A DNA stretch of 64,000 nucleotides from NCBI GenBank assembly GCA_964479535.1, contig CAYZMM010000001.1, positions 327,902-391,901 on the forward strand, read 5' to 3'. The position numbers and the translations under genes were made by a program. Source of the stretch: an uncultured Thermodesulfobacteriota bacterium (GTDB lineage Bacteria > Desulfobacterota > DSWW01). This document shows positions 1-64,000 of the stretch, one piece after another. A model generated the notes under the pieces. That model was not told the origin of the DNA. It was given only the letters and a program-made list of their open reading frames with translations, and searched no databases. Numbering within the stretch: position 1 is the first letter of the stretch; each line of letters begins with the position of its first letter.

Positions 1-1106
1 TGTGCCGACTGGGGCAGAAAGTACACCGCGTTCCCGTGCGGAAGGGCGAGGACGGGCACCGGATTACATCGAGGATGATCGAAGAGATCGTCTCCTTTCG
101 ACCCGACTTCTTTCTCACCATCAATCATCTCGGCTTCGACGAGGAGGGAATCCTCGCCTCCTTCTTCCAGTCCATCGAAATGCCGGTGGGCTCCTGGTTC
201 GTGGACAGTCCGAACCTGATCGTGAAGGCCTTCCGCGAAAACGTATCGCCTTACGTCACGCTCTTCCTCTGGGACAAGGGATACGTATCCGACATGGAGG
301 CCCTCGGGTTCGAATCGGTCTGCTACCTTCCGCTGGCCACGGACGAGACCCTGTTCAAGCCTTTGGGTCGAAACGGGAAGAAGGGGCGGGTCCGTCCCTG
401 CGAGGTGGGCTTCGTGGGAAACTCCATGGTGGAGCCGACAGCGAAGTGGATGGCCCGGTTGCCTCTCTCCCTGCACCCTCTGGTGGAGGCTCTTGCGGAG
501 GAATGCCTCCGGCGCCGGACCTCTTTCGACGATCTCGTAAAGACCCGGAGGGAAGAGGACCGGCTTCGCATCGATGCTCTCGAGCCCGCCGGCAGGGCGG
601 ACCTCGAGGCGGCGGTACTCTGGAAGACCACGCAGCGCTATCGACTGCAGTGCGTCAGGACGCTCACACCCTTCGACCTGAAGGTCCACGGGGACAAGGG
701 ATGGAAAACCCTGTTGGATCGGCCCGCCGCGCTGTCTCCACCGATCGACTACTACAGGGAACTTCCCGGGTTCTACAATCAGTGCGCGATCAGCTTCAAC
801 GCAACGAATCTTCAGATGGGTGCGGCCGTCAATCAGCGGGTCTTCGACGTGCCCGCTTGCGGGGCCTTCCTCCTGACCGACCATCAGGAGGCGTTGTGTG
901 AGGCCTTCGAACCGGGGCGAGAAGTGGTGGTCTTCCAGGACGTGTCCGAGATACCGGACCTCATCCGACACTATCTGAAGCATCCGGCGGAGCGAAAGGC
1001 GATCGGTGAGAGAGGGAGGCAGCGGGTGCTGCAGGAGCACACCTACAGACACCGGTTGGAACAGATCATCGCACGAATGCGTTCCCGCTATCGTTCCGGC
1101 CCTTGA
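1..1106 (+). CDS. CgeB-like glycosyltransferase (DUF3880/Glyco_trans_1_2-like C-terminal domain), 5' truncated by window edge
   Basis: ORF 36..1106 is open upstream to the window start. C-terminal motifs FNATNLQMG...VFDVPACGAFLLTDHQE...GREVVVFQDVSEIPDLIRHYLKHPAERKAIGERGRQRVLQEHTYRHRLEQII, paralogous to the C-terminus of the 4858..6624 protein. Confidence 0.65.
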   Translation, partial: CRLGQKVHRVPVRKGEDGHRITSRMIEEIVSFRPDFFLTINHLGFDEEGILASFFQSIEMPVGSWFVDSPNLIVKAFRENVSPYVTLFLWDKGYVSDMEALGFESVCYLPLATDETLFKPLGRNGKKGRVRPCEVGFVGNSMVEPTAKWMARLPLSLHPLVEALAEECLRRRTSFDDLVKTRREEDRLRIDALEPAGRADLEAAVLWKTTQRYRLQCVRTLTPFDLKVHGDKGWKTLLDRPAALSPPIDYYRELPGFYNQCAISFNATNLQMGAAVNQRVFDVPACGAFLLTDHQEALCEAFEPGREVVVFQDVSEIPDLIRHYLKHPAERKAIGERGRQRVLQEHTYRHRLEQIIARMRSRYRSGP

Positions 1107-1566
1107 AGGGCCCGTCCGATGCCGGCGTATCCAGACTTTCCGGCTCCTCTTCCGCCATGGGGGGAGCGTGGTCTCGCCGGGGCGTCCGGATCCTTCTCCA
1201 GGCTGCATCCAGCTGCCGGATGTGGTGTTCCTGCTTCAGGTAGTCGAGGTAGCGGTCGAGCGCCTCCTGGCTTTCCTTGTCCATGTCCCGGAAGGACAGA
1301 CCGTAGCGGACAGGACCCTGCCCCGGCCGATCCGGTCCGACCCGCTCCCAGACGATCGTGGCCCTTGCGACGGAGGCGTCCTGTCTCGCGGGCACAGGCA
1401 ATTCGAGGGACAGGATCGATCCGACGCGGCCCAGCGGTCGGGTGCTCTCCACAAGGCAGCCGGAATGCGAGATGTCCAGAATGCGGTAGGGAGACGCCCC
1501 CGGAGGACCGGAAGGCGCCAGGGGGCACGCGGGCAGCCGTTCTTGTTGTCGCTTGTCGGTGTTCAC
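1066..1566 (-). CDS. PilZ-domain protein (c-di-GMP receptor-like), single domain
   Basis: RQQER (RxxxR) followed by DISHSGCLVE (DxSxxG) motif, ~166 aa. Overlaps 3' end of the upstream plus-strand gene by ~40 nt; start uncertain. Confidence 0.55.
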   Translation of the reverse strand: MNTDKRQQERLPACPLAPSGPPGASPYRILDISHSGCLVESTRPLGRVGSILSLELPVPARQDASVARATIVWERVGPDRPGQGPVRYGLSFRDMDKESQEALDRYLDYLKQEHHIRQLDAAWRRIRTPRRDHAPPMAEEEPESLDTPASDGPFKGRNDSGNAFVR

Positions 1567-1632
1567 GTATAGCCTTTCAGGATCTCGTCGGCCCAGGCCT
1601 TCCTAATGGTTCTCTTCGTCCCCCCGAGGGGT

Positions 1633-1647
1633 TCAAATCCTGTGCCA
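1633..1647 (-). promoter_or_regulatory. sigma-54-like promoter (TGGCAC-AGGAT-TTGA on minus strand; -12 GC replaced by GA) upstream of PilZ gene
   Basis: Revcomp reads TGGCACAGGATTTGA. Shares the AGGATTTG core with the 10579..10593 promoter. -12 element imperfect. Confidence 0.3.
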
Positions 1648-1704
1648 ATGAAAAGATTTCCACCGGCTCAAGAAAACTCGAATATATTTCTATTTGTATT
1701 TTAT

Positions 1705-1721
1705 ATGCTTATGTTAAGCAT
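1705..1721. promoter_or_regulatory. perfect 7-3-7 palindrome ATGCTTA-TGT-TAAGCAT in AT-rich intergenic region, putative operator
   Basis: Read directly. Lies in the unusually AT-rich 1567..1791 spacer between two minus-strand genes. Confidence 0.3.
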
Positions 1722-1791
1722 TTAAAGTACTGCTTGACCATGAAACCGGGCTCCGGAACCCCGAGGGGAGGACCGAAATGAAGGCACTTTC

Positions 1792-2853
1792 TTATCTTGG
1801 GGACTTTTTTTCCTCTGCGAGGGCCTCCCTGGCACGGGACCGCCATTCCTCGTACACGGCCGACCGAAGCGGGCGGCTCTCCAGACCGAGCCGCGCCGTG
1901 GTCTCCACGCCCGCCCAGTCCCCTTCCTTCGCTTGTTCCCGGCACAAGACCAGGAAGGGATCCACCCCGAGCCTCTCGGCCGCCCTTCGAGCGTCCTCTT
2001 CCCGCCCGCCCCACAGCCGGACGATCTCCTCGGCCGTCTCTTTCGCAGGGGTCTCGTACGTCTCCGAGTCCTCTTCGTAGAGGCTCAGCAGATACAAGCG
2101 AAGAACCGGGCTTTCCGGATAGGCTTCCACTTGTGCTTCACATTCCCGAACGGAACGCGCCAGAGACCGAACCCGCCCCAGGTATTCCCTTCTCACCTCC
2201 TCGACCGTTCCTTCGGCCCAGCGGGGCTTCAGAAAACGGACGATCTCCGCCGCCGCCCGGTTCACGGCCTCCGGGACTTCCTCGATCGTCTCCGCCGACT
2301 GGCTGGAGGTGAAGACGGCCCCCTGTCCAGGCCCCGGTTCCGTGATCTCGATCACCAGGCTCTTCCTCCTCCCGGTCGAGACCACCCTCCCGATCGCGTG
2401 GTAGTCTGCGGGAAAGCGTGCCCGTGCCTTCTGCAGCAAGCGCTTGCGCAGCCAGAAGAAGACCTCCGCATCCCGGGTCTCCCCTCCCTCTTCCCAGAGG
2501 CCCTTCACCAGCCATGGCCGGGGCTCCAGGGAATGGGTCCACTCGTACACGGTCTTCGCAGGGATCAACTCCAGCCATCTGTACCGGGAGAGTCCCGCCT
2601 CGAGAAGAGGAGCCAGGTCCCCGTCCAGGCTCGCCCTGGAGGTGGAGGTGTAGAAGGGCAGGATGCACATCCGGATCACATGGGGAGGACGCGGATGCAC
2701 CTCCGCAGGAGCGGCCTGGCCGCGAAGAGCAGGAACGATCACGCCCAGCGTCACCAGAAAGGCCCCAAGCTTCGCGTGCCGACTGCACATGCGCTTTCTC
2801 CTGCAGGCCATGGGATTTCCTCCATCGAAAACCCCTCCGCTGTTCGAAGACAC
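1792..2853 (-). CDS. hypothetical secreted protein (N-terminal signal peptide)
   Basis: 353-aa ORF. Hydrophobic N-terminus LGAFLVTLGVIVPALRGQAAPAE. No recognisable catalytic motifs. Confidence 0.45.
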   Translation of the reverse strand: MSSNSGGVFDGGNPMACRRKRMCSRHAKLGAFLVTLGVIVPALRGQAAPAEVHPRPPHVIRMCILPFYTSTSRASLDGDLAPLLEAGLSRYRWLELIPAKTVYEWTHSLEPRPWLVKGLWEEGGETRDAEVFFWLRKRLLQKARARFPADYHAIGRVVSTGRRKSLVIEITEPGPGQGAVFTSSQSAETIEEVPEAVNRAAAEIVRFLKPRWAEGTVEEVRREYLGRVRSLARSVRECEAQVEAYPESPVLRLYLLSLYEEDSETYETPAKETAEEIVRLWGGREEDARRAAERLGVDPFLVLCREQAKEGDWAGVETTARLGLESRPLRSAVYEEWRSRAREALAEEKKSPR

Positions 2854-2880
2854 CGAAGAGGACCTGCCGCCGACGGGCCG

Positions 2881-3285
2881 TCAGGCGGCCTGCGACATGC
2901 CTTTGAGCAACCCGTCCCAGCCGCCCAGCTTCTCGGAAAACTCGTACTCCAGGATGTCGGCCAGGTGCACCCAGTCCTCGCTTTCCTGGGCACCTACGGC
3001 CATCTTCAACAGGTCGGCCATCTCCCGGGACTCCTGGTCGAGGGCCTCGATGGAGCCCTGTTGTCCCTCCTCGGTGAAGGGCCTGCATCTGCGCACGTCC
3101 TCGAGGAAGGAGACGAGTATGGCGAAGTCGTCCAGCACCTTGGAGAGCAGTTCGTTCCCTTCCTGGATCTCTCCGGACCGCAGGTGATGGGCCGACTCCA
3201 GAAGGAAGCCGGACAGGGTCGTACAGGCCTCGGCCGCCTCCTGCAAGGTCTTCAGAATGGTGTCCCGCAGTTTCACGTCATCCAT
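2881..3285 (-). CDS. hypothetical small acidic helical protein (ORF 2881..3354; likely start at internal Met MDDVKL)
   Basis: ORF in the operon between the secreted protein and the GT9 gene. The longer start would overlap the GT9 stop by 77 nt. Confidence 0.4.
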   Translation of the reverse strand: MDDVKLRDTILKTLQEAAEACTTLSGFLLESAHHLRSGEIQEGNELLSKVLDDFAILVSFLEDVRRCRPFTEEGQQGSIEALDQESREMADLLKMAVGAQESEDWVHLADILEYEFSEKLGGWDGLLKGMSQAA

Positions 3286-4879
3286 GAGATGTACCCTCCT
3301 TTCGGTTCGGACCGAATCCGAAACGGTGATGGATTTGCTCTGCAACGCCGCCATAGAGAGAGGAAGACTCCCGGAGGAAGACGAAGGGGTCGCGTACCGG
3401 CAATGCCTCTCTCCGCAGCAGGAGATAGTGTATGACGGGCGAGAGGTCTTCCGCTTCCAATGCCAGCCGCTTCATCTCCTGTTCCGTAGTCCCCAGGTTG
3501 CTGCGCAGCACCTCCACCTGGTCGGTTGCGGAGCCCTTGCCGTTCCCGGCGGCTCCGAGCCGGCGCATCAGCCCCGACGACCTTCGCAAGAGGGCTTCGA
3601 GGCGTTTCCAGCCAGGATCGTCGTTCAGCGGCGACGCCTCCGGCAACTCCTCGGGCCGGGAACGGGTTTCGAGGAGGGCGTGCCAGAACCCCTTGTACAC
3701 CGCCAGTCGTCGGTCTTCGAGGGTCGGGCTCTCCGTCGCAAAGGAGAGGCAGCCCTCCTCGTCGAAGCAGGCCCGGTAGCAGGCGACATCCGCCGGAAGG
3801 CCCGCCGGCACACCCGTCTCGCCGTTCATGAGCCCCAGGATCGCCCTGTATACGAATTCCGCACGCACCCGCTCTTTGCAGACCGGCTTCATGCAGGAGA
3901 CGTGAAAGGAGCAGGGCGCACAGGCCGTTCGGGCCTGAAACACGAGATGGCCTCTGCCGTAAGGCCCGGTCTCGCGGAAGAAGACCGGCCCGACGGAGAC
4001 CACGATAACGGGCGTCCCCACGGCAGCCGCCACGTGCTGCGTACCGGTATCGTTCGTCACCAGGACCCTGCAGTGCTCGAGGACGCCGCCGAGTTCTCCC
4101 ACGCCCGTTCTTCCGGCGAGGCTGATGGAACCCGGGATCCGGCCGCCGATCCGCTCGCAAAGGGCCGCCTCTGCCGCAACCCCGAACAACAGAACCCGCG
4201 CGTTCAGGCCGTGTTGGAGCGCCTGCCCCAGCCGCACGAACTCCCTTTCGCTCCAGCACTTCTCCTTCTGGCTCGCAGACACCTGGAACCCGACCAGGAG
4301 ATCCCGCTGCGGGTTCACGCCGGAACCCGCCAACAGGGCCTGTGCGTTTTCACGATCCTCTGAAGACAGGGACATGCGAAGCCGGCGGGGCCCACGTACG
4401 TCCATGGCGCGCAGCCATATGTCGACCAGATGGAACGGGTTCGCTCTGCGGTTGGACATCATGGCCACGAGATAGGCGGACCAAGGATCCACGGCCTGAA
4501 AGGACCCGTCGTCACCCAGCCACATCCCACGGCAGGCCTTGTGCGCGATCAGCGAGCAGAAGGAAGCGGCGGATCGGGAAGGGGTCAGGTTGAAGACGAG
4601 GTCGTACGGATCCTCCCCGTTGACGGACCGGACGAGCTCGGCAAGGCGACGATGGCCCTGGATGAGACCCTCTTTTCCCGAAAGGGTCTGAAGAAGGGAG
4701 TGGACCGGAAAGGGCACGACCGCGTCCACGTCGATCCTTTTCGCCACATTCAGGAAGGATTCGTTCAGAAGCAGGGAGATCCTGGCCTCGGGACGCGCCT
4801 CCCGCAGGGCCTGAATCAGCGGCGTCATCTGAAGGATGTCCCCCATGCGCATGAGGTTCACCAGGAGGAGATTCGGCAC
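3278..4879 (-). CDS. glycosyltransferase family 9 (ADP-heptose:LPS heptosyltransferase-like) with ~180-aa C-terminal extension
   Basis: N-terminal LLLVNLMRMGDILQMTPLIQALRE and TNDTGTQHVAAAVGTPVIVVSVGP, the GT9 signature. Confidence 0.75.
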   Translation of the reverse strand: MPNLLLVNLMRMGDILQMTPLIQALREARPEARISLLLNESFLNVAKRIDVDAVVPFPVHSLLQTLSGKEGLIQGHRRLAELVRSVNGEDPYDLVFNLTPSRSAASFCSLIAHKACRGMWLGDDGSFQAVDPWSAYLVAMMSNRRANPFHLVDIWLRAMDVRGPRRLRMSLSSEDRENAQALLAGSGVNPQRDLLVGFQVSASQKEKCWSEREFVRLGQALQHGLNARVLLFGVAAEAALCERIGGRIPGSISLAGRTGVGELGGVLEHCRVLVTNDTGTQHVAAAVGTPVIVVSVGPVFFRETGPYGRGHLVFQARTACAPCSFHVSCMKPVCKERVRAEFVYRAILGLMNGETGVPAGLPADVACYRACFDEEGCLSFATESPTLEDRRLAVYKGFWHALLETRSRPEELPEASPLNDDPGWKRLEALLRRSSGLMRRLGAAGNGKGSATDQVEVLRSNLGTTEQEMKRLALEAEDLSPVIHYLLLRREALPVRDPFVFLRESSSLYGGVAEQIHHRFGFGPNRKEGTSHG

Positions 4880-6624
4880 CCTGCTTCCTCCTTGAAGGCC
4901 ATCAGCGTGAGGAACACTCGATCCTCCCAGCAGAGCTGTTTCTTTTCACCGATCAACCGGACCACCTCCTCCAGCTCCGGAAAGGGGCCTGCGGCGAAAG
5001 GCGCAAGATACTCCCGAAGCTCAGGGGGACACGATGCAGCCTCCCCTCGGCCCCGCCCCTTCTCGCGGCTCCTCCCCTGGAACCCGTGTTCGAACAGCGT
5101 GCCGAGCAGCTCCTTCATGCGGAGCAGGTAGGTGTGCTCCGCCAGGACGCGCCTTCGCCCCCTTTCTGCAAAGGCGAGCCGCTCCTCCTCGCGGTCGAGG
5201 AAATGGTCGATCTTCTCCCTTGCGTCCTTCAGCCCCTCGAAGACCACGACCTCCCGGTCGTCGAAGACCTCCGGAAGCATGCTTCTCTTGTCCACCAGCT
5301 GAAAGGCCCCGCAGGCGGCGATTTCGAAGGCTCTGGGATTCACGAAATCGCCGTGCGGATCGATCGCCTCGTGGTGCGAGGAGGAGTGGACGTTCAGGTT
5401 GATGCGCGAGGCGTTGAAGATCTTCACGGTCTCCTCGGTGCTCACTCTTCTGCCGCCCTCCTGCACCACCTCCGCCAGGACCGCCGGCGATCCCCCCCAC
5501 TCGTTCCCCCAGACCTTCATGCGGGGCGAGGCGAGCCGCGCCAGGACGTTCCGGCGGTTCCGGTAGCCGGCGCCCACGAAGGAGACAGCGCTTCCGTACC
5601 GCTCCCTCTCCTCCTGCGACAGGAAGCAGGGCCTGTGGACCCGCGGCTGCGCCGCCAGCGGCAGGCACCTCACCAGCGGTGCGCCTGCGGCCTGAACAGC
5701 GTCCTGTGCCTCCCGTTGAATCACGAAGAAGGCGTCCGTTCTTGATGCGATTCGCTTCCAGTAGGGCATCCGCAGGAAATCCTCGACGAACCAGTAGGCC
5801 ACGGTCGTGCCGCGGTCCCGCATCCTGCTGAGGCTCTCTTCACCCACCGGGGCCTGGGCAAGTATGAGTGCCACGTCCGGAGAGAAGACCTCGGCCCGTC
5901 GCTCGACGAGCCGGGAGAGGAGCGTCTCCATGGGCCGAAGGAGGTCGTTCCCCTGATCCCAGTCCTGCAGCTCGTTGTACCCGGGGTGGAAGGCGGCCAG
6001 GTCCACGAAGGAAACGGTGTGACCCAGTTCTTCGAGGCCGTCCCGGACGAAGCAGGCGATCGGGTAGGACCCTCCGTACACCGGACCGACCACCAGCACG
6101 CGCAGGGACTCGGTCCCGTGGGCACGGTAGGAAGAAAGGGCCTCGAGGGTCTCCAGAAACCTGCCGTGGATCTGTCTCGACGGGGGATGGACGTACCAGT
6201 CTTCCCGGTCCAGCGGGATCTGCTCCGCCACCTCCGCCGGGGCGGCCTGCACGAGCAGGCGGGTCCTGTCCAGCACGTGGCCGAGGTCCCGGTCCTCCAG
6301 TACGGCCCGAAGCAACGCCGCGTCCGGCTCCACGACGACCAGGTCCTCTGCCCGCCCGACGTCGAGAAGCGACTCGAGGTGGTAGCCGTCGCCGAAGCCG
6401 ATGACCCACGGATGGAGGGACGGGTGTCCTGCGGTACACCGGGCCGCCTCCCTGCACGGGTCGAACTCCGAGTGGAGCAGCCTGCCCCGGTAACGGTGCA
6501 CAGGCAATCCCGTCCGGCCCATCCGGAGTTCCACTTCGGTGGGGCGATCGAGGCTCTCGATCAGGCGGGCCGCCTCAGGCTGCCGCCGCCTCAACACGGA
6601 AAGGTTCTTTTCCAGTAAGCGCAT
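4858..6624 (-). CDS. two-domain protein: N-terminal region of unknown function (possibly Maf/DUF115-like) fused to CgeB-like glycosyltransferase C-terminal domain
   Basis: C-terminus FNASRINLNVHSS...VNPRAFEIAACGAFQLVDKRSMLPEVFDDREVVVFEGLKDAREKIDHFLDREEERLAFAERGRRRVLAEHTYLLRMKELL, homologous to the 1..1106 C-terminus. 588 aa. Confidence 0.7.
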   Translation of the reverse strand: MRLLEKNLSVLRRRQPEAARLIESLDRPTEVELRMGRTGLPVHRYRGRLLHSEFDPCREAARCTAGHPSLHPWVIGFGDGYHLESLLDVGRAEDLVVVEPDAALLRAVLEDRDLGHVLDRTRLLVQAAPAEVAEQIPLDREDWYVHPPSRQIHGRFLETLEALSSYRAHGTESLRVLVVGPVYGGSYPIACFVRDGLEELGHTVSFVDLAAFHPGYNELQDWDQGNDLLRPMETLLSRLVERRAEVFSPDVALILAQAPVGEESLSRMRDRGTTVAYWFVEDFLRMPYWKRIASRTDAFFVIQREAQDAVQAAGAPLVRCLPLAAQPRVHRPCFLSQEERERYGSAVSFVGAGYRNRRNVLARLASPRMKVWGNEWGGSPAVLAEVVQEGGRRVSTEETVKIFNASRINLNVHSSSHHEAIDPHGDFVNPRAFEIAACGAFQLVDKRSMLPEVFDDREVVVFEGLKDAREKIDHFLDREEERLAFAERGRRRVLAEHTYLLRMKELLGTLFEHGFQGRSREKGRGRGEAASCPPELREYLAPFAAGPFPELEEVVRLIGEKKQLCWEDRVFLTLMAFKEEAGCRISSW

Positions 6625-7980
6625 CCCTCATCTCTCTCAGCTCTGCCCAGCCTCTCTGAAGTACGTCCTGAAGACGAAGCCGGTCCGGAACGGGCAGGGT
6701 ATCCGGAACAGCGGACCCGAGGTTCTCGCCGACCTCCATGAGCAGGGACCGGTCCACCCGGTAGTGATCCAGGAAGAGGCGCAGGGTCCCGGCAGGGGAC
6801 GGCATGCTTCCGTCGGCCTTCCCAAGGTATTCGCCGGCGCATGCCCGATAGAGAAAGCCGATGATGTCCTCCCGGCCGGCCTCCTTTCTCGTCAGGGGCC
6901 GATACCAGAGCCACTCCTCGGAGAAATCGGAAGCGAAGAGCCGGATCCCGGAACAGGGTTCCACCGGCTCGTCCTTTAAAAGACGCACAACCGTATCCGG
7001 ACGGACCGCCCTACGGCAGTCCTGCCCGTCACAGGAGTCGTCCTCCCTGCAGGGACCGCAGGAAGGCGTCGCCTGCAGCACGACGTGACCGTGGCCGTAG
7101 GGGCCCGTCTCGAACAGGTAGGCAGGGCCGAAAAAGAGGGCCAGACAGGGAACCCCCCGTCGAGCGGCCAGGTGCAGGGTGCCCGTGTCGGCGGAAAGCA
7201 GCCGGTCGCAGGCACCCAGCATCTCCAGGAGATCCTCCAGGGACGTCTTGCCCACCAGGTCGTGCAGCCGGGGCGACCCGGTCAGACGTACGATCCGTTC
7301 GGCCAGGGGCCTCTCCCGTTCCTCGCCGAACAGGATCACCTCGCAACCGACCTCATCCCGGAGTCGGCGGATCACCTCGATGAAGCTCTCCACTCCCCAT
7401 GTCCGTTTTTCACATCGGGTCGCGACCTGGATACCGAGGACGCTCCTTTCGGAAAGAGGGGCTCGCTCCTTCGCGCCGAGAAGCGCTGAAGGGATCCTGC
7501 GACGCGAGTGAAGCCGAAAGAAGTCGACCAGATGAATACGGTTCCAGCGCCTGTCCGATTGGAGCAGCCGGGAGACCAGATCCACCCAGGGGTCGCCGAA
7601 GGAGCCGTCCAGACCGTCCCGGAATCCCTGCACATGCGCCTTTCCACGAATCGTTTCCGTCACGGTGACAGGCAGCCTACCAAAGTTGAGGTTGATGATC
7701 CGCTCGAATCCCCGGGTGGAAAGAGGCCGCAGTTCCTCGGCCAAGTCCGTCCACAGGCCCGTCCAGGGTCTGCCTTCCCGGAACCCCCGCAGTGTTCTTT
7801 CCAGGTCCAGGGTATAGACCGCCTCGAGGGACGGGACACGGGCCCGGAGGAACGTCTCGAGCCTCTTGTCGACGAGGACCGAGACCCGCTGCCTCTCCGC
7901 CTCCACGAGGTCGTCGAGCAGATACAGGCTCTGGGTGAGATCACCCATCCGTGCGAGCTGGGAAACGAGTACACCGGACA
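6575..7980 (-). CDS. glycosyltransferase family 9 (heptosyltransferase-like), second paralog
   Basis: ARLSGVLVSQLARMGDLTQSLYLL and SADTGTLHLAARRGVPCLALFFGPAYLFETGPYGHGHV. ORF track extends to 8476 but the first ~165 aa are low-complexity. Likely TTG start at 7980 preceded by GGGGGAGG. Confidence 0.65.
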
Positions 7981-8079
7981 ACCTTGCACCTCCCCCTGCT
8001 CCGCGCGTTCGGAGCGGGGATCCGCCTCGAGGATTTCGGCCCGGGGCCGCGCTCTTGTCTTCACCTGGGAAGGGGAACA

Positions 8080-8094
8080 GCAAGTTCTGTACCA
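8080..8094 (-). promoter_or_regulatory. sigma-54 promoter (revcomp TGGTACAGAACTTGC) upstream of GT9 paralog 2
   Basis: GG-N10-GC spacing matches the TGGCAC-N5-TTGC consensus. Extended motif GAACAGCAA-N3-CTGTACCA shared with 10571..10593. Confidence 0.5.
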
Positions 8095-8345
8095 CCCCCT
8101 TGCGCGGCTCGATCGCGGTGGGAGGCGGGAGGTGCGACGCGCTCCGCCGCGTCCGACTGCAGGCGTACGGAAGTCGGTCCACATAAAAACTATAGAATGG
8201 TTTCAAATGCTTAGAACGAGAGGCGGTGCCTGTGGACGGTCTGGGCGCGGCGCGGTCTGCAAGGAGGCGGATGGGCAGAGGCGCGGGGAAAACCGTCAAG
8301 GAATTGGGGGCGCACGCCAAGGAACGTGTGGAACCGGACAGACCG

Positions 8346-10532
8346 TCAACGGCAGGAAAGCCTGTGGAGTCCCGCCTTCGCTTCTTCGTGCTCGGGCAGG
8401 AAGAGCAGCACCCGCTCGAGCCTCTGCTTCGCCTCGTCGAACCGTTCCCGTTCCGCGAGAAGCCGGGACGAAGCAAGGAGCAGGTCCACGTTCGCAGGGT
8501 GTGTGGACAGGCACCGGTCGATGACCGCGGACGCCCTCTCCTTCTGCTCCGCCGTAGCGGCGAGTTCGACGAGTTTTCCGGTCACGCTCGGGTCCGCACC
8601 GTTTCGAAGGAGGAGGGCTTCGCATAGCCGGAAGGCCTCGGAACGATTTCCTCCGGCTTCCAGACGGTCCGCCTCGGCGTACAGGAGGTCCCGCCTCCTT
8701 ACTCCCCGCACCAGATATTGAAAGACGAAGAACTCTCTGAGATCCTCCGGGCCGAGATCGTGAACCGTGATGCGCCCCAGCCGCAGGTCGGTGGTCCCTT
8801 CTTCCGGGAGTTCGGGGCATCTCCGGTCCACGTTCGCGCGAAACTCTGCGACCTCGAGACCACAGGATGCGAGGAGCCGCTCGATCTCCGACCATGTGAA
8901 GAACCTCACGTGATCGCGGTCCAGGAGCCCCTCGTCCTGGTAGGTCCAGTGTCCCTCGGCCAGGTGCTGCACGACCCCCCAGAACCGGACGTTCGGAATG
9001 CTCATGACCACGGAGCCGCACGGCTTCAGCCAGTTCAGGTACCGCTCCAGGACGGCCTTCGGGTCGCGAAGGTGCTCCAGCACGTCCGCGAATACGAGTA
9101 CGTCGAAGGTTCCCCTGTCCACAGGGGGCACCCACTCCCGGGCGTCCGCCTGGAAGACGCGATCCAGCCACCGTTTCGCTTCCTCACAGGCGTCGGGCTG
9201 GATCTCGACGCCCCAGATTTCCCCTGCCCGGAGATCCGCCCGGCCCTTCAGAAGGCGACCCAAGTGTCCCCCGCCGCACCCGATGTCCAGGATCCGCTTC
9301 GACCCCTCCGGGATCAGCGCCTCCAGTTCGGCCCGCTCTTGCTTGTAGTAGTCGGGAAGCCGCACCTGCGTCGTGTCACGGCCTGCGTCCTCCGGACCCG
9401 TCGCAACCAAGTCCCGCGAAGCCGTCCTCTGAACGCCTCCTCTCCGACGGCCCCCCTTCGCCTCGAGGCCCTGGATCGCGTCCAGGATCTTCTCTGCCCG
9501 GTGCCGGTAGGTGTGCCCCGCCAGCACTTCCCGCCGGCCCGCCGCTGCGATGGCCTCCCTCTCCTCCGGGTGCGTTGCCGCTTCGAGCACGGCGTTCCAA
9601 CGCTCGATGAACCTCCCCATGGGGAAGCGGTCGAGCGCGCATTCCCTCGATCTTCGGCCGATCCGGGTTGCCAGGGGCCGATCCTGCAGGAGCGTCTCCA
9701 GCCTGGCACGGAGCTCTGTTTCGTCTTGGCCCAGGTAACCGTTCCCCCCGTCCTCGATGGGGGAGGTTCGGTTGGCGATGGATACGACGGGCATCCCCGT
9801 TGCCATCGCCTCGAGCATGGCCAGGTTGTACCCGTCTTCGTAGGGCTCGAGGGTGGTGTTCAGATACGTTCGGTGACGCCGAAGGAATCCTCGGTACGCA
9901 TCCCAGTCGCCGGGTATCGTTGCCTGGGGAAGAGCCGCATTCAGACCGAGGATCGTAGACGGAAGCCCCCTGGTCACCCTCTCCTGTACCGAATGTCCGA
10001 GCATGATGTCCCGCTCTTTCAGCCCGTTTCCGACCCGCAGGATGGAAGCCTCTTCGCCGGAATACCCGTGGTAATCTTCCGGATCGATGCCGGGGAGGAT
10101 GACCTCACCGTGAAAGCCCCAGTCCCGCATCTTCCCCGGTGAAATGAAGACAAGGGTCAGGTTTCTCATCTTCTCGAACAGCACGGCCACCTGCCCGAGG
10201 TACTCGTTTCTGTCCACCGGTGCCGTGTTGAGCGCGATTTCCGTGGACAGCTTGTTGTGGAAAACCAGAATCTTGGGCGTCTCCGCATCCCGGACGGACA
10301 ACAGGTCTTGCAGGTTGTGGGCGACAATCCGGTCGTACTTTCCGGCGCCGAGCCCTTCCCTTCCCTCCTCCTCGCTGATGAGCCGGCAGTTGGTGGGAAC
10401 GGGCCGGATGGCACGAATCCAGCCCCGGATGCCCGCCTTCTCTCTCTCCACCACTTCAAAGTGATGGCCGGTCTTGGCCATCATGTGGATATAGGACTCG
10501 TGCCAGTTGAATGTAAGAACCCTCAGCGGCAT
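8346..10532 (-). CDS. tri-domain protein: GT4/GT1-type glycosyltransferase + class I SAM-dependent methyltransferase + C-terminal TPR repeats
   Basis: TLEPYEDGYNLAMLEAMATGMPVVS (GT4 E-x7-E region); ILDIGCGGGHLG (MTase motif I); C-terminal TPR-like helical repeats. 728 aa. Confidence 0.75.
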   Translation of the reverse strand: MPLRVLTFNWHESYIHMMAKTGHHFEVVEREKAGIRGWIRAIRPVPTNCRLISEEEGREGLGAGKYDRIVAHNLQDLLSVRDAETPKILVFHNKLSTEIALNTAPVDRNEYLGQVAVLFEKMRNLTLVFISPGKMRDWGFHGEVILPGIDPEDYHGYSGEEASILRVGNGLKERDIMLGHSVQERVTRGLPSTILGLNAALPQATIPGDWDAYRGFLRRHRTYLNTTLEPYEDGYNLAMLEAMATGMPVVSIANRTSPIEDGGNGYLGQDETELRARLETLLQDRPLATRIGRRSRECALDRFPMGRFIERWNAVLEAATHPEEREAIAAAGRREVLAGHTYRHRAEKILDAIQGLEAKGGRRRGGVQRTASRDLVATGPEDAGRDTTQVRLPDYYKQERAELEALIPEGSKRILDIGCGGGHLGRLLKGRADLRAGEIWGVEIQPDACEEAKRWLDRVFQADAREWVPPVDRGTFDVLVFADVLEHLRDPKAVLERYLNWLKPCGSVVMSIPNVRFWGVVQHLAEGHWTYQDEGLLDRDHVRFFTWSEIERLLASCGLEVAEFRANVDRRCPELPEEGTTDLRLGRITVHDLGPEDLREFFVFQYLVRGVRRRDLLYAEADRLEAGGNRSEAFRLCEALLLRNGADPSVTGKLVELAATAEQKERASAVIDRCLSTHPANVDLLLASSRLLAERERFDEAKQRLERVLLFLPEHEEAKAGLHRLSCR

Positions 10533-10578
10533 CCGCCGGTCCTCCTCGAGGGGAGTACGAATGTTCCCGTGATGAACA

Positions 10579-10593
10579 GCAAATCCTGTACCA
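10579..10593 (-). promoter_or_regulatory. sigma-54 promoter (revcomp TGGTACAGGATTTGC) upstream of the GT-MTase-TPR gene
   Basis: In the 64-bp gap after the fliT-like gene. Same extended motif as 8072..8094. Confidence 0.5.
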
Positions 10594-10596
10594 GGA

Positions 10597-10983
10597 TCAG
10601 ACGTGCCTCGAAACGCGTCCGGGCGGGGGTGTACGGTCGGACAGGCGGCTGCGCAGGAGTTTCTTCAGGGAGCGGACGGTCTTCAATTTGTCATTCGCTT
10701 CAGCCAGTTCCACCAAGAGAAGACATCCCAGTTCCCTGTCGAGTCGGTTGATCTTCGCGAGGATGGCCCGGGTGGGCCTGTGCCCCTTGTCAAGGGATTG
10801 AATGCCCTCCAGCAGTTCTTGACGCTTCTGCTGCAACGCCTGCACCGCTTCCAGGTCGCCCCGGGCCAGGCATGCGCGTTGCTCTTCCGCGATCTCCAGG
10901 ACTCCGGTGAGTGTTTCGCCGGCCTCGTCGAACCCGGTGGGACGCTTCACGGCGAGACCCCGTTCTCCACAAGGCTGTCCCAA
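10597..10983 (-). CDS. flagellar export chaperone-like protein (FliT/FlgN-like coiled-coil)
   Basis: Position downstream of fliS as in B. subtilis fliD-fliS-fliT. LEIAEEQRACLARGDLEAVQALQQKRQELLEGIQSL heptad pattern. Confidence 0.4.
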   Translation of the reverse strand: MGQPCGERGLAVKRPTGFDEAGETLTGVLEIAEEQRACLARGDLEAVQALQQKRQELLEGIQSLDKGHRPTRAILAKINRLDRELGCLLLVELAEANDKLKTVRSLKKLLRSRLSDRTPPPGRVSRHV

Positions 10984-11327
10984 CCCTCTTTCAATTCGCG
11001 CAGGACCCGCAAGGCCCCGTCCATCATGTCCGGATCCCGCCGAAGGTTCGCCTGGGTGAACGTGTGGATCACGTATCGATACAGGATCTCCAAACGTTCG
11101 GCGATTTCTCCGCCCCGCTCCGTGTCAAGGGAGTCCAGAAGCTCGGTAACGATGGCGGTCGCCTTGCTCAGGTAGATCCCTTTCTCGGCGAAGTTGCCCT
11201 TCCTCATTTCCTCCTGCGCACGTGAAGCGTTCGCAATGCAACCCTCGTAGCACATCACCACGATGCGAACCCGGTCCGCCGTGGTCACGTTCGTCTTCTG
11301 ATACCCCCTTGCCACGTTCAACTGCAT
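10947..11327 (-). CDS. fliS: flagellar export chaperone FliS
   Basis: IVVMCYEGCIANASRA...KATAIVTELLDSLDTERGGEIAERLEILYRYV typical FliS. Confidence 0.85.
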   Translation of the reverse strand: MQLNVARGYQKTNVTTADRVRIVVMCYEGCIANASRAQEEMRKGNFAEKGIYLSKATAIVTELLDSLDTERGGEIAERLEILYRYVIHTFTQANLRRDPDMMDGALRVLRELKEGWDSLVENGVSP

Positions 11328-11354
11328 GGGTTCTCCTCCCTATCGATAATCCCA

Positions 11355-12719
11355 TCAGGAATACAAAGCAGACAGGTTGGTGGACTGAACGGAAGCAATC
11401 AGATTCTCCAGGGCCGCAAAACGAGCCCTCAGTCGTTCCTCCATGCGTTCCAGAGCCGCCTCCTCCGCTTCGATCTTCGCGTTCAGCACCCGGACCCGGT
11501 CCTGCAGCCCGTCCATCCGTATAGCGAGATCTCCGTCGCCGGATCGGGTGGCGACACTGGCGAGCTGATAGAACTGTTCGGCAACCCCTTCGGTCGCGTC
11601 GCCCTTCACGAACAGGTTCGTCACGCCTTCCAGGTCCGCGTCGAGGGCGTCCTGAAGCCCGGCCACATCCAGCGACAGCGTCCCGTCACGATTCGTCGAA
11701 ATTCCGATCTGAGAAAGTGCCCGCATATCCGACGGGAGCCCGTCCACGCTCGTGGAGACGATCCCGCTCATGCGGCGCTCGATCGATCGAACCGTGCCTT
11801 CCGCAAAGAGCGGGTCTGCCTCGTTCTCTTCCGTGTCGTAGTTGCTCCGGTCGGATATGAAGTTGATCACGTCGTTGTAGCTGTCCACCAGTGCCTGGAT
11901 GTCCTCCTGGATCGCGTCCCGGTCCTCGCTTACCTGGAGCGTCACGGTTGTTGCAGGATCCGCCTTGTGAAGCGAAACGCTGACACCGGGGATCAGGTCC
12001 GATACGGTGTTGCTCGACCGGGAAACGGTGAGACCGTCCAGGACGATTTCCGCATCCTGGGGGGTCTGGAGGTGCAGTTCCGAGGAAAAAGTGCTGTCGT
12101 TCACCGGAAAGCCCAGGTCTGTGCCGTCCTGGGTGACGATGATCTTGTTGTCTGCGCCGGTCTCGTCACTCGAGAGAACGAGCTGATAAGGGTCCGTGTC
12201 GGATCCGTCGTTGACGATCACGGCGTGAATCCCGGCATCCAAGTCGTTGATGGCATTCTTGAATTCCGTCAGCGTCGTCGTGGCGTCCACGGCAACCGTG
12301 TACTCCGTTCCGGTGTCACCCACCTTGAAGGTGAAGGAACCATTGCCCGAAGCGACCGTGGCATCCGCTGCTGAGAGCCCCACCCCCGCTTTGAGCTTGT
12401 GTGCCAGGGCAAGCTGGTTGACCGTCATGCTGTAATTGCCGGTGGTGGCCGAAGAGGAAACGTTTGTAGTGACGATCGTCTCGTCGCTCACGGTCGTTTC
12501 CTTGCCGCCGAAGCTTGTGGACAGGCGCAGCGCATCCGCGGCCGACTCGAGTCCTTCCAGCTTGCTCGAGAGATCGCTGAAGGCGGCGTTCTTCGCTTCG
12601 TAGGTGCTCTTCTGCCTTTCCAGACGATTGACGGAGATTCGCTCCACCTGGAGCAGTTGCTGGATCAGGTTCTCGTAGTCGATGCCCGACGATACCCCGG
12701 AAACGGTCAGGGTTGCCAT
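11355..12719 (-). CDS. fliD: flagellar filament cap protein FliD (HAP2)
   Basis: N-terminal GVSSGIDYENLIQQLLQVERISVNRLERQKSTYEAKNAAFSDLSSKL and C-terminal coiled-coil. 454 aa. Confidence 0.9.
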   Translation of the reverse strand: MATLTVSGVSSGIDYENLIQQLLQVERISVNRLERQKSTYEAKNAAFSDLSSKLEGLESAADALRLSTSFGGKETTVSDETIVTTNVSSSATTGNYSMTVNQLALAHKLKAGVGLSAADATVASGNGSFTFKVGDTGTEYTVAVDATTTLTEFKNAINDLDAGIHAVIVNDGSDTDPYQLVLSSDETGADNKIIVTQDGTDLGFPVNDSTFSSELHLQTPQDAEIVLDGLTVSRSSNTVSDLIPGVSVSLHKADPATTVTLQVSEDRDAIQEDIQALVDSYNDVINFISDRSNYDTEENEADPLFAEGTVRSIERRMSGIVSTSVDGLPSDMRALSQIGISTNRDGTLSLDVAGLQDALDADLEGVTNLFVKGDATEGVAEQFYQLASVATRSGDGDLAIRMDGLQDRVRVLNAKIEAEEAALERMEERLRARFAALENLIASVQSTNLSALYS

Positions 12720-12958
12720 GAACAGCTCCTCCTTTCCGCAGGATCAGGGGACCCGGTGATGCGCTGGCAAGAGAAGACCGATCCGGATGAGGATGGGCGT
12801 GAGCCCCTTCCCCACCGGATCGGCCGGTCATGCGAACGACTCGGAGAGCCGTCATGGAGTTCCCTATGGCTGATTCGCTGTCGCATCCGCATTCTGTATC
12901 CGCACCTTCGTTCGACCTTCACGCCTCAGGGAACACGAATGAGTGGTTGCGTTCTCCC

Positions 12959-13801
12959 CTAGGACAACAGGGTCAAGGCCGACTGAGGCAGAATGTTCGC
13001 CTGGGCCAGCACCGCCGTACCCGCCTGCACGAGGATCTGGTTCTTCACGTAGATGGCGGTCTCCGCGGCGAAATCTGCATCCTCGATCCGCGAATTTGCG
13101 GCAGAGAAGTTCTCTGAAGCGGCGGCGAGGTTGGAAATCGTGTACTCCAGCCGGTTCTGAACCGCACCGATGTCGCCCCGTCGATCGGAGAGCACCGCGA
13201 TGGCGCTCGCGTCGATCACCGAAAGGGCCGACTGGGCAAGGGCCGCCGTGCTGATGCTGTCCGCACCGGTCGTGTTGAGACCCAGAGCAGCCGCGTCCGT
13301 GTCTTGTATGGAAACACTCAAACGGTCGTTGGCGGTGTTCTGGAATCCGACCTGGAAATTGACACCCGAACCGGAGATCGTCCCGTCCAGGAGTTTCTTG
13401 CCCGCAAACTCGGTCACGTCCGAGATCCGGTTGATCTCGCTCTTGAGGGCCAGATACTCGTCGTTCAGGTATCCGCGTTCGGTATCTCCGAGCACTTCGT
13501 TGGCGGCCTGTTCGGCCAGTTCCCGCATCCTCACGGTGATGTTGCTCATCTCGCCCAGCCCGCTTTCAGCGGTCTGCAGCAAGCTGACAGCATCGTTCGC
13601 GTTCCGCGATGCCTGGTTGATACTGCGAATCTGGGCCTTCAGGGTCGTCGAGAGGGCCAGGCCCGCAGCGTCATCCGCAGCACGGTTGATCCGCAGACCG
13701 GTCGAGAGCCGCTCGATCGATTTGGTCAGGGTGTTGTTCGTGTTGTTCAGGTTCTTCTGTGCAATCAATGATGCGATGTTCGTGTTGACGGTCAATGCCA
13801 T
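12959..13801 (-). CDS. fliC: flagellin (short, 280 aa, no hypervariable central domain)
   Basis: MALTVNTNIASLIAQKNLN...LSTGLRINRAADDAAGLA N-terminus and ...LAQANILPQSALTLLS C-terminus. Confidence 0.95.
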   Translation of the reverse strand: MALTVNTNIASLIAQKNLNNTNNTLTKSIERLSTGLRINRAADDAAGLALSTTLKAQIRSINQASRNANDAVSLLQTAESGLGEMSNITVRMRELAEQAANEVLGDTERGYLNDEYLALKSEINRISDVTEFAGKKLLDGTISGSGVNFQVGFQNTANDRLSVSIQDTDAAALGLNTTGADSISTAALAQSALSVIDASAIAVLSDRRGDIGAVQNRLEYTISNLAAASENFSAANSRIEDADFAAETAIYVKNQILVQAGTAVLAQANILPQSALTLLS

Positions 13802-13960
13802 GGTTCCATCCTCCTTGATGGTGTGTTGAGTTGCTTCCTTGCCTTGCTGCGTGGCGATCCGGCATCGGGCTCATAAACGGTCACGTACGATCCTCCTTTC
13901 CTGCCCAGGCTTTTGCCGGCATCACCCGGTCCGAACGAATACAAAGATCGTCATTCCTAT
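13802..13960 (-). promoter_or_regulatory. fliC 5' leader with multiple GGA motifs (putative CsrA binding sites, one overlapping the SD)
   Basis: Leader (minus strand) contains CAGGAAAGGAGGA, GCAAGGCAAGGAAGCA and CAAGGAGGATGG immediately 5' of ATG. csrA and fliW lie directly upstream. Confidence 0.5.
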
Positions 13961-13987
13961 CTATCGGTTCGTGACGGGAAAACTTTA
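13961..13987 (-). promoter_or_regulatory. sigma-28 (FliA) promoter of flagellin: TAAAGTTT-N11-ACCGATAG
   Basis: Revcomp of 13961..13987 = TAAAGTTTTCCCGTCACGAACCGATAG; matches TAAAGTTT-N11-GCCGATAA. Confidence 0.7.
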
Positions 13988-14016
13988 GGGGGAAAGCATT
14001 GAGAGCAAGAGGCTTT

Positions 14017-14454
14017 TCAGGGGGCCTTCAGAGGAATCTGCACGGTAGGGTGCTCCGAGTCCGTGATCACCTGGACGCCCTTTCGGGTCACCGGATCGAG
14101 CAGCAGCGGCGCCTGAACGTGTACGTGGAGGCTCCGGGTCGAACGATCTACTTGCAGAATCGTCAGGATCTCGAGCTCGCTCAGGTCCGGGCCGCTGGAG
14201 GAGGCACCGGTCGGGTGTGATTCCCACAACTTCAGTTCGAAAGAGGGGAGATAGGTCTTCGGCTCGGACACGAGGAAGGCCGTTTCCGGGTCATCCACGG
14301 CCTGGAGCCACTGGACGGTGTCCCCTTTTACGCTGTCCAGACGGGCGTATCGCTTCAGGTGTTCGAGACCGATCAACCCCCTTGGAAAGGAGAAGATCCT
14401 TTCCTCGGGAACATCGATCTTGCCGAACCGGGATGTTTCGATTTCAACGCTCAT
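14017..14454 (-). CDS. fliW: flagellar assembly factor FliW
   Basis: SRFGKIDVPEERIFSFPRGLIGLE...AFLVSEP typical FliW; adjacent to csrA. Confidence 0.85.
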   Translation of the reverse strand: MSVEIETSRFGKIDVPEERIFSFPRGLIGLEHLKRYARLDSVKGDTVQWLQAVDDPETAFLVSEPKTYLPSFELKLWESHPTGASSSGPDLSELEILTILQVDRSTRSLHVHVQAPLLLDPVTRKGVQVITDSEHPTVQIPLKAP

Positions 14455-14660
14455 AGGGACTCGACATCTTCGCTCTTGGACCGGGATGCCTGCAGGTTGA
14501 GCTTTCGGATCCGGTCGTAAAGCTCGTCTCGGTAGATTCCCTTTTCCTCCGGGGCCTTGACCCCGATCCGCACCTGCCCGTCTCGAACCTCCAGGACCTG
14601 AATCCGGATGTCATCCCCGATCCAGAGCCCCTCTCCCGACTTCCTTGTCAGAACGAGCAT
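14451..14660 (-). CDS. csrA: carbon storage regulator CsrA
   Basis: MLVLTRKSGEGLWIGDDIRIQVLEVRDGQVRIGVKAPEEKGIYRDELY. Confidence 0.9.
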   Translation of the reverse strand: MLVLTRKSGEGLWIGDDIRIQVLEVRDGQVRIGVKAPEEKGIYRDELYDRIRKLNLQASRSKSEDVESL

Positions 14661-14692
14661 CGCCTTCCCTGGCCGACAGACGGTTTCTCTAC

Positions 14693-15583
14693 TTACAGGA
14701 TCCCGATGGTCTGGAAGATCCTCTGGGTGGAAAGCACAGAGGCCTCGAGCACGGTCTGGTAATAGGTCAACGCGGAGGCCGCCTGGATCAGGTCGAGGTC
14801 TTCTTCATCGGAAACCAGCGTCTCCAGGGTGACCCAGGTCTCCTCCATACGCGCCTGGGTCTGGTCGAGCCGGTTGACACGGCCCCCGATTTCCGCTCTG
14901 TGTTTTCCGATCTGGACGATCGATCGGTCCAGATCGTCGAGCGTGGCCTGCACCCCGTCCGTGTCCCCTGCCGCCAGGGCGGTCTCCAGGTCCCGGAGCA
15001 CCGAAAAGGTGTCCACGTCTCCCTGGAAGACCCTTGCTCCGGACAGACCGACCGTGACCGACTCTCCTGCGGCGATCTCGACCTTGTACTCGCCGTCATC
15101 GCCCTGGTAAAGGCCTTCCTCGGTGAATGCGGCTGTATCGCTCTTGTAGCCCGAGAAGAGGTATCGGGCTCCCTCGATTCCTCCCCCCGAATACCGGGCA
15201 TTCGACAGGGAGACGAGCTGGTCATAGAGTCCGCCCGCCTCTTCGGTCAGGCCTGCAAGGGTGTCCGCGTCCAGGCCTCCCGACGCGCCTTGCATGGCGA
15301 GTTCCTTCGCCCGTGTAAGGATGTTCGCCGCCGTGTCCAGCGTGGATTCCGCCTCGGCCAGATAGCCGCGGCTCGAGGATATGTTCCGCTCGTATTGCAG
15401 CATCTCACTCTGCACGCTCTTGTAGCCCATCACCCTGCTGAAGGCGGCCGGGTCGTCTCCGGGCCTCTCGAGTTTCTTGCCCGACGCGACCCCCTGCTGC
15501 GCATCATACACCTCCTTCAGGTTCTCCATCAAACGGCGGTTCGCCGAGTGGTAGAGCCCTGTGGTGGAAACCCGCATTCCCAT
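14693..15583 (-). CDS. flgL: flagellar hook-associated protein FlgL (HAP3)
   Basis: MGMRVSTTGLYHSANRRLMEN...QGVASGKKLERPGDDPAAF flagellin-like N-terminus; position after flgK. Confidence 0.85.
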   Translation of the reverse strand: MGMRVSTTGLYHSANRRLMENLKEVYDAQQGVASGKKLERPGDDPAAFSRVMGYKSVQSEMLQYERNISSSRGYLAEAESTLDTAANILTRAKELAMQGASGGLDADTLAGLTEEAGGLYDQLVSLSNARYSGGGIEGARYLFSGYKSDTAAFTEEGLYQGDDGEYKVEIAAGESVTVGLSGARVFQGDVDTFSVLRDLETALAAGDTDGVQATLDDLDRSIVQIGKHRAEIGGRVNRLDQTQARMEETWVTLETLVSDEEDLDLIQAASALTYYQTVLEASVLSTQRIFQTIGIL

Positions 15584-15596
15584 CGGAACCTCCCGG

Positions 15597-17237
15597 CTAC
15601 AGCTGAATCAAGGTGTCCATCAGGTCTTCTACGACGGTCATGAACTTCGCGGCCGCCTGATACGCGTGCTGGTACGCGAGGAGTCGGAGTTCTTCCTCCT
15701 CCAGGGAAACACCCGATACGCTGTTTCGATAGTCCACGGCCGATTCATAGACCGCTTCCCCGGCCTCCGCCTTGCGGGTCGCGGTCTGAAGGTCGGTCCC
15801 GACTCGTCCCACGAGGGACTGATAGAAACCCCCGAAGGTCGTCGCGCCGCCGTCCACGACCGTCTCGCTCCTCAGGCTCGCCAGGGCCAGAGCATTCCGG
15901 TTGTCCCCGGGCAGAGCGTCCGGATCCTGTGCAGCCGCGATCCGGTTCGTGTCCTGGATGTTCACCCTCATGTCGCGAGCCGCGTCCTCGGTCACGCTCA
16001 CGCGGAAGGTATCGCCCGCCACCGGCGGGCCCGTCAGATTCGAAAGGGCGACCCGGATCCCCTCGAACGCGATGTCCGCCCCCGACGCGTAGGCGCCGCC
16101 ACCTGAGACCGAACCCCGGGTCGTGTTGATGATTTCGTAGTTGCTTCCATCGGTGAAACGGATTTCGTACTCGTCGAGGGTCAGCAGGGAGGGGTCGATG
16201 ATCTGCTGGAGGGTGACCTCCGCGCCTCCCTGGTTCGTCGAGAGAGAGACCACCTTCGCTTCCAGGGGGGCGAAGAATTCAAGGCCGGCATTCCCGTCCA
16301 GGTCGTATCCCCCGGCGTGGACTCCATTGAACTCCCGGACCAGCTCCGCTGCGAGCCGATCGAGATCCGCCTGATACGCCACCATGTCCGCACGACTCTC
16401 CACCACACCCTTCATCCTGCCTCCCCGCAGCGAATCGGTGATGTCCGTGCCCCGGAGGGACAGACGGTAGAATCCGTGGTCGTCCGGATCCTCGATCAGC
16501 TCCAGGGGAAAGCTGGATGTGCCGTCCACGAGAGGCTGGCCGCCCGAGACGAGGACCGTCGTCATCCCCCCCGGATTCTCGATGGCCGTCACATCCAGGT
16601 AGCCCGACAGCTCTTCGATCAGGGCGTCCCGCTCGTCGAGCAGCGTGTTCGGGGAGGCCCCCTGGTTCTCCACGCGCCCGATTTCCTTGTTCAGCAGGGC
16701 GATTTCCGAGGCGAGTCGGTTCACTTCGTCTCGGTGTTCCTCGAGCAGGTTGTTCGTCTGCCGGATCTCCTCTTCCAGGGAACCGTGCAGGTGATTCAGA
16801 TTCGAGGCGAGTTCCTCGGCCCGGGTCAGAACGACCTGACGCTCGACCGCACCGTCCGGGTTGTTGGCGAGGTCCTGCAATGCATTGAAGAATTCGTCCA
16901 TCAGGGTGCCGAGGTTGCTTTCCTCCGAGGGGTACAGGATCGACTCGAGGCGCGTGTAGGTCTTCTCGCGCAGCTGGTAGTCGCTCATTTCCGACTTTGC
17001 GCTGATGACCTGGCGTCCCAGAAAGGCGTCGTAGACCCGTTCGGCCCCCTCGATGGCTACACCCGATCCGCGTATGTACGCCCCGATGGAAATCGGTTCC
17101 TGAGCGGTCTGCACCGCACGCTGACGCGTATAGCCGGGCGTGTTCACGTTTGCGATATTGTTCGCCGTGACGTCCAGCCCGTACTGGGCGGTCATTAGGG
17201 CGGAACGGCCGATATCGAGGAGGTGGCTGATCGTCAT
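15597..17237 (-). CDS. flgK: flagellar hook-associated protein FlgK (HAP1)
   Basis: MTISHLLDIGRSALMTAQYGLDVTANNIANVNTPGYTRQ; 546 aa. Confidence 0.9.
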   Translation of the reverse strand: MTISHLLDIGRSALMTAQYGLDVTANNIANVNTPGYTRQRAVQTAQEPISIGAYIRGSGVAIEGAERVYDAFLGRQVISAKSEMSDYQLREKTYTRLESILYPSEESNLGTLMDEFFNALQDLANNPDGAVERQVVLTRAEELASNLNHLHGSLEEEIRQTNNLLEEHRDEVNRLASEIALLNKEIGRVENQGASPNTLLDERDALIEELSGYLDVTAIENPGGMTTVLVSGGQPLVDGTSSFPLELIEDPDDHGFYRLSLRGTDITDSLRGGRMKGVVESRADMVAYQADLDRLAAELVREFNGVHAGGYDLDGNAGLEFFAPLEAKVVSLSTNQGGAEVTLQQIIDPSLLTLDEYEIRFTDGSNYEIINTTRGSVSGGGAYASGADIAFEGIRVALSNLTGPPVAGDTFRVSVTEDAARDMRVNIQDTNRIAAAQDPDALPGDNRNALALASLRSETVVDGGATTFGGFYQSLVGRVGTDLQTATRKAEAGEAVYESAVDYRNSVSGVSLEEEELRLLAYQHAYQAAAKFMTVVEDLMDTLIQL

Positions 17238-17638
17238 CTTCGGTTGAGGTTCCCTTTGCTGTCATAGGTGGACGGCCGGCAGCGAAGACGCTGCACAAGA
17301 CCGAGGGCCTGACGCACGCGGTTTCTCTGGGACTCGATGATCTCCTTGTGGGTGCCGCTGAGATGCCGTATTTCGTGGAGCAGGGTGTCGCGGGCGCGAA
17401 AGAGGCCGGGAATCCCCGGCGTATTCGAAAGGGAGCTCCTGTCCTGATCGGTCAGGCCTTCTCGCCTGGCGTTCAGCTTTCTCATGCGCGACGCCAGGGC
17501 CTCCTTCTCGCGGGTCAGCCGGATCAGGGCCTCCCGGTCCATCCGCGCCAGACAGTCCCTCTCCTCGTGCAGCAGGCTGTGGAGCTGCCCGAGCTGCTCC
17601 ACCTCCTCTTCCAGGATCCGTTTCCAGACACTCGCCAT
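17234..17638 (-). CDS. flgN: flagellar export chaperone FlgN-like
   Basis: Between flgM and flgK. EEEVEQLGQLHSLLHEERDCLARMDREALIRLTREKEAL heptad pattern. Confidence 0.55.
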   Translation of the reverse strand: MASVWKRILEEEVEQLGQLHSLLHEERDCLARMDREALIRLTREKEALASRMRKLNARREGLTDQDRSSLSNTPGIPGLFRARDTLLHEIRHLSGTHKEIIESQRNRVRQALGLVQRLRCRPSTYDSKGNLNRR

Positions 17639-17641
17639 GAA

Positions 17642-17950
17642 TCAGTCCTCTCCCCGGCTCTTGGACGCCTCCGCGATCATGCTCTCCGCGACCTTTCGGC
17701 TGTCCGGCCGGTAGACGCCCGCATCGATCTCCCGCCTGAGCCGGTCCACGAGCTCGGCCCTCGCCTCGGGACCTTCCGAGGCTCGGAACCGCTTCTCCAT
17801 CTCGAGCAGCTTCTGAACGTCCTTGGAGAGCTGGATCCGGTCCGCGCGGGCTTCGCCCCCCTTCAGAGGCTCACGGCCCTCCTTGCGCGAAGGCTTCTCC
17901 AGGTTCTCGGGGAGCTTCACGTCGCTCTTGCCGATGTAGGGTATCTTCAT
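17642..17950 (-). CDS. flgM: anti-sigma-28 factor FlgM
   Basis: 102 aa. C-terminal LVDRLRREIDAGVYRPDSRKVAESMI matches the FlgM C-terminal region. Confidence 0.7.
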   Translation of the reverse strand: MKIPYIGKSDVKLPENLEKPSRKEGREPLKGGEARADRIQLSKDVQKLLEMEKRFRASEGPEARAELVDRLRREIDAGVYRPDSRKVAESMIAEASKSRGED

Positions 17951-18049
17951 CTCTCTTCCTCCTCGCCTTGGCCGGCGCGACGGCTTTGGCCCTCTCGGTG
18001 GACAGGCGATGCAACGTCCCCCGAGAGGGACGAAGGAACCTCGTTATTT

Positions 18050-18077
18050 CTATCGGTTCCCGCCCTCGTAAACTTTA
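18050..18077 (-). promoter_or_regulatory. sigma-28 promoter for flgM-flgN-flgK-flgL-csrA-fliW: TAAAGTTT-N12-ACCGATAG
   Basis: Revcomp = TAAAGTTTACGAGGGCGGGAACCGATAG. Near-identical -35/-10 to the fliC promoter. Overlaps the last codons of the upstream gene. Confidence 0.6.
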
Positions 18078-18430
18078 AGGGCGCACCGTAGGCCGAAGGG
18101 CGAATCCCCCCTGTCCGCCGGCCCTGCCGAAGACACCTTTTCTGCTGGAAAAACCCAACCTTGCAGCTGTTCCTTCAAGCCGATTCCACCGGCCTGGACG
18201 ACCGCTTCGGACAGGGCCTGATCGAACCATCCGGCGTAGATGTTCTTGCCGAAACCGGCGCCGGACCAGAAGTCTTTGCAGAAGCTCTCGCGCATGCCCC
18301 GAATGAGCTGCGCCACGAAGACCGACTCGAAGGATTCCGCCGCCTTGTGAAAAGCCGCCTTTCTCACCTCCGGCGCTGCATCCGGCCCGACGGCATGAAC
18401 CCATGAAAGAGAATCCCCCATCTCCCTCAT
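18050..18430 (-). CDS. flgJ: flagellar rod-binding protein (FlgJ N-terminal Rod_binding domain only; no muramidase domain)
   Basis: ESFESVFVAQLIRGMRES...FDQALSEAVVQAGGIGL pattern. 126 aa, downstream of flgI. Confidence 0.65.
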   Translation of the reverse strand: MREMGDSLSWVHAVGPDAAPEVRKAAFHKAAESFESVFVAQLIRGMRESFCKDFWSGAGFGKNIYAGWFDQALSEAVVQAGGIGLKEQLQGWVFPAEKVSSAGPADRGDSPFGLRCALKVYEGGNR

Positions 18431-18445
18431 CCCCTTTCCGGACAG

Positions 18446-19591
18446 CTACATGATGACCAGTTCGGCGCTCAGTGCGCCCGCCCCTTTCATGGCCTGCAGG
18501 ATGGCGATCAGGTCCCTCGGGGTCACGCCGACCGCGTTCAGCGCCTGGACCACGTCTCCCAGCGAAACGCCTGCAGGAAGCACCATGAGATGGGAAGGCT
18601 CCTCCTCCACCGACACCTCCGTGTCCGACGTCACAACGGTCCTGCCCTCTCCGAAGGGCGCAGGCTGGGAGATCACGGGCTCCTCCTGGATGACCACGCT
18701 CAAACCGCCGTGAGAGACGGCGACCGTGGAGATCCGGACGTTCTCTCCCATGACCACCGTGCCGGTCCTCTCGTTGACCACCACCCGGGCCGGCGTATCC
18801 ACGGAAACCTCCACCCTTTCCAGCCGGGCGATGAAGTCCACCACGTGCTCCTGAAAATCGGCGGGCACGTCCACGAAGACGGTCCGGGAGTCCTGTGAAA
18901 AGGCGACCGTCTCCCCGATTTGACGGTTCATCGCCCTGGAGACCTCTTCGGCGGTGGTGAAATCGGGCTGGTTCAGTACGAAGTGAATCCGTTCGCGAAG
19001 CTGGATCGGCACCACCACGGATCGCTCGACCACAGCGCCGCTCGGGATCATGCCCACGGTGGGGTGGTTCTTCCCGGCCGAGTCCCCGCCCTGGCCCGCG
19101 GAAAAGCCGCCAAGGGAAAGGGCTCCCTGGGCGAGGGCGTACGTCTCCCCGTCGATTCCCTGCAGGGGCGTCATCAACAGGGTGCCCCCCTGAAGGCTCT
19201 TCGCATCCCCGATGGAGGAGACCGTCACATCCAGCCGCATGCCGGGCCTGGCAAAGGCGGGCAGCTCGGCGGTGACCATGACCGCCGCGACATTCTTCAC
19301 CTTCACCGCCATCGGATCCACGTTGAGCCCCATCTTGGTGAGCATGTTCGTCAGGGACTGGATCGTGAACTCGGTGCCCTGCTTGTCTCCGGTTCCGTTC
19401 AGCCCGCCCACGAGACCGTATCCCACCAGCTGGTTGTTCCGCACGCCGACGATCTTGGCGATGTCCTTGATGCGCGCCCCGTAACCGGGTTCCGGGACAC
19501 ACAGCAGGGCGCCCACGAGCGCCAGCACGAGTACGATCCATCTCGGTCGTGTCAGGAGGTTTCCCGCGATTCCCATGTCGTTTCCCGTCAT
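18446..19591 (-). CDS. flgI: flagellar P-ring protein FlgI
   Basis: ARIKDIAKIVGVRNNQLVGYGLVGGLNGTGD after signal peptide. Confidence 0.9.
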   Translation of the reverse strand: MTGNDMGIAGNLLTRPRWIVLVLALVGALLCVPEPGYGARIKDIAKIVGVRNNQLVGYGLVGGLNGTGDKQGTEFTIQSLTNMLTKMGLNVDPMAVKVKNVAAVMVTAELPAFARPGMRLDVTVSSIGDAKSLQGGTLLMTPLQGIDGETYALAQGALSLGGFSAGQGGDSAGKNHPTVGMIPSGAVVERSVVVPIQLRERIHFVLNQPDFTTAEEVSRAMNRQIGETVAFSQDSRTVFVDVPADFQEHVVDFIARLERVEVSVDTPARVVVNERTGTVVMGENVRISTVAVSHGGLSVVIQEEPVISQPAPFGEGRTVVTSDTEVSVEEEPSHLMVLPAGVSLGDVVQALNAVGVTPRDLIAILQAMKGAGALSAELVIM

Positions 19592-19646
19592 CCTTTCTCA
19601 TTCGCGTCGCGCGCGCTTCCCGGAGGCCCGACAGCCTCGTGCACCC

Positions 19647-20327
19647 TCAGAGGGGCCAGATCCAGTCCATGATGCGCGCAAACCAGCCCGGGCCCTGCGT
19701 GTCTCCCAGAACGCCCTTGCCCGTGTAACGGATCCGTGCATCCGCGATCTGGGTGGAAAGAACGGTGTTGAATGCCGTGATGTCCACCGGCCGGATGATG
19801 CCGGTCATCGTGACTTGCTGTTTCTCCCGATTCACCTTGATTTCCCGGTTCGCCTCGATCCGCAGATTGCCCCCGGGAAGCTTTTCCACGATGGTCGCTG
19901 TGACCGTCAAGGCGAGCTTGTCCTTCCGAACCGTGGTTCCACCCCCTTCGAAGTCTCTCTTGTAGTTCCCCTTGAAGGTCGGAGAGAAGGACTGGCCCGA
20001 GGCGAGGAAGTTCGTCATGCCGTAATCGTCCGGAAGTCCGAAGGTGTCCTCCAGGGCTGCGTCGAGGTCGGAGGTTCTGCCGGTCTCCGTGCTTGCCTCC
20101 TGGCTCGCCGACGACTCCTCGATGATCCTCACCGTAACGATGTCGCCCACGTTCCTGGCCCGGCGGTCCAGGTAGTGGTCCGCCATTCCCTGCTGCCAGA
20201 TCGAACCGTTGAACCCGTCCCTTTCTCCTTCGCCCGGGCCCGCAACCTCGGACACGGTCTGGGTCGTGTGGGCGCACCCGACCAGCGAAAGGACCAGACA
20301 AAAAACGGTGCAGGTCATCCGTTTCAC
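19647..20327 (-). CDS. flgH: flagellar L-ring lipoprotein FlgH
   Basis: Lipoprotein signal LSLVGC; GSIWQQ...DIVTVRIIE...ITAFNTVLSTQIADARIRYTGKG. Confidence 0.9.
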   Translation of the reverse strand: MKRMTCTVFCLVLSLVGCAHTTQTVSEVAGPGEGERDGFNGSIWQQGMADHYLDRRARNVGDIVTVRIIEESSASQEASTETGRTSDLDAALEDTFGLPDDYGMTNFLASGQSFSPTFKGNYKRDFEGGGTTVRKDKLALTVTATIVEKLPGGNLRIEANREIKVNREKQQVTMTGIIRPVDITAFNTVLSTQIADARIRYTGKGVLGDTQGPGWFARIMDWIWPL

Positions 20328-20337
20328 GGCACACCTC

Positions 20338-21036
20338 CTAGAAACTGACGAGCACGGTGTGGGCGTCCACCACCGTGGCGTAGAGTTCTTTTCCCGACGC
20401 GCGGTTCAACACCCGGACCCTTTCGCCCGGATTCCCCGATTCGAGGAGCCGGCCCGGAGCCTCCACCCGAACGGCACCGCTCTCGGCCACGATGACCACC
20501 GACTGCCCTTTCTGCATGTCCCGTCGGTCACGGACGTGCCAGCGTTTCACGCACGCTCCCTTGGAAACGGGCCGCCAGACCTTCTTCCCGACGATCTCGC
20601 CGGTGCTCACGTAAAGATCTTCGTGATTCCTCCATCCCTCGCGGACCTCGGTCGAGACATCCTCCGGTCCGATACGGTGCCCCATGGGCAGGGTCCGCCG
20701 CGCCACCACGACCGGCCTCGCCCGTCGAAGCTCCGCGGCGATCCAGAGGGTCCTCTGCCGTCCGGATGCGGTGTTCACCTCCACCTGAATCGGCGTCCTG
20801 GCCCGCCAGCCCGCACCGCGGGCGAGCCGCACATCCACGATCTCCCCCTGAAGGGGCAGCACGTCCCCCCGGCGAAGGTCCCACTGCTCCATTTCGACCC
20901 CTGCCGGTGCACGGTCTTCGATGTACGCCTCCAGGGCCGCTCGCAGGCGGCCTTCATCCACCTCCCCCGCCAGACAAACACCGGCCGATGGCCCGCCCAC
21001 CGCAAACAGGAGGAAGAGAAGAAGATCCACCAGCAC
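20338..21036 (-). CDS. flgA: flagellar P-ring assembly chaperone FlgA
   Basis: Signal peptide VLVDLLLFLLFAVGGPSAG then the FlgA/SAF domain. ORF track start at 21180 is upstream junk encoded by a repeat; probable GTG start ~21036. Confidence 0.7.
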   Translation of the reverse strand: MLVDLLLFLLFAVGGPSAGVCLAGEVDEGRLRAALEAYIEDRAPAGVEMEQWDLRRGDVLPLQGEIVDVRLARGAGWRARTPIQVEVNTASGRQRTLWIAAELRRARPVVVARRTLPMGHRIGPEDVSTEVREGWRNHEDLYVSTGEIVGKKVWRPVSKGACVKRWHVRDRRDMQKGQSVVIVAESGAVRVEAPGRLLESGNPGERVRVLNRASGKELYATVVDAHTVLVSF

Positions 21037-21084
21037 TCGGCCCCACTGTGGACGGATCGCAGCCCCCCAGGGGGAATGCGAGGA

Positions 21085-21122
21085 GGGGCCTTTGCCCTTT
21101 GCCCTTTGCCCTTTGCCCTCAC
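21085..21122. repeat. heptad tandem repeat (CCCTTTG)x4 on plus; minus-strand (mRNA-sense) GGGCAAAGGGCAAAGGGCAAAGGG G-quadruplex-type motif in flgG-flgA spacer
   Basis: Direct reading; four G3 tracts with 4-nt loops. Confidence 0.6.
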
Positions 21123-21179
21123 GGCGCTCCTGACGATCAACCTGCCTCACCTGCACCATCCGATTGCACGTACGCATCA

Positions 21180-21968
21180 TTACCTTCTCAGCTGGTTCGC
21201 GGTCTGGATCATCTCGTCCGCTGTCTGAATCGCCTTCGAGTTCATCTCATAGGCCCGCTGACTGATGATCATGTTCACCATCTCTTCCACCACGTTCACG
21301 TTCGACATCTCGAGAAAGCCCTGCGACAGCATCCCGAGTCCCTCCTCGCCCGGGACACCGGCGATTTCATCCCCCGAGGCCTCGGTGGCCACGTAGAGGT
21401 TCCGGCCTACCGGACGCAAGCCGCCGGGGTTGATGAACTTGGCCAGCTCGATGTTTCCCACCTCGGTGGGGATGTCCGAATCGCCCTGTGTGACCGAGAC
21501 GATCCCGTCGGAGCTGATCGTGATGTTCCGGGTGTCCTCCGGAATCGTGATCTCCGGGTCCATCGGGTGCCCGGTAGGGGTCACCATCCTGCCGTCTCGA
21601 TCCAGTTTGAAGGAGCCGTTCCGTGTGTAGGCGAACTCTCCGTTCGGCATCAGGATCTTGAAGAACCCGTCCCCCTCGATCGCGAGGTCGAGGGCGTTGG
21701 CGGTCTGCTCCATGTTGCCTTCGGTGAAGATCTTCTGCGTGGCAATCGGGCGCACGCCCAGCCCGACGTGGAGTCCCGTCGGGATCTGGGTCTCCGGAGA
21801 GGAAGCGGCGCCGGGCAACCGTTCTTCCTGATAGAGCAGCTCCTCGAAGTCGGCCCGGCTCTTCTTGAACCCCACCGTGTTCACGTTCGCCAGGTTGTTG
21901 GCGATCACGTCGAGGTTGAGCTGCTGACTGCTCATCCCTGTGGCTGCCACCCAAAACGTTCGAATCAT
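21180..21968 (-). CDS. flgG: flagellar basal-body rod protein FlgG
   Basis: [47 protein letters not shown]. Confidence 0.95.
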
Positions 21969-21999
21969 TCCGGTATGCCTCCCTTCTTGCCTCTCTTTT

Positions 22000-22680
22000 T
22001 TAGATTCTGCCCAGGTCCTGGATGGTCTTCCCCTCCAGGTCGTCGAAGCTCTTCATGACCTTCATGTAGGACCCGTGGTCGCGCACGAGTTCCATCATCT
22101 TGACCATCTCTTCGATGGCGTTCACATTGGACCGTTCGAGATGGCCCTGTACGATCCGATAGTCGGCCGGATCCACCGGGCGGCCCGCCTCGTCCGCGAT
22201 GAGAAGCCGGCCGATCCTCCTCTCACCGGACCGCACCTCTCCGTCTTCCGATATCTCGACCCCCTTCTTCGGGTCGACCCGGATTTCGAGCCCCTTGTCG
22301 CTCTGGACAGGATAGCCCTCCGGGGTGACGAGCCTGCCCTGTCGGTCCAAGGCGAGCCTTCCGTCGCGAACCCCCTGAAGGCCATGGGGCGTCCGGGTCT
22401 GGAGGGTGCCCCTCCCCACAATGGCCATGTCGAGCGGTCGGCCTGTCGGCTCGACGACGCCCTGGGCATGGTCCACCACGGGCGGTCTCACCTGAACGAA
22501 GGCGATGGGATCCGCACCGTTCCCGTCGTTGGCGGGCACGGAAAAGGGAAAGGCTTCCCTGGCAACGAGTCTCTCCTTGAATCCGGGCGTGGAGGCGTTC
22601 GCCAGATTGTGGGTCACCTCCTCGAGAACCCTCTGGTTCGCAATCGCTCCGGATGCAGCGATGAAAGCGCCGATGTCCAT
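22000..22680 (-). CDS. flgF: flagellar basal-body rod protein FlgF
   Basis: [38 protein letters not shown] at 22680 preceded by GGAAGGAGAAAG. Confidence 0.85.
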
Positions 22681-22728
22681 TCCTGCTTTCTCCTTCCTTT
22701 CACGAGATAGGCTCATCCTGTTGCGTTA

Positions 22729-22743
22729 GCAAGACCCGTACCA
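22729..22743 (-). promoter_or_regulatory. sigma-54 promoter (revcomp TGGTACGGGTCTTGC) for the flgF-flgG-flgA-flgH-flgI-flgJ operon
   Basis: GG/GC spacing matches consensus; ~37 nt upstream of flgF start. Confidence 0.5.
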
Positions 22744-22822
22744 TCCCACCATATGAGAAATACACAACGTGGACAGCCAATTCTACCTCCGGCCGGGGTT
22801 CCGTACCCCCGGCAATTCCTGC

Positions 22823-23164
22823 CTACCCGGAAGTGCTTTCCCCGTGTTCCGGGTTGGTCTCCCCTACCGCAGGGGCCTGACCATCCGGGAATGCCTCGCT
22901 CTTCAACTCGTAGAGAAAGGCGTAGATCTCGGCGATGACGCGGTAGAGTTCCTCCGGGACCTCCTGATACAGGTCCAGGCCCATGAGGGCTTCCACGAGC
23001 AAGGGATCCTCTCGAAAGGGAAGGCCCTTGCCCCTTGCCTCCTCGATGATCCTTTCGGCGAGCCACCCCTTCCCTTTCGCCACGACCCGCGGAGCATCGT
23101 CCCGGTCCCCGTCGTATCGCAGGGCGACGGCCCTTTCACTCTTCTTACCCGTACGACTCGACAA
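22823..23164 (-). CDS. FlhB C-terminal domain homolog (YlqH-like small flagellar biosynthesis protein)
   Basis: AVALRYDGDRDDAPRVVAKGKGWLAERIIEEARGKGLPFREDPLLVEALM...IPEELYRVIAEIYAFLYEL. ORF track N-terminus is junk; probable TTG start at 23164 after GGAAGGGG. Confidence 0.7.
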   Translation of the reverse strand: MSSRTGKKSERAVALRYDGDRDDAPRVVAKGKGWLAERIIEEARGKGLPFREDPLLVEALMGLDLYQEVPEELYRVIAEIYAFLYELKSEAFPDGQAPAVGETNPEHGESTSG

Positions 23165-24113
23165 ACCGGACCCCTTCCAACTCGGCTCGCAGACCCTCGG
23201 GCACGCCTCGCGAAACACGCACCTTCGACCCGGCAACGCCACCCTCGGCGAGCCGTTCCTCCAGTTTATGGGCCCCCTTCCGCAGGACGGAAAAGGCAAC
23301 GGGACCTGCACAGAAGTGTACGTCCACCCTCCTCGGGCTCCAGGTCACGGTTACGAGCAGTTCTTCGACCTCGAGGAAGGGGACTCGAAACACCACCATG
23401 ACTTCACCGTGCCGGGCGCCCCGGAATCTCTTGAGGGCCCCTTCGACGACCGTGTCCTCCCCGAAGGGAAGCCAGAAGGGGATCGGCCCCTCGGGGCCCC
23501 CCTGGAGAGAGAGGAGCTGCTTCACCTCCACCTGCTTCAGGGCGGCACGAATCGTCTCCCGAATGGACGGGACGGGATGATTCTCGGACTCCCGCAGCAG
23601 GAAGCCCTTCAGGTCCTCCGACACCGAAAGGGGGGCTCTCTTTCCCAATACCTCCCGTACCCTCGCCTCGTAAAAAAGGCCGCAGTTCAACAGGGCCCCG
23701 CGCACCGCTTCTGCGGTGCGGCAGTCCGTCACGAACCCGGGAGGCAGGGAGCCGGTCGACAAGAGCGTTCTCAGCAGGGAGAACAGGGGGGTCTTCAGGG
23801 TTTGCCTCTGCGCAAGCAGCGATTCGACCGCATTGGCCGGTATCGGCCTGGACAGGAACTGAATGAGACCCCTTTGGATTCTCACCTCCGCGAGATACCG
23901 TCCTCCCTCCTCCAGGGGAAATCGGCTTTCCACCGAAAAGGACTCCTGCCGGACCTGGATCAGGTACCGATTACCGGGCAGGCTCTCCAGGACCCGGAAG
24001 GCGACCCTGTCTCCGTGCCTGAAGAGACCGCCCCCGGAAAGACCCGTCTTCCGGACGGACGGCACCTGGAGTTCACCGACTGCCGCTGCGCTCTTCTCCC
24101 CTGTGGACATCAT
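23145..24113 (-). CDS. FliK-like protein (putative Flg_hook C-terminal domain)
   Basis: C-terminus GEVMVVFRVPFLEVEELLVTVTWSPRRVDVHFCAGPVAFSVLRKGAHKLEERLAEGG resembles the hook-length control domain. Position upstream of YlqH-like as in Firmicutes. Confidence 0.4.
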   Translation of the reverse strand: MMSTGEKSAAAVGELQVPSVRKTGLSGGGLFRHGDRVAFRVLESLPGNRYLIQVRQESFSVESRFPLEEGGRYLAEVRIQRGLIQFLSRPIPANAVESLLAQRQTLKTPLFSLLRTLLSTGSLPPGFVTDCRTAEAVRGALLNCGLFYEARVREVLGKRAPLSVSEDLKGFLLRESENHPVPSIRETIRAALKQVEVKQLLSLQGGPEGPIPFWLPFGEDTVVEGALKRFRGARHGEVMVVFRVPFLEVEELLVTVTWSPRRVDVHFCAGPVAFSVLRKGAHKLEERLAEGGVAGSKVRVSRGVPEGLRAELEGVRFVESYG

Positions 24114-24186
24114 CTCCCTACCACGGCTCTATGGATCTTGGTCCCCAGCCGGTTTTCTTCGAATCGATCTTTGCACCCGGAACCCC

Positions 24187-24588
24187 TCAATGGGTATGCG
24201 CCATCTCCGGCTCGAGAGAAAAGGAGGCGACCGGCCCACAGGCCGGCCCCTTCCCCCTGGCCATCTCGGAGATGGCCAGCATCGTCTCCACTTCCCGTGT
24301 GGGCAGCTGAAGACGCTGGGCGATTTGCTCCAGGGAGCAGCCTTTCCGCTTGAGCGACACCGCCTGTTCCGTGACGCCACCGAAGGCCCACTCATGGCGC
24401 TCCTCCTCTCCGGGAGAGCGCCCCTTCTCCGCGCTCTCGCGCGGCGGGGATGTCACCGTCGGCTCGGTCTTCCTGTGGGCAAAGGAGTTCAGACGGGTCT
24501 GGACGCGGGTCCAGACCACGTACATGGCCAGCAGGATCAACAGGGCCGACACGACGAGGTCGAATCCGACCAGGATCAGAGGATTCAT
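24187..24588 (-). CDS. DUF2802-like flagellar-associated membrane protein (N-terminal TM helix + C-terminal HTH-like segment)
   Basis: ILVGFDLVVSALLILLAMYVVW TM; AVSLKRKGCSLEQIAQRLQLPTREVETMLAIS HTH-like. Confidence 0.4.
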   Translation of the reverse strand: MNPLILVGFDLVVSALLILLAMYVVWTRVQTRLNSFAHRKTEPTVTSPPRESAEKGRSPGEEERHEWAFGGVTEQAVSLKRKGCSLEQIAQRLQLPTREVETMLAISEMARGKGPACGPVASFSLEPEMAHTH

Positions 24589-24740
24589 GGGAAACTCCCT
24601 TCGAGAGGATCAAACGCGCCTGTCCAGACGATGGTCCTCGGTTGATTTCTTCTTCTTGTTCTTCCCTTTCTTTCCATTGGATCGATCGCGCTGAAGGGTC
24701 TCTCTTCGCTGCCGGGTCTTCTGGATTCGATCCGGGTTCG

Positions 24741-24771
24741 CTATCGGATACGTCACGTTTCCGACTTTCTC
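24741..24771 (-). promoter_or_regulatory. sigma-28-like promoter (revcomp GAAAGTCGG-N11/12-ATCCGATAG) downstream of fliA, upstream of DUF2802-like gene
   Basis: CCGATAG -10 element as in the fliC/flgM promoters; -35 is degenerate. Confidence 0.35.
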
Positions 24772-24864
24772 CGAACCTTCGATCATCTGGCTCACCTCCC
24801 TTCTGCTTTCGGGTCGAGGGGCGTTGTTCACCGATGACCGGCCTGTCCGTCGGGTGCGCGGTCT

Positions 24865-25617
24865 TCATTCCGGCCGCGTCATCTCCTCCCTGCAGACCTT
24901 GCCCTTGAGTCGCATGAGCGCCTGTGCCTGAAGCTGGCAGACGCGGGATTCCCCGATACCCAGAACCTTCCCGATCTCCTTCAGGTTCAGCTCTTCGAAG
25001 TAATAGAGCTGGATGATTCTCGCCTCCCTTTCCGGAAGCGAATCGATGGCTTCTGCGAGCATGTCCCTTACTTCGTTGAATTCCGCAGCCAGGCCGGGGT
25101 CGGTTGACTTGCTGCGGGAGGACTTTCCCGCCATTTCCTCCACGGCCTTCGGCGAAAGGTGCAGGTCTTCCAGACTCAGAAAGGAAAGAGGCCGGGCCCG
25201 TGCGAGGAAGGCTTGGTACTCTTCTTCCGAGAGCCCGAGCTCGCTCCGTATTTCATCGTCATCAGGAGGCCTCCCGAGGCGCCTGCTCAATTGCTGTACG
25301 CTGTGGACGTACTTCTTGTAGCGATCCCGAAAGGAGCGCGGGGTCCAGTCCTGTTCCCGAATCGCATCCAGCATGGCGCCCCGGACCCGGATGGACGCGT
25401 AGGTTTGAAAGCGGTTCTTCCGGGAGGGGTCGAAGTCCCTCATCGCCTGCAGGAGACCGAGCGAACCGGCGCTGATGAGATCCTGAACCTCGAGATTGTA
25501 GGGCAAACGGACCGCGAGCCGGTAGGCGATCCATTTCACGAGGGGAAGGTGCTCCAGGATGGTCTCTTCCTCTTCCCTTTGGAGGTCCCGGAGAGGCTGC
25601 GCCGATGCTTTGCTCAT
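24865..25617 (-). CDS. fliA: RNA polymerase sigma-28 factor FliA
   Basis: LVKWIAYRLAVRLPYNLEVQDLISAGSLGLLQAMRDFDPSRKNRFQTYASIRVRGAML; C-terminal region 4 HTH. Confidence 0.9.
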   Translation of the reverse strand: MSKASAQPLRDLQREEEETILEHLPLVKWIAYRLAVRLPYNLEVQDLISAGSLGLLQAMRDFDPSRKNRFQTYASIRVRGAMLDAIREQDWTPRSFRDRYKKYVHSVQQLSRRLGRPPDDDEIRSELGLSEEEYQAFLARARPLSFLSLEDLHLSPKAVEEMAGKSSRSKSTDPGLAAEFNEVRDMLAEAIDSLPEREARIIQLYYFEELNLKEIGKVLGIGESRVCQLQAQALMRLKGKVCREEMTRPE

Positions 25618-25639
25618 CTGCTCTTCTCCTCCATGATGC

Positions 25640-26476
25640 CTACCCGATTCCGTGCATGTACGGCCCGGGTTCCAGACGCAAAGGCCCGTCCCCCGTCGTC
25701 TCCGCTGGCCGTGCCCGGGCGGCCAGTTTCGACGCCAGCGAGCGGATATCGCGGGATGCCCGGCTGCACGGCTCGAACTCGAGGAGGGGCCTCTGAGCGG
25801 ATACGGCTCTCGGCAGGTTACGGTCCTGTGATATGAACCCCAGCCAGCCGGGACGAATCGCGAGAAAATGCTCCGCCGCCCTGCTCAGTGTCTCATATAC
25901 CTCTTTCCCCTGTTGTTCCGACTTCACCCGGTTGACGAGGATCTGGAAGTCGTGATCACCCGGCACTCTCGAAAGCACCTTCATGGTGGCATAGGCGTCC
26001 GTGATGGATGTGGGCTCCGGCGTGGCAATCAAGAGGACCTGGTCCGCGAAACTGCTGAAGAAGAGCACATTCGAAGAAATGCCGGACGCCGTGTCGATCA
26101 GGATCGTGTCCGCCTCCTCGAGAAGGCTGTGAAAGAGGGAAAACACCTGGATTTTCTCGCCGGTCGTGAGCCGGGTGAGTTCTTCCACCCCCGACTCGGC
26201 GGGCAGGATCTTCACCCCCATCGGCCCTTCGAGGAGGGCCTCCTCGAGCGAGCACCTTCGGCCCAGGATGTCGCCCAGGGTGTAGTCGTGCTGGATGCCG
26301 AGAAGCACGTCCAAATTGCCGAGGCCGAGGTCCGCGTCCAGGATCAGAACCCTCCTGCCGGCCTCGGTCAGTGCCATGGCAAGGTTCAGCACGACGTTCG
26401 TCTTGCCCACACCTCCCTTTCCGCTCGTGACCGTGTAAACACGCACAGACTTCTTTCCGTGTCCTTCCCGAACCAT
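25640..26476 (-). CDS. flhG: flagellar number regulator FlhG/FleN (MinD-like ATPase)
   Basis: VTSGKGGVGKTNVVLNLAMALTEAGRRVLILDADLGLGN deviant Walker A. Confidence 0.9.
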   Translation of the reverse strand: MVREGHGKKSVRVYTVTSGKGGVGKTNVVLNLAMALTEAGRRVLILDADLGLGNLDVLLGIQHDYTLGDILGRRCSLEEALLEGPMGVKILPAESGVEELTRLTTGEKIQVFSLFHSLLEEADTILIDTASGISSNVLFFSSFADQVLLIATPEPTSITDAYATMKVLSRVPGDHDFQILVNRVKSEQQGKEVYETLSRAAEHFLAIRPGWLGFISQDRNLPRAVSAQRPLLEFEPCSRASRDIRSLASKLAARARPAETTGDGPLRLEPGPYMHGIG

Positions 26477-26479
26477 CGA

Positions 26480-27499
26480 TTACGCCTCCATCATCATGTC
26501 CAGCAGCATTCCCTTGTTCACGGGAAGGATGTCGTGAAGGATGTCCTGCCCCGTGGTCATCCAGGACAACGGAATCGCGTGCGACAGGACCGCGTCCATC
26601 AGGCCCCCCACGCGGCGGCTCTCGTCGACCTTCGCCAGAATCAGGCTCTTCAGGGAAAGCCGGCTGTACTCCTCGAGGTCCTGGAGCAGCACGTCTCTCC
26701 GGTAGTGAGGGTTGAGCAGCAGATGAAACTGGGCGTGGGGACAGAGGGTCATCACATCGAAGAGCTTCTCCCTCAGGCCTTTCTCACGAAGCCCCTTGCC
26801 CGGCGTATCGACGAGCAGGGTGTCGACCCGCGAGCCGAGTTCGAAGACCTTCGGAACCTCGCTTCGCTCATAGGCGATAGACACGGGGATGTCCAGGATC
26901 CTGCCGATTCTCTGCAGCTCCTCGCTCGATCCAACCTTCTCGCCATCGAGACTCACCAACCCGACCCGTCTCTTCCTCTGGAAACGTTCCATGGAGGCAA
27001 GCTTCGCGAGCGTCGTTGTCTTTCCCACCCCGGTGCGGCCGAGCAGCCCGATACACATCTTCTCGTCCTGCAGGGGCTGGGTCGTCTCGATACGGGAGAA
27101 GAAGAACCTCCTCAGCTCCTTCTCCAGGGCCTCCCGTTTCATGAGGTCTTCGGGTGTCATCCCCTTGGCGAGGTCGTGGACGATCTGATAGGCCACCTTC
27201 TCGCTCAAGCCCTTCTCCTTGAGCTCCTCATACAGAAACAGGGCCGCTTTGCCGAGGCCCATGACCTCCCGTTCCTCGACGAGGGAGAGCAGCATCTTCT
27301 TGATTTCACAGAGCTCGTTTTCAAGCCCGTTCGCATCGTACTCCCGGGCCGCCAGAGGAGCATCGACGGCGACGGTGAGCTCGATCTCCCCCCCGGTGCG
27401 TCGCTTCTGTGAAAGGATGACCACGTCCTCACCCAGTTCCGCCTTCGCCTGCTTGAGGACCTCTTTCATCGTGTTTCCGTACAGTTTCTTGACCACCAT
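26480..27499 (-). CDS. flhF: flagellar biosynthesis GTPase FlhF
   Basis: SRP-type GTPase motifs GLLGRTGVGKTTTLAKLA...DTPG. Confidence 0.9.
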   Translation of the reverse strand: MVVKKLYGNTMKEVLKQAKAELGEDVVILSQKRRTGGEIELTVAVDAPLAAREYDANGLENELCEIKKMLLSLVEEREVMGLGKAALFLYEELKEKGLSEKVAYQIVHDLAKGMTPEDLMKREALEKELRRFFFSRIETTQPLQDEKMCIGLLGRTGVGKTTTLAKLASMERFQRKRRVGLVSLDGEKVGSSEELQRIGRILDIPVSIAYERSEVPKVFELGSRVDTLLVDTPGKGLREKGLREKLFDVMTLCPHAQFHLLLNPHYRRDVLLQDLEEYSRLSLKSLILAKVDESRRVGGLMDAVLSHAIPLSWMTTGQDILHDILPVNKGMLLDMMMEA

Positions 27500-27509
27500 C
27501 GCCCACCCT

Positions 27510-29573
27510 CTAACGGTTAACGGCTAAGATGCGCGTATCCGGCGAGATCTCGTTGTACGAGAGAATCGAAAGTCCCGGCAGAAAACGGCTCAGCAATCTC
27601 CTGACGTGCCTGCGGAGTTCCGGCGTGGTCAGAAGAACGGGCACCTGCCCTTTCTGGCTGACCTCCTCCATCGATTTGCTCACGTCGCGAACGAGACGCT
27701 GCACCTCGTTCGGGTCCAGGGCGGCGAAACTGCCCTGATCGGTCGATACGAGGGTCTTGGAGATCTTCTCCTCCCAATGGGGCGCCATGACGATGGCGGG
27801 AAGGGTTCCGTCCTCGTTCTTGTGCTCCCTGCTGATCTGTCTCGCCAGGGCCTGACGGACGTACTCTCCGAGCAGGTCGGGGTCCCGTGTCGCAGCTGCG
27901 TGATCCCCCAGGGTCTCGAGAATGGTCAGCAGGTCCCGTATGGAGACCTTCTCCTCCAGCAGGTTCTGCAGTACACGGTGGACCACACCCAGAGGCAGGG
28001 GATTCGGAACGAGCTCCTCCACGACCTTCGGATGCTCTTTCGCAACCTCCTGGAGAAGGCCGTGTACGTCCTGCCGGGTCAGCAGATCCTTCGAATGGCG
28101 CTGGAGAACCTCGGAGAGATGGGTCACCAGCACGGTGACCGCGTCCACAACCGTGTACCCCATCATCTGCGCCTTTTCCCTCTCCTCCTCCGGAATGCAG
28201 GTGGCGGCCAGGCCGAAGACCGGTTCCTGGGCCGGAAAGCCGTCCAGCCCGGGCTGTGCGTTACCCGGGTTGATCGCCATGCAGGTCCCCGGCTGGACCT
28301 CCCCTTTCGCGACCTCGGTCTCCTTCACGTAGATCCGATATTCGGAGGGCCCGATCTGCAGGTTGTCCTTGATGTGAATCGGAGGAACCACCACCCCGAG
28401 GTCCCGCGCCAGCTGTCTGCGCAGGGTCTGGATCCGCTCCAGCAGGGACCCTCCCTGGGATCGATCCACCAGGGAGACGAGCTGATAGCCCAGATCCAGA
28501 GCGACCAGGTCGATGGGCTCGACCTGCACCGTGGGCTCCGGTTCCGCTTCCTCCTCCGCCGCCTCCTGGACCTTTTCCGCTTCCGAACGGGACGCACGGT
28601 AGCCGAGAAGTCCGGCCATGCCTCCCAGAAGCAGGAAGGAGAAGTGGGGCAGACCGGGAATCGCGGCAAAGACGATGAGGATGAAGCTGGCAAGGTAAAG
28701 GACCTTCGGGTTTCCGAAGAGCTGCTTCTGGACCGTGACCGAGAAGTCCCCCTCGGTGGCGGTCCGACTGACCACGATGCCCGCTGCGGTGGAGACGAAG
28801 AGGGCCGGAATCTGTGAGACGAGGCCGTCGCCCACGGTCAGGAGGGTGTACGTCTGGGCTGCGTCCCCGACGGCCATCCCCTTCTTGAGCACGCCCACGG
28901 CGAGTCCTCCCAGGATGTTCACCGCGGTGATGATGATTCCGGCGATGGCGTCCCCCCGGACGAACTTGCTCGCACCGTCCATGGCCCCGTAGAAATCCGC
29001 CTCCCTGGAGACCCTTTCCCGCCTCTCCCTTGCTTCCGCCTCGCCGATGAGGCCGGCGTTCAGGTCTGCGTCGATGCTCATCTGCTTGCCGGGCATGGCG
29101 TCCAGGGTGAACCGTGCCGCCACCTCCGCGATCCGGCCGGCGCCCTTGGTAATGACCACGAAGTTGATCACCACCAGGATCACGAACACGACGAGACCGA
29201 CCACATACTCGCCGCCGATCACGAACTGGCCGAAGGAGGCGATCACCTTTCCGGCCGCTTCCGGACCCTGTTCGCCCCGCAACAGAATGAGCCGGGTGGA
29301 CGCGATGTTCAGGGACAGCCGGTAAAGGGTGCACACCAGCAAGACCGCGGGAAAGACCGAGAACTCCAGCGGCTTGTCCACAAAGAACCCGATCAGAAGG
29401 ATCGTAATCGCCAGGGTGATGCTGAGGCTCAGAAAGAAATCCATGAGGAAGGGCGGCACGGGAAGAATCATGATGCCCAGGACGACGATGACGCCCAACG
29501 GCAGGGCGAGCTGTGCGCTCTTCTGCCAGTCGTCCAGTGCGGGAAGGAGGGTCTTAGCCGTGTTCTGTGCCAT
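27510..29573 (-). CDS. flhA: flagellar export apparatus protein FlhA
   Basis: 687 aa; FHIPxxxR-region, 8 TM N-terminus, conserved cytoplasmic domain. Confidence 0.95.
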   Translation of the reverse strand: MAQNTAKTLLPALDDWQKSAQLALPLGVIVVLGIMILPVPPFLMDFFLSLSITLAITILLIGFFVDKPLEFSVFPAVLLVCTLYRLSLNIASTRLILLRGEQGPEAAGKVIASFGQFVIGGEYVVGLVVFVILVVINFVVITKGAGRIAEVAARFTLDAMPGKQMSIDADLNAGLIGEAEARERRERVSREADFYGAMDGASKFVRGDAIAGIIITAVNILGGLAVGVLKKGMAVGDAAQTYTLLTVGDGLVSQIPALFVSTAAGIVVSRTATEGDFSVTVQKQLFGNPKVLYLASFILIVFAAIPGLPHFSFLLLGGMAGLLGYRASRSEAEKVQEAAEEEAEPEPTVQVEPIDLVALDLGYQLVSLVDRSQGGSLLERIQTLRRQLARDLGVVVPPIHIKDNLQIGPSEYRIYVKETEVAKGEVQPGTCMAINPGNAQPGLDGFPAQEPVFGLAATCIPEEEREKAQMMGYTVVDAVTVLVTHLSEVLQRHSKDLLTRQDVHGLLQEVAKEHPKVVEELVPNPLPLGVVHRVLQNLLEEKVSIRDLLTILETLGDHAAATRDPDLLGEYVRQALARQISREHKNEDGTLPAIVMAPHWEEKISKTLVSTDQGSFAALDPNEVQRLVRDVSKSMEEVSQKGQVPVLLTTPELRRHVRRLLSRFLPGLSILSYNEISPDTRILAVNR

Positions 29574-30636
29574 CTTTCACCTTTCCCCTGAGCCGGTACA
29601 CATAGGAGAGAATCTCTGCAACGACCCGGTAGACCTCGATCGGGATCTCCCGACCGATGTCCACCTGCTTGTACAGGAGTCTTGCCAGAGGAGGCCTCTC
29701 CATGACCGGTACACTGTGTTCACGGGCGACCTGCTTGATTCGCTCGCACAGCCAACCGGCGCCCTTCGCGACCACCACCGGCGCCATCTCCTTGTCCCGG
29801 TCGTACTTGAGGGCGACGGCCACGTGATCCGGGTTGGTGATGACCACGTCCGCGTTCGGGACCTCCTGCATCATCCTGCGCCTGGCCAGATTCATCTGGA
29901 CGCTCCTCACCCTCGCCTTCACCTGCGGGTCCCCTTCCGTTTCCTTCGTTTCCTCCTTCACCTCCTGTTTGGTCATCTTGAGTTCCCGTTCGTAGTTCCA
30001 GCGCTGAAACGCATAGTCCAGGACCGCAAGAAGGACCAGTGCGATCCAGACCTTGGCGGCCAGCTTGAAGGCGATGACAGCGGCATGGGAAAGGGCCCCG
30101 CCGAGCGGGAGGTTACAGAGATGGGCAAGCAGAGGGACTTCGGGTCGAAGGGTCGTATAGGCGAGCCATCCGATCAACAGGACCTTGCCGCAACTCTTGA
30201 CCGCCTCCACCAGGCCGCTCGCGGAGAAGAGACGCTTCAAGCCGGACAGCGGACTGAGTCGGTTCGGTTTCGGTATGAGCACCTTCGGCGTGATCTCGAA
30301 CCCGACCTGCGGTACATTCGCCGCGAGGGCGAGTATGGGAAAGAGAATCAGGAAGGGAGTGAGCAGAACCAGAATGCTCCGCATCCAGTGCCGCCCCAGT
30401 TCACGCCACCCCATGTCCATCTCGAAGAACGCGAAGGGGTCCAGGCCGGTGTGTACCGTCTCCGTCCAGAGCCGCATCCAGGAGCCGCCGAAGAGGGCGA
30501 AGAAACCGATCGCCCCGCCGAGGAGCAGGACCGAGTTGATCTCGCGGCTCTTTGCAACCTGCCCGTCTTCACGGGCCTTCTTCCGCTTGCGCGGGGTTGC
30601 TGGATGCGTTCTTTCCTGACCCGTCTGCTCTGCCAT
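29554..30636 (-). CDS. flhB: flagellar export apparatus protein FlhB
   Basis: 360 aa; NPDHVAVAL (NPxH autocleavage motif); PVVVAKGAGWLCERIKQVAREHSVPVMERPPLARLLY. Confidence 0.95.
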   Translation of the reverse strand: MAEQTGQERTHPATPRKRKKAREDGQVAKSREINSVLLLGGAIGFFALFGGSWMRLWTETVHTGLDPFAFFEMDMGWRELGRHWMRSILVLLTPFLILFPILALAANVPQVGFEITPKVLIPKPNRLSPLSGLKRLFSASGLVEAVKSCGKVLLIGWLAYTTLRPEVPLLAHLCNLPLGGALSHAAVIAFKLAAKVWIALVLLAVLDYAFQRWNYERELKMTKQEVKEETKETEGDPQVKARVRSVQMNLARRRMMQEVPNADVVITNPDHVAVALKYDRDKEMAPVVVAKGAGWLCERIKQVAREHSVPVMERPPLARLLYKQVDIGREIPIEVYRVVAEILSYVYRLRGKVKDGTEHG

Positions 30637-30637
30637 A

Positions 30638-31414
30638 TCAAGGCCTCAGGGCTGCCAGGATTCCCTCCACGGTAAGGAAGGCATCCTGGAACATCCGTTC
30701 CATGGTCACGGTAAAGGTCGGCACACCGAACATGATCACGATCAGGCCCATGGAGATCGTGATCGGGAATCCGACCATCAGCATGTTGATCTGTGGAGCC
30801 ACCCGGACCAGCAGTGCCATCGAAAGATAGACCAGCAGAAGGGCGAGGCTGATGGGCCAGCCGATTCTCATAGCGAGCCGGAACATTTCCCCCCCTCCCG
30901 AGAGCACCACATCGTGGAAGACCCCTCCGCCAAGGGCCGCCGAGAACGGCGGCAGCCATTCAAAGCTCTTCGCCACGGCCTGAACCGCCATCAGGTGTCC
31001 GTCCATCTCAATGAAGACGAACATGGCGATCAGATTCAGGAGTTGTGCGATGATCGAGTACCGGTCGCTCGTCGCAGGATCGATCACGTTCGCAATGGCC
31101 AGACCCATCTGAAAACCGGCCAACTGTCCCGCAAGTGTGACCGCCGCCAGGAAGAGGCGCGCAATGAATCCGATGAGGGCCCCCGTGAGAACCTCCTGGA
31201 TCCCTCCGATGACGAGCACCTTCATGGTGGCCGTCCTCGGCAGCACCTCGGGCGGGACCACGTGGCTGAAGAGCACGCTCAGCCACAATGCCGTCAGAAC
31301 CTTCCAGACCACCGGGACGCGTCCGCTCCAGAGGGGCAGCACGAACAGGATCGACATGATCCGTATCAGGACGAATCCGTAAGCGAGGGCAAGGCCCGTG
31401 AGCTGTTCCACCAT
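30638..31414 (-). CDS. fliR: flagellar export apparatus protein FliR
   Basis: 258-aa polytopic membrane protein between flhB and fliQ. Confidence 0.9.
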   Translation of the reverse strand: MVEQLTGLALAYGFVLIRIMSILFVLPLWSGRVPVVWKVLTALWLSVLFSHVVPPEVLPRTATMKVLVIGGIQEVLTGALIGFIARLFLAAVTLAGQLAGFQMGLAIANVIDPATSDRYSIIAQLLNLIAMFVFIEMDGHLMAVQAVAKSFEWLPPFSAALGGGVFHDVVLSGGGEMFRLAMRIGWPISLALLLVYLSMALLVRVAPQINMLMVGFPITISMGLIVIMFGVPTFTVTMERMFQDAFLTVEGILAALRP

Positions 31415-31420
31415 CGTACG

Positions 31421-31690
31421 TCACCGAATCATCACCGGAATCATCTGAATCAGGCCCTGTGTGAACCCGAGCAGGCGATCGATCATGTAGTTCGAGAAGA
31501 AGAAGAGCCCCGCCATGAGGGCGAGGATCTTCGGGACGAAGGTCAGGGTCATTTCCTGAATCTGCGTAATCGCCTGCGCGATGCTCACCAGGAGCCCCAC
31601 TGCGATTGCGATGCAGAGCAGAGGTGCGGAGACGAAAAGAACCGTCTTCAGCGCCTCGGTCCCCACATGAGCCACAACTTCGATACCCAT
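31421..31690 (-). CDS. fliQ: flagellar export apparatus protein FliQ
   Basis: 89 aa, TVLFVSAPLLCIAIAVGLLVSIAQAITQIQEMTLTFVPKI. Confidence 0.9.
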   Translation of the reverse strand: MGIEVVAHVGTEALKTVLFVSAPLLCIAIAVGLLVSIAQAITQIQEMTLTFVPKILALMAGLFFFSNYMIDRLLGFTQGLIQMIPVMIR

Positions 31691-31692
31691 TA

Positions 31693-32424
31693 TCAGAAGC
31701 TTTCAACCAGTGATTTGACGACCATGTTCCATCCGTCGGCGAGCACGAAGAGCATCAGCTTGAAGGGCAGAGAAATCATGATCGGGGGAAGAAGCATCAT
31801 GCCCATGGACATCAGGACGCTCGCAACGACCATGTCGATGACGAGGAACGGAATGTAGAGCAGGAAGGCGATCTCGAAGGCGGTCTTCAATTCACTCGTG
31901 ATGAAAGCCGGGACCAGCACCGAGGTGGGAACGTCGGCGGGCTCTTTCGGAGCCGCCGTGTTCGAAAGCTGGACGAAGAGGCCCAGATCCTTCTTCCTTG
32001 TTTCCTGGAACATGAACGACCGGAACGGAACGAGCGCCTTTTCCAGGGCTTCCCCTTCCCGGATCTGCCCGTCCAGGTAAGGGGCCAGGGACTGGTCGTG
32101 CACCTCCGTCCAGACGGGGCGCATGACGAAAAAGGTCAGAAAGAGAGCGAGTCCGACCATGACCTGGTTGGGCGGCGCCTGCTGCGTTCCCATGGCGTGG
32201 CGCAGCAGGGAGAAGACGATCACGAGACGGGTAAAGGAGGTCATGGTCAGCACGAGGGAAGGCAGAAAGCCGACCAGGGTGAGGACCAGGAGCACCTTTA
32301 CGGCGGTCGAATAGCCGGAAGACTCGATCTGCTCGAGCACGGAGGGGTCCTGCGCCCAGGCGTTCCCGGGACACACGAGAGAGAACAGGCAGAGGCAGAG
32401 GAGGACAAGACCGAACCGTTTCAT
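31693..32424 (-). CDS. fliP: flagellar export apparatus protein FliP
   Basis: MKRFGLVLLCLC signal then ...FTRLVIVFSLLRHAMGTQQAPPNQVMVGLALFLTFFVM. ATG at 32424 overlaps the fliO stop; ORF-track N-terminal 113 aa is junk. Confidence 0.9.
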   Translation of the reverse strand: MKRFGLVLLCLCLFSLVCPGNAWAQDPSVLEQIESSGYSTAVKVLLVLTLVGFLPSLVLTMTSFTRLVIVFSLLRHAMGTQQAPPNQVMVGLALFLTFFVMRPVWTEVHDQSLAPYLDGQIREGEALEKALVPFRSFMFQETRKKDLGLFVQLSNTAAPKEPADVPTSVLVPAFITSELKTAFEIAFLLYIPFLVIDMVVASVLMSMGMMLLPPIMISLPFKLMLFVLADGWNMVVKSLVESF

Positions 32425-32825
32425 GCCGTCTCTTCCTCCTCCATGAGTTCCGAGAACCGGGAGGGTCCCTGGGAAAGCAGGGAAATACGGTGCGCCGTAA
32501 CGCCGAGCACCATCCTCTCTCCGAGGACCTCGAGAATCGCCACTTTCTCTTTCTGCCCGAGAGGCTTCACCGCGACCACCCGTATCGTCGATCCGCGGGG
32601 CCCGCTTCGCTTCTTCTGCAGATACACGGCACCGTAGGCGAACCCCCCGAGGAGAAGGAAGAACCCCAGGATCTGTGCGCCTTTCCGGTGGAAGCCGTCC
32701 TGCCCGGTTTCGGATGGTGCGGTCAGGAACCCTGCGGACCCATCCTCCCCTCCCGCCTCGCACGCAGCCGGCAGGGAGAAAGCGAACAGCAGGATGAGCA
32801 GACCAAGTCTCTTCAACGCCTTCAT
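32421..32825 (-). CDS. fliO: flagellar protein FliO/FliZ
   Basis: Single TM LGFFLLLGGFAYGAVYL then IRVVAVKPLGQKEKVAILEVLGERMVLGVTAHRISLL. Confidence 0.7.
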   Translation of the reverse strand: MKALKRLGLLILLFAFSLPAACEAGGEDGSAGFLTAPSETGQDGFHRKGAQILGFFLLLGGFAYGAVYLQKKRSGPRGSTIRVVAVKPLGQKEKVAILEVLGERMVLGVTAHRISLLSQGPSRFSELMEEEETA

Positions 32826-33178
32826 CCGAGCCTCTGAATTCTTTCCACCGGACTGATGATGTCCGTGAGACGGATCCCGTACTTCTCGTTCACCACCACG
32901 ACCTCCCCCTTGCCGATGGGCCGTCCCTGCACCAGGATCTCCAGGGGCTCCCCCGCCAGCTTCTTCAGCTCCACCACCGAGCCCTGGCCCAGCCGGAGGA
33001 TCTCATCCACCTGCATGCGGGTCCTGCCCAGCTCGATCGAAACATTCACCGGAAGGTCCAGGATCAGGTCGAGGTTCACGGAATTGCCCTCCCGGCCAGG
33101 CTCCTGGAGGCCCTCAGGCTGCGTCGGCGGTGCGGTCTGTGAAGATGCTTCGGTCGAGGGGGTCTCCTCCCCGGTCAT
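32822..33178 (-). CDS. fliN: flagellar motor switch protein FliN (start uncertain)
   Basis: SpoA domain VSIELGRTRMQVDEILRLGQGSVVELKKLAGEPLEILVQGRPIGKGEVVVV. Candidate starts overlap the fliM 3' end by ~64-145 nt. Confidence 0.75.
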   Translation of the reverse strand: MTGEETPSTEASSQTAPPTQPEGLQEPGREGNSVNLDLILDLPVNVSIELGRTRMQVDEILRLGQGSVVELKKLAGEPLEILVQGRPIGKGEVVVVNEKYGIRLTDIISPVERIQRLG

Positions 33179-34199
33179 GGACTTTCTCGGCTCCTCTTGC
33201 GGCTCCACTTCTCTTCTCCTTGCTCGGGTTTTGTTCCACGGAAAGGACCTCGATGGCATAGTTGCCGTTCCTCTGCCCGGCTACACACGTGCCTTTCGGC
33301 ACCTCCTGCACCTTCAGGACCATCGGGTCCTTCGGGCCGACGGTGAGGGGCAGGATGTCGTCCTCCTTCAGGTTCAACAGTTCCCGGAAGGTGATCTCCG
33401 AATTGCCCAGCTCCGCACTCATTTCCATCGCTATCTCGCGGAGGTGAGCGGACAGGCTCTGTTTCCAGGCCTCGTCCGTATCCGTGTCCTCGGAGGGGAG
33501 GCGTCCGTACAGGATGTCCTTGACCGGATCGATCGAAAGGTATGGGATACAGTAACCCATCACGGCCTGATCCAGCTCCATGTCCACCTTGAAGGTGCTC
33601 GCCATGACCAGGTCCGGTGGCTGCACGAGATTGACGAATTGGGGGTTCGACTCGGACCGGATCTGTTGAAGGGACACCTCCCCCACAACCGACCACGCCC
33701 TTTCGAGGGCCCGGAAACAGACCTGGAGAAGCCGCCGGATGAGGCGGCATTCCATGGTGGTGAAGTCCCTCCCCTTGATCTCCGCGACGAGCCTTCCGGA
33801 CCCTCCGAAGAGGATGTCCACCATGAGCGAGATCATCTTCGCCTCGAAGAAATAGAGACAGGATCCACGAAGCGGGTCTGCCCTGTACACATCCAAGGAG
33901 GCCCTCTCCGGCATCTTTCTGAGGAACTCCTCGTACTTGAGCAGCTCGAAGCTCTCCACCGAGACATCCACGATTCTGCCCATGAACTCGAACAGGGCGT
34001 CGGTCGCCTCGCGGGCGAACTTCTCGTTCACGACTTCCATGGTGGGCATGCGGGCGTGGACCGCCCGGTCCTGACTGAAGAAGTCGAACGAGGTCGCTTC
34101 CGGCGTCTCCGGCTCCACGGGGGCTTCCGTTTCGATGTCGCCGTCCGACAGCCCTTTCAGAAGGGCATCCACTTCTTCCTGTGAAAGCAGCTTTCCCAT
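33114..34199 (-). CDS. fliM: flagellar motor switch protein FliM
   Basis: MGKLLSQEEVDALL N-terminus (CheY-P binding LSQEEVDALL motif), 361 aa. Confidence 0.9.
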   Translation of the reverse strand: MGKLLSQEEVDALLKGLSDGDIETEAPVEPETPEATSFDFFSQDRAVHARMPTMEVVNEKFAREATDALFEFMGRIVDVSVESFELLKYEEFLRKMPERASLDVYRADPLRGSCLYFFEAKMISLMVDILFGGSGRLVAEIKGRDFTTMECRLIRRLLQVCFRALERAWSVVGEVSLQQIRSESNPQFVNLVQPPDLVMASTFKVDMELDQAVMGYCIPYLSIDPVKDILYGRLPSEDTDTDEAWKQSLSAHLREIAMEMSAELGNSEITFRELLNLKEDDILPLTVGPKDPMVLKVQEVPKGTCVAGQRNGNYAIEVLSVEQNPSKEKRSGAARGAEKVHDRGGDPLDRSIFTDRTADAA

Positions 34200-34202
34200 T
34201 TT

Positions 34203-34697
34203 CTACTGCACCACGAAATCGGTGAAATAGACTTCCTTCGCCTTCCCTTCCCCCAGAATCCGATTCAGACGGAAGAGGATCTCTTCGCGAAGCCTGGCCT
34301 TCCCCTCGAGGGTACCGATCTCATCGTACTTCTTGCTCGAAAGGAGCACGATGAGGCTGTCACGGATCTTCGGCGTCTTCTTCATGATCTGATCTTCCGT
34401 GAGGTCCCACACCTCTACGTCGAGCCGCACCTTCAGGTACCGGACCCCTTTCTCATCGAAGAGATTGACGATGAAGGGGTCGAGCTGGAAGATGAATCCC
34501 TCTTCTTCCTGCACGACCGTCTGTTCCGGCACGGTCGTCTTCGCGTCCGCCGGATCGGTGGAAAGCACCTTCCAAACCAGTACGCCGTTGATGCCGGCCA
34601 GGATCAGAAATCCGACGGCCAGTCCGATGAAGAGCATCTTCCTGCTCTTGGGCGGCGGCGTATCCTGGGTCGCCGCTGCAGTCTCCTCCGGTGCCAT
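34203..34697 (-). CDS. fliL: flagellar basal body-associated protein FliL
   Basis: ATG at 34697 preceded by AAGGAGG. TM IGLAVGFLILAGINGVLVW and conserved C-terminal region. Confidence 0.8.
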   Translation of the reverse strand: MAPEETAAATQDTPPPKSRKMLFIGLAVGFLILAGINGVLVWKVLSTDPADAKTTVPEQTVVQEEEGFIFQLDPFIVNLFDEKGVRYLKVRLDVEVWDLTEDQIMKKTPKIRDSLIVLLSSKKYDEIGTLEGKARLREEILFRLNRILGEGKAKEVYFTDFVVQ

Positions 34698-34754
34698 GAC
34701 AGCCTCCTTACGCCGTATGGAATTTCGTACCTCTCGAGCGCACCTCAGGAGAAA

Positions 34755-34769
34755 GCAACCCCTATGCCA
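34755..34769 (-). promoter_or_regulatory. sigma-54 promoter (revcomp TGGCATAGGGGTTGC) for the fliL...fliA operon
   Basis: Consensus spacing; ~45 nt upstream of fliL ATG. Confidence 0.55.
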
Positions 34770-34885
34770 ATTCCGGCGCAGAGGTATCTGTTTGATACTG
34801 TTGAGCAATTTGTGCAGAGGCGACCACGGGGGAGTCAAGGTTGTTCGGGTGGGCAGTCAGAATAATGACGGGGCGAACGGAGTAG

Positions 34886-34996
34886 GACAAAGAGGAAAGG
34901 TCAAAGGGGAAAGGGCGAAGGACAAAGGACAAAGGGGAAAGGGCGAAGGGGAAAGGGCGAAGGACAAAGGACAAAGGGGAAAGGGCGAAGGGCGAG
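34886..34996. repeat. purine-rich heptad tandem array (units GGGAAAG / GGCGAAG / GACAAAG; 14-bp GGGAAAGGGCGAAG x4 interleaved with GACAAAGGACAAAG x2) upstream of the fliL sigma-54 promoter
   Basis: Direct reading of 34886..34996; multiple G3-G4 tracts on plus strand. Confidence 0.6.
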
Positions 34997-35060
34997 GTGC
35001 CGGGGTGCGCGCCGGTACTCGAGAGCTTTGACAGGTAGACGCGGAGACGCCCCTGGGGAA

Positions 35061-35088
35061 CGGCGGGGCGCATTTCAGCGCCCCGCCG
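35061..35088 (-). terminator. GC-rich stem-loop (CGGCGGGGCGC-ATTTCA-GCGCCCCGCCG) 12 nt after flgE stop; putative terminator/attenuator or mRNA 3' stabiliser (no U-tract)
   Basis: Perfect 11-bp inverted repeat with 6-nt loop. Confidence 0.4.
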
Positions 35089-35100
35089 AAGGAGCGAGGA

Positions 35101-44963: not shown

Positions 44964-45257
44964 TTACGCCTGCATCTTCATGATTTCTTCGTAGGCCCGC
45001 ACGATCCGGTTCCGCGCCTCCACCATCAATCGAAACGACGTGTCCGCCTTTTCCATGGCGATCATCGCCTGGTGGACATTCTCGACCTTGCCCGTGGCGA
45101 GTTCGTGGGCCGCCCGGTCCGCCTCCTTCTGCAGGTTGTCCACGCCCTCGATGCAGGACTTGAGGTACTCTTTGAAGCCGGACCCCCGGCTCGCCTGCTT
45201 CGACTCGGGCAGTTCGAGCATCTGCTTTGCCTGGCCGATGTCTTTGATTTGAGGCAT
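44964..45257 (-). CDS. fliE: flagellar hook-basal body protein FliE
   Basis: 97 aa, ...VHQAMIAMEKADTSFRLMVEARNRIVRAYEEIMKMQ. Confidence 0.85.
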   Translation of the reverse strand: MPQIKDIGQAKQMLELPESKQASRGSGFKEYLKSCIEGVDNLQKEADRAAHELATGKVENVHQAMIAMEKADTSFRLMVEARNRIVRAYEEIMKMQA

Positions 45258-45262
45258 CGTTT

Positions 45263-45694
45263 CTACCTCCAGATCTCCAAGGCCTTCTTCATCATTTCCT
45301 TCGAGGCGTTGAAGGTCGTCAGGTTCGCCTCATAGGACCGGAAGGCCTCCATCATGTTGACCATCTCCTCGAATCGCTCCACGTTGGGGAATTCCACGAA
45401 GCCCTGTTCATCCGCATCCGGATGTCCCGGCATGTGCAGACGCCGGAAGGGGCTCGGATCTTCGACCACCCCCACGGTGGCAACCTTGCGCAGCGCCTCC
45501 GTCCCGTCGAAGTCACGGCCGCCCGCCTCCTTCAGCGGCACCGCGGAGAAAAGGATGTCCTTCCTCCGGTAGGTCCGGCCGTTGACCGATCGTGTCGAAC
45601 CCGCATTCGCCAGGTTCGACGCGATCAGTCGCATCCGCCTCATCTGCGCGTCCATCCCGGAAACACTGATTTCGAATCCATCGAATACGCCCAC
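45263..45694 (-). CDS. flgC: flagellar basal-body rod protein FlgC
   Basis: ISVSGMDAQMRRMRLIASNLANAGSTRS...FRSYEANLTTFNASKEMMKKALEI. Confidence 0.9.
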   Translation of the reverse strand: MGVFDGFEISVSGMDAQMRRMRLIASNLANAGSTRSVNGRTYRRKDILFSAVPLKEAGGRDFDGTEALRKVATVGVVEDPSPFRRLHMPGHPDADEQGFVEFPNVERFEEMVNMMEAFRSYEANLTTFNASKEMMKKALEIWR

Positions 45695-45695
45695 A

Positions 45696-46091
45696 TCAGC
45701 CTCCCTGTACCGCGAGTTTGATGGTCTGGAACTTTCGGTGCACGTGTTTCAACAAGGCCTGATAGGTGTAGTTGTTCTCCACCAGACGGGCCATCTCTTC
45801 GGACAGGTTGACCGAGTTTCCGTCCAGGCCCTCGGCCGACGCCTTGACCACCACCGCGTTCGGTGCCCCCCCCGGAAGTCCCGGCAGGTGAACGGAATCG
45901 GTTCTCCGGAGCACCTCTTCGCTCCGGGTGCCGATCTGCTCCATGACCTTCCTGAAGTCCAGATCCCGGGCCAGGTACCCCGGCGTGTCCCGGTTGACGA
46001 CGTTCGAAGAGATCAGACGGTGTCGCCTGACACACCAGTCCAGGGCCGTCGAGGCCCATTTCAGAGACGGGTCGTCCGGAATTCCGCTCAT
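45696..46091 (-). CDS. flgB: flagellar basal-body rod protein FlgB
   Basis: ...RHRLISSNVVNRDTPGY... 131 aa, first gene of operon. Confidence 0.85.
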   Translation of the reverse strand: MSGIPDDPSLKWASTALDWCVRRHRLISSNVVNRDTPGYLARDLDFRKVMEQIGTRSEEVLRRTDSVHLPGLPGGAPNAVVVKASAEGLDGNSVNLSEEMARLVENNYTYQALLKHVHRKFQTIKLAVQGG

Positions 46092-46164
46092 GGGTCTTCA
46101 TCCTTTCCCGGGTCGGCCGACACAACGGTTCGCGCCGGCTCCACTCCGCCGAGGTGTGCAATCA

Positions 46165-46179
46165 GCAATCTCCGTGCCA
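46165..46179 (-). promoter_or_regulatory. sigma-54 promoter (revcomp TGGCACGGAGATTGC) for the flgB-flgC-fliE-fliF-fliG-fliH-fliI-fliJ-ylxF operon
   Basis: Perfect TGGCACG-N4-TTGC; located between the activator gene and flgB. Confidence 0.65.
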
Positions 46180-46227
46180 TGCTTCTGCCCGTGGATCGAG
46201 GCAAATGAGCCCCTGATCGAGCCGAAC

Positions 46228-47580
<1,353 letters not shown>

Positions 47581-48782
47581 CGTACGCTTCCTCCTGTTGA
47601 CAAGGCAGGGACATCACGAAACAGGACCCGGTCCCCACCCGGCTCTCGACTTCCACGATCCCCCCGTGACTCTCCACGATGTTGTTCACGATGGCGAGGC
47701 CGAGACCCGTCCCCTGGGACTTGGTCGTGAAAAAGGGATCGAAGATCCGGTCCAGTTTCTCCTCCGGAATGCCCTTCCCGTCGTCCTGAACGAACACCTT
47801 CATCACCGCAGAGCCGCGCCACACCCCGGCGGACTCCTCCTGCTTCACCGTCCCGATCCGGAGGCATCCTCCGGCGTCCATCCCCTCCACGGCATTCACG
47901 ATCAGATTCAGCAGGGCCTGCCGCAAAAGGATGCGGTCCCCCATGACGCTGCACCCCTGTTCGGCATAGTCCTGCTGTACGCGAACCCGGTGCTCCCGAA
48001 GCAACGGTCCCGTGAAGTCGAGGGCTTCCCCGACCAGCACCGGAATCTCCAGTGGTTCCCACCTCGGATCGATCCCCTTGGCGAAGTTGAGGAGGTTGGA
48101 AAGGGTCTGGGTAACCGTGCGGACCCCGGAAGCGAGCCTGCCTGCCAGGGCATACAGGGAAGGGTTTCCCTCCAGCTCCTCCAGGAGCATCGCTGCATTC
48201 AGTTCCATGCTTCCCAGGGGGTTCCGGATCTCGTGGGCGATCCTTGCACCCATCTCGCCCATGGAGCTGAGTCGTTTCTGTCTGTCGGCCAGGGCCTTCC
48301 ACCTTCCGATCTCGGTGATGTCCTCGATCAGGATCACCCATCCGCAGCCGCCTGTGCCGCATCCGTTCAAGGAAGAAACGGAGCAGCTGTAGAGTTTGCG
48401 CCCTTTTCGCCGTTCCAGGGACGCGCCCGACCGGAGGGGGATCTCCTGCAGGATCTCGAAGGCGCCGTGCCTTGCACCGAGGAGTTCCGTCTCCTTCTTC
48501 TCGAGGAACCCGCTCGCCTTCTGATTGGCAAGGCGAATCCGGCCCGCCTCGTCCGTGACCAGGATACCTACCGGCAGGTTCTGCAGAATCCCTTCCAGAA
48601 AGCCTTCCAGCCGTTCCTGCTCCTGCAGAGACACGACGAGCTTTGCATTCTTCTCGACCAGTTCCTGTTTCAGTGCTTCCGCCTGGTCCCTGAGCCTCTC
48701 GTAGGAACGCTCCATCTTCTTCGAAACGGACGTCAACATGTGAAAGGCCTGCTTGAGTTCCGCAAGCTCGAAGGACTGGGAA

Positions 48783-50642
48783 CTAGTAACCATACCCCTT
48801 CCCTCTGAGGCGCCCGATGAGATGGTCTGCATCGAGGATTTCTCCCACTACGTTCGATTCTTCATCCTTCGGCATTCTGCCCAGCAGGGTGCGGGCTTCG
48901 CCAGGGCTGCCGGTTCTTGCAAGGCAAAGGGCCTCCATCGGTTCGGCCGAGGGGTCCGGTTCGCCTCCGTCTCCGACTCTCGCCTGACGAAAGCACTGCA
49001 GGGCCTCCTGAAACCTTCCCTGCCGGTAGTTCAACTGCGCAAGCAGATGGAGCAGATGCCGCCTCTTCTCCTCGGAGAAGACCGCCTTCTCCATGGCGGT
49101 CTCGAGATGTTCGATCGCCAGGGCCTCCATTCCCATGGAGGCCTCGACCTTGGCCAGTGTGATCAGCATGGACGGGTCGTCGATCCGTCCTATCCCCCGC
49201 AGGCACCGCTTCGCCTCCGCCAGTCGGTTCTGTCGGGCATGTACGCACGCCAGCAGGAGCCTTGCGTCGTTTCTGCGCTCCTCTGTCTTGGTGCCCAAGA
49301 AGCGCTCCAAAAGGGTCCGGGCCACCGGGTATTCCCCGCATCTCCAGGCGAGCCGGGCCCCATGGAACAGGGCTTCCGGGTCTTCGGAAAGGCGGCTGTA
49401 GACAGCGAGAGCCGCACCCTTCAGCCCCGCCTCTTCGTAGGCCTGGCCGATGAGGAGTTGAACCTCCTGTCGCAGGCTCCCCTGGTGATCCCTCCATTTT
49501 TCCGCGAGCATCAACAGCTCTTCGTGGGCGTCCTCCTGCCACAGGCGCTGGATCCCCTCTTCCATGGCCTTCGCCGTCCTCCTGTCCAGCCCTTCCCGCC
49601 AGTAAACCGGAAGAACCAGGCCCTTGCCTTCTTCCGCCAGGCGGAGGGACTCGGCCCATTGCTTCAGCTGGGTATTGAGCGCCATCAGGTAATTCAGGGC
49701 GATCCCCTTCCAGGTGTCCCGGCGGGTGGTCCGAAGCAGGTGCTCGAGGCTCTCCCGCGCCTCTTTCACTTCCCCCCGCCGCGCCCTGTATTCTGCCATT
49801 CCGAGCAGGCCGAGAGGGGACGCTTCCTTGGCCAGCGATTCGTACAGGGGTTCCGCTTCCGCCCACTTCTCCAGGGCGACGGTGCAGTCCGCCAGACCCA
49901 GGACCCCGAAATCGCGAAGGGCGGACCATGGGGAATGCATGACCACACGAAAGACGTTTCGTGCATCCTCGTAGCGGCCGGTCCGGAGCAGAACGTGCCC
50001 GGCAATGCCTTCGATGTTCGCCACCAGGTGCCAGTGGGTGCCCCCTTCCCTTAACCTCTCCAGGGCCTCGTCAACCTCCTGATCGATTGCGGCCAGGATG
50101 CCGTCGACCAGCGTGAGCAGGTGGTCGTCCGCCGCGTCGTGCTTGCTCGAAAGACGAAGAAGAAGGCTCTTCGCCTCTGCAAACCTTCCCATCGCCACGT
50201 CCGCTTTCATCATTCCGACCCTTGGGCGGCAACCCTGCACCGAGTCCGGGCAACCCTTTTCCGCCGCCGTCATGTATTCCGCCAGGGCTTCGGGAAGAAA
50301 GCCCGCGGCGAGGTTCTTCTCTCCCCTGCGGCAGCGTCCCGCACAGTCGATCGCTCCCTCCTCGGCGCCGCCGTCCCTTTCTTGCTCCGTCTCGTCGTAG
50401 GGAGAGAAGGAGGTGTCCGCCCGGAAGAGGTAACCCGGGAGAAAGGTTTTCAGGTATTCATGCCTCCAGACCTGCGACATGGCCTCGAGGGAACGGAAGG
50501 ATGGGGCGCCGGCCCCCTTTGAGGGCATCTCCCCGTCGACACGGTCAGGATCTCCGCCCGTCTTCGCCGTGACGCTCGTAGCGAAGAGGAGACCGCACAT
50601 TGCGATCCAAACAAGGCCGCCCGATCCAGGCTTATGCTTCAT
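48783..50642 (-). CDS. secreted TPR-repeat protein (first gene of TPR-HK-RR operon)
   Basis: Signal peptide MKHKPGSGGLVWIAMCGLLFATSVTA from ATG 50642; multiple TPR-like helical repeats. ORF-track N-terminal 43 aa unlikely. Confidence 0.7.
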   Translation of the reverse strand: MKHKPGSGGLVWIAMCGLLFATSVTAKTGGDPDRVDGEMPSKGAGAPSFRSLEAMSQVWRHEYLKTFLPGYLFRADTSFSPYDETEQERDGGAEEGAIDCAGRCRRGEKNLAAGFLPEALAEYMTAAEKGCPDSVQGCRPRVGMMKADVAMGRFAEAKSLLLRLSSKHDAADDHLLTLVDGILAAIDQEVDEALERLREGGTHWHLVANIEGIAGHVLLRTGRYEDARNVFRVVMHSPWSALRDFGVLGLADCTVALEKWAEAEPLYESLAKEASPLGLLGMAEYRARRGEVKEARESLEHLLRTTRRDTWKGIALNYLMALNTQLKQWAESLRLAEEGKGLVLPVYWREGLDRRTAKAMEEGIQRLWQEDAHEELLMLAEKWRDHQGSLRQEVQLLIGQAYEEAGLKGAALAVYSRLSEDPEALFHGARLAWRCGEYPVARTLLERFLGTKTEERRNDARLLLACVHARQNRLAEAKRCLRGIGRIDDPSMLITLAKVEASMGMEALAIEHLETAMEKAVFSEEKRRHLLHLLAQLNYRQGRFQEALQCFRQARVGDGGEPDPSAEPMEALCLARTGSPGEARTLLGRMPKDEESNVVGEILDADHLIGRLRGKGYGY

Positions 50643-50767
50643 GGGCTCGGTTCCGCTCGCAGGGACCCTCCTGCGGCTCGAAAAGGGCTCTCTGGTTTTC
50701 ACGCCCCGCAGCAAACGGCCCGCTCCGGGACCGCGGCGCGACGCACTCTCGCCGACTCCAGGGTTTA

Positions 50768-50782
50768 GCAACTTCTGTGCCC
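50768..50782 (-). promoter_or_regulatory. sigma-54 promoter (revcomp GGGCACAGAAGTTGC) upstream of TPR-HK-RR operon
   Basis: GGCAC-N6-TTGC with consensus spacing, ~125 nt upstream of the TPR gene start. Confidence 0.5.
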
Positions 50783-50864
50783 GTAGGGTGCTTGAGTGAA
50801 AAGTTTTTCTAGAATAGAGGGTTGTGACGGTCCGGGATTCGGGGGAGAGTCAATAGAATGACGA

Positions 50865-50893
50865 GAAGAAACAAAAAACCGTCCCTTGCGGTT
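50865..50893 (-). terminator. putative intrinsic terminator after GGDEF gene (stem AACCG/CGGTT, loop CAAGGGA, then TTTTTTGTTTCTTC on transcript)
   Basis: Short stem overlapping the stop codon followed by T-rich tract. Confidence 0.35.
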
Positions 50894-51978
50894 CAAGTGC
50901 CGGAGGCGGCGGCCGGAGCCTCGAGGAGATCCCTCTCGGACACGACCCTGTTGCGTCCGCTTCGCTTTGCGTGATACAGGGCCTGGTCCGCCCGTTCCAC
51001 CACGGAGTCGATCGTGTCGTCCTCGCGGACTTCCGCGACGCCGCTGCTGACGGTGATCGCGCCGATGGTGGTCTGGGTCCTCGCAACCTTCAGGGTCTTG
51101 CTGGAGACCTGCCTGCGAAGGCTCTCGGCCAGCTGGCATGCGCCCTCGCACGAAGTGGCGGGCAGCAGGATGATGAACTCCTCTCCACCGTATCGCGCCG
51201 GTACGTCTCTTCCCTTCACCGAGGCGCTGATCGTCTGGCCGAGGAACTCCAGCACGGAATCCCCCACCTTGTGCCCGTAGGTGTCGTTCACCCTCTTGAA
51301 GAAGTCGATGTCCATCATGATGACGCTGAAAGGGACGCCCTCGGCTTTGTAATGCTCATAGAAGGCCCGGAGCGCTCTGTCCAGGTATTTTCGGTTGTAC
51401 AGCCGGGTCAGCACATCCCGGATGGCCTCCCGCTCCGCCTGCTCCAGCTTCAGACGAAGCTCGTTTCCCTCCTGCTTCGCCTTCTCCAGCTGCTGCATCA
51501 GCTCCGAGTTGGAGCGCTCGACTTTTCGGGTGTCCAGAATCACCTCTTCGATCAAGGACTTGAGGGTGTCCTGGTCCATGTCGCCCCGTTCCAGACGGGC
51601 TGCGAACACGCTCAGCCGCTGGGAGTAGTCCTGGGTGACCGTCCCGGTGGCGATCAGGCCCTCCAGCGCCTCCTTGAGCATCCTGAAGGTGGCCTGGGAA
51701 ACCTCTTCGAGCAATTTCCGCTGGTTGTCTGCACCGAAGTACTTCTCATAAAGCGAACGGCTCTTCTCTTCGTCGAAGGTGCCTCCTTCGGACAGAATGC
51801 CGTCCATCTCCTCGCTCAGTTCCGGCATGCTTCCGGTTGTGTACTCGTACCAGACCTGATAATTCTCCGGCGACATGGGGATCCCTTGCCGGCTCATGGT
51901 CAGTAGGACCTTTCGAGCCACTTCCATGACGTACTCGGAACACCCTGCCCCGGTTTCACTGCCAGTAGAAGCACTCAC
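50893..51978 (-). CDS. diguanylate cyclase (GGDEF domain) with N-terminal coiled-coil region
   Basis: RYGGEEFIILLP active-site motif, FSVIMMDIDFFKRVNDTYGH, C-terminal ...ALYHAKRSGRNRVV. Confidence 0.85.
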   Translation of the reverse strand: MSASTGSETGAGCSEYVMEVARKVLLTMSRQGIPMSPENYQVWYEYTTGSMPELSEEMDGILSEGGTFDEEKSRSLYEKYFGADNQRKLLEEVSQATFRMLKEALEGLIATGTVTQDYSQRLSVFAARLERGDMDQDTLKSLIEEVILDTRKVERSNSELMQQLEKAKQEGNELRLKLEQAEREAIRDVLTRLYNRKYLDRALRAFYEHYKAEGVPFSVIMMDIDFFKRVNDTYGHKVGDSVLEFLGQTISASVKGRDVPARYGGEEFIILLPATSCEGACQLAESLRRQVSSKTLKVARTQTTIGAITVSSGVAEVREDDTIDSVVERADQALYHAKRSGRNRVVSERDLLEAPAAASGT

Positions 51979-52257
51979 TTCGTCTTCACTCCTCGAAACG
52001 GTTTTCTTCCTCCGCCTTCGGCCGGATTCATCTACTTACTCATTTCGATCGGTTCGTGAAAGTACTTTAGCCCCGGGCGCACATTTTTCCGGAAGCAAGC
52101 GCGCCGAAGACTGCGAGCGTGGGGGAGCAAGCGTCGGCCGGGCACGGGCCTCCTCGCCTTTGACAGGGTTTTTTCCTCTTCGTTAGACTCTTCCGGATGG
52201 ATCCCTGGAAGGCCTCATGCAGGTCGGGTGCTGATCCGGGGTCGGAGGGAACGGGCA

Positions 52258-53844
52258 ATGAGCCTCCTGGACGGGTCGGTCGTCGTCGCATACCTGTCCG
52301 CCATGATCGGGCTGAGCGTCTACCTGGGCAGGTCCCAGTCCAGCGAAGTGGATTACTTCGTGGGGGGGCGCAGACTGCCGTGGTGGGCCATCGGCCTGTC
52401 GACCATGGCGACCCAGACGTCCGCCATCAGCTTCATCTCCATCCCCGCCTTTGTGGCGTTGCGACCCGGCGGAGGTCTGACCTGGCTCCAGTACGAACTC
52501 GCCGTTCCGCTCTCGGTGGCCCTGGTCATGGGCTTGTTCCTTCCCTTCTTCCGGAGGCTTCAGCTGGTGAGCGTGTACGAATACCTCGAATACCGCTTCA
52601 GCCCTTCCGTGCGAACCCTGGTCAGCCTGATCTTCCTGGTGAGCCGGGGCCTCGGCACGGGCGTCGCCGTCTATGCGAGCGCCATCGTTCTGTCCGTCTG
52701 TCTCGGCCTTCCCCTCTGGACGACCATTCTGATCATCGGCATCGTTACCCTCGTCTATGACACACTCGGCGGGATCTCGGCCGTGGTCTACTCGGACGTC
52801 ATTCAGATGGTCATCCTGGTCGCCGGCATCCTGCTCTGCCTGGTCTACGCGGTGGGCGATCTCGGGGGCATCGAGGCCGCACTGCACTCCTTGCCGAAAG
52901 AACGACTTCGCGCCATCGATGTGAGCACCGGATTGGGCGACGGTGGAGCCGTACCGCTCTGGGCCTTCCTGGTCGGCGGGTTCTTTCTCTACGCCTCCTA
53001 TTACGGCACCGACCAGAGTCAGGTCCAGCGTGAATTGTCCGCCGCTACAGCGGATGAAACGAGGCTTTCCCTGATGTTCAACGGGTTTGCCCGTTTTCCC
53101 CTCACCGTCCTTTACGCGGCCCTGGGCCTCGTCGTCGGCGCCGTCTACGGCCTCTCGCCCGAGTTGCGCGCAAACATTCCCGGGGACAGACCGGACTATT
53201 TGATTCCCCAGTTCATTCTCCTTCATCTTCCCCCGGGGATACGGGCCATTCTCTTTTCGGCCATCCTCGCCTCCGCCATGTCGAGTCTGGACTCGGCCCT
53301 GAACTCCCTCTCCGCCTCCACCCTTCGAGACTTCATCAAGCCCCGTGGGAAGGACGCCCGATCGGTCCTGATCCTCAGCAAGCTCACGACGGTCGCCTGG
53401 GGAACTGTGGTCACCGCCTTCGCCTTCCTGGTCGGCCGGATATCGCCGACCGTCATCGAATCCATCAACAAGATCGGATCCGCCTTCTTCGGGCCCATCC
53501 TCGGCGCCTTTCTGGTTGGGGTGCTGTCCGTGAAGGGCACCTCGGCCGGGGTCCTCGCCGGCATCCTTGCGGGCGTGATCCTGAACCTCGCTCTCTGGTT
53601 CCTCGTCCCGGTCGTTCACTGGATGTGGTGGAACTGTTTCGGATGCCTGACGACCGTCGGCGTGGCTCTCCTGGTCAGCACCATACACCCCTCCGCCCCA
53701 GCGAAGAGGGCGCGGCATTACGTGCTCCGCGGCACGGGTCTGCTGCGGGCAGAGCGCCGCCGGCTTCCAGCCTATCTGTCGCTGGCCGTCTACTTCCTCC
53801 TGATACTCGCCTTGCTCTCCTTCTCGGGAACCTTCAACCACTGA
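52258..53844 (+). CDS. sodium:solute symporter family (SSF) transporter
   Basis: ~13 TM segments. ATG at 52258 with GGAGGG SD (ORF track starts 52228). Confidence 0.85.
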   Translation: MSLLDGSVVVAYLSAMIGLSVYLGRSQSSEVDYFVGGRRLPWWAIGLSTMATQTSAISFISIPAFVALRPGGGLTWLQYELAVPLSVALVMGLFLPFFRRLQLVSVYEYLEYRFSPSVRTLVSLIFLVSRGLGTGVAVYASAIVLSVCLGLPLWTTILIIGIVTLVYDTLGGISAVVYSDVIQMVILVAGILLCLVYAVGDLGGIEAALHSLPKERLRAIDVSTGLGDGGAVPLWAFLVGGFFLYASYYGTDQSQVQRELSAATADETRLSLMFNGFARFPLTVLYAALGLVVGAVYGLSPELRANIPGDRPDYLIPQFILLHLPPGIRAILFSAILASAMSSLDSALNSLSASTLRDFIKPRGKDARSVLILSKLTTVAWGTVVTAFAFLVGRISPTVIESINKIGSAFFGPILGAFLVGVLSVKGTSAGVLAGILAGVILNLALWFLVPVVHWMWWNCFGCLTTVGVALLVSTIHPSAPAKRARHYVLRGTGLLRAERRRLPAYLSLAVYFLLILALLSFSGTFNH

Positions 53845-53879
53845 CGCCGGCATCAAAACCGCAAGGAAAGGAGTGTCCA

Positions 53880-56800
53880 TTGTACACGGAACAGGCCGGA
53901 GACCACGAGGGCGGTGCCCTCCGCTTCGAGGGCTTGGAAATCGGGGCCGTCTCGGTCAAGTGGGTGGGCCGGGCTTCTTCGGGAACCTCCAGCATCGAAG
54001 TGGAGCGCCATGAAGGCAACCCGCGAGAGACGACGAGGAGGATCCTCGCCCGGCAGGAGGCAGGACCGTCGTCTCGCATGGTGGTCACCGGTCAGCCCGC
54101 CAGGCTCCTCATGGACCTGCCCTACCGCCCGGAAACGGAGTGCATCGAACGGGCCCTCTCCCATCACGGCCTGAAACCGGACATGCTTCTCTCCCTCGGC
54201 GGAGAGACCTTCAGCGTCTACCCGCTGAAGGAGGGAGCCGTGAGGAACGTGATCTCCACCTCCAAGTGTGCCGCCGGTACGGGGGAGTTCATCGTCCAGC
54301 AGTTTCAACGAATGGGCATGACCCTGGAGAGAGGCCTGGCAGAGGCCCGCTCCGGAAGCCTCGTACAGATGGCGACCCGATGCTCGGTCCACTGCAAGTC
54401 GGACGCCACCCATAAGCTGAACAAGGGCGAGTGCGGTCCCGGTGATATTGCTCGATCCCTGGTGAACGATCTTGCGAAGAAGGTGAGCGAACTCGTTGAA
54501 CGGACTCAGTGGCCGGTCGGTTCGATCGTGCTCTGCGGGGGGGTCTGCAGGAACGGCCTCTTCGTGGAGCGTCTGCGAGGATTCCTGCACCGGTCGGAAG
54601 TGATCATCCTCGAGGAAAGCCCCTATCTGGAGGCCTTCGGGGCCAGCCTTTTCGCCTCCGACCCCCCCCACGACCCCTCCCCGTCCTCGCCTGCCGGACG
54701 GTTCCGAACCGCCAGGCCCACCTTCTCCAGGTTGAAACCCCTGGCCGAGGCGGAACCCCTGCTCGACTTCAGGGTGGGTTCGGGGCAACGAGACGCTGTT
54801 CAAGAAGGAGGAACGTACGTCCTCGGCATCGATGCGGGGTCGACCACCACCAAGGCCGTGCTCTTCAACCGCGACGACGGCTCCATCGGTGCGAGCGCCT
54901 ATCTTCGTACCCTCGGAAACCCGGTTCGGGCAACACGGGCGTGCCTGGAGCAGCTGATCGAAGAGGTGGGCGAGGCCTCCATCGCCATGGTTCAGGCCGG
55001 CGTGACCGGTTCGGGCAGGGAACTGGTCTCTGTCTATCTCGACAACTGTCCCAGCTTCAATGAGATCCTGGCCCACGCCCGTGCCGCTGCGGAGGAGGTC
55101 GCGGATGTGGACACCGTCTTCGAGATCGGCGGCCAGGACTCCAAGTATATTTCCTTTCTCGACGGAGTCCCGGTGGACTACGCCATGAACGAAGGGTGCT
55201 CGGCCGGCACGGGGAGCTTCGTCGAGGAGTCCGCCTCTGTGGACATGGGTGTGCCCATGGAGCAGATCAGCGACATGGCCGCGGCAAGCCTGCAACCCAT
55301 CGCCTTCGGCGAGCGATGTGCCGCCTTCATCAACACCGACTTGAGGAACGCCCTGCAACAGGGGGTGCCCCGCGAGGATGTGATCGGCGGATTGGTCTAC
55401 TCGGTTGCGGACAACTACCTCTCCCGAATCGTCGGCGGGCGCCACGTAGGCGGGAACCTCCTCTTCCTCGGTGGTGTCGCCCTGAATCGTTCCGTCGCCC
55501 TCGCCATGGCGGCCCGCACCCGGAGGAGGTTGGTCGTGCCCCCTCGCCCCGAGCTCATGGGCTGTGTCGGCGTGGCTCACATGCTCCTCGACAGGCTTCG
55601 GGAACAGGAACTGCCAGAGCGACCCATGGCGCTGGCGTCCCTCCTGCAAAGCGGGATGGAGGCGAAAGAACCGTTCCGGTGCTCATCGTGCGAGAACAGC
55701 TGTGAGATCCGGCGGATCCATGTCCGTGGCAGGACGTATCCCTTCGGAGGGCTCTGCTCCAAGTATGAAATCCTGCGACATCGGGGGACCTCCGGGGAGG
55801 ACGGCAGAGACCTGGTAGCCCTCCGCAACCGCCTGATGTTCGAGGAGTACGGACCCGATGCCGCGCATACGGGTCGAGGCACCATCGGCATCCCCATGGC
55901 CCTGACCACCTACTCTCTCTTCCCCTTCTACGTGAAGCTCATCCAGGAGCTGGGCTATGAAGCGGTTCTGTCCAGGCCGTCGAAGTCGGGCGAGACGAAG
56001 CGGACCGCCTCGATCTGCTATCCCTGCGAGATCATGCACGGCGCGGTGCATGATCTGTTCGAACGCAAAGTCGGCTACGTACTGCTTCCCCATGTGATCG
56101 AGATGGACGGACCGGAGCGATCCCTTCACGACTACACGTGCCCATCCACTACCCAGATTCCGGACATCATAAGAGCCGCTTTCGACTCGACGACGGAACG
56201 TTTGCTCGCTCCCCACATGGGCCTTTCGGAGCCCCTCAGGAACACCACGGTGAAGGAGGTCGGCAGGCTTGGCCCGAGACTCGGACTGCACGAAGCGCAG
56301 GCGCGCGAAGCGGCCGAAGTGGCGCTGGCCCATTACGACCGGTTCCGGCAGGCATGCCTCGAAGAGACGCAAGAGGCCTTGAGAGGCCTCGGAGAGGAAC
56401 CGACCGTCATCCTCGCGGGCCGGCCCTATACGATCTGTTCCTCGGAGGTGAATCTCTCCCTGCCGAGGAAGATCGCCAGCAGGGGGTACCACGTCGTCTC
56501 CGCCGACATGCTGCCCCGGCTGGACGATGCATCCCCTCCGAGAGACGTCTGGCACTTCACGCAGCAGATCAGCAACGCAGTCGCCCACGTTCGGCAGAAC
56601 CGCCATCTGTATCTTTGCCTGGTCTCATGCTTCTCCTGCGGCCCGGACAGCAGCATGTACCATTTCTTTCGCCACCGGCTTGCAGGGCGAACCTTCTGCT
56701 ATCTCGAGATCGACTCCCACACCGCTCACGCCGGCTTCGAGACACGCCTCGGGGCCTTCCTGGACCTCATCGAAGAGCAGCACCGCAGGAGTGAGCGGCC

Positions 56801-58202
56801 CTCACGAACGAAGACCTCGTCGCCCCGGGCCACGGCCCCCCCTTCTCCTCCACAGGGGAGACAGGCCCGCCTTTCGGACACCCTGGATTTCATCGTGGAC
56901 GAGCGAGGCAGCCGGGTTGAGTACGATGACCCGCGCATCGTACACGTATGGACGACCCCTCACAGCCCGTACGCGCTGCGTATGATCGAAAAGGTGTACG
57001 AGACCCGCACACCCGGCTTCCGGGGTGCGGGCAGGACGCGTCCGGAAACCATGCAATATGCGAGAAGACTCTGCTCCGGCAGGGAGTGCGTGCCCATGAC
57101 GGCCACCGCAGGGGCTGCGCTGGAAGACATGGAAACCCGTCGCGGGGAGGACGAGATCACGATCTACTTCGCCCTGGATCAGGAAGGGCCCTGTCAGAAC
57201 GGGGCCTGGCCGCTCGTGTGGGAAACCATCGGAAAGAGACTCGGCCTGGGAAACGTGATCTGCGGCGTGTGGCCTTCCGCCCGGAACAACTACCTGGGGC
57301 TCGGCAACGACTACAACCTTCTCACAAACGCATGTCTGTTCCTCGGCGACATGTTCGATGAAGCGAGGAACGCACTGGCCTGCCTCGCCCCGGACAGGGC
57401 GTCTGCCCTGCAGGTCTTCGAGGAGGCCTTCGTCACCTTCCTGAAACGCTTCGGAGAGAACGGCGACAAGGCCCTCGACCCCGCCCTGGCGGAGTGGGCC
57501 GATAGGGTGTCCCGAGTTCCCCTCAAGGCAACGCCGCAACGGACCCCGAAGGTGCTCATCCTGGGCGGGTTGAACCTGCTCTTCGTTCACGACCCGGTCA
57601 CCGACTACCTCCTGGAGCAGGGCATCCTGCCGAAACTCGTCCCCTACTCGGAAAGCCTCTGCTGGCTCGCCGCGGAAACCGTCGTGCGGCACGGCTTTCG
57701 TCACGGCCTGATCACGCCCCGGGAGCAATATTCCCACAAGCCGCCCAGGGCGAGCCGGGAAGAGGCGCTCGCCTTCCGGCAGTCGCGATTCAACGTAACC
57801 CTGGTCACTTCCGTGGAAAGGCGGTTTCGAAACGTCATGGATGCGTCCGGCCTGATGTTCGACGAGCCTGTTCCCTTTCTGGAGATCGCCGAAGGGGGGC
57901 ACCCGTACGCCTCTCACATCGGGTTTACCGAAACGACGGTCACCACCGGCCGGTTCGTCTGCTCCGTCGACAGGGGCCTCTATGACGGCCTCGTGAACCT
58001 CGGATCCTTCAACTGTCAGCCTGCCATGAACGCCCAGGCCATCATCCGTCCTCTTGCAAACAGGGCGGACATGCCCTATGTGGCCCTCGACTGTGAAGGG
58101 CCCTGGCTGTCCACCAGCCAGATCAAGCTCCTCGAGGCCCTGGTCGTCCAGGCGAGAAGGAACCACAGGAGGAAGAGCCGGCCGGCACCATCGCCCGGGT
58201 AG
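53880..58202 (+). CDS. giant fusion protein: two tandem BadF/BadG/BcrA/BcrD (HgdC-type, ASKHA) activase ATPase domains + ~800-aa C-terminal DUF2229-like region with CxxCxxxC motif
   Basis: Two copies of the motifs LGIDAGSTTTK / CAAGTGEF(SF)VE / GGQD / LGG...NR. C-terminal FRCSSCENSCEI. Likely TTG start 53880 after AAAGGAG (ORF track 53625 overlaps the symporter). Confidence 0.8.
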   Translation: MYTEQAGDHEGGALRFEGLEIGAVSVKWVGRASSGTSSIEVERHEGNPRETTRRILARQEAGPSSRMVVTGQPARLLMDLPYRPETECIERALSHHGLKPDMLLSLGGETFSVYPLKEGAVRNVISTSKCAAGTGEFIVQQFQRMGMTLERGLAEARSGSLVQMATRCSVHCKSDATHKLNKGECGPGDIARSLVNDLAKKVSELVERTQWPVGSIVLCGGVCRNGLFVERLRGFLHRSEVIILEESPYLEAFGASLFASDPPHDPSPSSPAGRFRTARPTFSRLKPLAEAEPLLDFRVGSGQRDAVQEGGTYVLGIDAGSTTTKAVLFNRDDGSIGASAYLRTLGNPVRATRACLEQLIEEVGEASIAMVQAGVTGSGRELVSVYLDNCPSFNEILAHARAAAEEVADVDTVFEIGGQDSKYISFLDGVPVDYAMNEGCSAGTGSFVEESASVDMGVPMEQISDMAAASLQPIAFGERCAAFINTDLRNALQQGVPREDVIGGLVYSVADNYLSRIVGGRHVGGNLLFLGGVALNRSVALAMAARTRRRLVVPPRPELMGCVGVAHMLLDRLREQELPERPMALASLLQSGMEAKEPFRCSSCENSCEIRRIHVRGRTYPFGGLCSKYEILRHRGTSGEDGRDLVALRNRLMFEEYGPDAAHTGRGTIGIPMALTTYSLFPFYVKLIQELGYEAVLSRPSKSGETKRTASICYPCEIMHGAVHDLFERKVGYVLLPHVIEMDGPERSLHDYTCPSTTQIPDIIRAAFDSTTERLLAPHMGLSEPLRNTTVKEVGRLGPRLGLHEAQAREAAEVALAHYDRFRQACLEETQEALRGLGEEPTVILAGRPYTICSSEVNLSLPRKIASRGYHVVSADMLPRLDDASPPRDVWHFTQQISNAVAHVRQNRHLYLCLVSCFSCGPDSSMYHFFRHRLAGRTFCYLEIDSHTAHAGFETRLGAFLDLIEEQHRRSERPSRTKTSSPRATAPPSPPQGRQARLSDTLDFIVDERGSRVEYDDPRIVHVWTTPHSPYALRMIEKVYETRTPGFRGAGRTRPETMQYARRLCSGRECVPMTATAGAALEDMETRRGEDEITIYFALDQEGPCQNGAWPLVWETIGKRLGLGNVICGVWPSARNNYLGLGNDYNLLTNACLFLGDMFDEARNALACLAPDRASALQVFEEAFVTFLKRFGENGDKALDPALAEWADRVSRVPLKATPQRTPKVLILGGLNLLFVHDPVTDYLLEQGILPKLVPYSESLCWLAAETVVRHGFRHGLITPREQYSHKPPRASREEALAFRQSRFNVTLVTSVERRFRNVMDASGLMFDEPVPFLEIAEGGHPYASHIGFTETTVTTGRFVCSVDRGLYDGLVNLGSFNCQPAMNAQAIIRPLANRADMPYVALDCEGPWLSTSQIKLLEALVVQARRNHRRKSRPAPSPG

Positions 58203-58244
58203 TGCCCTGTCCCGGGACACGAAGCCGGACCCCGCATACGGATC

Positions 58245-59369
58245 TCAGCCGGCGAGCATTTCGAGGAAGGCCTGTACCCGGGTCCCGATCTGCCCCGAGC
58301 CGGCCGTACTGTATTCACGCTCCAGATCCAGCAGGGGAATCCCCTCCTCCTGCAGTCTTCCGGTGAGCATCTGGCGCCTCCCGGCCCAGTGGTCGCAGAA
58401 CTTCAAACGGGCGCATACGACACCGTCGACCTTCCAGTCCCGAATCGTTTCCCTCATGATGTCGAAGCTCATATCGAAGCTGTTGATCACAGCCGGGCAG
58501 GGTTCCCGACTCGTGTATCGCTCGGCGATCGCTCCGAAGGGGTCCTCGCAGTCCTCCTCGATCATCCCCCTGTAGTGGCGCATTCCGAAACAGAGTCCAT
58601 CGGCCACCACGCATGCGCCCCTCTCTTCGATGAAGCGGATGAATTCCGGGACATCACAGGCACCCCCCACCACCATCAGCCTCGGCCTTCCCGCGTCAAC
58701 AGGGCGACGATTTTCCAGTTCCGGGAGAATCGCCTCGAGTCGCTCGTTGAACCGTTCCCTCGGCATGGACAACCCCGCCAGCACCATTCTCATGTGCTCC
58801 GCTCCGGTCAATGCGGGCGGATCCGACCTTCGGCTTTCGTCCAGCCGGCCGAGCAGTGCGCGCGTCCCGTTGTAGACGCGAACCGAACGTTCCAGGTCCT
58901 CCTTCCGTATTCGCACCCCCATGGAACGCTCGATCGCCTCGACGAGGCCCTTTACCTCGGAGGCGAACCACTCCTTCGCAGCGTCGCTGATGGTATGATA
59001 CATGGAGAAGTAGTGAACCAGAGGGACCTTCGCCTTGTCTTTCAACTCCCCGGCGAGCCGGAGCATGTGATCGCAGGTGTTGGTCGTCACGAACCCGTCG
59101 AGGAAATCGAGATCGCCCCGCAGGACGGCCTCCAGGACGGATCGGCTGTAAGAGCAATTGAACAGGTGCAGATGGGCATCTCCCCTGGAGGTGTCCTCGA
59201 GCCTCGGGGCCCGCACCCGCAACGGAAGCAGTCCGGCCGCATGGATGATCTCTTCGGGTATGTCCGAACAGACGGTGCCGACCACACGCCCCCCACCGCT
59301 TCTCCATGTTTCGATCTCGGCGTTGGGCAGGGTCGAGGCGATCTCCTCGAAGTATTCCAGTCCCTCCAT
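58245..59369 (-). CDS. 2-hydroxyacyl-CoA dehydratase / benzoyl-CoA reductase BcrB-BadE family subunit (HgdB-like)
   Basis: Family-typical Cys-containing regions NCSYSRS..., TNTCDHM..., ARLKFCDHWAGR. ATG 59369 (ORF-track N-terminus Ser-rich junk). Confidence 0.7.
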   Translation of the reverse strand: MEGLEYFEEIASTLPNAEIETWRSGGGRVVGTVCSDIPEEIIHAAGLLPLRVRAPRLEDTSRGDAHLHLFNCSYSRSVLEAVLRGDLDFLDGFVTTNTCDHMLRLAGELKDKAKVPLVHYFSMYHTISDAAKEWFASEVKGLVEAIERSMGVRIRKEDLERSVRVYNGTRALLGRLDESRRSDPPALTGAEHMRMVLAGLSMPRERFNERLEAILPELENRRPVDAGRPRLMVVGGACDVPEFIRFIEERGACVVADGLCFGMRHYRGMIEEDCEDPFGAIAERYTSREPCPAVINSFDMSFDIMRETIRDWKVDGVVCARLKFCDHWAGRRQMLTGRLQEEGIPLLDLEREYSTAGSGQIGTRVQAFLEMLAG

Positions 59370-59379
59370 CTTCGTCTCC

Positions 59380-60684
59380 CTATGCCATAATCGTTTCAAA
59401 GAACTCTTCGATCTGGACCCGTGCCTGCTCCGGGGAGAGCACACGGCTGTCGTTGTAATCGAACTCCAGGAAGAGGACCGGCACATCCCGCTCCCGGCAA
59501 ACTTTTTCGATCATTCCCCGTGCCCCGCAGATGCTCTGGCAGCCCACGTGCTGCGTGACGAAGAGACAATCGGCTGCATAATGGTCGTAAGCCCAGAAGA
59601 ACCACTCTATGAACGTGTCCGTTTCGATCCTTTGCAGGGACATGGTCATATCGAGACCCTGCCATGCAATCCCCTCGAGCATGCCGTCCAGGCTGGATGT
59701 GTCGATGGGCTCCAGAACGGGCGGAACGGAGAGATGGGCCACCACCATGGCACCCAGATCCTGTTCCATCCACTCGAAGATCGAGGGGTCGTAGATGGTC
59801 GGGACGTGGACCCAGAGCACCCGATGTTTCTCTTCGAAGGGCCCGCCTGTGCGGCCGTCCCTGGCCCGGGAAAGGGCATCCTCACGGAAGGTGGTGAGCA
59901 CCTCGGTGACCCGTGGGCTCCCAGCCGCCTGAATGTATCGCATGAACGGCATCATTCTCAGATAGGCGGAATAGGGCATCGGCCGGAGTCGATACGTCTC
60001 ATTGATATCCAGCATGCACTCGAAGGCCCTGTTCGACTCTTCGACCGTCTCTCTCAAACGGTCGATGTCGAACCTCCTTCCCGTCGCCTCCTCCAGAAAG
60101 GGAATGAGCTGGTCTCTGAGTTGCCCGGCGTAGTACCGGACCGCATCCCTGCCGTGCCGGAAGGGGGCGTCGAGAAAGATCGCGGGGCACTCGAGAATCT
60201 CCTTCATGATCGGGTAGGCGATGCGGGTCCCGTCACAGGGGCAGGAGGATGTGGCGAAGAGTGAGTTGTTCGGAAGCTCATCGCTCAGCGCCGCCCCGAC
60301 CAGGAAGCGATCCGTGGAACAGACTTCCGGCGGAAGGCCCGCCTCTTCCGCGCTCTCCAGGAAGGCGTGCACAACGCTCTGGTCGAGGCCGGAAAAGAAG
60401 GTGGGGTAGAACTCGAGCGACAGGGGCTTGCAGCCGAAGGCGTAGAAGATCTGGGGCATCAGGCCGAACTGGATCATCGCGACCTTTCCGCTCTCATCCA
60501 CCATGGCCGCGGCCACCTCTTCGTAGTGGACCACCATGTCGTTCAGCATCAACCAGACGAGATCGCCGTAGGGCGCGAGCGCCGGGGGGGGATTCCTCTT
60601 CATTTCCTCGGCCAGCAGGGACAGGCCGTTCGTTACGTTCATGGTTCGTTCAAAGGGTGTTCCCATTTCGACATGCTCCCTCAT
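59380..60684 (-). CDS. 2-hydroxyacyl-CoA dehydratase family subunit (HgdA/BcrC-like)
   Basis: 434 aa; conserved Cys in ...TSSCPCDG..., ...HVGCQSICG...; adjacent to HgdB-like gene. Confidence 0.7.
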   Translation of the reverse strand: MREHVEMGTPFERTMNVTNGLSLLAEEMKRNPPPALAPYGDLVWLMLNDMVVHYEEVAAAMVDESGKVAMIQFGLMPQIFYAFGCKPLSLEFYPTFFSGLDQSVVHAFLESAEEAGLPPEVCSTDRFLVGAALSDELPNNSLFATSSCPCDGTRIAYPIMKEILECPAIFLDAPFRHGRDAVRYYAGQLRDQLIPFLEEATGRRFDIDRLRETVEESNRAFECMLDINETYRLRPMPYSAYLRMMPFMRYIQAAGSPRVTEVLTTFREDALSRARDGRTGGPFEEKHRVLWVHVPTIYDPSIFEWMEQDLGAMVVAHLSVPPVLEPIDTSSLDGMLEGIAWQGLDMTMSLQRIETDTFIEWFFWAYDHYAADCLFVTQHVGCQSICGARGMIEKVCRERDVPVLFLEFDYNDSRVLSPEQARVQIEEFFETIMA

Positions 60685-60780
60685 ATCATCCGTTCATTCT
60701 CCTCTTTCCGACCGCCTGTGTGCATCTCCTTCAGGGCCACGATTTCGGCAGCCCCTGAAACTGCATGAGCATGTTGCGGC

Positions 60781-62160
60781 TCATCTCGTTCGAGATGGGC
60801 GAGAACTGGATCTGCATGGCATCGCGGAGGCACCTCTGCATGGCGTACTCGTTGCAGATGCCGTATCCGCCCGGAATCTCGTCCCCGTGTGTGGTGGCGT
60901 GCAAGCGTCGAAACGGATGTGAGCGATGCCCTTCAGGGGAATGCGGAAGGAACCGAAAGGTGCCTGACCCGACAGGGTCGTCTCTCCGTCCACAAGAACA
61001 TCCACCGCCCCGCCGCCCGACAGCCTGGCGGTGGCCACGAACCGGCCGTCCTTCTGCGAAACCTCCATCCCGCTCACGCAGGCGAGTTCCACCTCCGCCC
61101 ACCCCTCTCCGACCCTGCCTGTCAGATGCGGAAGGCCCTCGATCCGGATATGCTTGATTCGAACCGTTACGCCCCGGTTGTCCCGGAGGAATCCGGAAGG
61201 GCCCTCCACCTCCCCCGATCCCGTGGCACACGGTTCGGCCCGCCTGAGCCCGGAACCGAACATCTCGGTCAGTGTCTTCATCCCCTCGTCGACCGAGCAT
61301 GACGGGTCCATCAACCGCCAGTAACCGATCCCCTCGGCCATGACCAGCTCGAGGTAGGCGAGAAGGTCGACATTCACGTCCGGCTTGACCACCCCCTCCG
61401 CGATGGCCCGTCTCAGGTCTCTCGCCATGGGGGCGGCCAGCGTTCGGAAGGCCTCCCCCCCCTTCTGCGCCATCGCGGGGTCGCGCCCCCCCAGGGCGGC
61501 ACGGAGCAGGTTCAGAATCCCGCGGAAGCCCGGAAAGGCGTTCAAGAAGGCGATGCCCCGTTTCCGAGTCCTTTCGTCGAAGTCCTTTTCGCTTCGTATC
61601 TCCGCCCAGGCCTCCTTCGGCACCATCGTGACCGTGAGCCGATCGATGCACTCCATGAACAGTTCCTTCTTGTTCTTGAAGTAGACGTAGAAGGTGCCCT
61701 TCCCCATGTGGAGGGCCTCCGTGATGTCGCTGATCTTCGTTCTCTCGTACCCCCTTTCGGAGAAGAGCTCGATTGCGGCATCCAGGATCGTCTCCCGGTT
61801 CCTGTGCCCTTGAGGGCTCGTACCGCTCCGCTCCCCCCGATGGGCGGACGACCCCGGGCCCGGAGAGACGGCACGGCCGTCCACACTGCGCTCGCAGGCT
61901 TCCTTTGGTTCAACACGATCCAGGAGTTCCCTGATGCGCGCCAGGGGAAACCCTTCTTTTTCGCGCAGCCGGCGGATCTTTCGGAGCCGGTTCAAGTGGC
62001 TCTCGTCAAACAGGTGGACGTTCAACCCCACCTGTCGGGGGCGGTGAAGCAACCCTATGTTCACGTAATGGTGAATGGTCGAGCGGGTGAGCCCCGACGC
62101 CTTCGAGAGCTGCGCGATCTTCATCCCCGGTGGAACAGGCAGCTGCTCGGCAGGTGTCAT
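60781..62160 (-). CDS. fusion transcriptional regulator: MerR-type HTH + TetR-family domain + ~110-aa C-terminal domain of unknown function
   Basis: MKIAQLSKASGLTRSTIHHYVNIGLL (MerR HTH); RETILDAAIELFSERGYERTKISDITEALHMGKGTFYVYFKNKKELF (TetR HTH) + TetR ligand domain. Start 62160 or 62124. Confidence 0.7.
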   Translation of the reverse strand: MTPAEQLPVPPGMKIAQLSKASGLTRSTIHHYVNIGLLHRPRQVGLNVHLFDESHLNRLRKIRRLREKEGFPLARIRELLDRVEPKEACERSVDGRAVSPGPGSSAHRGERSGTSPQGHRNRETILDAAIELFSERGYERTKISDITEALHMGKGTFYVYFKNKKELFMECIDRLTVTMVPKEAWAEIRSEKDFDERTRKRGIAFLNAFPGFRGILNLLRAALGGRDPAMAQKGGEAFRTLAAPMARDLRRAIAEGVVKPDVNVDLLAYLELVMAEGIGYWRLMDPSCSVDEGMKTLTEMFGSGLRRAEPCATGSGEVEGPSGFLRDNRGVTVRIKHIRIEGLPHLTGRVGEGWAEVELACVSGMEVSQKDGRFVATARLSGGGAVDVLVDGETTLSGQAPFGSFRIPLKGIAHIRFDACTPPHTGTRFRADTASATSTPCRGASAMPCRSSSRPSRTR

Positions 62161-62220
62161 CCCGGATCCCTTCCCCGCATTATATGTTGCATGATAATAC
62201 TGACGAGTCGGCACCTGAAA

Positions 62221-62250
62221 AGCATAGATTGCCCAGCCCGGCATGTCAAG
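62221..62250 (-). promoter_or_regulatory. sigma-70-type promoter TTGACA-N18-TATGCT for the MerR-TetR gene
   Basis: Revcomp of 62221..62250; 18-nt spacer; in AT-rich 62160-62330 region. Confidence 0.4.
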
Positions 62251-62448
62251 AAAAAAGCCAAGAAGCCTGAAGATGCGACAATATTCTTCCAATAGTATGT
62301 TTTTAAACGTTTTTTACGGCATGGTCGTTGCGAGGCGACTTCCCGGGTTATGGCAATTTGTTAGACGATAATACCCATTGGTCGGTTATTGCCGAGGAGA
62401 ACAGACGAGACGCTTATCCATTCGACGTCGAGTTGCAGCGACGCTGGG

Positions 62449-64000
62449 TCACGCAAGCTCCCGTTTCAGCAGGCCCAGGGCCACGAGGAAGAACACCCAG
62501 GGCGCAAGGAATGCGAAGAGGCCTCGAACGGGCCCCTGTACGGGGATCGTGCCGCAATTGTCCTGGCCGTTCCCATTGCTGTCGATGTCATCATCGTCCC
62601 ATTCCGCGGAACCGCCGTCGAAACCGTCACAGTCCCAGTCCGTTTCGTCGTCAAAGGGGTCGCCCGCGCCCGGATGAACGAGGGGGTCCTGGTCATCACA
62701 GTCGTGTGTGCGCATCACGCCGTCCCCGTCCTCGTCCTGGCAATCGTCCCCCACGCCGTCCAGATCTTCATCGACCTGTGCGGTGTTCGCGTGCCGGGGA
62801 CAGTTGTCGGATTCGTCCGCCACCCCGTCCCCGTCCGTGTCGCCCTCTGCGGGCGGTCCCATGGAATAGAGTCTTCCGCCCAGGGGGCCCAGATCTCCGA
62901 CAGCCACGAAACGATCGCGGTAGACGATCGGGGCGGCGACGGCACGGTGCCGCTCGCCGAAGCCGGCCTCGTTCACGCGGCTCCACCGGTCCTCGTGGAG
63001 TCTCCAGACCTCGCCTCCCGTGAAGGGGTTGGTCGTACAGATGTACAGGTCTTCCTCGTAGACGACCCCGGAATGATACGTAACCGCCTGTGTGTTGCGC
63101 ATCGGAATGCCTGCGAAAAGGACCGGTCCCCAGACCGCTCCGTCGTAACGCCACAACTCCGCGCCCGTGTACACGTTCTCTGTGCCCACATAGAGAAAGC
63201 CGCCGTGGGAGATCATCATCAGGGCGTTTCGATTGAAGACGTTCGACGCCCCCAGCCCGAAGCCGTCCGCGTTGACCTGTCTCCACGAGGATTTCATGCG
63301 GGAGAGAGGGGCCCCCTCCGAGCGCCAGATCTCGGTCCCGGTTCCTACCCGCAGGGTATCGTAGAAGTAACCGTTTTCGGTGCCCACGTAGAGGGCTCCC
63401 TCGTGGACGGCCATGGTCGTCGCGTCGGAATTGAACAGATCCAGGAACCCGACCGGGCTGACCCTGGACCAGGTGTATCCGTCGGCGCTTCTCCAGACCC
63501 CGCAGGGCGGATTGAGGATCGGAACGCCCTGTGTGAAGACGCCCGCGTACAGCTCATCCTCGAAGGTCGTCATCGATGTAACGGCAAACCCGTGAAAGGA
63601 GTTCTCGTCCACCCTTTCCCAGTCCTCGAGGACCAGCGGGTGCTCTGCCTCCCGGCGTGTCCTCCAGAGTTGCGCCCCTGTGTGGCGGTTCCAGGTGCCC
63701 ACGTAGAGCCGATCCTGAAACACATGCATGCCTGCAACGCTGAAATTCTGCCACCCGAGACCGTCACCGGTCTCGTATCCCGTGGGGCACGCCTCGTGCC
63801 ACTTCCAAACCCCGTCCTCCTCCTGGATGCACAGCACCTGAAGCCCGCCCGGCACCGGTGGCTCCGCCTCCAGGTTGCGCACCCGCTGGGTCCCCGCATA
63901 CAGGCGCCCGTGATACTCGACCATGGAGACGACGAGGAACTTCTCCTTTTCCCACGCTTCTCCCATGTGGATCGGATCGAATCCCGCATTCGCCTGGTCG
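62449..64000 (-). CDS. beta-propeller repeat protein with thrombospondin type 3 (Ca-binding) repeats and C-terminal hydrophobic anchor/sorting signal; N-terminus beyond window
   Basis: Six repeats with (R/E)LY(V/A)GT...W..(D/E)G..W core; DTDGDGVADESDNCPRHANTAQVDEDLDGVGDDCQDEDGDGV TSP3 repeats; C-terminus NCGTIPVQGPVRGLFAFLAPWVFFLVALGLLKRELA. Frame open to 64000. Confidence 0.7.
   Translation of the reverse strand, partial: DQANAGFDPIHMGEAWEKEKFLVVSMVEYHGRLYAGTQRVRNLEAEPPVPGGLQVLCIQEEDGVWKWHEACPTGYETGDGLGWQNFSVAGMHVFQDRLYVGTWNRHTGAQLWRTRREAEHPLVLEDWERVDENSFHGFAVTSMTTFEDELYAGVFTQGVPILNPPCGVWRSADGYTWSRVSPVGFLDLFNSDATTMAVHEGALYVGTENGYFYDTLRVGTGTEIWRSEGAPLSRMKSSWRQVNADGFGLGASNVFNRNALMMISHGGFLYVGTENVYTGAELWRYDGAVWGPVLFAGIPMRNTQAVTYHSGVVYEEDLYICTTNPFTGGEVWRLHEDRWSRVNEAGFGERHRAVAAPIVYRDRFVAVGDLGPLGGRLYSMGPPAEGDTDGDGVADESDNCPRHANTAQVDEDLDGVGDDCQDEDGDGVMRTHDCDDQDPLVHPGAGDPFDDETDWDCDGFDGGSAEWDDDDIDSNGNGQDNCGTIPVQGPVRGLFAFLAPWVFFLVALGLLKRELA

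Follow-up and report, generated by a model that had tools for sequence, protein, structure and literature searches.

A flagellum-linked island of GT9 and Maf_N/CgeB-type enzymes as a candidate cytoplasmic protein glycosylation system

RESULTS

Gene content and position of the island

The first 10,596 nt of the window (the whole 64,000-nt stretch of DNA analyzed) code for two GT9 paralogs, two CgeB-like glycosyltransferases, a GT4-like/methyltransferase/TPR fusion (GT-MT-TPR) and a small acidic protein, as judged from Pfam matches and composition (Table 1). A PilZ-domain protein is also encoded, as is a product whose N terminus resembles a signal peptide. The GT9, CgeB/DUF3880, Maf_N and GT4-MT-TPR assignments of a first-pass annotation agree with the Pfam HMM matches, every element that it named lies where it was placed, and the flagellin is indeed short. 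The island had, however, been put upstream of fliT-fliS-fliD-fliC; on the coding (−) strand it lies directly 3′ of, and thus downstream of, fliC-fliD-fliS-fliT. FliC is the presumed substrate, and FliD, FliS and the FliT-like protein its presumed export partners. The cassette is surrounded by a flagellar regulon of about 36 kb that includes a sigma-54 activator/kinase pair and fliA.

Table 1. Positions of island genes, flagellar genes and promoter elements in the window
Feature	Position	Strand	Remarks
CgeB-like glycosyltransferase 1	3..1106	+	DUF3880 3e-11, Glyco_trans_1_2 4e-36
PilZ-domain protein	1066..1566	−	PF07238 4.5e-10
Sigma-54-type −24/−12 element TGGCACAGGATTTGA	1633..1647	−	upstream of PilZ gene
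Protein with signal-peptide-like N terminus	1792..2853	−	hydrophobic N-terminal segment
Small acidic DUF8042-like protein	2881..3285	−	134 aa, pI 4.36
GT9a	3278..4879	−	533 aa; PF01075 1e-21
Maf_N/CgeB fusion	4858..6624	−	588 aa; Maf_flag10_N + DUF3880 + Glyco_trans_1_2 (5e-35)
GT9b	6575..7981	−	468 aa; PF01075 1e-18
Sigma-54-type element TGGTACAGAACTTGC	8080..8094	−	~100 nt upstream of GT9b, in 365-nt intergenic region
GT-MT-TPR fusion	8346..10532	−	728 aa; GT4-like C-lobe + Methyltransf_23 + C-terminal TPR (Pfam)
Sigma-54-type element TGGTACAGGATTTGC	10579..10593	−	45 nt upstream of GT-MT-TPR start codon
fliT-like	10597..10983	−	Pfam
fliS	10947..11327	−	Pfam
fliD	11355..12719	−	Pfam
fliC	12959..13801	−	280 aa, Pfam
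Sigma-28-type promoter TAAA-N15-ACCGATAG	13961..13987	−	upstream of fliC, read from sequence
flgM	17642..17950		in window
fliA	24865..25617		in window

The island extends beyond the window on its left side. The frame of CgeB-like 1, which is convergent with the PilZ gene, is open from nt 3, and its 5′ end falls outside; the full-length ortholog in a relative (L004, 74% identical) has 564 aa and matches Maf_N at 22.5 bits, below threshold. In the same relative the next genes of the island code for a GT4+CgeB+TPR protein (1129 aa) and a methyltransferase+GT4 protein (629 aa), with an AsnB-like gene as well. None of the island enzymes has a predicted membrane-spanning segment. ADP-heptose genes were seen neither in the window nor among the annotated neighbors. 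The earlier view that the island operates without a pse/leg pathway holds for this window, where no nucleotide-sugar genes were found among the open reading frames scanned.

GT9 enzymes

GT9a and GT9b are 32% identical over 357 aa and are thus paralogs. For GT9b, a start at 8476 was rejected, the real start being the TTG at 7981, which has GGAGG in front of it in the sequence. The AF2 model of GT9a (pLDDT 87.6) comprises a GT9 GT-B catalytic core (residues 1 to 316), a Cys4 knuckle, a β-hairpin (365 to 381) and a helical bundle (387 to 520). The knuckle residues C320, C323, C329 and C334 are invariant in the family alignment, and their CX2CX5CX4C motif is also found in GT9b. The alignment likewise shows invariant catalytic and donor motifs (MGD at the N terminus, K-x-W and NDTGxxH). 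The best structural matches are the WaaC, WaaF and WaaQ enzymes (CAZy GT9) and the uncharacterized 3tov of Veillonella (Foldseek with the GT9a model: 3tov 6e-17, WaaF 7e-14, WaaC 2e-12), which have PF01075, MGD, K-x-W and DTGxxH in common with the island GT9s. In contrast to the Waa enzymes, the island GT9s carry the Cys4 knuckle and a 200-residue C-terminal hairpin/helical domain, and their genes stand in a flagellar, not an LPS, context.

The heptosyltransferase TibC has a Cys4 finger near the end of its C-lobe, which serves assembly and protein-substrate recognition (PMC4358343). The island GT9s may be likened to the BAHT enzymes (TibC/AAH), which are heptosyltransferase-related GT-B enzymes and O-glycosylate a protein in the cytoplasm. 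However, the cysteine spacing differs (C339/C342/C358/C370 in TibC), the GT9 profile gave no sequence match to TibC/AAH even at E<10, the Foldseek match of GT9a to BAHT is weak (E 6e-6, TM 0.34 to 0.38), and the GT9a model lacks the N-terminal β-barrel, its first Rossmann strand being at residue 3. We treat the Cys4 resemblance to TibC as an analogy only. For ETEC, glycosylation of flagellin has been reported from a search in which the modifications allowed were heptose or GlcNAc (PMC5000012).

CgeB-like enzymes and the Maf_N module

The 588-aa fusion consists of a Maf_N-like domain (approximately residues 1 to 170) followed by a complete GT4-like GT-B enzyme. Its Maf_flag10_N match is marginal (24.4 bits versus a Pfam cut-off of 23.5). 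Profile A2 matches the Maf structure 5mu5 (E=0.004) and many members of the family have precomputed PF20157 matches; fold searches did not recover Maf. Maf flagellin glycosyltransferases are encoded beside flagellin and work on it in the cytoplasm, ahead of its export (PMC4065374). The fusion has the N-terminal module in common with the Maf proteins of Campylobacter, Aeromonas and Magnetospirillum (PDB 5mu5; PF20157 + PF01973), but it lacks the catalytic MAF_flag10/MptE-like domain and contains the GT4-like domain instead, in a window without a nonulosonic-acid pathway.

The C-terminal GT-B half-domain of the island enzymes belongs to the family of CgeB (PF13524), which acts in spore-crust maturation in Bacillus subtilis, and homologs are annotated “spore maturation protein CgeB” in the source records. 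Unlike CgeB, the island domain is fused to Maf_N and DUF3880 in a flagellar context, and the host is not a spore former.

Other proteins of the island

The Maf_N/CgeB gene shares 50 nt with GT9b and 22 nt with GT9a, and the start of the acidic-protein gene overlaps the GT9a stop by 8 nt; the genes of the core cassette are probably translationally coupled. The acidic protein was recovered in 53 related loci by jackhmmer, has the motif DW[VI]xLADLLEYEL and has a precomputed PF26154 match on its L001 ortholog. It is a conserved third member of the core cassette.

The methyltransferase domain of GT-MT-TPR is of the class I SAM type (PDB 3cc8, 2.7e-34), and orthologs are 1031 to 1442 aa long and contain additional GT domains. 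In FlmG of Caulobacter crescentus, a TPR domain binds flagellins (PMC7591256). By description, the island protein resembles FlmG in joining TPR and GT-B in a modular enzyme associated with short flagellins (about 275 aa). It differs in that its TPR is C-terminal, a SAM methyltransferase lies between GT and TPR, and FlmG transfers pseudaminic acid.

The product of 1792..2853 begins with a basic stretch followed by LGAFLVTLGVIVPALRGQA and is probably exported. It has no Pfam or NCBIfam match and is lineage specific, with orthologs in the three closest relatives only. The PilZ gene, which the first-pass annotation did not list, is also a member of the cluster.

Promoters

The coding strand carries all eight of the sigma-54-type elements (TGGYAC-N5-TTGC) observed in the window; the expected number was 2.9, and a count of eight was reached in 1 of 100 shuffles. 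Three of them precede the GT-MT-TPR, GT9b and PilZ genes, and the rest precede flagellar operons. The proposal that island and flagellar genes share sigma-54 promoters is thus upheld for three island units and several flagellar operons but fails for fliC, which on this reading of its promoter is of the sigma-28 type and not sigma-54 driven.

Recurrence of the cassette in related loci

A Maf_N + GT4-like CgeB enzyme followed by a GT9 with the CX2CX5CX4C knuckle and helical C-terminal domain was found in nearly all of 80 related loci, usually with the acidic protein next, which makes the flagellar link much stronger than could be known from the window. The loci come from at least six lineages (Nitrospira, Thermodesulfovibrionia, Nitrospinota, Hydrogenedentota, Zixibacteria, LCP-89 and deltaproteobacteria). 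Flagellar or motility genes (fliC/fliD/fliS, flgK/L, fliW-csrA, PilZ or motAB) were counted in loci of at least 12 kb, with up to 10 kb of sequence fetched on either side, and were present in 46 of 60. Three relatives (L001, L004 and L006) keep the same gene order at 52 to 74% identity. The Nitrospira cassette runs directly into fliC; the order in N. defluvii is GT-MT-GT2-GT2-TPR, GT9b, Maf_N/CgeB, GT9a, DUF8042-like, FliC, FlaG, FliD, FliS, an unnamed open reading frame and PilZ. In L012, with no flagellin nearby, a response regulator, MotA and MotB come after the cassette. Adjoining Nitrospira genes encode a DegT aminotransferase, an NAD-dependent dehydratase/epimerase, a ThDP enzyme, a transketolase subunit and a B12 radical-SAM enzyme.

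DISCUSSION

We consider it reasonably likely that the island is a flagellum-dedicated system for cytoplasmic protein O-glycosylation, with the short flagellin as the likeliest acceptor before type III export. Modular enzymes of the TPR-GT (FlmG) and Maf types set precedents for flagellin glycosylation in the cytoplasm (PMC7591256, PMC4065374). The core would comprise the Maf_N-like/GT4-like (CgeB-type) fusion, the Cys4-knuckle GT9 with its helical C-terminal domain and the acidic DUF8042-like protein. Sigma-54 control may allow these enzymes to be made before the sigma-28-dependent flagellin appears. The Maf_N, TPR and GT9 C-terminal/Cys4 modules may dock the substrate, and ADP-heptose may be the donor for one or both GT9 enzymes, although we infer heptose from family membership only. 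The second GT9, the GT-MT-TPR fusion and the glycosyltransferases past the window edge would lengthen the glycan and methylate it, and the modified flagellin would then leave by way of flagellar type III export. A complex glycan is probable because relatives carry amino/deoxy-sugar tailoring genes, and those of Nitrospira favor a tailored oligosaccharide over simple heptosylation.

Since the same core set adjoins flagellar genes not only in Nitrospira but in several further phyla, this is probably an undescribed filament-decorating system. According to the literature, islands of Pseudomonas, Geobacillus, Clostridium and Enterobacteriaceae likewise have variable glycosyltransferases, methyltransferases and sugar-tailoring genes beside fliC/fliD/fliS. 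What differs here is the GT9 and Maf_N/CgeB core conserved across phyla; our literature searches found no paper describing an island with either component, and by those searches the soluble sugar-adding enzymes are of types not previously tied to flagella.

Among glycosylated flagellar proteins, flagellin is by far the commonest. An acceptor other than flagellin, or in addition to it, such as the FliD cap, a hook-associated protein, the putatively exported island protein or a stator/PilZ partner, seems unlikely to us. It would fit the Thermodesulfovibrionia-type cassette, which adjoins RR-PilZ-motA-motB and not fliC, the Hydrogenedentota-type cassette, which comes after flgK-flgL-fliW-csrA, and the retention of PilZ (cluster c2) with the cassette in 30 loci. 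However, fliC lies within about 1 kb of the cassette in 29 loci, and the flagellins adjacent to it are nearly all of one short type (275 to 280 aa).

We give an equally small chance to a motility-coregulated cell envelope glycan (an LPS-core variant, a glycolipid or a polar/sheath-like polysaccharide) as the product, in place of a modified protein. To our knowledge, every characterized canonical GT9 enzyme acts on LPS/LOS cores, and WaaC, WaaF and WaaQ are the best annotated PDB and NCBIfam matches here; yet the island GT9s score far below the NCBIfam equivalog cut-offs for LPS heptosyltransferases (e.g., 81.7 versus 170). GT4-like enzymes often use glycolipids, with PimA and WaaG among the structural matches, and the operon encodes the apparently exported protein, but no flippase, polymerase, export or lipid-carrier glycosyltransferase gene was found in the window. 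In 14 of the 60 long loci the fetched sequence showed no recognizable flagellar gene. Across phyla, however, the cassette keeps tight synteny with late flagellar genes. It contains putative protein-docking modules (Maf_N and TPR), and in three loci (L026, L031 and L052) genuine Maf genes (PF01973 + PF20157) lie in the cluster next to the Maf_N/CgeB and GT9 genes.

That the GT-like proteins do no catalysis and act as scaffolds or regulators in flagellar assembly is very improbable: catalysis is only predicted, and additional non-catalytic domains and a small acidic protein come with the cassette, but the GT9s keep their catalytic and donor motifs without variation, complete GT-B folds are predicted with confidence, and methyltransferase and sugar-tailoring genes accompany the cassette.

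Gene content and layout of the island

On the best-supported reading, the island serves to glycosylate a flagellar protein in the cytoplasm, and the acceptor is most probably flagellin. Because the G+C content of the window is ~62%, raw ORF lists were noisy, and the gene set for 1-13801 was built from codon-position G+C and Pfam. All genes in this interval but the first lie on the minus strand. The two lines of evidence agree on the genes proposed in the first-pass annotation, apart from a PilZ gene that it had missed and that carries a sigma-54-type element of its own. The island had been placed upstream of the fliC-to-fliT genes and is instead found 3' of them. The genes assigned to 1-10596 stand; the left limit does not, as the window edge (1-35) truncates the island.

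Genes and sigma-54-type sites of the island and the adjoining flagellin locus
Feature	Position	Strand	Basis or remark
CgeB-like glycosyltransferase (DUF3880 + Glyco_trans_1_2)	3..1106	+	Pfam; 5' end outside the window
PilZ protein	1066..1566	-	Pfam
Protein with signal-peptide-like N-terminus	1792..2853	-	without family match
Acidic protein, 134 aa, pI 4.36	2881..3285	-	
GT9a	3278..4879	-	Pfam
588-aa Maf_N/CgeB protein (weak Maf_flag10_N match, DUF3880, Glyco_trans_1_2)	4858..6624	-	Pfam
GT9b	6575..7981	-	true start TTG 7981 behind GGAGG
GT-MT-TPR (GT4-like/Methyltransf_23/TPR fusion)	8346..10532	-	Pfam
fliT, fliS, fliD, 280-aa fliC	after GT-MT-TPR, up to 13801	-	Pfam
Sigma-54-type site	before PilZ gene	-	
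Sigma-54-type site	~100 nt before GT9b, within 365-nt spacer	-	
Sigma-54-type site	45 nt before GT-MT-TPR start codon	-	

The genes of GT9b, Maf_N/CgeB, GT9a and the acidic protein overlap one another by 50, 22 and 8 nt, and their arrangement looks like that of a translationally coupled operon. No membrane-spanning segment was found in any of the island enzymes. Beyond the left edge, the island can be judged from positions 13695-21386 of L004, a 74%-identical relative, where a converging operon encodes a 564-aa CgeB with a faint Maf_N match, a 1129-aa GT4+CgeB+TPR protein, a 629-aa MT+GT4 protein and an asparagine-synthase-like protein. In the window, scans for Rfam families and tRNAs found nothing.

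GT9a and GT9b are GT9 members distinct from WaaC/F/Q

The assignment of the two paralogs to GT9 was borne out by the PF01075 scores of 77.9 bits for GT9a and 67.9 bits for GT9b, against a Pfam gathering cut-off of 22. The AF2 model of GT9a (pLDDT 87.6, pTM 0.88) displays a GT9-type GT-B core, and the structures nearest to it in Foldseek are 3tov (6e-17), WaaF (7e-14) and WaaC (2e-12). Residues D14, K207, W209, D277, T278, G279 and H282 are invariant in the GT9a alignment, and the N-terminal MGD motif and the donor-binding K-x-W and NDTGxxH motifs of the C-lobe align with those of 1psw and 3tov. Ranks 10 and 16 of the Foldseek list, after bacterial GT9 structures, are occupied by a plant NDH-PSI supercomplex subunit (9grx_1, 7wff_a), evidently of GT9-like fold.

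Against the NCBIfam equivalogs of LPS heptosyltransferases I, II and III, both cassette enzymes fall far below the cut-offs: GT9a scores 81.7 (cut-off 170.2), 69 (185.3) and 51.6 (134.6), and the top score of GT9b is 58.9 (134.6). Judged by these profiles, GT9a and GT9b are GT9 members and not WaaC/F/Q orthologs. That the cassette serves an envelope glycan co-regulated with motility is, in our assessment, unlikely. For a flagellar glycosylation system, the sugar could be a heptose, an assignment that derives from GT9 family membership only and is rather doubtful.

Past its core, GT9a carries four invariant cysteines (CX2CX5CX4C), a β-hairpin and a helical bundle of ~130 residues. The Cys4 motif is also present in GT9b and in 71 of the 107 GT9 ORFs of the related loci; the GT9b paralogs of Nitrospira are without it. 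In the model of GT9a the Cys4 loop has pLDDT <50, and the spacing of the cysteines is unlike that of TibC, whose own Cys4 finger shares in the recognition of the protein substrate (PMC4358343). TibC also has an N-terminal β-barrel at residues 1-97 (PMC4358343), whereas the GT9a model has its first Rossmann strand already at residue 3. Membership in the BAHT family (TibC/AAH) was rejected, given that the GT9a profile finds no TibC match in the PDB at E<10 and the Foldseek match is weak, and TibC serves as an analogy only.

The Maf_N/CgeB protein and its partners

The 588-aa protein passes as CgeB-like, as had been proposed, with PF13524 and DUF3880 both above cut-off and a full GT-B fold. Its N-terminal domain of ~170 residues is Maf-like at the HMM level only: PF20157 is marginal, at 24.4 bits versus a cut-off of 23.5, a profile matches the Maf structure 5mu5 with E=0.004, and Maf is not listed among the fold-search matches of the protein. 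Pfam detects no PF01973 (the MAF_flag10/MptE-like catalytic domain) in it. The cassette core thus differs from the Maf flagellin glycosyltransferases, with which it has a marginal Maf N-terminal domain in common.

The GT-MT-TPR protein contains Glycos_transf_1/Glyco_trans_1_4 at residues 202-351 and TPR at 656-720 (Pfam). It has the combination of TPR and GT-B in one protein in common with FlmG, although its domains come in the opposite order to those of FlmG, with a methyltransferase domain inserted (PMC7591256). For the family of the acidic, DUF8042-like protein, the local Pfam library returned no family; a precomputed PF26154 match exists only on the ortholog in L001, one of the closest relatives. 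Many proteins of this family have an extra ~70 to 90 N-terminal residues (MQI.L.GQ...V.VNG...), as in the related loci L064 (12709-13320), L066 (11715-12257) and L035 (13702-14406); the window protein is without them.

By hhalign, no kinship of the cassette domains with chaperones was found: every probability stayed <3% when the GT9a C-terminal domain, the DUF8042-like family, Maf_N and the CgeB tail were compared with one another and with alignments of FliS, FlaG and FliT-like proteins.

Conservation of the cassette and its association with flagellar genes

Full-length orthologs of GT9a number ~50, are 51 to 100% identical and are all metagenomic, and the Maf_N/CgeB family comprises at least 1525 proteins of ~590 aa, many with precomputed PF20157 and PF13524 matches. 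With one genome scanned per species, GT9a has at least 578 relatives, of which 80 loci were compared by tblastn with the window proteins and by clustering of all their ORFs. The Maf_N/CgeB gene lies directly upstream of GT9a in nearly all 80. The acidic protein family, recognized by jackhmmer and marked by the motif DW[VI]xLADLLEYEL, is present in 53 loci, usually directly downstream of GT9a; in Hydrogenedentota-type loci it is encoded just upstream of the GT-MT-TPR gene, and flgK-flgL-fliW-csrA lie upstream of the cassette.

Gene order around the cassette in three types of related loci
Type	Gene order
Window lineage (L001, L004, L006)	fliW, fliC, fliD, fliS, fliT, GT-MT-TPR, GT9b, Maf_N/CgeB, GT9a, DUF8042, exported protein, PilZ, opposite-strand second CgeB
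Nitrospira, among them an N. defluvii MAG (L066)	giant GT-MT-GT2-GT2-TPR, GT9b, Maf_N/CgeB, GT9a, DUF8042-like, FliC, FlaG, FliD, FliS, (unnamed ORF), PilZ
Thermodesulfovibrionia	CgeB, Maf_N/CgeB, GT9a, DUF8042-like, response regulator, PilZ, MotA, MotB

Flagellar or motility genes were found in 46 of the 60 loci of at least 12 kb. Since a random 20-kb piece of a 3-4 Mb genome rarely overlaps flagellar genes (our own estimate, not a computed value), the association of the cassette with flagellar genes is far beyond chance. In the operational sense of glycosyltransferase and sugar-modification genes that are contiguous with the flagellin locus and kept in relatives, the region can be classed as a putative flagellin glycosylation island.

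In 30 related loci the cassette is accompanied by a PilZ gene, and motA-motB often come next. It is improbable that the acceptor is a flagellar or motility protein other than flagellin. The flagellins encoded beside the cassette are almost all of 275 to 280 aa and D0/D1 only, across phyla (29 related loci and the window); conserved Ser/Thr positions are present in them but are not discriminating. Just upstream of the cassette, Nitrospira loci add sugar-tailoring genes, which encode a DegT aminotransferase, an NAD-dependent dehydratase/epimerase, a ThDP enzyme, a transketolase C-terminal subunit and a B12 radical-SAM enzyme (L053 179-2348, L045 2-1627, L066 41-2607).

A genuine Maf (PF01973 and PF20157) occurs within the same cluster in L026, L031 and L052 (in the last at 14296-16215, PF01973 1.9e-43); loci with a genuine Maf beside Maf_N/CgeB-GT9 belong to some Syntrophales, Nitrospinota and Thermodesulfobacteriota.

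Regulation and flagellar surroundings

Scanning for TGGCAC-N5-TTGC with one mismatch tolerated gave 8 sigma-54-type sites, all on the coding strand, versus 2.9 expected; 8 were reached in 1 of 100 shuffled controls. Besides those of the island, sites lie at or just upstream of the annotated starts of flgF, fliL, flgB and a TPR protein (48783..50771), and one, at 63787, lies within an ORF. A sigma-54-dependent response regulator and its kinase are encoded at 46228..48832. The sharing of sigma-54 promoters between island and flagellar genes, as first proposed, holds at the level of motifs for three island units, flgF, fliL and flgB. It fails for fliC, which has a sigma-28-type TAAA-N15-ACCGATAG at 13961-13987 (-), ~160 nt upstream of its ATG; fliA and flgM are encoded in the window. 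Going by these motifs, the island would be switched on together with the sigma-54-class flagellar genes, before the sigma-28-dependent flagellin. Intrinsic terminators and sigma-70 promoters in 1-14700 showed no excess over shuffled sequence.

The non-coding spacer between GT-MT-TPR and GT9b (7982-8345, 365 nt) holds, beside its sigma-54-type element, an AT-rich tract, ccattctatagtttttatgtgg, which may be a site for IHF or an enhancer; no Rfam family matched in this spacer. Just upstream of fliC, csrA and fliW (14017-14660, -) are parts of the FliW-CsrA-flagellin partner-switch circuit.

From 10.6 to ~46 kb extends a complete flagellar cluster, with flgL/K/N/M/I/A/G/F, fliA, flhG/F/A/B, fliR/P/M/L, flgE, fliK, fliI and fliG. 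No nucleotide-sugar synthesis gene was found among the window ORFs scanned, in agreement, for the window, with the earlier statement that it holds no pse/leg genes.

Proposed mechanism and significance

In the proposed system, the Maf_N, TPR and GT9 C-terminal/Cys4 modules would dock the substrate, the GT9 and GT4-like domains would add the sugars, the methyltransferase would tailor them, and the acidic protein may act as an adaptor or chaperone-like partner. Precedents for such a scheme are the TPR domain of FlmG, which binds flagellin (PMC7591256), Maf, which acts ahead of chaperone binding and export (PMC4065374), and the substrate-recognizing Cys4 finger of TibC (PMC4358343). A non-catalytic role of the island proteins is very improbable.

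We further propose, tentatively and as one joint reading to which we give clearly less than even weight, that GT9a and GT9b are the first members of a new class of protein O-glycosyltransferases that act in the cytoplasm, stem from the LPS heptosyltransferase family and would (hepto)glycosylate flagellin directly. They would recognize it through a Cys4 metal knuckle and the helical C-terminal domain, convergent with the iron finger of BAHT enzymes, and would work in an obligate trio with the Maf_N-GT4 enzyme and the acidic DUF8042 protein. If true, Nitrospira and several other environmental phyla would glycosylate flagellin by a third, undescribed route, in addition to the Maf and FlmG/Fgt types.

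That flagellins are glycosylated is well known, and to our knowledge almost all studied cases come from pathogens, for the most part with nonulosonic acids. A search of open-access papers on flagellin or Nitrospira with GT9, CgeB or heptosyltransferase brought up none that describes a flagellar cassette based on GT9 or CgeB. The enzyme make-up and its conservation across phyla, Nitrospira among them, would be unexpected to a specialist, while flagellin as acceptor and heptose as sugar are putative. New enzymology would come from a conserved cassette that combines GT9, a Maf_N-GT4 fusion and a small acidic protein; canonical GT9 enzymes would gain their first role outside LPS, and the "spore maturation protein CgeB" annotations so common in non-spore-forming bacteria would get a role. 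The cassette would also provide a testable handle on the flagellar biology of hard-to-study Nitrospira (nitrifiers), Nitrospinota and Thermodesulfovibrionia. Reconstitution in E. coli, to which ADP-heptose is native, would be feasible given the three-gene core and the short flagellin.

Other features of the window

A SPOR-domain (peptidoglycan-binding) protein is encoded at 39179-40144 (-), between the fliK and fliI regions. Four ORFs with good codon bias have no Pfam match at 1e-5 (19588-20334, 23145-24113, 24187-24588 and 52183-53880, all -), and the first sits where flgH is expected. At 53625-60684, a 1525-aa fusion of a BcrAD/BadFG-type activase and DUF2229 (+) adjoins two 2-hydroxyglutaryl-CoA-dehydratase D-component genes (-), an anaerobic dehydratase/reductase system with no relation to the flagellar region. 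The 503-aa ORF at 60781-62292 (-) combines MerR and TetR_N DNA-binding domains and, if real, encodes an unusual double-HTH regulator.

What the first reader, a model, noticed from the sequence alone, without database searches (positions are those of the whole stretch)
8346..10532. 728-aa tri-domain glycosyltransferase-methyltransferase-TPR protein next to the flagellin operon
A single polypeptide combines a GT4-type retaining glycosyltransferase C-domain (EDGYNLAMLEAMATGMPVV), a class I SAM methyltransferase (ILDIGCGGGHLG) and C-terminal TPR repeats, under its own sigma-54 promoter. This resembles bifunctional flagellin-modifying enzymes such as Listeria GmaR (GT+TPR), but with an added methylation module. 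It could make a methylated sugar on flagellin or couple glycosylation to protein-protein sensing.
Basis: partly seen in the sequence, partly recalled or inferred. Interest (0 to 1): 0.6.

Follow-up and report, generated by a model that had tools for sequence, protein, structure and literature searches.

The report
Flagellar sugar-adding, methylating enzyme, domain-loss variant
This is a real gene in a flagellar gene cluster encoding a sugar-transferase, a methyl-transferase and a protein-docking repeat in one chain; it most likely helps decorate the flagellar filament protein with a methylated sugar chain, which is a familiar kind of system although this particular enzyme family has never been studied.

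Summary
ORF 8346-10532 (minus strand, 728 aa) encodes a GT4-like GT-B glycosyltransferase (res. 1-320), a class I SAM methyltransferase (394-612, full-length homolog of PDB 3cc8) and a seven-helix TPR (614-727). It lies directly after fliC-fliD-fliS-fliT and behind a sigma-54-type promoter.

New points:
1. The protein is an in-frame deletion derivative of a widespread four-domain family (GT4-like + CgeB-like GT + MT + TPR, about 900-1190 aa). Residues 322-351 are a relic of the lost second GT. A syntenic relative carries only MT+TPR (350 aa) at this position.
2. The gene travels with a conserved downstream set: a Maf-N/CgeB-like GT and GT9-like GTs.
3. Homologs in Nitrospiria and Nitrospinaceae carry sigma-28-type promoters, even where no flagellar gene lies within the 10-kb flanks.

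Best reading: a cytoplasmic flagellar-regulon enzyme that helps build a methylated O-glycan on flagellin, with the TPR as docking module. No biochemistry exists for this family.

GmaR is only an architectural analogy, because it has a GT-A fold. GT+MT fusions and TPR-bearing flagellin GTs are already described, so this is a new variant of a known kind. Interest is moderate.

The parts
8346..10532 (-). Target gene, 728 aa: GT4-like glycosyltransferase + relic + SAM methyltransferase + TPR
   Evidence: ORF list and translation; Pfam/NCBIfam; 525+ homologs; AF2 model, mean pLDDT 76.6
9573..10532 (-). Residues 1-320: GT-B glycosyltransferase domain with invariant N-terminal LTFNWHE motif and D233-x7-E241 acid pair
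   Evidence: Pfam Glyco_trans_1_4 above cut-off. pLDDT is mostly 85-95. Foldseek matches BshA, ManT 7qsg, TarM, HepE and TreT at E 1e-12 to 1e-9. Invariant columns in A1. The domain alone finds 192 50%-identity cluster representatives at E<=1e-30.
9480..9569 (-). Residues 322-351 (HPEEREAIAAAGRREVLAGHTYRHRAEKIL): relic of the C-terminal helix of a deleted CgeB-like (Glyco_trans_1_2) second glycosyltransferase. It lies inside the disordered linker 321-393.
   Evidence: Pfam Glyco_trans_1_2 profile positions 111-144 only. The segment aligns to residues 612-638 of the 1029-aa ortholog P0002. The HTYxxR motif sits at about residue 628 in long forms and at 340 here. pLDDT is below 50.
8697..9353 (-). 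Residues 394-612: class I SAM-dependent methyltransferase (Methyltransf_23), motif I DIGCGGG
   Evidence: Pfam E 1.7e-20; full-length match to PDB 3cc8 (BCE_1332) at E 2.7e-34 with the protein and 1e-55 with the profile; Foldseek top hit is 3cc8 at E 1.8e-16
8352..8693 (-). Residues 614-727: TPR domain, seven helices
   Evidence: Pfam TPR_19 at 29.5 bits, above the cut-off of 25; helices 614-727 at pLDDT about 90
10578..10593 (-). Sigma-54-type -24/-12 element TGGTACAGGATTTGCT, 45 nt upstream of the ATG. The Shine-Dalgarno sequence GAGGAGG lies at 10541-10547.
   Evidence: 4 matches in the window against 0.04 expected; the same element lies upstream of the ortholog in L001, L003/L082, L007 and L026; sequence read directly
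8079..8094 (-). Second sigma-54-type element, in the 360-nt spacer after the target stop, ahead of the GT9-like/CgeB-like/GT9 genes
   Evidence: conserved in L001 and L003/L082; spacer sequence
6575..7981 (-). GT9-like glycosyltransferase, 468 aa (TTG start at 7981; the 633-aa ORF 6575-8476 is over-extended)
   Evidence: Pfam Glyco_transf_9; the 468-aa ortholog of L082 aligns from 7981 at 70% identity; PDB 1psw and 3tov
4858..6624 (-). 588-aa partner: Maf_flag10_N-like N-domain + DUF3880 + CgeB-like GT-B glycosyltransferase
   Evidence: Pfam; 1520+ homologs, most carrying PF20157; AF2 pLDDT 88.6, pTM 0.84; GT4-like fold; found downstream of target homologs in 57 of 65 loci
3278..4879 (-). GT9 glycosyltransferase, 533 aa
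   Evidence: Pfam and NCBIfam heptosyltransferase-type hits; PDB 3tov at E 1.4e-18; found in 55 of 65 loci
12959..13801 (-). Flagellin, 280 aa (minimal D0/D1 type with a short Ser/Thr-bearing central segment). This is the presumed acceptor.
   Evidence: Pfam and NCBIfam; alignment A3
13962..13987 (-). Sigma-28-type promoter TAAAGTTT-N-CCGATA ahead of flagellin
   Evidence: Regex scan
10597..12719 (-). fliD (11355-12719), fliS (10947-11327) and a fliT-like gene (10597-10983), immediately upstream of the target
   Evidence: Pfam and NCBIfam; synteny with L082
46228..48832 (-). PAS histidine kinase (47549-48832) and NtrC-type sigma-54 activator response regulator (46228-47580). This pair is the candidate activator of the sigma-54 promoters.
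   Evidence: Pfam Sigma54_activat E 1.8e-69, Response_reg, HTH_8; HATPase_c and HisKA

Best explanation
The gene encodes a cytoplasmic enzyme of the flagellar regulon that takes part in building a methylated O-linked glycan on flagellin before export.

Proposed mechanism:
- The N-terminal GT4-like GT-B domain transfers a sugar from a nucleotide-sugar donor, either to flagellin or to the growing flagellin glycan. The donor is unknown.
- The 3cc8-like class I methyltransferase uses SAM to methylate a sugar of that glycan.
- The C-terminal TPR docks the enzyme on flagellin or on the partner transferases.
- The enzyme works together with the downstream sigma-54-driven genes: a GT9-like GT, a Maf-N/CgeB-like GT and a GT9.
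- In this genome the enzymes are transcribed from sigma-54 promoters, the class that also precedes fliF-side and rod genes. Flagellin itself has a sigma-28 promoter. The modifying machinery would therefore be in place before its substrate is made.

Evolution: the protein is a domain-loss variant of a four-domain family. An in-frame deletion removed the internal CgeB-like transferase.

Shown: domain identities and folds, intact catalytic motifs, synteny, promoter motifs, and the deletion.
Inferred: flagellin as the target, sugar rather than protein methylation, and TPR docking.
For: Domains and folds:
- Pfam, AF2 and Foldseek agree on GT-B, methyltransferase and TPR.
- The catalytic motifs are invariant among 16 orthologs: D233-x7-E241, GCGxG 418-422, D483/E486/H487.

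Position:
- The gene follows fliC-fliD-fliS-fliT directly. The glyco genes are followed by DUF8042, an unknown gene and a PilZ gene.

Synteny over 80 genome loci from Nitrospirota, Leptospirillia, Nitrospinota, Thermodesulfobacteriota, Acidobacteriota and others:
- 57 of 65 loci have the Maf-N/CgeB-like gene downstream on the same strand.
- 55 of 65 have a GT9 gene downstream on the same strand.
- 27 of 53 have flagellin or FliD within 10 kb.

Regulation:
- A sigma-54 motif precedes the gene here and in its close orthologs.
- All four sigma-54 motifs of the window precede genes of the flagellar cluster, and a sigma-54 activator is encoded in the window.
- Across loci, 21 of 77 have a sigma-28-type motif within 300 nt upstream (about 1.5 expected), mostly 56-82 nt from the ATG. 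5 of 77 have a sigma-54-type motif (0.2 expected).
- This includes Nitrospinaceae, where no flagellar gene lies within 10 kb. The Nitrospina core genome does encode flagella (PMC5029188).
- In L033 and L034 the same motif precedes both flagellin and the homolog.

Partner: its N-domain matches Pfam Maf_flag10_N, a domain of flagellin glycosyltransferases.

Precedents:
- TPR confers flagellin binding in FlmG (PMC7591256) and in Maf-1 (bioRxiv 10.1101/2023.12.03.569772).
- C. difficile GT2 is a GT+MT fusion proposed to add and methylate rhamnose on flagellin (PMC5207246).
- GT41+MT fusions occur in enterobacterial flagellin islands (PMC4875605).

Sugar methylation: the methyltransferase is covalently fused to one or two glycosyltransferases in nearly all of the top 120 homologs, and 103 of them are longer than 760 aa. 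This favours a sugar as the methyl acceptor.
Against: - No member of this family, nor PDB 3cc8, has any biochemical or genetic characterisation.
- No nucleotide-sugar biosynthesis genes lie in the cluster, so the donor sugar is unknown.
- About half of the loci with at least 5 kb of upstream flank (26 of 53) have no flagellin or FliD within 10 kb.
- In relative L083 the gene at this position is MT+TPR only. The TPR therefore stays with the methyltransferase rather than with the transferase, which fits direct protein methylation equally well.
- GT9 enzymes are classically LPS-core enzymes.
- The inter-domain geometry of the model is unreliable (pTM 0.47).
- Promoter calls are motif matches only.
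Confidence: 0.58

Rival explanations
1. The conserved functional unit is MT+TPR acting as a flagellin protein methyltransferase. The TPR binds flagellin and the class I methyltransferase methylates side chains of the polypeptide, for example lysines. This would be functionally like Salmonella FliB but unrelated in sequence. The fused glycosyltransferase domain(s) would be optional add-ons.
For: - In the syntenic locus L083 the gene after fliT encodes only MT+TPR (P0125, 350 aa, 66% identical to residues 386-726). Other stand-alone MT+TPR forms exist.
- The TPR therefore segregates with the methyltransferase, and TPRs bind proteins.
- Flagellin methylation accompanies glycosylation in other bacteria, for example Aeromonas caviae (PMC9290775, title and abstract).
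Against: - In nearly all of the top 120 homologs the methyltransferase is fused to glycosyltransferases.
- L083 keeps the other three transferase genes, so a glycan substrate is still available there.
- No FliB-type family appears among the Pfam matches or the 25 NCBIfam matches shown.
- The one documented GT+MT fusion on flagellin is assigned to sugar methylation (PMC5207246).
Confidence: 0.17
2. The module is co-regulated with flagella but acts on another substrate. Candidates are another flagellar protein (cap, hook), a pilin or S-layer protein, or an envelope glycolipid or polysaccharide with a methyl cap. The last case would resemble LPS/O-antigen systems that combine GT4, GT9 and a terminating methyltransferase.
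For: - GT9 neighbours resemble LPS heptosyltransferases.
- About half of the loci with at least 5 kb of upstream flank show no flagellin or FliD within 10 kb.
- In N. gracilis the three-gene module sits among respiratory and housekeeping genes.
- Some stand-alone methyltransferase homologs are labelled 'O-antigen biosynthesis protein' by JGI.
Against: - Sigma-28- or sigma-54-type promoter motifs are enriched more than tenfold upstream of homologs, including the unlinked Nitrospinaceae copies.
- The gene sits tightly between fliT and PilZ in several lineages.
- The partner carries a Maf_flag10_N-type domain.
- No export, flippase or polymerase genes for a polysaccharide route were found among the genes called next to the module in L081, L082 and L083.
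Confidence: 0.17
3. A GmaR-like dual-function protein: a transferase that also acts as a regulator through its TPR (anti-repressor or sensor of flagellar assembly).
For: Only the order of a transferase followed by a C-terminal TPR, and the location in a flagellar cluster.
Against: - The fold is GT-B rather than the GT-A of GmaR (the GmaR fold is from my own knowledge).
- No MogR-like partner was noticed.
- The TPR was not detected at E<=1e-5 in several family members, for example P0068 and P0113.
Confidence: 0.04

Closest known systems
Clostridioides difficile type B flagellin GT2 (CDR20291_0242)
   Same: A single polypeptide encoded next to fliC that combines a glycosyltransferase with a SAM methyltransferase domain. 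It is proposed to add sugars to the flagellin glycan and to methylate them (PMC5207246).
   Different: Its transferase is GT2 (Pfam 00535, GT-A fold) and its methyltransferase is Pfam 08241 (PMC5207246), against GT4-like GT-B here. The methyltransferase here also scores against Pfam 08241 (Methyltransf_11, E 2e-12), but no direct sequence comparison was made. The paper reports no TPR. It is a Firmicute.
Caulobacter FlmG and Shewanella Maf-1 (TPR-bearing flagellin glycosyltransferases)
   Same: Modular enzymes in which a TPR domain binds flagellin and a separate catalytic domain glycosylates it. In FlmG the catalytic domain is of the GT-B superfamily (PMC7591256). In Maf-1 the TPR is C-terminal, as here.
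   Different: FlmG has the TPR at the N-terminus and transfers pseudaminic acid. Maf-1 has the MAF_flag10 catalytic domain. Neither has a methyltransferase. No sequence homology was demonstrated here, and no nonulosonic-acid pathway genes are in this cluster.
Enterobacterial flagellin-glycosylation-island GT41 + AdoMet-methyltransferase fusion proteins
   Same: A glycosyltransferase-methyltransferase fusion encoded in a flagellin glycosylation island. It is described only bioinformatically, in 194 strains (PMC4875605).
   Different: The transferase is of the GT41 (SPINDLY/OGT-type) family rather than GT4-like. The taxa differ.
Listeria GmaR
   Same: A flagellin glycosyltransferase with a C-terminal TPR. 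It is named as a bifunctional glycosyltransferase in PMC5207246.
   Different: From my own knowledge, GmaR is a GT2/GT-A O-GlcNAc transferase and an anti-repressor of MogR. Here the fold is GT-B, a methyltransferase is present, and there is no evidence of regulation.
PDB 3cc8, BCE_1332 of Bacillus cereus ATCC 10987 (putative methyltransferase)
   Same: Full-length homolog of the methyltransferase domain (residues 394-610 against 16-225; E 2.7e-34). It includes the PNV...GxWxY...GLLD..H.RFFT and FQY segments.
   Different: It is a stand-alone 230-aa protein from structural genomics. No function is published in the searchable library.
Bacillus CgeB / YkvP-type 'spore maturation' glycosyltransferases (Pfam Glyco_trans_1_2 + DUF3880)
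   Same: This is the second transferase of the ancestral four-domain form and of the 588-aa partner. These are surface-protein glycan contexts.
   Different: In the window protein only the last 30 residues or so survive, so no functional CgeB-like domain is present.

Membership tests
GT-B fold, GT4-like (Pfam Glycos_transf_1 clan) glycosyltransferase | Two Rossmann-like lobes (GT-B fold) | tested here: met
   The AF2 model covers 1-320 at pLDDT about 85-95. Foldseek matches BshA, ManT, TarM, HepE and TreT, all at probability 1.00.
GT-B fold, GT4-like (Pfam Glycos_transf_1 clan) glycosyltransferase | C-terminal lobe scores above the curated Pfam cut-off | tested here: met
   Glyco_trans_1_4 scores 31.4 against a cut-off of 27. 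Glycos_transf_1 scores 24.0 against 26.4, just below.
GT-B fold, GT4-like (Pfam Glycos_transf_1 clan) glycosyltransferase | E-x7-E type acidic pair in the donor-binding lobe | tested here: inconclusive
   The sequence reads E232-D233-GYNLAML-E241, so it is D-x7-E (or E-x8-E). D233 and E241 are invariant in A1. The equivalence to the canonical first Glu is not established.
GT-B fold, GT4-like (Pfam Glycos_transf_1 clan) glycosyltransferase | Retaining transferase activity with a defined nucleotide sugar | not testable with these tools
   Needs an enzyme assay.
Class I SAM-dependent methyltransferase (Methyltransf_23) | Pfam score above cut-off, motif I GxGxG and Rossmann-type fold | tested here: met
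   73.9 bits against a cut-off of 27. DIGCGGG at 416-422 is invariant. The top structural and sequence hit is 3cc8.
TPR repeat domain | Pfam TPR score above cut-off and stacked helix pairs | tested here: met
   TPR_19 scores 29.5 against a cut-off of 25. Seven helices span 614-727 at pLDDT about 90.
CgeB-like glycosyltransferase (Glyco_trans_1_2 + DUF3880) | Complete Glyco_trans_1_2 domain | tested here: not met
   For the 322-351 segment only profile positions 111-144 of 144 are matched (residues 318-351). Orthologs have the full domain. The window protein carries a relic.
GmaR-type flagellin O-GlcNAc transferase / anti-repressor | GT2 (GT-A) catalytic domain | tested here: not met
   There is no GT2 Pfam hit and the fold is GT-B. 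That GmaR is GT2 comes from my own knowledge.
GmaR-type flagellin O-GlcNAc transferase / anti-repressor | Binds the MogR repressor | not testable with these tools
   No MogR homolog was looked for specifically, and none was noticed.
Maf (MAF_flag10) flagellin nonulosonic-acid transferases | MAF_flag10 catalytic domain (PF01973) | tested here: not met
   The target has no such hit. Only the 588-aa neighbour has a marginal Maf_flag10_N hit, 24.4 bits against a cut-off of 23.5.
FlmG-type flagellin glycosyltransferase | N-terminal TPR followed by a C-terminal GT-B domain; homology to FlmG | not tested
   The domain order here is reversed (GT-B at the N-terminus, TPR at the C-terminus).
Sigma-54-dependent promoter | GG-N10-GC with TGGCAC-N5-TTGCW context at a suitable distance from the start codon | tested here: met
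   TGGTACAGGATTTGCT lies 45 nt upstream of the ATG. The window has 4 matches against 0.04 expected. The element is conserved in orthologous loci. An activator is encoded in the window.
Sigma-54-dependent promoter | RpoN- and activator-dependent transcription start | not testable with these tools
   Needs 5'-end mapping in wild type and an rpoN mutant.
Flagellin glycosylation island gene | Conserved linkage and co-regulation with flagellin genes | tested here: met
   synteny; promoters.
Flagellin glycosylation island gene | Flagellin carries a glycan that depends on the gene | not testable with these tools
   Needs mass spectrometry and genetics.

The most novel reading that the evidence does not exclude
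MT+TPR is the invariant core of the locus and defines a new class of flagellin-directed methyltransferase, unrelated to FliB. The glycosyltransferase domains fused to it are gained and lost rapidly. At one syntenic position the protein is 1029 aa, 728 aa or 350 aa, while flagellin stays 93-95% identical. Closely related environmental bacteria, including relatives of nitrite oxidisers, would then display different flagellar surface chemistries. This would be a natural 'domain-deletion series' driven by phage or predator pressure.
Probability: 0.15. Interest if true: 0.6.

Novelty: new variant of a known kind. Interest (0 to 1): 0.35.

Why it matters
Flagellin glycosylation has been worked out almost entirely in pathogens: Campylobacter, Pseudomonas, Clostridioides, Listeria and Caulobacter-type models. 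This family is a so far unstudied, multi-phylum module, with more than 500 homologs in Nitrospirota, Nitrospinota, Thermodesulfobacteriota and Acidobacteriota. It appears to belong to the flagellar regulon even where it is not linked to flagellar genes.

If the reading is right, three things follow:
- It gives a donor-independent marker for flagellar glycosylation in environmentally important, mostly uncultured lineages.
- It offers a compact GT-MT-TPR enzyme for glyco-engineering.
- It provides a natural series of domain-loss variants at one locus that could be used to assign each domain its step in the glycan.

It does not overturn any concept. TPR-guided flagellin transferases and GT-MT fusions are already known.

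Tried and rejected
- Exact look-up of the window protein in the contig index gave nothing. Cluster look-ups gave no names or organism. The source organism stays unidentified. The nearest genomes are unclassified or Thermodesulfobacteriota MAGs.
- Literature searches for 3CC8, BCE_1332 and CgeB+flagellin returned nothing useful.
- The context of one stand-alone homolog of the methyltransferase (P0160: ABC transporter, ECF sigma, kinase) said nothing about its substrate.
- GT9 neighbours were tested as possible TibC/BAHT-type protein heptosyltransferases. Their only PDB sequence matches are LPS-type GT9 enzymes (1psw, 3tov, 2gt1), so this idea is neither supported nor excluded.
- The fold search of the 588-aa partner was dominated by its GT4-like core and did not show whether its N-domain resembles Maf structurally.
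- The Foldseek afdb50 library was unavailable.
- The sigma-70 promoter and terminator scan around the gene gave nothing above shuffles.
- The Rfam scan of the window gave no hits.
- A GmaR-like regulatory role was considered and set aside for lack of any supporting feature.
Full report
**1. Observation**

The ORF 8346-10532 is real. It lies on the minus strand, starts with ATG and encodes 728 aa.

Pfam gives the following:
- Glyco_trans_1_4, residues 202-284, 31.4 bits against a cut-off of 27.
- Glycos_transf_1, 24.0 bits, just below its cut-off.
- Methyltransf_23, residues 396-562, E 1.7e-20.
- TPR_19, residues 673-720, 29.5 bits against a cut-off of 25.

NCBIfam gives only sub-threshold matches to named equivalogs, so the protein belongs to no curated family.

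An AlphaFold2 model was built on 16 orthologs (mean pLDDT 76.6). It shows:
- a confident two-lobed alpha/beta domain at 1-320, which Foldseek matches to GT-B enzymes;
- a disordered linker at 321-393;
- a methyltransferase at 394-612;
- seven TPR helices at 614-727.

Foldseek against the PDB matches the first domain to GT4-type enzymes: BshA, the methylmannose-polysaccharide mannosyltransferase 7qsg, TarM, HepE and TreT. It matches the methyltransferase best to 3cc8.

By sequence, residues 394-610 are a full-length homolog of 3cc8. This is BCE_1332 of Bacillus cereus, an uncharacterised structural-genomics protein (E 2.7e-34 with the protein, 1e-55 with the profile).

**2. Surroundings**

The window is one large flagellar region on the minus strand. 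In order, the relevant genes are:
- flgA, flgM, flgN, flgK, flgL, csrA, fliW;
- flagellin (12959-13801);
- fliD, fliS and a fliT-like gene;
- the target;
- a 360-nt spacer;
- a GT9-like gene, really 6575-7981 (the 633-aa ORF is over-extended);
- a 588-aa protein with Maf_flag10_N-like, DUF3880 and CgeB-like transferase domains (4858-6624);
- a second GT9 (3278-4879);
- DUF8042, an unknown gene and a PilZ gene.

Further along the window are flhA, a fliA-like sigma factor, flgE, fliK, fliF and a histidine kinase with an NtrC-type sigma-54 activator. No nucleotide-sugar biosynthesis genes were seen in the cluster.

**3. Promoters**

The sigma-54 pattern TGGYAC-N5-TTGCW occurs four times in the window against 0.04 expected. 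The four sites are:
- 45 nt upstream of the target ATG (10578-10593);
- in the spacer ahead of the GT9-like gene (8079-8094);
- just upstream of a rod gene (22728-22743);
- downstream of the activator gene, on the fliF side (46164-46179).

The first two are conserved in orthologous loci. Sigma-28-type motifs (TAAAGTTT-N-CCGATA) occur in the window only before flagellin and before the flgM-flgN-flgK block.

In this genome, then, the modifying enzymes appear to belong to the sigma-54 class and flagellin to the sigma-28 class. This rests on motifs only.

**4. The family and the deletion**

The protein has more than 525 homologs at E<1e-5. Of the best 120, 103 are longer than 760 aa and only 16 are 501-760 aa.

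The long forms have four parts:
- the same N-terminal transferase, with the invariant LTFNWHE motif;
- a complete DUF3880 + Glyco_trans_1_2 (CgeB-like) transferase;
- the methyltransferase;
- usually a TPR.

Pairwise alignment with the syntenic 1029-aa ortholog P0002 shows the deletion. Window residues 1-320 match P0002 1-320. Window residues 322-727 match P0002 612-1028. So about 290 residues, the second transferase, are deleted in frame.

The segment HPEEREAIAAAGRREVLAGHTYRHRAEKIL (322-351) is the surviving last helix of that domain. This explains the odd Pfam hit to the last 34 positions of Glyco_trans_1_2.

In another syntenic locus (L083) the gene after fliT encodes only MT+TPR. It is 350 aa and 66% identical to residues 386-726.

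One chromosomal position thus holds 1029-, 728- or 350-aa versions in relatives whose flagellins are 93-95% identical. Other family members have two methyltransferase domains or a duplicated N-terminal transferase.

The N-terminal transferase domain alone finds 192 cluster representatives at E<=1e-30. They range from stand-alone proteins of about 320 aa to multidomain proteins of 2424 aa.

**5. Is it flagellar?**

A scan of species-representative genomes returned 80 loci. They come from Nitrospirota, Leptospirillia, Nitrospinota, Thermodesulfobacteriota, Acidobacteriota, Latescibacterota and others.

Synteny:
- Of 65 loci with at least 4 kb downstream, 57 have the 588-aa-type gene and 55 a GT9 gene downstream on the same strand.
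- Of 53 loci with at least 5 kb upstream, 27 have flagellin or FliD within 10 kb, usually directly upstream and co-oriented.

In Nitrospinaceae the three-gene module is unlinked to flagellar genes. In N. gracilis it lies among cytochrome bc, PGK and RNase E genes. Even so, ten otherwise poorly conserved upstream regions share invariant AAG ... CCG..AA blocks. Together they read TAAAG-N16-CCGAAAA, a sigma-28-type promoter.

Across all loci:
- 21 of 77 have such a motif within 300 nt upstream, mostly 56-82 nt from the ATG, against about 1.5 expected;
- 5 of 77 have a sigma-54-type motif against 0.2 expected.

In the Nitrospiria loci L033 and L034 the same motif precedes both flagellin and the homolog. 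The Nitrospina core genome encodes flagella although motility has not been observed (PMC5029188).

The partner's N-domain matches Pfam Maf_flag10_N, both here and in most of its 1520+ homologs. Its model is a GT4-like GT-B core with an extra N-terminal domain and a helical tail.

Taken together, the module looks like part of the flagellar regulon in several phyla.

**6. Mechanism proposed**

Shown:
- three intact catalytic or binding modules, with invariant motifs;
- flagellar linkage and promoter motifs.

Inferred:
- The enzyme acts in the cytoplasm on flagellin before export.
- The GT4-like domain adds a sugar, either initiating or extending the glycan. The donor is unknown.
- The methyltransferase methylates a sugar.
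- The TPR docks on flagellin or on partner transferases.
- The three downstream transferases supply the rest of the glycan.

Sugar methylation is preferred over protein methylation for two reasons. The methyltransferase is fused to transferases in nearly all top homologs. And the documented analogue, C. difficile GT2, is assigned to addition and methylation of rhamnose (PMC5207246).

The MT+TPR-only form keeps the protein-methylation rival alive.

One anecdotal hint concerns the flagellin of L083, whose enzyme lacks the transferase domain. Relative to the window it differs by loss of five Ser/Thr in residues 163-184: S163N, S165A, T178A, S182D and S184A. This could mark acceptor sites, but it is a single comparison.

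**7. Comparison with known systems**

- TPR-guided flagellin transferases are established. FlmG has an N-terminal TPR and a C-terminal GT-B domain (PMC7591256). Maf-1 has a C-terminal TPR that confers flagellin binding and site choice. GT2+TPR candidates exist in Clostridium (PMC13317340).
- GT+MT fusions in flagellin islands are documented in C. difficile and, as GT41+MT, in 194 enterobacterial strains.
Its GT2/GT-A catalytic domain (my own knowledge) is not what is found here.

What is new is the combination: an LTFNWHE GT4-like transferase, a 3cc8-like methyltransferase and a TPR. Also new are its conserved partnership with a Maf-N/CgeB-like GT and GT9 enzymes, its taxonomic range, and the domain-loss series. 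No member has been studied experimentally.

**8. Verdict**

This is a new variant of a known kind: a flagellin-glycan enzyme with a fused methyltransferase and a TPR. Interest is moderate at 0.35. It is a good target for glycobiology in environmental lineages but conceptually unsurprising.

Noticed in passing
window 7982-8345 (spacer) and ORF 6575-8476: The 633-aa ORF listed downstream of the target is over-extended. The GT9-like gene starts at TTG 7981 (468 aa, as in L082). That leaves a 360-nt non-coding spacer with an AT-rich patch (about 8170-8215) upstream of a second sigma-54-type element. The patch may be an enhancer or IHF region.
   Followed up: partly
L082 10001-13090; window 8346-10532; L083 10001-11053: Three versions of the gene (1029, 728 and 350 aa) occupy the same syntenic slot between fliT and the GT9-like gene. 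This is a stepwise loss of transferase domains.
   Followed up: yes
window 12959-13801 vs L083 6666-7508: The flagellins are 93% identical. The genome whose enzyme lacks transferase domains has lost five Ser/Thr in residues 163-184 (S163N, S165A, T178A, S182D, S184A). These may be acceptor sites, but this is a single comparison.
   Followed up: partly
window 22728-22743, 46164-46179, 46228-48832, 24865-25617: The other two sigma-54-type motifs precede a rod gene (flgF/G-like, 22000-22716) and the fliF side of the cluster. A PAS histidine kinase, an NtrC-type sigma-54 activator and a FliA-like sigma factor are encoded in the window. This suggests a two-tier sigma-54 then sigma-28 hierarchy.
   Followed up: partly
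window 1066-1566, 1792-2853, 2872-3285 (all -): A PilZ-domain protein, a conserved protein of about 327 aa with no known domain, and a DUF8042 protein follow the glycosyltransferase genes. The order is the same in L082 and L083. Their role is unknown; the PilZ protein may be a c-di-GMP flagellar brake.
   Followed up: no
window 3-1106 (+): This is the C-terminal part of another DUF3880 + Glyco_trans_1_2 (CgeB-like) protein, cut by the window edge. In L082 it is followed by a 1059-aa GT+TPR+CgeB-like protein. The glycosylation region therefore extends beyond the window.
   Followed up: partly
window 14454-14660 and 14017-14454 (-): A csrA-fliW pair lies between flgL and flagellin, the arrangement known from FliW-CsrA control of flagellin translation. 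CsrA is 96% identical to that of L082.
   Followed up: no
window 48783-50771 (-): A 662-aa protein rich in TPR repeats is encoded next to the sigma-54 two-component pair. Its function is unknown.
   Followed up: no
window 53625-58202 (+) vs 53853-58220 (-): A 1525-aa ORF on the plus strand overlaps three long minus-strand ORFs. It is probably a shadow ORF of GC-rich DNA. It was not examined.
   Followed up: no
homologs P0035, P0043, P0021: Some family members carry two methyltransferase motif-I copies, or two copies of the LTFNWHE transferase domain. The family shuffles its modules freely.
   Followed up: no

Follow-up and report, generated by a model that had tools for sequence, protein, structure and literature searches.

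A G-rich heptamer repeat probably carried in frame within the FlgA signal-peptide leader of an uncultured Thermodesulfobacteriota bacterium

The tandem repeat found near the junction of the flagellar genes flgG and flgA probably belongs to a class of heptamer repeats spread through the lineage; this copy would be tolerated in frame within the n-region of the FlgA signal peptide, a disposable segment. It was studied in a window of 64,000 nt (the whole stretch of DNA analysed, 62.5% G+C) and in the corresponding junction of related lineages. The argument builds on the repeat itself, on a continuous reading frame that crosses it, on a frame that is kept across inserts of different length, on the lack of alternative start codons in three lineages and on an array position that is maintained while the repeat unit changes; translation, cleavage and neutrality of the tract are what these observations would imply.

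On the minus strand, positions 21119 to 21089 read A(GGGCAAA)4GG, a 31-nt tandem repeat of perfect period 7. Its immediate context is gtgA(GGGCAAA)4GGcccc, with CGTGA on the 5' side and GGCCCCTCC on the 3' side, and as an oligonucleotide the tract would be written r/d(GAGGGCAAAGGGCAAAGGGCAAAGGGCAAAGGCC). Tandem Repeats Finder (TRF) describes the same interval (21089 to 21119) as CCTTTGC repeated 4.4 times, with period 7, 100% matches and a score of 62. A perfect period-7 tract with 24 matches is expected by chance about 1.1e-9 times per 64 kb, and the 14-mer, at up to two mismatches, occurs 15 times where 0.44 occurrences are expected. The tandem repeat is therefore real, and chance or low complexity as its source was ruled out by TRF, the 14-mer counts and the chance expectation. 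The 100% purity of the tract suggests recent homogenisation or slippage.

An earlier, sequence-only reading of this DNA had described (GGGCAAA)x4 on the transcribed minus strand as a textbook G3N4 quadruplex motif. This description holds: a regular-expression scan recovers the motif from 21118 to 21095, with four runs of at least three G and loops of 1 to 7 nt. Such motifs are nevertheless ordinary in this DNA, as 14 canonical G-quadruplex (G4) motifs were counted on both strands of the window against 13.0 +/- 3.7 expected from first-order Markov simulations. The notion that G4 motifs are rare here was rejected on the same count; what goes beyond chance is the tandem repeat alone. The further G-runs said to precede the motif are missing, since the sequence upstream has just GG or GGT runs (GGTGCAGGTGAGGCAGG) and no G3 run. 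On the other side, a palindrome, CCCCCTGGGGGG (21074 to 21063), overlaps the final five C's of a C-rich flank. A known RNA family, a sigma-70 promoter and an intrinsic terminator were also considered as the identity of the locus, and none was found there: the flgA-repeat locus has no Rfam family, no sigma-70 promoter-like site and no terminator-like site.

The genes around the tract and the elements within it are as follows, all on the minus strand.

22000 to 22716: flgF (Pfam/NCBIfam).
21180 to 21968: flgG, the distal rod protein and upstream gene (Pfam PF00460, PF22692, PF06429).
21175 to 21189: overlap of the flgG stop and the flgA start, GAGAAGG-TAATGATG (read from the sequence).
20338 to 21180: flgA ORF, 280 aa, or 279 aa from the second ATG (Pfam PF13144, TIGR03170).
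21037 to 21180: putative enlarged signal-peptide n-region, aa 1 to 48, net charge +9, which holds the repeat (translation).
21095 to 21118: canonical G-quadruplex motif GGGCAAAGGGCAAAGGGCAAAGGG, G3N4G3N4G3N4G3, in mRNA sense (regular-expression scan, ViennaRNA gquad).
21085 to 21117: repeat-encoded codons 22 to 32 of pre-FlgA, GKGQRAKGKGP, net charge +4 (ORF translation).
21063 to 21088: C-rich 3' flank, CCCCTCCTCGCATTCCCCC (read from the sequence).
20968 to 21036: h-region VLVDLLLFLLFAVGGP and c-region SAGVCLA, with predicted cleavage before GEV(T/D)E (hydropathy scan).
19647 to 20327: flgH (Pfam/NCBIfam).
18446 to 19591: flgI (Pfam/NCBIfam).
18050 to 18430: rod-binding flgJ-like gene (Pfam/NCBIfam).

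Pfam and NCBIfam agree with the earlier assignment of the two genes as flgG and flgA. The latter is identified as the P-ring chaperone by its C-terminal ChapFlgA/SAF domains, which span aa 144 to 278 (PF13144, 7.5e-25; TIGR03170, 3.3e-27, 95.1 bits with a cut-off of 54.65), together with the flgG-flgA-flgH-flgI synteny. The flgG stop overlaps the flgA ATG as TAATG (21182 to 21178), with ATGs at 21180 and 21177 and an SD-like AGAAGG within the last flgG codons, ahead of the flgA ATG. The NCBI caller places the start at ATG 21177, and the public record for this genome accordingly holds a 279-aa FlgA (P0001, 100% identical) that begins at the second ATG. From the overlapping ATG the ORF comprises 280 codons and runs uninterrupted across the tract into FlgA. 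The repeat begins about 59 to 62 nt inside this ORF (62 nt past the flgG stop) and occupies codons from about 21 to 32. This geometry corrects the sequence-only reading, which had placed the tract in an intercistronic spacer, exactly where flgA translation initiates, and had expected changes in copy number to alter the spacing between flgG and flgA; the two genes overlap, and such changes would instead shift the flgA reading frame.

Downstream of the repeat, the ORF encodes what appears to be the remainder of a Sec signal peptide. The h-region core, VLVDLLLFLLFAVGG, reaches Kyte-Doolittle 11-mer means of up to 3.0, and the sequence combines a basic n-region, a hydrophobic h-region and small residues at -3/-1 (C-L-A before GEV), as befits a substrate of SPase I. 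We infer from these elements that the leader would be cleaved between SAGVCLA and GEV; the motif (A/G)GE[VI]TE is conserved in most FlgA homologues. A Tat signal was rejected by inspection, the RR pair at aa 19-20 being far from the h-region and lacking the Tat consensus. An n-region of 48 residues is unusual in length among Sec signal peptides. A known case of a long leader is the autotransporter ESPR, an extended signal peptide with a conserved N-terminal sequence motif. FlgA resembles it in having a Sec-type h/c region after an unusually long, charged N-terminal extension, whereas the FlgA extension is of low complexity, derived from repeats and variable or absent among close relatives.

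The main support for translation of the repeat comes from a comparison of reading frames. The orthologous flgG-flgA junction was gathered from 12 further loci, drawn from genome MAGs, metagenome contigs and exact-protein look-ups; scans of genomes and metagenomes with a FlgA profile yielded 3 and 7 loci, respectively. An ATG lies 0 to 5 nt past the flgG stop in 12/12 of these loci, and the same stop/start arrangement (TAATCATG, TAACATG, TAAGCCATG) is seen in all relatives. In all reliably assembled loci this flgG-proximal ATG is in frame with, and open to, the AGEVTE start of mature FlgA. One locus, L012, showed an apparently scrambled in-frame hydrophobic core; this was discounted, and the locus set aside, because several split genes point to indel errors in that assembly.

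The frame comparison thus covers the window and lineages L002-L010, L013, L014/15 and L016. The distance from the ATG to the GE of the mature protein ranges widely: 21 codons in L004, 26 in L006/7, 30 in L008-10, 48 in L003, 52 in L005 and L013, 64 in L002, 70 in L014/15, 70 or 71 in the window and 74 in L016. All the differences in length between lineages are whole codons. In the outgroup L004, a Thermodesulfobacteriota MAG, the protein begins MSRTC and runs straight into the h-region, with no enlarged n-region, while the window FlgA begins MMRTC and is followed by the insert. In three array-bearing lineages (L002, L014/15 and L016), the stretch from the array to the hydrophobic core offers no ATG, GTG or TTG in the flgA frame, so that a signal-peptide-bearing FlgA requires reading through the array in them. 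These comparative data suggest that the repeat is translated within an enlarged n-region of the FlgA signal peptide and removed on export.

Could the tract be an untranslated spacer RNA instead, with flgA initiating downstream? The window does contain in-frame GTGs at 21036 and 21030, its sole candidate internal starts, directly ahead of the hydrophobic core, gene callers assign short N-termini to many FlgA homologues, and arrays of the heptamer class described by Rehm et al. are mostly intergenic (89-93% in Xanthomonas, with 7-11% intragenic; PMC4692102). However, neither GTG has a usable SD (cacagtggggccgaGTG), and initiation there would yield MLVDLLLF..., a signal peptide whose n-region has no basic residue and one Asp. 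The three relatives just mentioned offer no start codon at that position, and the differences in length between lineages are always multiples of three. As for the homologues with short calls, they are the array-free ones, in which the start is the flgG-proximal ATG or its internal Met. We therefore regard an untranslated tract as very unlikely, even if an internal GTG start in the flgA of this particular genome is possible.

Mechanistically, the favoured reading of a translated, tolerated repeat would work as follows. Translation of flgA would start at the ATG overlapping the flgG stop, by translational coupling and with the help of the SD-like AGAAGG that the final codons of flgG contain. The repeat would be read as GKGQRAKGKG within the strongly basic n-region of about 48 residues, and this whole region would be lost upon export, at the predicted site between VCLA and GEV. 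Historically, an insertion of roughly 100-150 nt carrying the array would have settled in the n-region and have been kept in frame since; it could do so because positive charge and an open frame are nearly all that an n-region demands. The G4 potential would simply accompany the G-rich repeat class, and may modestly slow early elongation on the flgA mRNA.

The same site carries arrays in other members of the group. Seven lineages have an array at the flgG-flgA junction, in three unit types, and the segments of the kind "RDQGSGVRGQA" that appear in many FlgA homologues correspond to translated heptamer arrays. The array reads AGGGATC(AGGGGTC)3AGG in L002 and L014/15 (4.4 units), (GGGATCA)2(GGGGTCA)2GG in L005 (4.3 units) and AGGGGCC AGGGATC AGGGACC AGGGGTC AGG in L013, while L016 has a degenerate array of the (GGCAAAA) type without four G3 runs. 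The arrays of the relatives end at the same AGG-CCC(C) boundary, and in each of these relatives the sequence just after the array is a C-rich flank. Six lineages with clear arrays have about 4 units each (3.6-4.7 by TRF, L013 and L012 falling within that range), and exactly four runs of three or more G are present in 6/7 array-bearing lineages. Positions 2-4 of the unit (GGG) are invariant in 24/24 units from six lineages, with variation at positions 5-7. An invariant GGG and a constant set of four G-runs could reflect structural selection rather than neutrality.

About half of the related lineages (L003, L004 and L006-L010) have no array at the flgG-flgA junction. In a nucleotide alignment, these array-free junctions have in common a distinct flgG 3' end, AGGCGATAA. 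A neighbour-joining tree of FlgA had pointed to multiple array losses; this scenario was dropped, since with a shared and distinct flgG 3' end one gain or one loss suffices and the FlgA tree is not decisive.

Related heptamer arrays are also found away from flgA. The window itself contains a second one:

34884 to 34993, plus strand: second array, 15.7 units of AGGGCAA/GGGGAAA/GGGCGAA/GGACAAA (TRF, sequence).

This second array has a 42-nt higher-order period and sits in the flgE-fliL spacer, with its G-rich strand antisense to transcription. In the relatives, that spacer consists of a conserved core with a variable insert within it: L020-22 have no insert, that of L023 is a pair of heptamer arrays in inverted orientation, that of L019, from the same assembly as L002 (GCA_028277985.1), combines inverted hexamer arrays with a remnant of one unit, and the window has the 16-unit expansion. 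Another site lies between the cluster genes for a 133-aa and a 321-aa protein, where L006/7, L008 and L014 have inverted heptamer arrays in which a G4-incapable unit, AGGTGTC or AGCTGTT, is repeated about 4.4 times; the spacer between the same genes is compact in the window. Overall, inverted heptamer pairs were seen in L006/7, L008, L014 and L023. In 220 kb of DNA from the lineage, counted without redundancy, strong tandem tracts occur at period 7 and at no other period from 4 to 12.

With dispersal assessed on 64 kb of this genome and pieces of about 20 kb from relatives, there are two heptamer arrays within the window and several more in the spacers of relatives. The best explanation of the flgA tract is that it belongs to a lineage-wide heptamer class, with about 4 units (31 nt), an ...AGG end and a C-rich flank, located at co-directional flagellar gene junctions of an uncultured clade; a Thermodesulfobacteriota MAG is the closest relative with a name. 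The format of about four units and 31 nt is common to units in this lineage that are G4-incapable; if this were so genome-wide, it would speak against G4 folding as the explanation of the four-unit preference.

A closely comparable class has been described by Rehm et al. (2015, PLoS One 10:e0144275; PMC4692102), with heptamers GGGAATC in Xanthomonas and GGGGA(C/T)T in Nostoc. These repeats are dispersed on either strand, often as convergent inverted pairs, show a marked preference for four units (2-26 reported) and lie mostly between co-directional ORFs, at a mean of 28 nt from the upstream ORF; when two Xanthomonas species are compared, 83% keep their position but vary in length and sequence (PMC4692102). 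They form G4 in vitro, no regulatory role was identified for them and phase variation was deemed unlikely (PMC4692102). The arrays studied here share a tandem 7-nt unit with a G-run of at least three (4.4 units in the window tract) and the preference for about four units, in the window and in relatives, the 15.7 units of the second array being within the published range. They are also alike in their placement near an upstream stop, between co-directional genes and on either strand, in the convergent inverted pairs (L006, L008, L023), and in a position that is kept in relatives while unit and length vary, as at the flgE-fliL site with 0 to 16 units.

The differences, on the other hand, concern sequence and setting. 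The window unit, GGGCAAA, departs from the consensus GGGNATC / GGGGA(C/T)T, and the GGGATCA/GGGGTCA units of the relatives resemble the published ones without being identical to them; owing to this mismatch, the window tract is filed as the same kind of repeat and not as the same sequence family. In addition, the phylum is another one, the window copy is intragenic and apparently translated in an n-region, in contrast to a published class that is under-represented in coding sequences, and sister arrays in this lineage include G4-incapable units. Heptanucleotide repeats of Calothrix were noted by Rehm et al. as well (PMC4692102). The present results would thus add an uncultured, Thermodesulfobacteriota-like lineage to the carriers of the four-unit, G-rich heptamer class, so far described from Xanthomonas and Nostoc. 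They would also mean that a heptamer array can survive in frame within a coding sequence when it falls in a signal-peptide n-region. The STRR heptanucleotides of Calothrix PCC 7601, in several sequence families, were reportedly described as intergenic by Mazel et al. in 1990. Compared by period and dispersal alone, they are alike in being tandem heptanucleotides dispersed in one lineage; they differ in their unrelated units, their intergenic location and their phylum.

Other explanations concern either the origin of the tract or its function, and they are not all mutually exclusive. Regarding origin, the tract might be the surviving arm of a decayed MITE- or REP-like mobile or palindromic element, which bears on where the repeat came from and not on what it does. 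In the relatives, inverted array pairs do flank cores of 100-150 nt in otherwise compact spacers (L006 825-1022, L008 4285-4452, L023), the presence of arrays differs among close relatives, and the architecture (AGNNNNN)4-AGG-CCCC recurs at unrelated sites. The flgA insert, in contrast, has no recognisable inverted partner array, TIR or TSD around the site, no transposase is linked to the arrays, and the units vary from site to site, as copies of a single mobile element would not be expected to do; we thus consider such an ancestry improbable. Regarding function, it seems improbable too that the tract is a selected device and not a passenger, either as a G4 throttle on FlgA relative to FlgG or as a 7-nt on/off switch for the P-ring. 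The GGG found in 24/24 units, the constant four units and a break in a sequence graph, described below, are compatible with selection, and a device of this kind would sit in a disposable leader at no cost to mature FlgA. In its first form, a three-tetrad G4 about 60 nt into flgA, in the RNA or the non-template DNA, would slow re-initiated ribosomes and lower the FlgA:FlgG ratio. ViennaRNA with the gquad option places a G4 in the minimum free energy (MFE) structure of the window mRNA context (-120.0 vs -106.2 kcal/mol) and favours it in the isolated tract (-8.4 vs -4.4 kcal/mol). The conserved G-runs with varying loops fit the same idea, related heptamer oligonucleotides form K+-dependent G4 in vitro (PMC4692102), and stabilised coding-region rG4s inhibit translation in mycobacteria and E. 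coli (PMC10801317). Nonetheless, the array-free lineages L003, L004 and L006-L010 indicate that the array is dispensable at flgA, the array of L016 does not have the four G3 runs, and in L002, L005, L013 and L014 the folding model pairs the G-runs with the C-rich flank, leaving no G4 in the MFE structure. Beyond this site, the sister arrays of AGGTGTC and AGCTGTT run to about 4.4 units as well, although these units are G4-incapable, the second window array gives a C-rich strand in the mRNA, the density of G4 motifs in the window equals the chance expectation, and no regulatory role emerged for the repeat class of Rehm et al. From its location about 59 nt downstream of the start, the tract cannot occlude initiation and would at most slow early elongation. 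Hence, of the regulatory G4 advanced in the sequence-only reading, the motif and its predicted fold in the window stand, the array-free relatives, the four MFE structures lacking a G4 and the G4-incapable or antisense sister arrays weigh against a regulatory role, and a brake on FlgA synthesis is, by these predictions, unlikely. As far as the compared sequences tell, the clade can express flgA without quadruplex potential. The nearest precedent is that of the M. tuberculosis PE/PPE transcripts, in which coding-region rG4s inhibit translation (PMC10801317). The flgA tract likewise presents a sense-strand canonical set of four G3 runs in a coding sequence of a GC-rich bacterium; it differs in that its folding is a prediction, its motif is not conserved at the site across the clade, and a competing C-rich flank adjoins it.

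In its second form, the device would be a contingency tract: slippage by one unit would frameshift flgA and reversibly switch off P-ring assembly, and with it flagellation, in part of the population. The sequence-only reading had proposed a slipped-strand tract, and the proposal became mechanistically sharper once one unit more or less was seen to frameshift flgA. The 7-nt unit is not a multiple of 3 and lies near the 5' end of the gene; the frame is kept with 1, 4 or 7 units and truncated with 2, 3, 5, 6 or 8, five units giving a product of 77 aa. The perfect purity of the tract is in line with slippage, and in some prokaryotes the N-terminal ends of coding sequences are enriched in SSRs, which also vary more there (PMC3315296). 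Exact look-ups of FlgG and FlgH for other strains gave matches in SRR7048227 alone, in Logan contigs (k=31, 100% identical to the window) broken at the tract: one ends at 21090 and the other begins at 21118, the break falling at the single fully periodic 31-mer. Since no 30-mer is repeated in the window allele, the break means that SRR7048227 contains, at some place, a GGGCAAA tract of 5 units or more; this longer tract may be a variant of the flgA locus, or may just as well belong to a different locus or organism that has the heptamer. An exact look-up of FlgA (280 and 279 aa) in the contig index found no match. Against a switch, four units are short for high-frequency slippage, and SSR mutability climbs steeply with length (PMC3315296). 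Although their proteins diverge by 25-40%, the six clear lineages all keep about 4 units, and two independent samples of the L014/L015 lineage have the same number. The loci compared yielded no out-of-frame allele, and phase variation was considered unlikely for this repeat class by Rehm et al. Compared across lineages, and in two samples of one of them, copy number stays at about four units, with the k=31 break in SRR7048227 as an indirect hint of variation; the period and the frameshift stand from its slippage proposal, the stable copy number speaks against it, and a contingency switch appears quite improbable. If it did operate, an environmental, sulfate-reducer-like population would toggle the assembly of its flagellar P-ring.

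Flagellar SSR contingency loci are well known as homopolymeric tracts, in flgR, flgS and flhA of Campylobacter and in fliP of Helicobacter; PMC3315296 gives the wider framework for such loci. Like them, the flgA tract has a unit that is not a triplet and lies close to the 5' end of a coding sequence for flagellar assembly, in which one unit more or less abolishes the product. It differs in having four units of a 7-nt motif, in showing no length polymorphism at the locus among the sequences compared, in a copy number that is stable across lineages, and in its source, here an environmental MAG and not a host-adapted pathogen.

For annotation, an in-frame array read as proposed here would produce a basic, low-complexity leader, easily mistaken for a "spacer" or an "N-terminal extension". 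The flgG-flgA locus also forms a compact test bed in which the effects of G4, frame and peptide can be separated, with the array-free orthologues as natural controls.

At the flgG/flgA junction, the end of flgG differs with the array: it reads CTGAGGCGATAA at array-free junctions (positions 7389-7401 of the related locus L008, and likewise in L009 and L010), versus CTGAGAAGGTAA at array-bearing ones (21180-21189 in the window). CTGAGAAGGTAA provides a stronger SD-like sequence, AGAAGG, ahead of the flgA ATG, so that the predicted coupling signal covaries with the presence of the array. Two related loci from ENA assemblies require caution, since flgG, flagellin, flhF and fliW are split in them:

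L012, 9209-9998 and 17054-17896: split genes
L013, 3400-4421 and 16364-16802: split genes

These splits indicate indel errors, making the reading frames of both assemblies unreliable, including the odd FlgA leader of L012.

Logan k=31 contigs from SRR7048227 break off within both window heptamer arrays, the first at flgA and the second in the flgE-fliL spacer (L001 ends at 21090, L017 starts at 21118 and L018 starts at 34933). The break at the first array requires this sample to contain a GGGCAAA tract five or more units long, located elsewhere or representing an allele of that array. Three features belong to the flgE-fliL region:

34754-34770, minus strand: sigma-54-type -24/-12 box TTGGCATAGGGGTTGCT, upstream of fliL
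34884-34993, plus strand: degenerate heptamer array of 15.7 units
35062-35087, minus strand: GC-rich hairpin GGCGGGGCG-loop-CGCCCCGCC, immediately 3' of the flgE stop

The array has a 42-nt higher-order period, transcription of the spacer runs antisense to its G-rich strand, and across relatives the site ranges from insert-free to inverted array pairs. Retention of the box in L018-L023 suggests a putative sigma-54-dependent fliL-fliM-fliN-fliOPQR operon. The hairpin is also conserved in relatives; it lacks a T-run, so that its candidate roles are transcription termination, attenuation or mRNA stabilisation.

Further short-unit arrays, and two conserved genes, were found as follows:

23025-23039, unit read on the minus strand: two-unit heptamer, GGCAAGG x2.1, within ORF 22823-23311
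23145-24113, minus strand: 322-aa protein gene
24187-24588, minus strand: 133-aa membrane protein gene
L006, 280-310, 825-855, 885-910 and 999-1022: heptamer arrays
L008, 4285-4315 and 4433-4452: heptamer arrays
L014, 151-179: heptamer array
L019, ~2570-2615 and ~2745-2775: inverted hexamer arrays (CTCGTC / GACGAG, GAGGAC runs)
L008, ~4385, and L013, ~6830: inverted hexamer arrays, as in L019

The GGCAAGG tract, unchanged in L001, lies in a stand-alone, FlhB-C-terminal-like ORF. Neither conserved gene product matched anything in Pfam, and both genes lie within the flagellar cluster in all relatives examined. Between the 133-aa and 321-aa genes, the window and L002 have a compact spacer; in L006, L008 and L014 this spacer contains 100-150-nt cores flanked by inverted heptamer pairs (~4.4 units each) of AGGTGTC or AGCTGTT type, neither of which can form a G-quadruplex. 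The hexamer arrays are a second short-unit family in intergenic regions of the heptamer-bearing lineage.

Follow-up and report, generated by a model that had tools for sequence, protein, structure and literature searches.

Whether a long array of purine-rich heptads standing upstream of the flagellar gene fliL has a role in the expression of that gene, and how such an array came to be there, are the questions raised by a 64,000-nucleotide stretch of DNA (the window) from an uncultured Thermodesulfobacteriota bacterium. An initial sequence-only reading had recognized the array and proposed it as the location of a sigma-54 enhancer, or as a spacer of variable length between activator sites and promoter, with some potential for non-B DNA structure. 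We compared the locus with 12 related loci (L001, L054-L058, L108-L110 and L116-L118) taken from metagenome contigs and metagenome-assembled genomes (MAGs), in which FliL is 74-86% identical to that of the window where identity is listed; the protein collection contained no relative above 86% FliL identity. The reading that we prefer, with a probability of roughly 0.62, is that the array is a lineage-specific, G-rich heptamer repeat which grew by slippage and duplication within a dispensable spacer and which has no sequence-specific regulatory role.

The heptad array and its genomic setting

The window has a G+C content of 62.5% and contains a large flagellar gene cluster encoded almost entirely on the minus strand. 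Pfam matches identify fliK (37159-38553), flgD (36440-37096) and the hook protein gene flgE (35101-36390, minus strand; FlgE_D2, Flg_bbr_C and Flg_bb_rod), the last of which lies upstream of the spacer that houses the array. On the other side of this 403-bp spacer is fliL (34203-34697, minus strand; Pfam FliL), with its ATG at 34697 preceded by the Shine-Dalgarno sequence AAGGAGG at 34703-34709. Also identified by Pfam in the window are fliM, fliN, fliP, a PAS histidine kinase, a FliA-like sigma factor, flagellin, FliW and an NtrC-type sigma-54 activator gene (46228-47580). Two further minus-strand genes are missing from the composition-based gene map: csrA, at about 14458-14667 and adjoining fliW, and a small ORF resembling the FlhB C-terminus within 22823-23311. 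A doubled CCCTTGC at 23025 falls inside the latter ORF and was accordingly discarded as an array.

The array occupies 112 bp (34885-34996) and consists of 16 units of the form GGNNRAA on the plus strand, which bears out the purine-rich heptads first described at this site. The first eight units are, in order, GGACAAA, GAGGAAA, GGTCAAA, GGGGAAA, GGGCGAA, GGACAAA, GGACAAA and GGGGAAA, and the remaining eight are GGGCGAA, GGGGAAA, GGGCGAA, GGACAAA, GGACAAA, GGGGAAA, GGGCGAA and GGGCGAG; on the minus strand, in the sense of the genes, the main units read CTTTGTC, CTTTCCC and CTTCGCC. Tandem Repeats Finder reports a period of 7 at 34884-34993 (15.7 copies, 74% matches) with the consensus AGGGCAA, equivalent to GGGCAAA, as well as a period of 14 and a period of 42 (2.6 copies, 95% matches, score 197). 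The 14-mers noted earlier are present in the numbers given for them, with four copies of GGGAAAGGGCGAAG (starting at 34907, 34935, 34949 and 34977) and two of GACAAAGGACAAAG (34921 and 34963). At the highest level of this hierarchy, 34906-34947 and 34948-34989 are identical 42-bp copies in exact tandem duplication, and this is the most recent duplication step of the array.

In composition and periodicity the array is exceptional for this DNA. It is 89% purine, and its tract is the only 60-nt stretch in the 64-kb window that is at least 90% purine or pyrimidine. Self-similarity at a lag of 7 singles out only the array and the region 21085-21122, and lags of 5, 6 and 8-11 gave no signal in the window. 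The pattern GGGCAAAGGGCAAA, allowing up to two mismatches, matches the window 15 times against 0.44 expected, and all of these matches are within the array and 21085-21122.

The array is real, and its unit number is that of the window's own assembly. Two short-read contigs of the same strain (L053 and L107, run SRR7048227) encode FlgE and FliL identical to those of the window and both terminate within the array; 59 of the array's 31-mers are absent from both. Public assemblies tend to break in the flgE-fliL spacer, where L053 ends and where L107, L112 and L111 start, the last of these opening with the adapter-like sequence GCTCTTCCGATCT.

The array is also non-coding and lies between the co-oriented genes flgE and fliL, both on the minus strand. 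Two pseudo-ORFs that run through it, 34762-35073 (minus strand) and 34399-35031 (plus strand), were rejected on two grounds: the relatives do not conserve them, and L109 and L110 lack the spacer. The first of these had already been called an artefact, rightly so, as it has no counterpart in the relatives, whose spacers differ or are absent, and one false ORF can thus be removed from the annotation. Rfam returned no family for the window at gathering thresholds, only chance-level matches at E values up to 10, and no family in eight related loci at E values up to 0.1. A scan of both strands of 34000-35600 found no sigma-70 promoter, and in the same interval all terminator-like matches from an intrinsic terminator scan were inside genes.

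Conserved elements on either side of a variable segment

Reading along the minus strand, the flgE stop (35101) is followed by a hairpin (35062-35087), the array (34885-34996), a palindrome (34856-34869), a second box (34830-34842), the fliL promoter (34754-34769) and the fliL ATG (34697). The array is therefore distal to palindrome, second box and promoter alike: it is 15 bp from the palindrome, 188 bp from the fliL start codon and 116-227 bp upstream of the sigma-54 promoter, close to the 120-240 bp initially given. That promoter is genuine. Its sequence, TGGCATAGGGGTTGCT, has no mismatch to the consensus and is identical in the closer relatives (L001, L054-L058, L108, L109, L110 and L111), with substitutions in the more distant L112 and L116-L118. 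The window contains 11 matches to sigma-54-type promoters against 1.9 expected; nine are on the minus strand, and most of these precede flagellar operons. Sigma-54-type promoters on the minus strand are found at 1632, 8079, 10578, 22728, 34754, 38537, 46164 and 50767.

Across the related loci the elements that are conserved are the flgE hairpin, the palindrome, the second box, a ATCAAACAGATA-like box, the promoter, the leader and the Shine-Dalgarno sequence. The palindrome, GTCATTATTCTGAC (minus strand), is kept in those relatives whose spacer sequence reaches that far and is centered about 119 bp upstream of the estimated transcription start. Only two GTCA-N6-TGAC palindromes occur in the window, at 34856-34869 and 50849-50862, and both are upstream of sigma-54-type promoters, which makes the palindrome near fliL the best enhancer candidate. 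The second site (GTCATTCTATTGACT...CCCGAA) is about 75 bp upstream of the promoter at 50767-50782, and the two share the form GTCATT-N4-TGACT...CCCGAA, in each case 75-95 bp upstream of the promoter. From these sequence features we conclude that 34856-34869 is probably a binding site of a sigma-54 activator and that the two modules likely represent a putative activator binding module. Toward the promoter follow the second conserved box AACCTTGACTCCC (34830-34842, minus strand) and, between palindrome and promoter, the ATCAAACAGATA-like box recognized in the alignments (34785-34796, minus strand), whose position resembles that of a site for the DNA-bending protein IHF; such an identity would be one of position only.

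These observations do not agree with the regulatory roles first suggested for the array. The better candidate for an enhancer is the conserved palindrome together with AACCTTGACTCCC, which sit between array and promoter, whereas the array is neither conserved among orthologous promoters nor dyad-symmetric and was rejected as a sigma-54 enhancer. Since the palindrome and AACCTTGACTCCC are between the array and the promoter, with the array upstream of the palindrome, the array is also not a variable spacer between activator sites and promoter. A contingency-locus repeat was likewise rejected, as the array is outside any ORF and does not separate functional promoter elements. For annotation, the likely activator site of fliL shifts to the palindrome at 34856-34869, with a paralogue at 50849-50862.

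At the other end of the spacer, just past the flgE stop, is the conserved hairpin GGCGGGGCGC-TGAAAT-GCGCCCCGCC (35062-35087, minus strand). A flanking C-G pair (35088/35061) extends its stem to the 11 bp that were scored, and these are 100% paired in all eight alignable relatives, four of the pairs showing compensatory changes. No U-tract follows the hairpin.

The segment between this hairpin and the palindrome varies in both sequence and length, from about 5 to 260 bp, and each of the 12 related loci either lacks the array or has something else in its place. L109 and L110 have a spacer of 218 bp without repeats, in which AATTT-CCCCGTCAT directly follows the hairpin; the two loci lack precisely the entire repeat element. 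The spacers of L117 and L118 are also free of repeats, and that of L116 contains a hairpin which is not built of repeats and differs from the others. The array is thus dispensable in relatives. The remaining seven loci (L001, L054-L058 and L108) carry short repeats, mostly heptamers, arranged as the two complementary arms of a long imperfect hairpin. The arms are of the types GGTGAAA and CCTTTGA in L056 and L108, GTTAGCT and AGCTAAN in L054 and L055, TCAGGTN and NACCTRA in L057 and L058, and, as hexamers, CTCGTC and CGAGGA in L001. Fold z-scores of the long hairpins in these seven relatives range from -4.5 to -7.2. The two arms change together: AAGGTCAAAGGTGAAAGG in L056 corresponds to AAGGGAAAAGGTAAAAGG in L108, with three positions differing and both arms altered. 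An origin of these hairpins from MITEs was not indicated, as 200 kb of loci from the clade contained no second copy. The window is different in this respect, with a fold z-score of -1.5 for the spacer and of +0.45 and -0.95 for longer stretches on either strand; its array consists of direct repeats only, and no inverted arms and no pairing partner were found.

Origin and structural potential of the array

The units of the array can be traced to these hairpins. The promoter-proximal arm of L108 ends in ...CCCTTCGCCTTTCCCCGTCAT, which equals the window 14-mer CTTCGCCCTTTCCC with a one-base indel; L056 carries CCTTTGACC in the same comparison of proximal arms, and CTTTGTCCTACT is common to L001 and the window. 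From the match to the L108 arm and the sequence shared with L001 it follows that the window array is the promoter-proximal arm of an ancestral repeat-arm hairpin, and it therefore originated from a pre-existing unit. We propose that replication slippage and tandem duplication enlarged this arm from a few units to 16, passing from 7 to 14 to 42 bp, and that the distal arm was lost in this genome, which would leave the array with nothing to pair with. The array would then sit in a dispensable, fast-evolving spacer bounded on one side by the 3' hairpin of flgE and on the other by the true activating site of the fliL promoter. Any effect that it has would be structural and independent of its exact sequence, and may arise from a propensity for G-quadruplex or i-motif formation, from a hypermutable length, or from an unstructured CU-rich tail on flgE read-through RNA. 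Slippage is in this account the presumed generating process, and the array most likely has no specific function. Taken together, the related loci and the window offer a natural series of empty site, repeat-arm hairpin and one-armed expanded array, and this series illustrates the rise and turnover of G-rich heptamer repeats at a fixed intergenic position.

The structural potential of the array was part of what had been proposed for it, and it holds for the quadruplex rather than for the triplex. A canonical G-quadruplex motif, GGGGAAAGGGCGAAGGGGAAAGGG, is matched by regular expression on the plus strand at 34934-34957, which is the template strand of the flagellar genes; its G4Hunter score of 2.0 is the top plus-strand value of the window, in which five other regions reach an absolute value of 2. 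Runs of at least three G occur in 9 of the 16 units, and they make up this one canonical motif only. Triplex (H-DNA) formation was rejected as weak, given that purines run uninterrupted for no more than 13 nt and mirror arms for no more than 9 nt. Quadruplex capacity is not a conserved property of the locus, because the units of the relatives are mostly not G-rich. The strongest C-run of the window is elsewhere, at 54643-54698 (G4Hunter -2.68), inside a 1525-aa ORF (53625-58202).

The main rival to a repeat without specific function is a structure-forming insulator or 3'-end element, which would stop or process read-through from flgE and thereby shield the enhancer and promoter of fliL or stabilize the flgE mRNA. 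In the relatives this element would take the form of the long hairpin, and in the window that of a G-quadruplex on the template strand with an i-motif opposite, placed behind the flgE hairpin. In its favor, seven relatives have long hairpins at the same place, with arms altered in concert, and the flgE hairpin, which covaries yet has no U-tract, makes read-through plausible. The G-quadruplex motif is on the template strand for flgE transcription, and a precedent is known from H. influenzae, where RNase III cuts a long RNA hairpin that has the (ATCTTTC)n repeat as one of its arms (PMC12721329). However, L109, L110, L117 and L118 have the first hairpin alone, the array of the window has lost its pairing partner, and units of the relatives such as AGCTAAN and ACCTAAT have no G-quadruplex capacity. 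The read-through transcripts are themselves presumed. On balance we regard an insulator or 3'-end element as unlikely, with perhaps one chance in a handful of being right. For the window itself, two models taken from the H. influenzae hmw system were rejected: an hmw-type hairpin was rejected on the z-scores of the window (-1.5, +0.45 and -0.95), the hairpin being present in L054-L058, L108 and L001, and an hmw-type repeat of a 5' untranslated region was rejected as the array is more than 115 bp upstream of the -24/-12 promoter.

The reading as a slippage-grown repeat also has observations against it. Repeats or hairpins recur at this single spot in many lineages, and this recurrence, together with the concerted changes of the arms, hints at selection for structure rather than pure neutrality. 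In addition, the arrays of the same genome have a unit in common, and other genomes have other units, which purely local slippage does not explain.

A second array in flgA and the remaining alternatives

The second array is the other region singled out by the lag-7 analysis. It reads (GGGCAAA)4, followed by GGCCCC, at 21091-21118 on the minus strand, and is thus in the sense of the mRNA at the 5' end of flgA, in frame with the 279-aa FlgA. The relation first seen between the two tracts stands as far as the unit is concerned, with the same consensus (AGGGCAA being GGGCAAA) and each of the three main units on the fliL side one substitution away from GGGCAAA; what had gone unnoticed is that the arrays are on opposite strands. 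The flgA array lies 60-90 nt past the ATG that follows the flgG stop, and the NCBI gene call starts flgA at that ATG (P0069, 279 aa), so that this array, unlike the one on the fliL side, lies inside an annotated ORF. In L115, L117 and L118 the ATG directly starts a normal FlgA signal peptide, with no heptads, whereas the window, L113 and L114 have exactly four G-rich heptads inserted in frame after the FlgA ATG. The heptads are GGGATCA and GGGGTCA in L113 (10059-10095) and L114 (1522-1557). Gain or loss of one unit in the flgA array would shift the reading frame. The array is also a perfect (G3N4)4 quadruplex motif on the mRNA strand (21095-21118). It prompts hypotheses of control of flgA by frameshift or quadruplex, and of pairing between the two arrays.

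Such pairing would join the CU-rich tail of a flgE read-through mRNA in trans to the (GGGCAAA)4 of the flgA message, coupling FlgA to transcription of the hook genes. The genes concerned are co-oriented, and the arrays on their sense strand are complementary to each other; where both loci are available (the window, L001/L113, L116, L117 and L118 only), two genomes have an array at each locus and three have none at either. The unit moreover changes in step at the two loci, being GGGCAAA here and GGGGTCA in MAG PL23a_bin.76; L113 and L001 belong to the same MAG contig, and its fliL spacer holds CCTGACCCCCGACCCC, the complement of its own flgA unit. Duplex energies were calculated from 36-nt queries, as folding of full-length duplexes gave giant artificial duplexes. 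The flgA array of the window forms with its own fliL-side array a 19-nt helix, G-U pairs included, of -50.6 kcal/mol, compared with -29 to -40 kcal/mol with the spacers of other genomes; the flgA array of MAG PL23a_bin.76, (GGGGTCA)n, reaches -53.6 kcal/mol with its own spacer (CCTGACCCCCGACCCC) and -31 to -49 kcal/mol with others. The cognate duplexes (-50.6 and -53.6 kcal/mol) are thus stronger than the non-cognate ones (-29 to -49 kcal/mol). If pairing is true, synthesis of the P-ring chaperone FlgA would be tied to hook-gene transcription, and the flgA (GGGCAAA)4 could otherwise form an RNA quadruplex. Against this, only two genomes have both arrays, and a G-rich sequence opposed to a C-rich one always gives strong energies, as in L113 against L056 (-49.4). 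Transcription of the fliL-side array is only presumed, and a shared unit needs no pairing to be explained, given the genome-specific heptad families known from many loci (PMC4692102, PMC2700814). We consider trans pairing improbable.

An even smaller probability is given to the array as an auxiliary, low-affinity landing pad for the sigma-54 activator. The array is 15 bp from the conserved palindrome, and its unit TTTGACC, like the TGACCCC and CCTGAC of relatives, resembles the TGACT half-site. However, 15 of the 16 window units contain no TGAC, the 7-bp units are repeated head to tail and form no dyads, the relatives do not conserve the array, L109, L110, L117 and L118 being free of any repeats, and the paralogous module at 50849-50862 has no adjoining array. 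Finally, a plus-strand, GGA-rich small RNA sequestering CsrA can be set aside as extremely improbable, for although the 112 nt of the array hold 10 GGA motifs, where the background mean is 2.5, and csrA and fliW are in the cluster, other 112-nt stretches of the window hold 9-11 such motifs, those of the array fall outside hairpin loops in an unstructured fold, GGA is missing from the repeats of the relatives, and no promoter-like site on either strand, no terminator and no Rfam match were found for such an RNA.

Comparison with known heptamer repeats

The lineage-specific repeat that we prefer finds its closest known class among the G-rich heptamer repeats already described in bacteria, of which the window array is a member. 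According to Mrazek et al., as cited in PMC4679880, most of the surveyed prokaryotic genomes that are rich in repeats have the heptamer as their commonest repeat unit of 5-11 nt, and such repeats are proposed to arise by slippage of the polymerase. Rehm et al. 2015 described quadruplex-forming, G-rich heptamers (GGGAATC and GGGGA(C/T)T) in Xanthomonas and Nostoc, which have 2-26 units with a strong preference for four, a genome-specific unit and no known function (PMC4692102). These repeats are found between co-oriented genes and keep their position while length and sequence vary in close species, and they can form stem-loops when inverted (PMC4692102). The array resembles them in its tandem 7-bp units with G-tracts, in its non-coding location between co-oriented genes and in the varying length and sequence at the same locus in relatives, and the preference for four units is matched by the flgA array, L113 and L114, which have exactly four. 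It differs in that only 9 of the 16 fliL-side units have at least three G and in that the units of relatives are often not G-rich; dispersal of the unit amounts to two arrays here, judged within 64 kb only.

A similar element is known from Geobacter metallireducens, in which GGGACCG occurs in four tandem copies at 49 loci and which also has MTYCTGA x5 sites (Aklujkar et al. 2009, PMC2700814). Some of these heptamer elements are inverted pairs, and they are uncharacterised (PMC2700814). In common with the present case are a deltaproteobacterial-type genome and G-rich heptamers in four copies located between and within genes, whereas the unit sequence is another one, the fliL-side array has 16 copies, and two arrays are known here within 64 kb.

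Other systems share individual features with the array. The (ATCTTTC)n repeat of Haemophilus influenzae hmw adjusts adhesin expression by way of RNase III from within a mapped 5' untranslated region (PMC12721329). Both are pyrimidine-rich heptamers on the sense strand with a length that is hypermutable, presumably so in the array, and the repeats of the relatives, like that of hmw, make up one side of a long hairpin with a G-rich opposite arm; unlike the hmw repeat, the array is upstream of a sigma-54 promoter and is unpaired in this genome. The TAACTGA heptamers of Beggiatoaceae and cyanobacteria stand within a few nucleotides of the start codons that follow them, at 169 loci and with 2-6 copies (MacGregor 2015, PMC4679880). 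They too are intergenic direct repeats of a heptamer, and the NACCTRA and AGCTAAN of the relatives resemble NANCTRA, but the array is 188 bp from the start codon. With the sigma-54 enhancers bound by NtrC, FlrC, FleR and FlbD the array shares a range of positions upstream of a -24/-12 promoter; those enhancers are conserved dyad sites, a description that fits the palindrome at 34856-34869 and not the array.

Follow-up and report, generated by a model that had tools for sequence, protein, structure and literature searches.

PlsA/PlsR and Ger are ATP-driven iron-sulfur enzymes that act on membrane glycerolipids, in which they convert an ester bond into an ether bond. The activities of the plasmalogen synthase PlsA/PlsR (2021) and of the glycerol ester reductase Ger (2022) were established by heterologous expression (PMC13159169, PMC12838417, PMC9702350), and the members of this architecture tested so far all make ether lipids (PMC13159169, PMC12838417). 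Single-gene PlsA was reported to contain Act1, Act2, Red1 and Red2, and the Ger proteins of T. maritima and D. alkenivorans two BcrAD_BadFG domains followed by DUF2229 (PMC13159169; PMC12838417 for both). PlsA and Ger are not separable from sequence, and the heuristic applied in the field is that two activation domains plus one DUF2229 indicate alkyl rather than vinyl ethers (PMC13274423). Literature thresholds for likeness to validated Ger or PlsA are E <= 1e-50 at >= 30% coverage, or E <= 1e-30 at > 30% identity. Listeria pls orthologues are mentioned in a review (PMC9702350), Kuenenia is listed with a modified plsA (PMC8788747), and Ger homologues have been reported in Lokiarchaeota (PMC13159169).

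We analysed a stretch of DNA of 64,000 nucleotides (hereafter the window) in which a symporter gene, a giant gene and two HGD-D genes had been taken, in a preliminary description, for a single ATP-dependent system. Our preferred reading, to which we give a probability of about 0.6, is that the giant protein belongs, as a single polypeptide, to the PlsA/PlsR-Ger family and that the region holds three independent units rather than one system. The superfamily assignments of the preliminary description (SSF, HgdC/BcrAD-type ATPase, DUF2229 and HGD-D) proved correct by Pfam and NCBIfam, and the four genes lay where it had placed them, with each reading frame backed by GC3 (Table 1). All five genes examined for dN/dS against a relative at 82% identity were intact and gave values of 0.10-0.21, indicating that they are under purifying selection and that none is a pseudogene. 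A scan for promoter consensus sequences returned 9 sites in the region against 2.0 expected. Rfam revealed no riboswitch or other RNA in 51800-62600, and the repeat search gave chance-level matches only, with mobile-element ends absent. None of the locus proteins reached an NCBIfam equivalog, nor did the neighbouring genes of the relatives. A hit on a Paraclostridium plasmid was uninformative.

Table 1. Positions of the features in the window, with the basis of each call
Feature	Position	Strand	Basis or remark
Sigma-70-like promoter match, TTGACA-18-TAGACT, upstream of symporter	52160..52189	+	Consensus scan; weak evidence
SSF-family sodium:solute symporter	52258..53844	+	PF00474, E 9e-41
Giant protein, 1440 aa, putative PlsA/PlsR-Ger-type fusion (Act1-Act2-FeS linker-Red1-Red2), TTG start	53880..58202	+	Pfam/NCBIfam, alignments
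Act1, aa 1-300, divergent HgdC/BcrAD-type ASKHA domain	53880..54779	+	Pfam, alignment
Act2, aa 306-580, canonical HgdC/HadI-like ATPase domain, GIDAGSTTTKA	54795..55619	+	Pfam, NCBIfam, alignment
Four-Cys linker, C601-x2-C604-x3-C608 ... C626, candidate [4Fe-4S] site	55674..55763	+	Sequence
Red1, aa ~640-975, HAD/BCR catalytic-subunit-like fold	55797..56804	+	Pfam, predicted structure
Pro/Ser/Arg-rich flexible linker, aa 975-1005	56802..56894	+	pLDDT < 50 at aa 975-991
Red2, aa 994-1440 as modelled, PlsR-like module, HAD/BCR beta-subunit-like fold	56859..58199	+	Profile, predicted structure
HGD-D protein, HgdB-like, BzdN/HadC-like (beta-type), 375 aa	58245..59372	-	PF06050, E 4e-88
HGD-D protein, HgdA-like, BzdO/MbdO-like (alpha-type), probably 428 aa	59380..60666	-	PF06050, E 1e-55
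MerR_1 + TetR_N fused regulator heading the HGD-D operon	60781..62100	-	ORF open to 62292, start approximate

The size first proposed for the giant protein (~1440 aa) was correct, and database protein P0001 matches it exactly, in sequence as well as in length. Pfam recognised two BcrAD_BadFG stretches, and the TIGR00241 score was 189 bits (NCBIfam). Two complete activase domains had been claimed; two domains of the BcrAD/HgdC type are indeed present, and both can be aligned with HadI, but Act1 is divergent. By itself, Act1 matched Pfam with E 1.6e-9 and over its C-terminal half only, and its phosphate-1 motif is degenerate (EGLEIGAVSVKW in place of GIDAGSTTTKA). In the alignments, the counterparts of C130 and C168 of Act1 are the conserved Cys pair of HadI (KCAAGTG and STC), and those of C440 and C480 of Act2 are C127 of HgdC and the second conserved Cys. 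The large DUF2229-like region reported for the C-terminal part was found at aa 668-878 (PF09989, E 6.6e-43, full profile length), but the CxxCxxxC motif assigned to it (C601, C604 and C608, plus C626) precedes DUF2229, in the linker rather than inside the domain, and the last ~560 aa of the protein had no Pfam match.

Structure prediction indicated that the C-terminal 850 aa fold as HAD/BCR catalytic-subunit-like modules. Red2 modelled alone had a pLDDT of 92, with values of 11.3 for HadC, 11.2 for BzdN, 11.1 for MbdN and 10.1 for DCCP. The flexible linker at aa 975-1005 coincides with the split point of two-gene (plsA + plsR-like) forms, in which homologues of 960-1000 aa are accompanied by a separate ORF of ~470 aa. 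BLASTP detected no similarity between the C-terminal parts of the giant protein and the neighbouring HGD-D proteins, and hhalign with shallow clade-only profiles gave no signal for Red1 against Red2 or for either against the HGDa family. The kinship of Red1, Red2 and HGD-D was visible only by structure or with a broader Red2 profile.

As a reference we used the Pls-like protein WP_014600632.1 of L. monocytogenes (1475 aa), which its architecture and PMC9702350 suggest is a pls orthologue. It comes from a plasmalogen-producing genus and has the same Pfam architecture as the giant protein, and the two are colinear over aa 18-974 at 26% identity (E 2e-83). Beyond this part, the Red2 profile matched Listeria aa 1009-1401 (domain E 2.4e-24; hhalign 98.8%, E 1.3e-16), and intermediate homologues aligned over their full length with both proteins. 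The putative FeS Cys sets of the giant protein are conserved at the sequence level: the Listeria protein retains all four linker Cys, and it shares C713, C754 and C920 of Red1 as well as C1070, C1105 and C1379 of Red2. Given that the C-terminal HAD/BCR-like modules each have three Cys in common with the Listeria protein, sequence and predicted structure argue that the giant protein carries its own catalytic core. The validated Ger and PlsA proteins (AGL49404 of T. maritima, SHJ90043 of D. alkenivorans, Q8XL48/Q8XL47 of C. perfringens and Q835P9 of E. faecalis) were likened to it by published architecture, not by sequence.

By analogy with these enzymes, we infer the cluster content, electron path, lipid substrate and product of the giant enzyme. 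Act1 and Act2 would form an intramolecular pseudo-dimer bridged by a [4Fe-4S] cluster via C130/C168 and C440/C480, and this cluster would take its electrons from a low-potential donor whose gene lies elsewhere. Hydrolysis of ATP, for the most part probably at the canonical site in Act2, would push an electron through the cluster of the four-Cys linker to a Red1/Red2 pseudo-heterodimer, with three conserved Cys in each HAD/BCR-type module. There, the sn-1 ester carbonyl of a glycerolipid may be reduced via radical intermediates and then dehydrated, leaving an ether bond, either a vinyl ether (plasmalogen type) or a saturated alkyl ether (Ger type). Judging by the domain heuristic, the Ger-type alkyl ether would be the likelier product. 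The preliminary description had pointed to the absence of CoA-transferase and CoA-ligase genes, and we likewise found none among the immediately adjoining genes, as a membrane glycerolipid substrate would lead one to expect.

The genes surrounding homologues of the giant gene bear on the choice of substrate. In a Dissulfuribacterales MAG, the homologue is the last gene of an operon that also encodes KAS, FabH, KR, dehydratases, ACPS and a PlsC-type acyltransferase. A tandem PlsC-type acyltransferase gene lies just upstream at 7 Promethearchaeota loci, directly adjacent in most; these Asgard loci are near relatives of each other and amount to roughly one observation. Lipid genes were absent near most homologue loci. 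Genes for acyl-CoA dehydrogenase (ACAD, ~9 loci), old yellow enzyme-type proteins (OYE, ~7) and enoyl-CoA hydratase (ECH, 3-5) recurred near homologues, which could point to acyl-CoA chemistry. A clade with the PlsA/Ger architecture that acts on another carbonyl, that of an acyl-CoA, a wax ester or some other ester, instead of membrane glycerolipids would accommodate these recurrent genes, together with the 26% identity to the firmicute Pls-like protein and the degenerate Act1 motif peculiar to the clade; moreover, we know of no validated member of the clade. We consider such a change of substrate unlikely, given that ether lipids are the products of every tested member of the architecture (PMC13159169, PMC12838417), that the Cys sets are all conserved with the Listeria protein, that PlsC-type acyltransferase or fatty-acid-synthesis genes stand beside clade members in the same orientation, and that the immediately adjoining genes include no CoA-activating gene of either kind.

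A separate operon, convergent with the giant gene, comprises the two HGD-D genes and, at its head, the MerR-TetR regulator, and the HgdA/HgdB-like nature first ascribed to the pair was borne out by PF06050. The alpha-type ORF is open to 60684; its start is probably at 60666, as orthologues begin with MGTPFERTM. This subunit has the family-invariant Cys 71, 108, 136 and 368 (P0121 numbering). The pair comprises two different HGD-D (PF06050) subunits in tandem and scored below the equivalog cut-offs (190.6 vs 350 bits for DCCP, 134 vs 453.8 for BzdN and 141 vs 700 for HadC). It would be the catalytic heterodimer of a BzdNO/HadBC-like enzyme, probably acting on an acyl-CoA. No cognate ATPase or activator gene for it was found in the 64-kb window, in which the giant gene is the only activase-like ORF, and the gene for its ATPase partner most likely lies in another part of the genome. 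The pair lies beside stand-alone BcrAD-type ATPase genes in 2 of the 3 more distant genomes examined (L088, L089), and in more distant genomes the giant gene is absent from the 10-kb flanks of pair homologues (Pfam gene lists). In E. faecalis, pls is controlled by TetR. Control of the giant gene by the TetR-type regulator was considered and rejected, as the regulator travels with the HGD-D pair instead.

In the 82% relative, genes for OYE, thiolase, DUF35, ACAD and amidohydrolase stand between the regulator and the pair, where the window has ~100-140 nt. The loss of these five pathway genes, with the giant protein as the sole activase in the window, might mean that the HGD-D operon is a decaying, non-functional remnant without an ATPase partner. 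This seems improbable, as neither ORF is disrupted, their dN/dS against the relative is 0.10-0.11, the family-invariant Cys are retained, and a Hydrogenedentota genome also carries the HGD-D pair alone. It is similarly doubtful that the pair is reduced in trans by Act1-Act2, so that one injector would serve two catalytic cores, or that the clade performs a chemistry other than glycerolipid ether formation. The points behind a different chemistry are the low identity to the firmicute Pls-like protein (26%), the degenerate Act1 site and a clade shared with Asgard archaea.

On our preferred reading of three independent units, the symporter is the third. Its assignment to the SSF family stood (TIGR00813, 217.7 bits vs a cut-off of 184; NCBIfam), and no substrate-specific subfamily emerged, the PutP, PanF, ActP and MctC equivalogs all being far below cut-off (NCBIfam). 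On the same strand, 35 nt separate its stop codon from the start of the giant gene, not 36 as first described, and the giant gene has the Shine-Dalgarno sequence GGAAAGGAG. The arrangement is compatible with co-transcription, and the two genes are probably co-transcribed, but the gap does not show the translational coupling that had been proposed. Among the matches listed, the symporter adjoins the giant gene only in the 82% relative. It is probably a recent insertion upstream of the giant gene, and nothing favours the functional link from which the import of a substrate had been deduced.

We surveyed 10 kb flanks in ~80 homologue-bearing genomes (among the matches listed). Only in the closest genome, at 82% identity, did the symporter and the HGD-D pair both stand beside the giant gene among those matches. 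Orthologues at 72-74% identity kept the flanking synteny and lacked both the symporter and the pair, and at ~80 other homologue loci among the matches listed the HGD-D pair and symporter were absent within 10 kb. The symporter and HGD-D genes are lineage-specific neighbours of the giant gene, not conserved partners, and the three-part system of the preliminary description did not withstand this comparison. That the symporter imports an organic or amino-acid-derived acid, with the giant protein as the ATP-dependent activator of the HgdA/HgdB-like pair as radical enzyme, is very improbable. In its favour, the genes are adjacent both here and in the relative at 82% identity, the symporter and giant genes share a strand with a gap of 35 nt, and the 64-kb window holds no separate activase gene for the pair. 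Against it, only the closest relatives show this adjacency, the giant protein already has HAD/BCR-fold modules with conserved Cys, distant pair homologues adjoin stand-alone BcrAD-type ATPases with the giant gene missing from their 10-kb flanks, and the pair is transcribed convergently under its own MerR-TetR regulator.

If our assignment of the giant protein to the PlsA/PlsR-Ger family is correct, a Thermodesulfobacteriota-like organism would convert ester to ether lipids anaerobically, adding a candidate bacterial source of ether lipids; such lipids bear on the "lipid divide" debate and on sediment lipid biomarkers. The giant protein shares a clade with homologues from Asgard archaea that earlier papers have discussed. 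Its identity to Promethearchaeota proteins was 50-60% (among the matches listed, all from MAGs), and a Scalindua (anammox) protein gave a 51% full-length match; beside the reported Ger homologues of Lokiarchaeota and the modified plsA of Kuenenia, we count both as links of the clade to lipids. The assignment would also correct an annotation habit, in that proteins named "acyl-CoA dehydratase activase" with DUF2229 would be complete enzymes, not orphan activators. The MerR-TetR-regulated HGD-D pair would represent a small, so far uncharacterised subfamily of the BCR/HAD superfamily.

For the HGD-D pair, the best relatives of solved structure are the class I benzoyl-CoA reductases of the Bzd/Mbd type (BzdNOPQ, MbdONQP; BzdN E 3e-38, MbdO/BzdO E 3e-6 and 1e-5), and in two other genomes the pair adjoins a complete four-gene set of such a type; unlike these, however, its scores fall well short of the Bzd and Bcr equivalog cut-offs, and it has no ATPase subunits nearby in the window. 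It matches PF06050 strongly, as do HgdAB and HadBC, yet misses the HadB/HadC equivalog cut-offs and has no adjacent activator. With DCCP (and DCCP-R), the HGD-D score is below the 350-bit cut-off, and DCCP is homodimeric, whereas two different subunits occur here. The alignment of the giant protein's ATPase domains with HadI and HgdC extends to the two conserved Cys, and Red1 and Red2 are predicted to share the HadB/HadC fold. HadBC-HadI and HgdAB-HgdC have separate activators and act on a CoA ester, whereas the giant protein has four parts fused and a presumed lipid substrate.

The preliminary description had regarded fused double-activase proteins as functionally uncharacterised, but the architecture is that of PlsA/PlsR and Ger, whose function is known from heterologous expression (PMC13159169, PMC12838417, PMC9702350). 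It is shared with PlsA/PlsR of C. perfringens (CPE1194/1195) and with single-gene PlsA (E. faecalis, L. cremoris, B. longum and the L. monocytogenes orthologue). The likeness to single-gene PlsA extends to full-length colinearity with the Listeria protein, Act1-Act2, the four-Cys linker, DUF2229/Red1 and a PlsR-like Red2, although identity to the Listeria protein is just 26%, Red2 is recognisable by profiles only, and the Act1 phosphate-1 motif is canonical in Listeria and degenerate in the clade of the giant protein. Ger (T. maritima Tmari_0479, AGL49404; D. alkenivorans, SHJ90043) is one polypeptide of ~1400+ aa with two BcrAD_BadFG domains and DUF2229 (PMC13159169). Unlike the Ger patterns BBDHDDH and BBDHDHDH, the C-terminal part of the giant protein lacks Pfam HGD-D fragments. 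Like Ger, it has a further reductase/dehydratase-like part at its C terminus, a family whose hosts are anaerobes including sulfate reducers, and no need of a CoA-activating partner (PMC13159169).

Profile searches, third-position GC and ORF analysis bore out the four genes of the flagged interval with small corrections, one reading frame per gene being favoured by third-position GC (G+C of the window 61-65%). HMM annotation also confirmed the superfamily assignments (SSF, PF00474/TIGR00813; BcrAD_BadFG; DUF2229; PF06050). The symporter and giant ORF do lie in succession on one strand with a Shine-Dalgarno sequence, the gap between stop and start being 35 nt and not 36 nt. Database protein P0001 is identical to the giant protein across the same 1440 aa. 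The symporter reached none of the substrate-specific models. Because its orthologues begin MGTPFERTM, the second HGD-D gene probably starts at 60666, and the true start of the regulator lies downstream of 62292, since the long ORF has two promoter-like sites within its 5' end. For each of the region's five genes, dN/dS relative to the closest relative was 0.10-0.21; therefore, none is a pseudogene. We detected no other activase-like ORF in the rest of the 64-kb window.

Features of the window, with strand and supporting evidence
Feature	Coordinates	Strand	Evidence or description
Flagellar cluster	36-46091	almost wholly -	FliD, FlgK, FlhA, FlgE, FliI, FliH, FliG, FliF
SSF symporter	52258-53844	+	PF00474 E 9e-41; TIGR00813 217.7 bits (cut-off 184)
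Giant ORF (Act1, Act2, linker, Red1, Red2)	53880-58202	+	1440 aa; TTG start; Shine-Dalgarno GGAAAGGAG ahead of TTG
Act1 phosphate-1 motif (aa 16-28)	53880-53960	+	Degenerate across the window's clade
HGD-D gene, beta-like	58245-59372	-	PF06050 E 4e-88
HGD-D gene, alpha-like	59380-60684	-	PF06050 E 1e-55
Regulator	60781-62292	-	~440 aa; MerR-type HTH fused to TetR_N HTH
MopE-like protein	62449-63966	-	505 aa; thrombospondin type-3 and MopE-like Cu-binding motifs

We compared neighbourhoods by tblastn across 86 loci (six look-up loci and, from 551 genome hits, the 80 best; flanks of up to 10 kb were included). The closest relative, an unclassified MAG at 82% identity, had the same arrangement as the window and was the only one in which the symporter, both HGD-D proteins and the regulator were found. 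Orthologues at 72% (a Thermodesulfobacteriota MAG) and 74% keep the downstream MopE/TSP3-like protein, HDOD histidine kinase and two GT4 genes, and the former also keeps the upstream sigma-54 regulator, histidine kinase, TPR and GGDEF genes; the symporter and HGD-D genes were absent from both loci. Thus, the symporter, giant gene and HGD-D pair do not form a system, and the single dehydratase/reductase system of the preliminary description was not borne out (1/86 loci).

Orthologues at 72-74% keep the 505-aa protein beside the giant gene (69-71% identity), and it marks the ancestral neighbour on the downstream side. Ahead of the flagellar cluster lie GT9-like, GT1-like/DUF3880 and methyltransferase genes resembling a flagellin-glycosylation set; the genes after it encode a sigma-54 response regulator, a PAS histidine kinase, and TPR and GGDEF proteins. 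The convergent operon of the 82% relative is longer, running from the MerR-TetR regulator through OYE, thiolase, DUF35 (zf-ChsH2), acyl-CoA dehydrogenase and amidohydrolase (Amidohydro_2) genes to the two HGD-D genes. These five extra genes occupy 5.4 kb (8216-13700 of that locus) where the window has about 100-140 nt (60666-60781), which suggests that the two close relatives differ by a deletion or an insertion.

BzdN (E 3e-38), MbdN and HadC are the closest matches of the beta-like HGD-D subunit, and the alpha-like subunit has distant similarity only (MbdO, E 3e-6; BzdO, E 1e-5). The alpha-like family is small (156 proteins at E <= 1e-5 in a word-index search), with invariant cysteines at 71, 108, 136 and 368. 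No curated equivalog score was reached by the pair, which is an uncharacterised subfamily. Two more distant genomes, an Abyssobacteria and a Desulfobacterales MAG, encode ahead of the pair a complete BCR/HAD-like set of four genes, two for HGD-D proteins and two for stand-alone BcrAD-type ATPases. The Desulfobacterales locus adds an acyl-CoA dehydrogenase and the MerR-TetR regulator, a fusion that accompanies the pair in L089 and in the 82% relative; a Hydrogenedentota genome carries the pair by itself. These four-gene sets (328-4544 of L088 and 3481-7604 of L089, the loci of the two MAGs) reached no Bzd, Bcr or Had equivalog score; here, two catalytic modules possibly share one ATPase module. 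From these sequence comparisons, the most economical reading is that the pair would be the catalytic module of an uncharacterised acyl-CoA reductase/dehydratase whose ATPase partner is encoded elsewhere in the genome. Less probably, the giant protein's ATPase domains would activate it in trans, the one point in favour being adjacency in close relatives.

The giant protein's architecture, previously described as functionally uncharacterised, is that of PlsA/PlsR and Ger (PMC12838417, PMC13159169). As recounted in PMC9702350, PMC12838417 and PMC8788747, Jackson et al. (2021) assigned anaerobic plasmalogen synthase activity to plsA-plsR of Clostridium perfringens. Many bacteria carry both parts in a single 4.2-4.9 kb gene with domains named Act1, Act2, Red1 and Red2 (PMC12838417). 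The "modified PlsA" (Ger) of Thermotoga maritima and Desulfatibacillum alkenivorans, described as two PF01869 domains, PF09989 and a variable C-terminal part, yielded 1-O-alkyl glycerol ethers in anoxic E. coli (Sahonero-Canavesi et al. 2022; PMC13159169). Listeria is named among carriers of pls orthologues (PMC9702350), and tblastn of a plasmid collection returned a Listeria monocytogenes record with a single 1475-aa gene of the same Pfam architecture as the giant protein. The two proteins are colinear over window aa 18-974 (26% identity, E 2e-83), with all four linker cysteines kept. BLASTP with the window protein left the Listeria C-terminal module undetected; a Red2 profile built from the window's clade and more distant homologues matched Listeria aa 1009-1401 (domain E 2.4e-24; hhalign probability 98.8%, E 1.3e-16). 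Intermediate homologues aligned at full length with the window protein (31-36% identity over about 1450 aa) and with the Listeria protein (24-26% over about 1400-1500 aa). Taken together, these matches place the giant protein as a full-length PlsA/PlsR-Ger-family member by sequence, through the Listeria protein and with validated Ger/PlsA compared by description only; its clade is distant from the validated enzymes. PlsA and Ger are not distinguishable by sequence, and a domain heuristic (two activation domains and one DUF2229) would favour Ger (PMC13274423). The Listeria gene (2348-8416 of its locus; NZ_LR134399.1, labelled a plasmid but resembling a chromosome segment) has an amino acid permease gene directly upstream on the same strand, so the window is not alone in having a transporter beside such an enzyme, which may be coincidence.

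We found two BcrAD_BadFG stretches and DUF2229 at aa 668-878; no Pfam model matched the last ~560 aa. Of the two complete activase domains claimed earlier, Act1 proved divergent, its Pfam match being restricted to its C-terminal half, and the CxxCxxxC motif (C601, C604 and C608, with C626) is present but sits in the linker ahead of DUF2229 rather than inside it. A Pro/Ser/Arg-rich stretch (aa 975-1005; pLDDT <50 at aa 975-991) was modelled with low confidence and lies where many homologues are divided between two genes (960-1000 aa and ~470 aa). The predicted model of Red2 alone (aa 994-1440; pLDDT 91.7) matched the folds of HadC (11.3), BzdN (11.2), MbdN (11.1) and DCCP (10.1). Scores were higher for a two-module model, whose identity to those chains also differed (HadC, 16% vs 11%), from which we infer that its best alignments lie on Red1 and that Red1 and Red2 each have a HadC/BzdN-type fold. 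Red1 of the Listeria protein was also a weak hit for the Red2 profile (E 5e-4), as would fit an internal duplication resembling the superfamily's alpha/beta pairs. Cysteines common to the window and Listeria proteins are C713, C754 and C920 in Red1 and C1070, C1105 and C1379 in Red2; 2-hydroxyacyl-CoA dehydratases usually have three cysteine ligands to each cluster (HadBC structure). As modelled, the giant protein carries its own catalytic core.

A lipid substrate, which needs neither CoA-transferase nor CoA-ligase, would explain why such genes are missing. A Dissulfuribacterales homologue (54% identity) is the last gene of an operon with two ketoacyl synthases, FabH, a ketoreductase, FabA/Ape-type dehydratases, a phosphopantetheinyl transferase and a PlsC-type acyltransferase. 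At seven Promethearchaeota loci (57-60% identity in the PlsA-like part), which count as about one observation because they are closely related, a 560-aa protein with two PF01553 domains is encoded just upstream, directly adjacent in most. A HAD-family phosphatase gene accompanies this tandem PlsC-type acyltransferase (for example, L030 7492-9967). The plsA-like gene is split there, with ~1.4 kb of extra sequence before the plsR-like ORF; a PFL-like glycyl-radical enzyme occurs in 5/7 loci and a DUF2229-only paralogue in 6/7. A Scalindua japonica (anammox) protein matches the giant protein at full length (51% identity). Kuenenia, an anammox bacterium with non-plasmalogen ether lipids, is listed with modified plsA (PMC8788747), and Ger homologues are reported in Lokiarchaeota including Ca. 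Prometheoarchaeum (PMC13159169). However, most homologue loci have no lipid genes nearby, and genes for acyl-CoA dehydrogenase, OYE and enoyl-CoA hydratase likewise turn up repeatedly near homologues.

By analogy with the family, a low-potential donor would reduce a cluster bridged by Act1 and Act2, and ATP hydrolysis would lower its potential, driving an electron via the four-Cys linker site to the Red1/Red2 clusters. The sn-1 ester carbonyl would undergo two one-electron reductions with protonation, then dehydration to a vinyl ether, the route proposed for PlsA/PlsR as PMC8788747 recounts it; a Ger-type enzyme would carry the reaction on to a saturated alkyl ether. The KCAAGTG/GCSAGTG and TRCS/ERCA cysteines of both Act1 and Act2 align with HadI's conserved cysteine pair. 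The first of the two in Act2 aligns with C127 of HgdC, which, together with C166, ligates the bridging [4Fe-4S] cluster in 1HUX. The phosphate-1 motif reads EGLEIGAVSVKW in Act1 vs GIDAGSTTTKA in Act2; across the window's clade, the Act1 version is EG[L/I]EIGAVSVKW, with Asp changed to Glu or Asn and GST to GAV. Hydrolysis would probably occur mainly at the canonical Act2 site because the Act1 motif is degenerate, which suggests an asymmetric ATPase pair in the window's clade, whereas the Act1 phosphate-1 motif of the Listeria protein is canonical.
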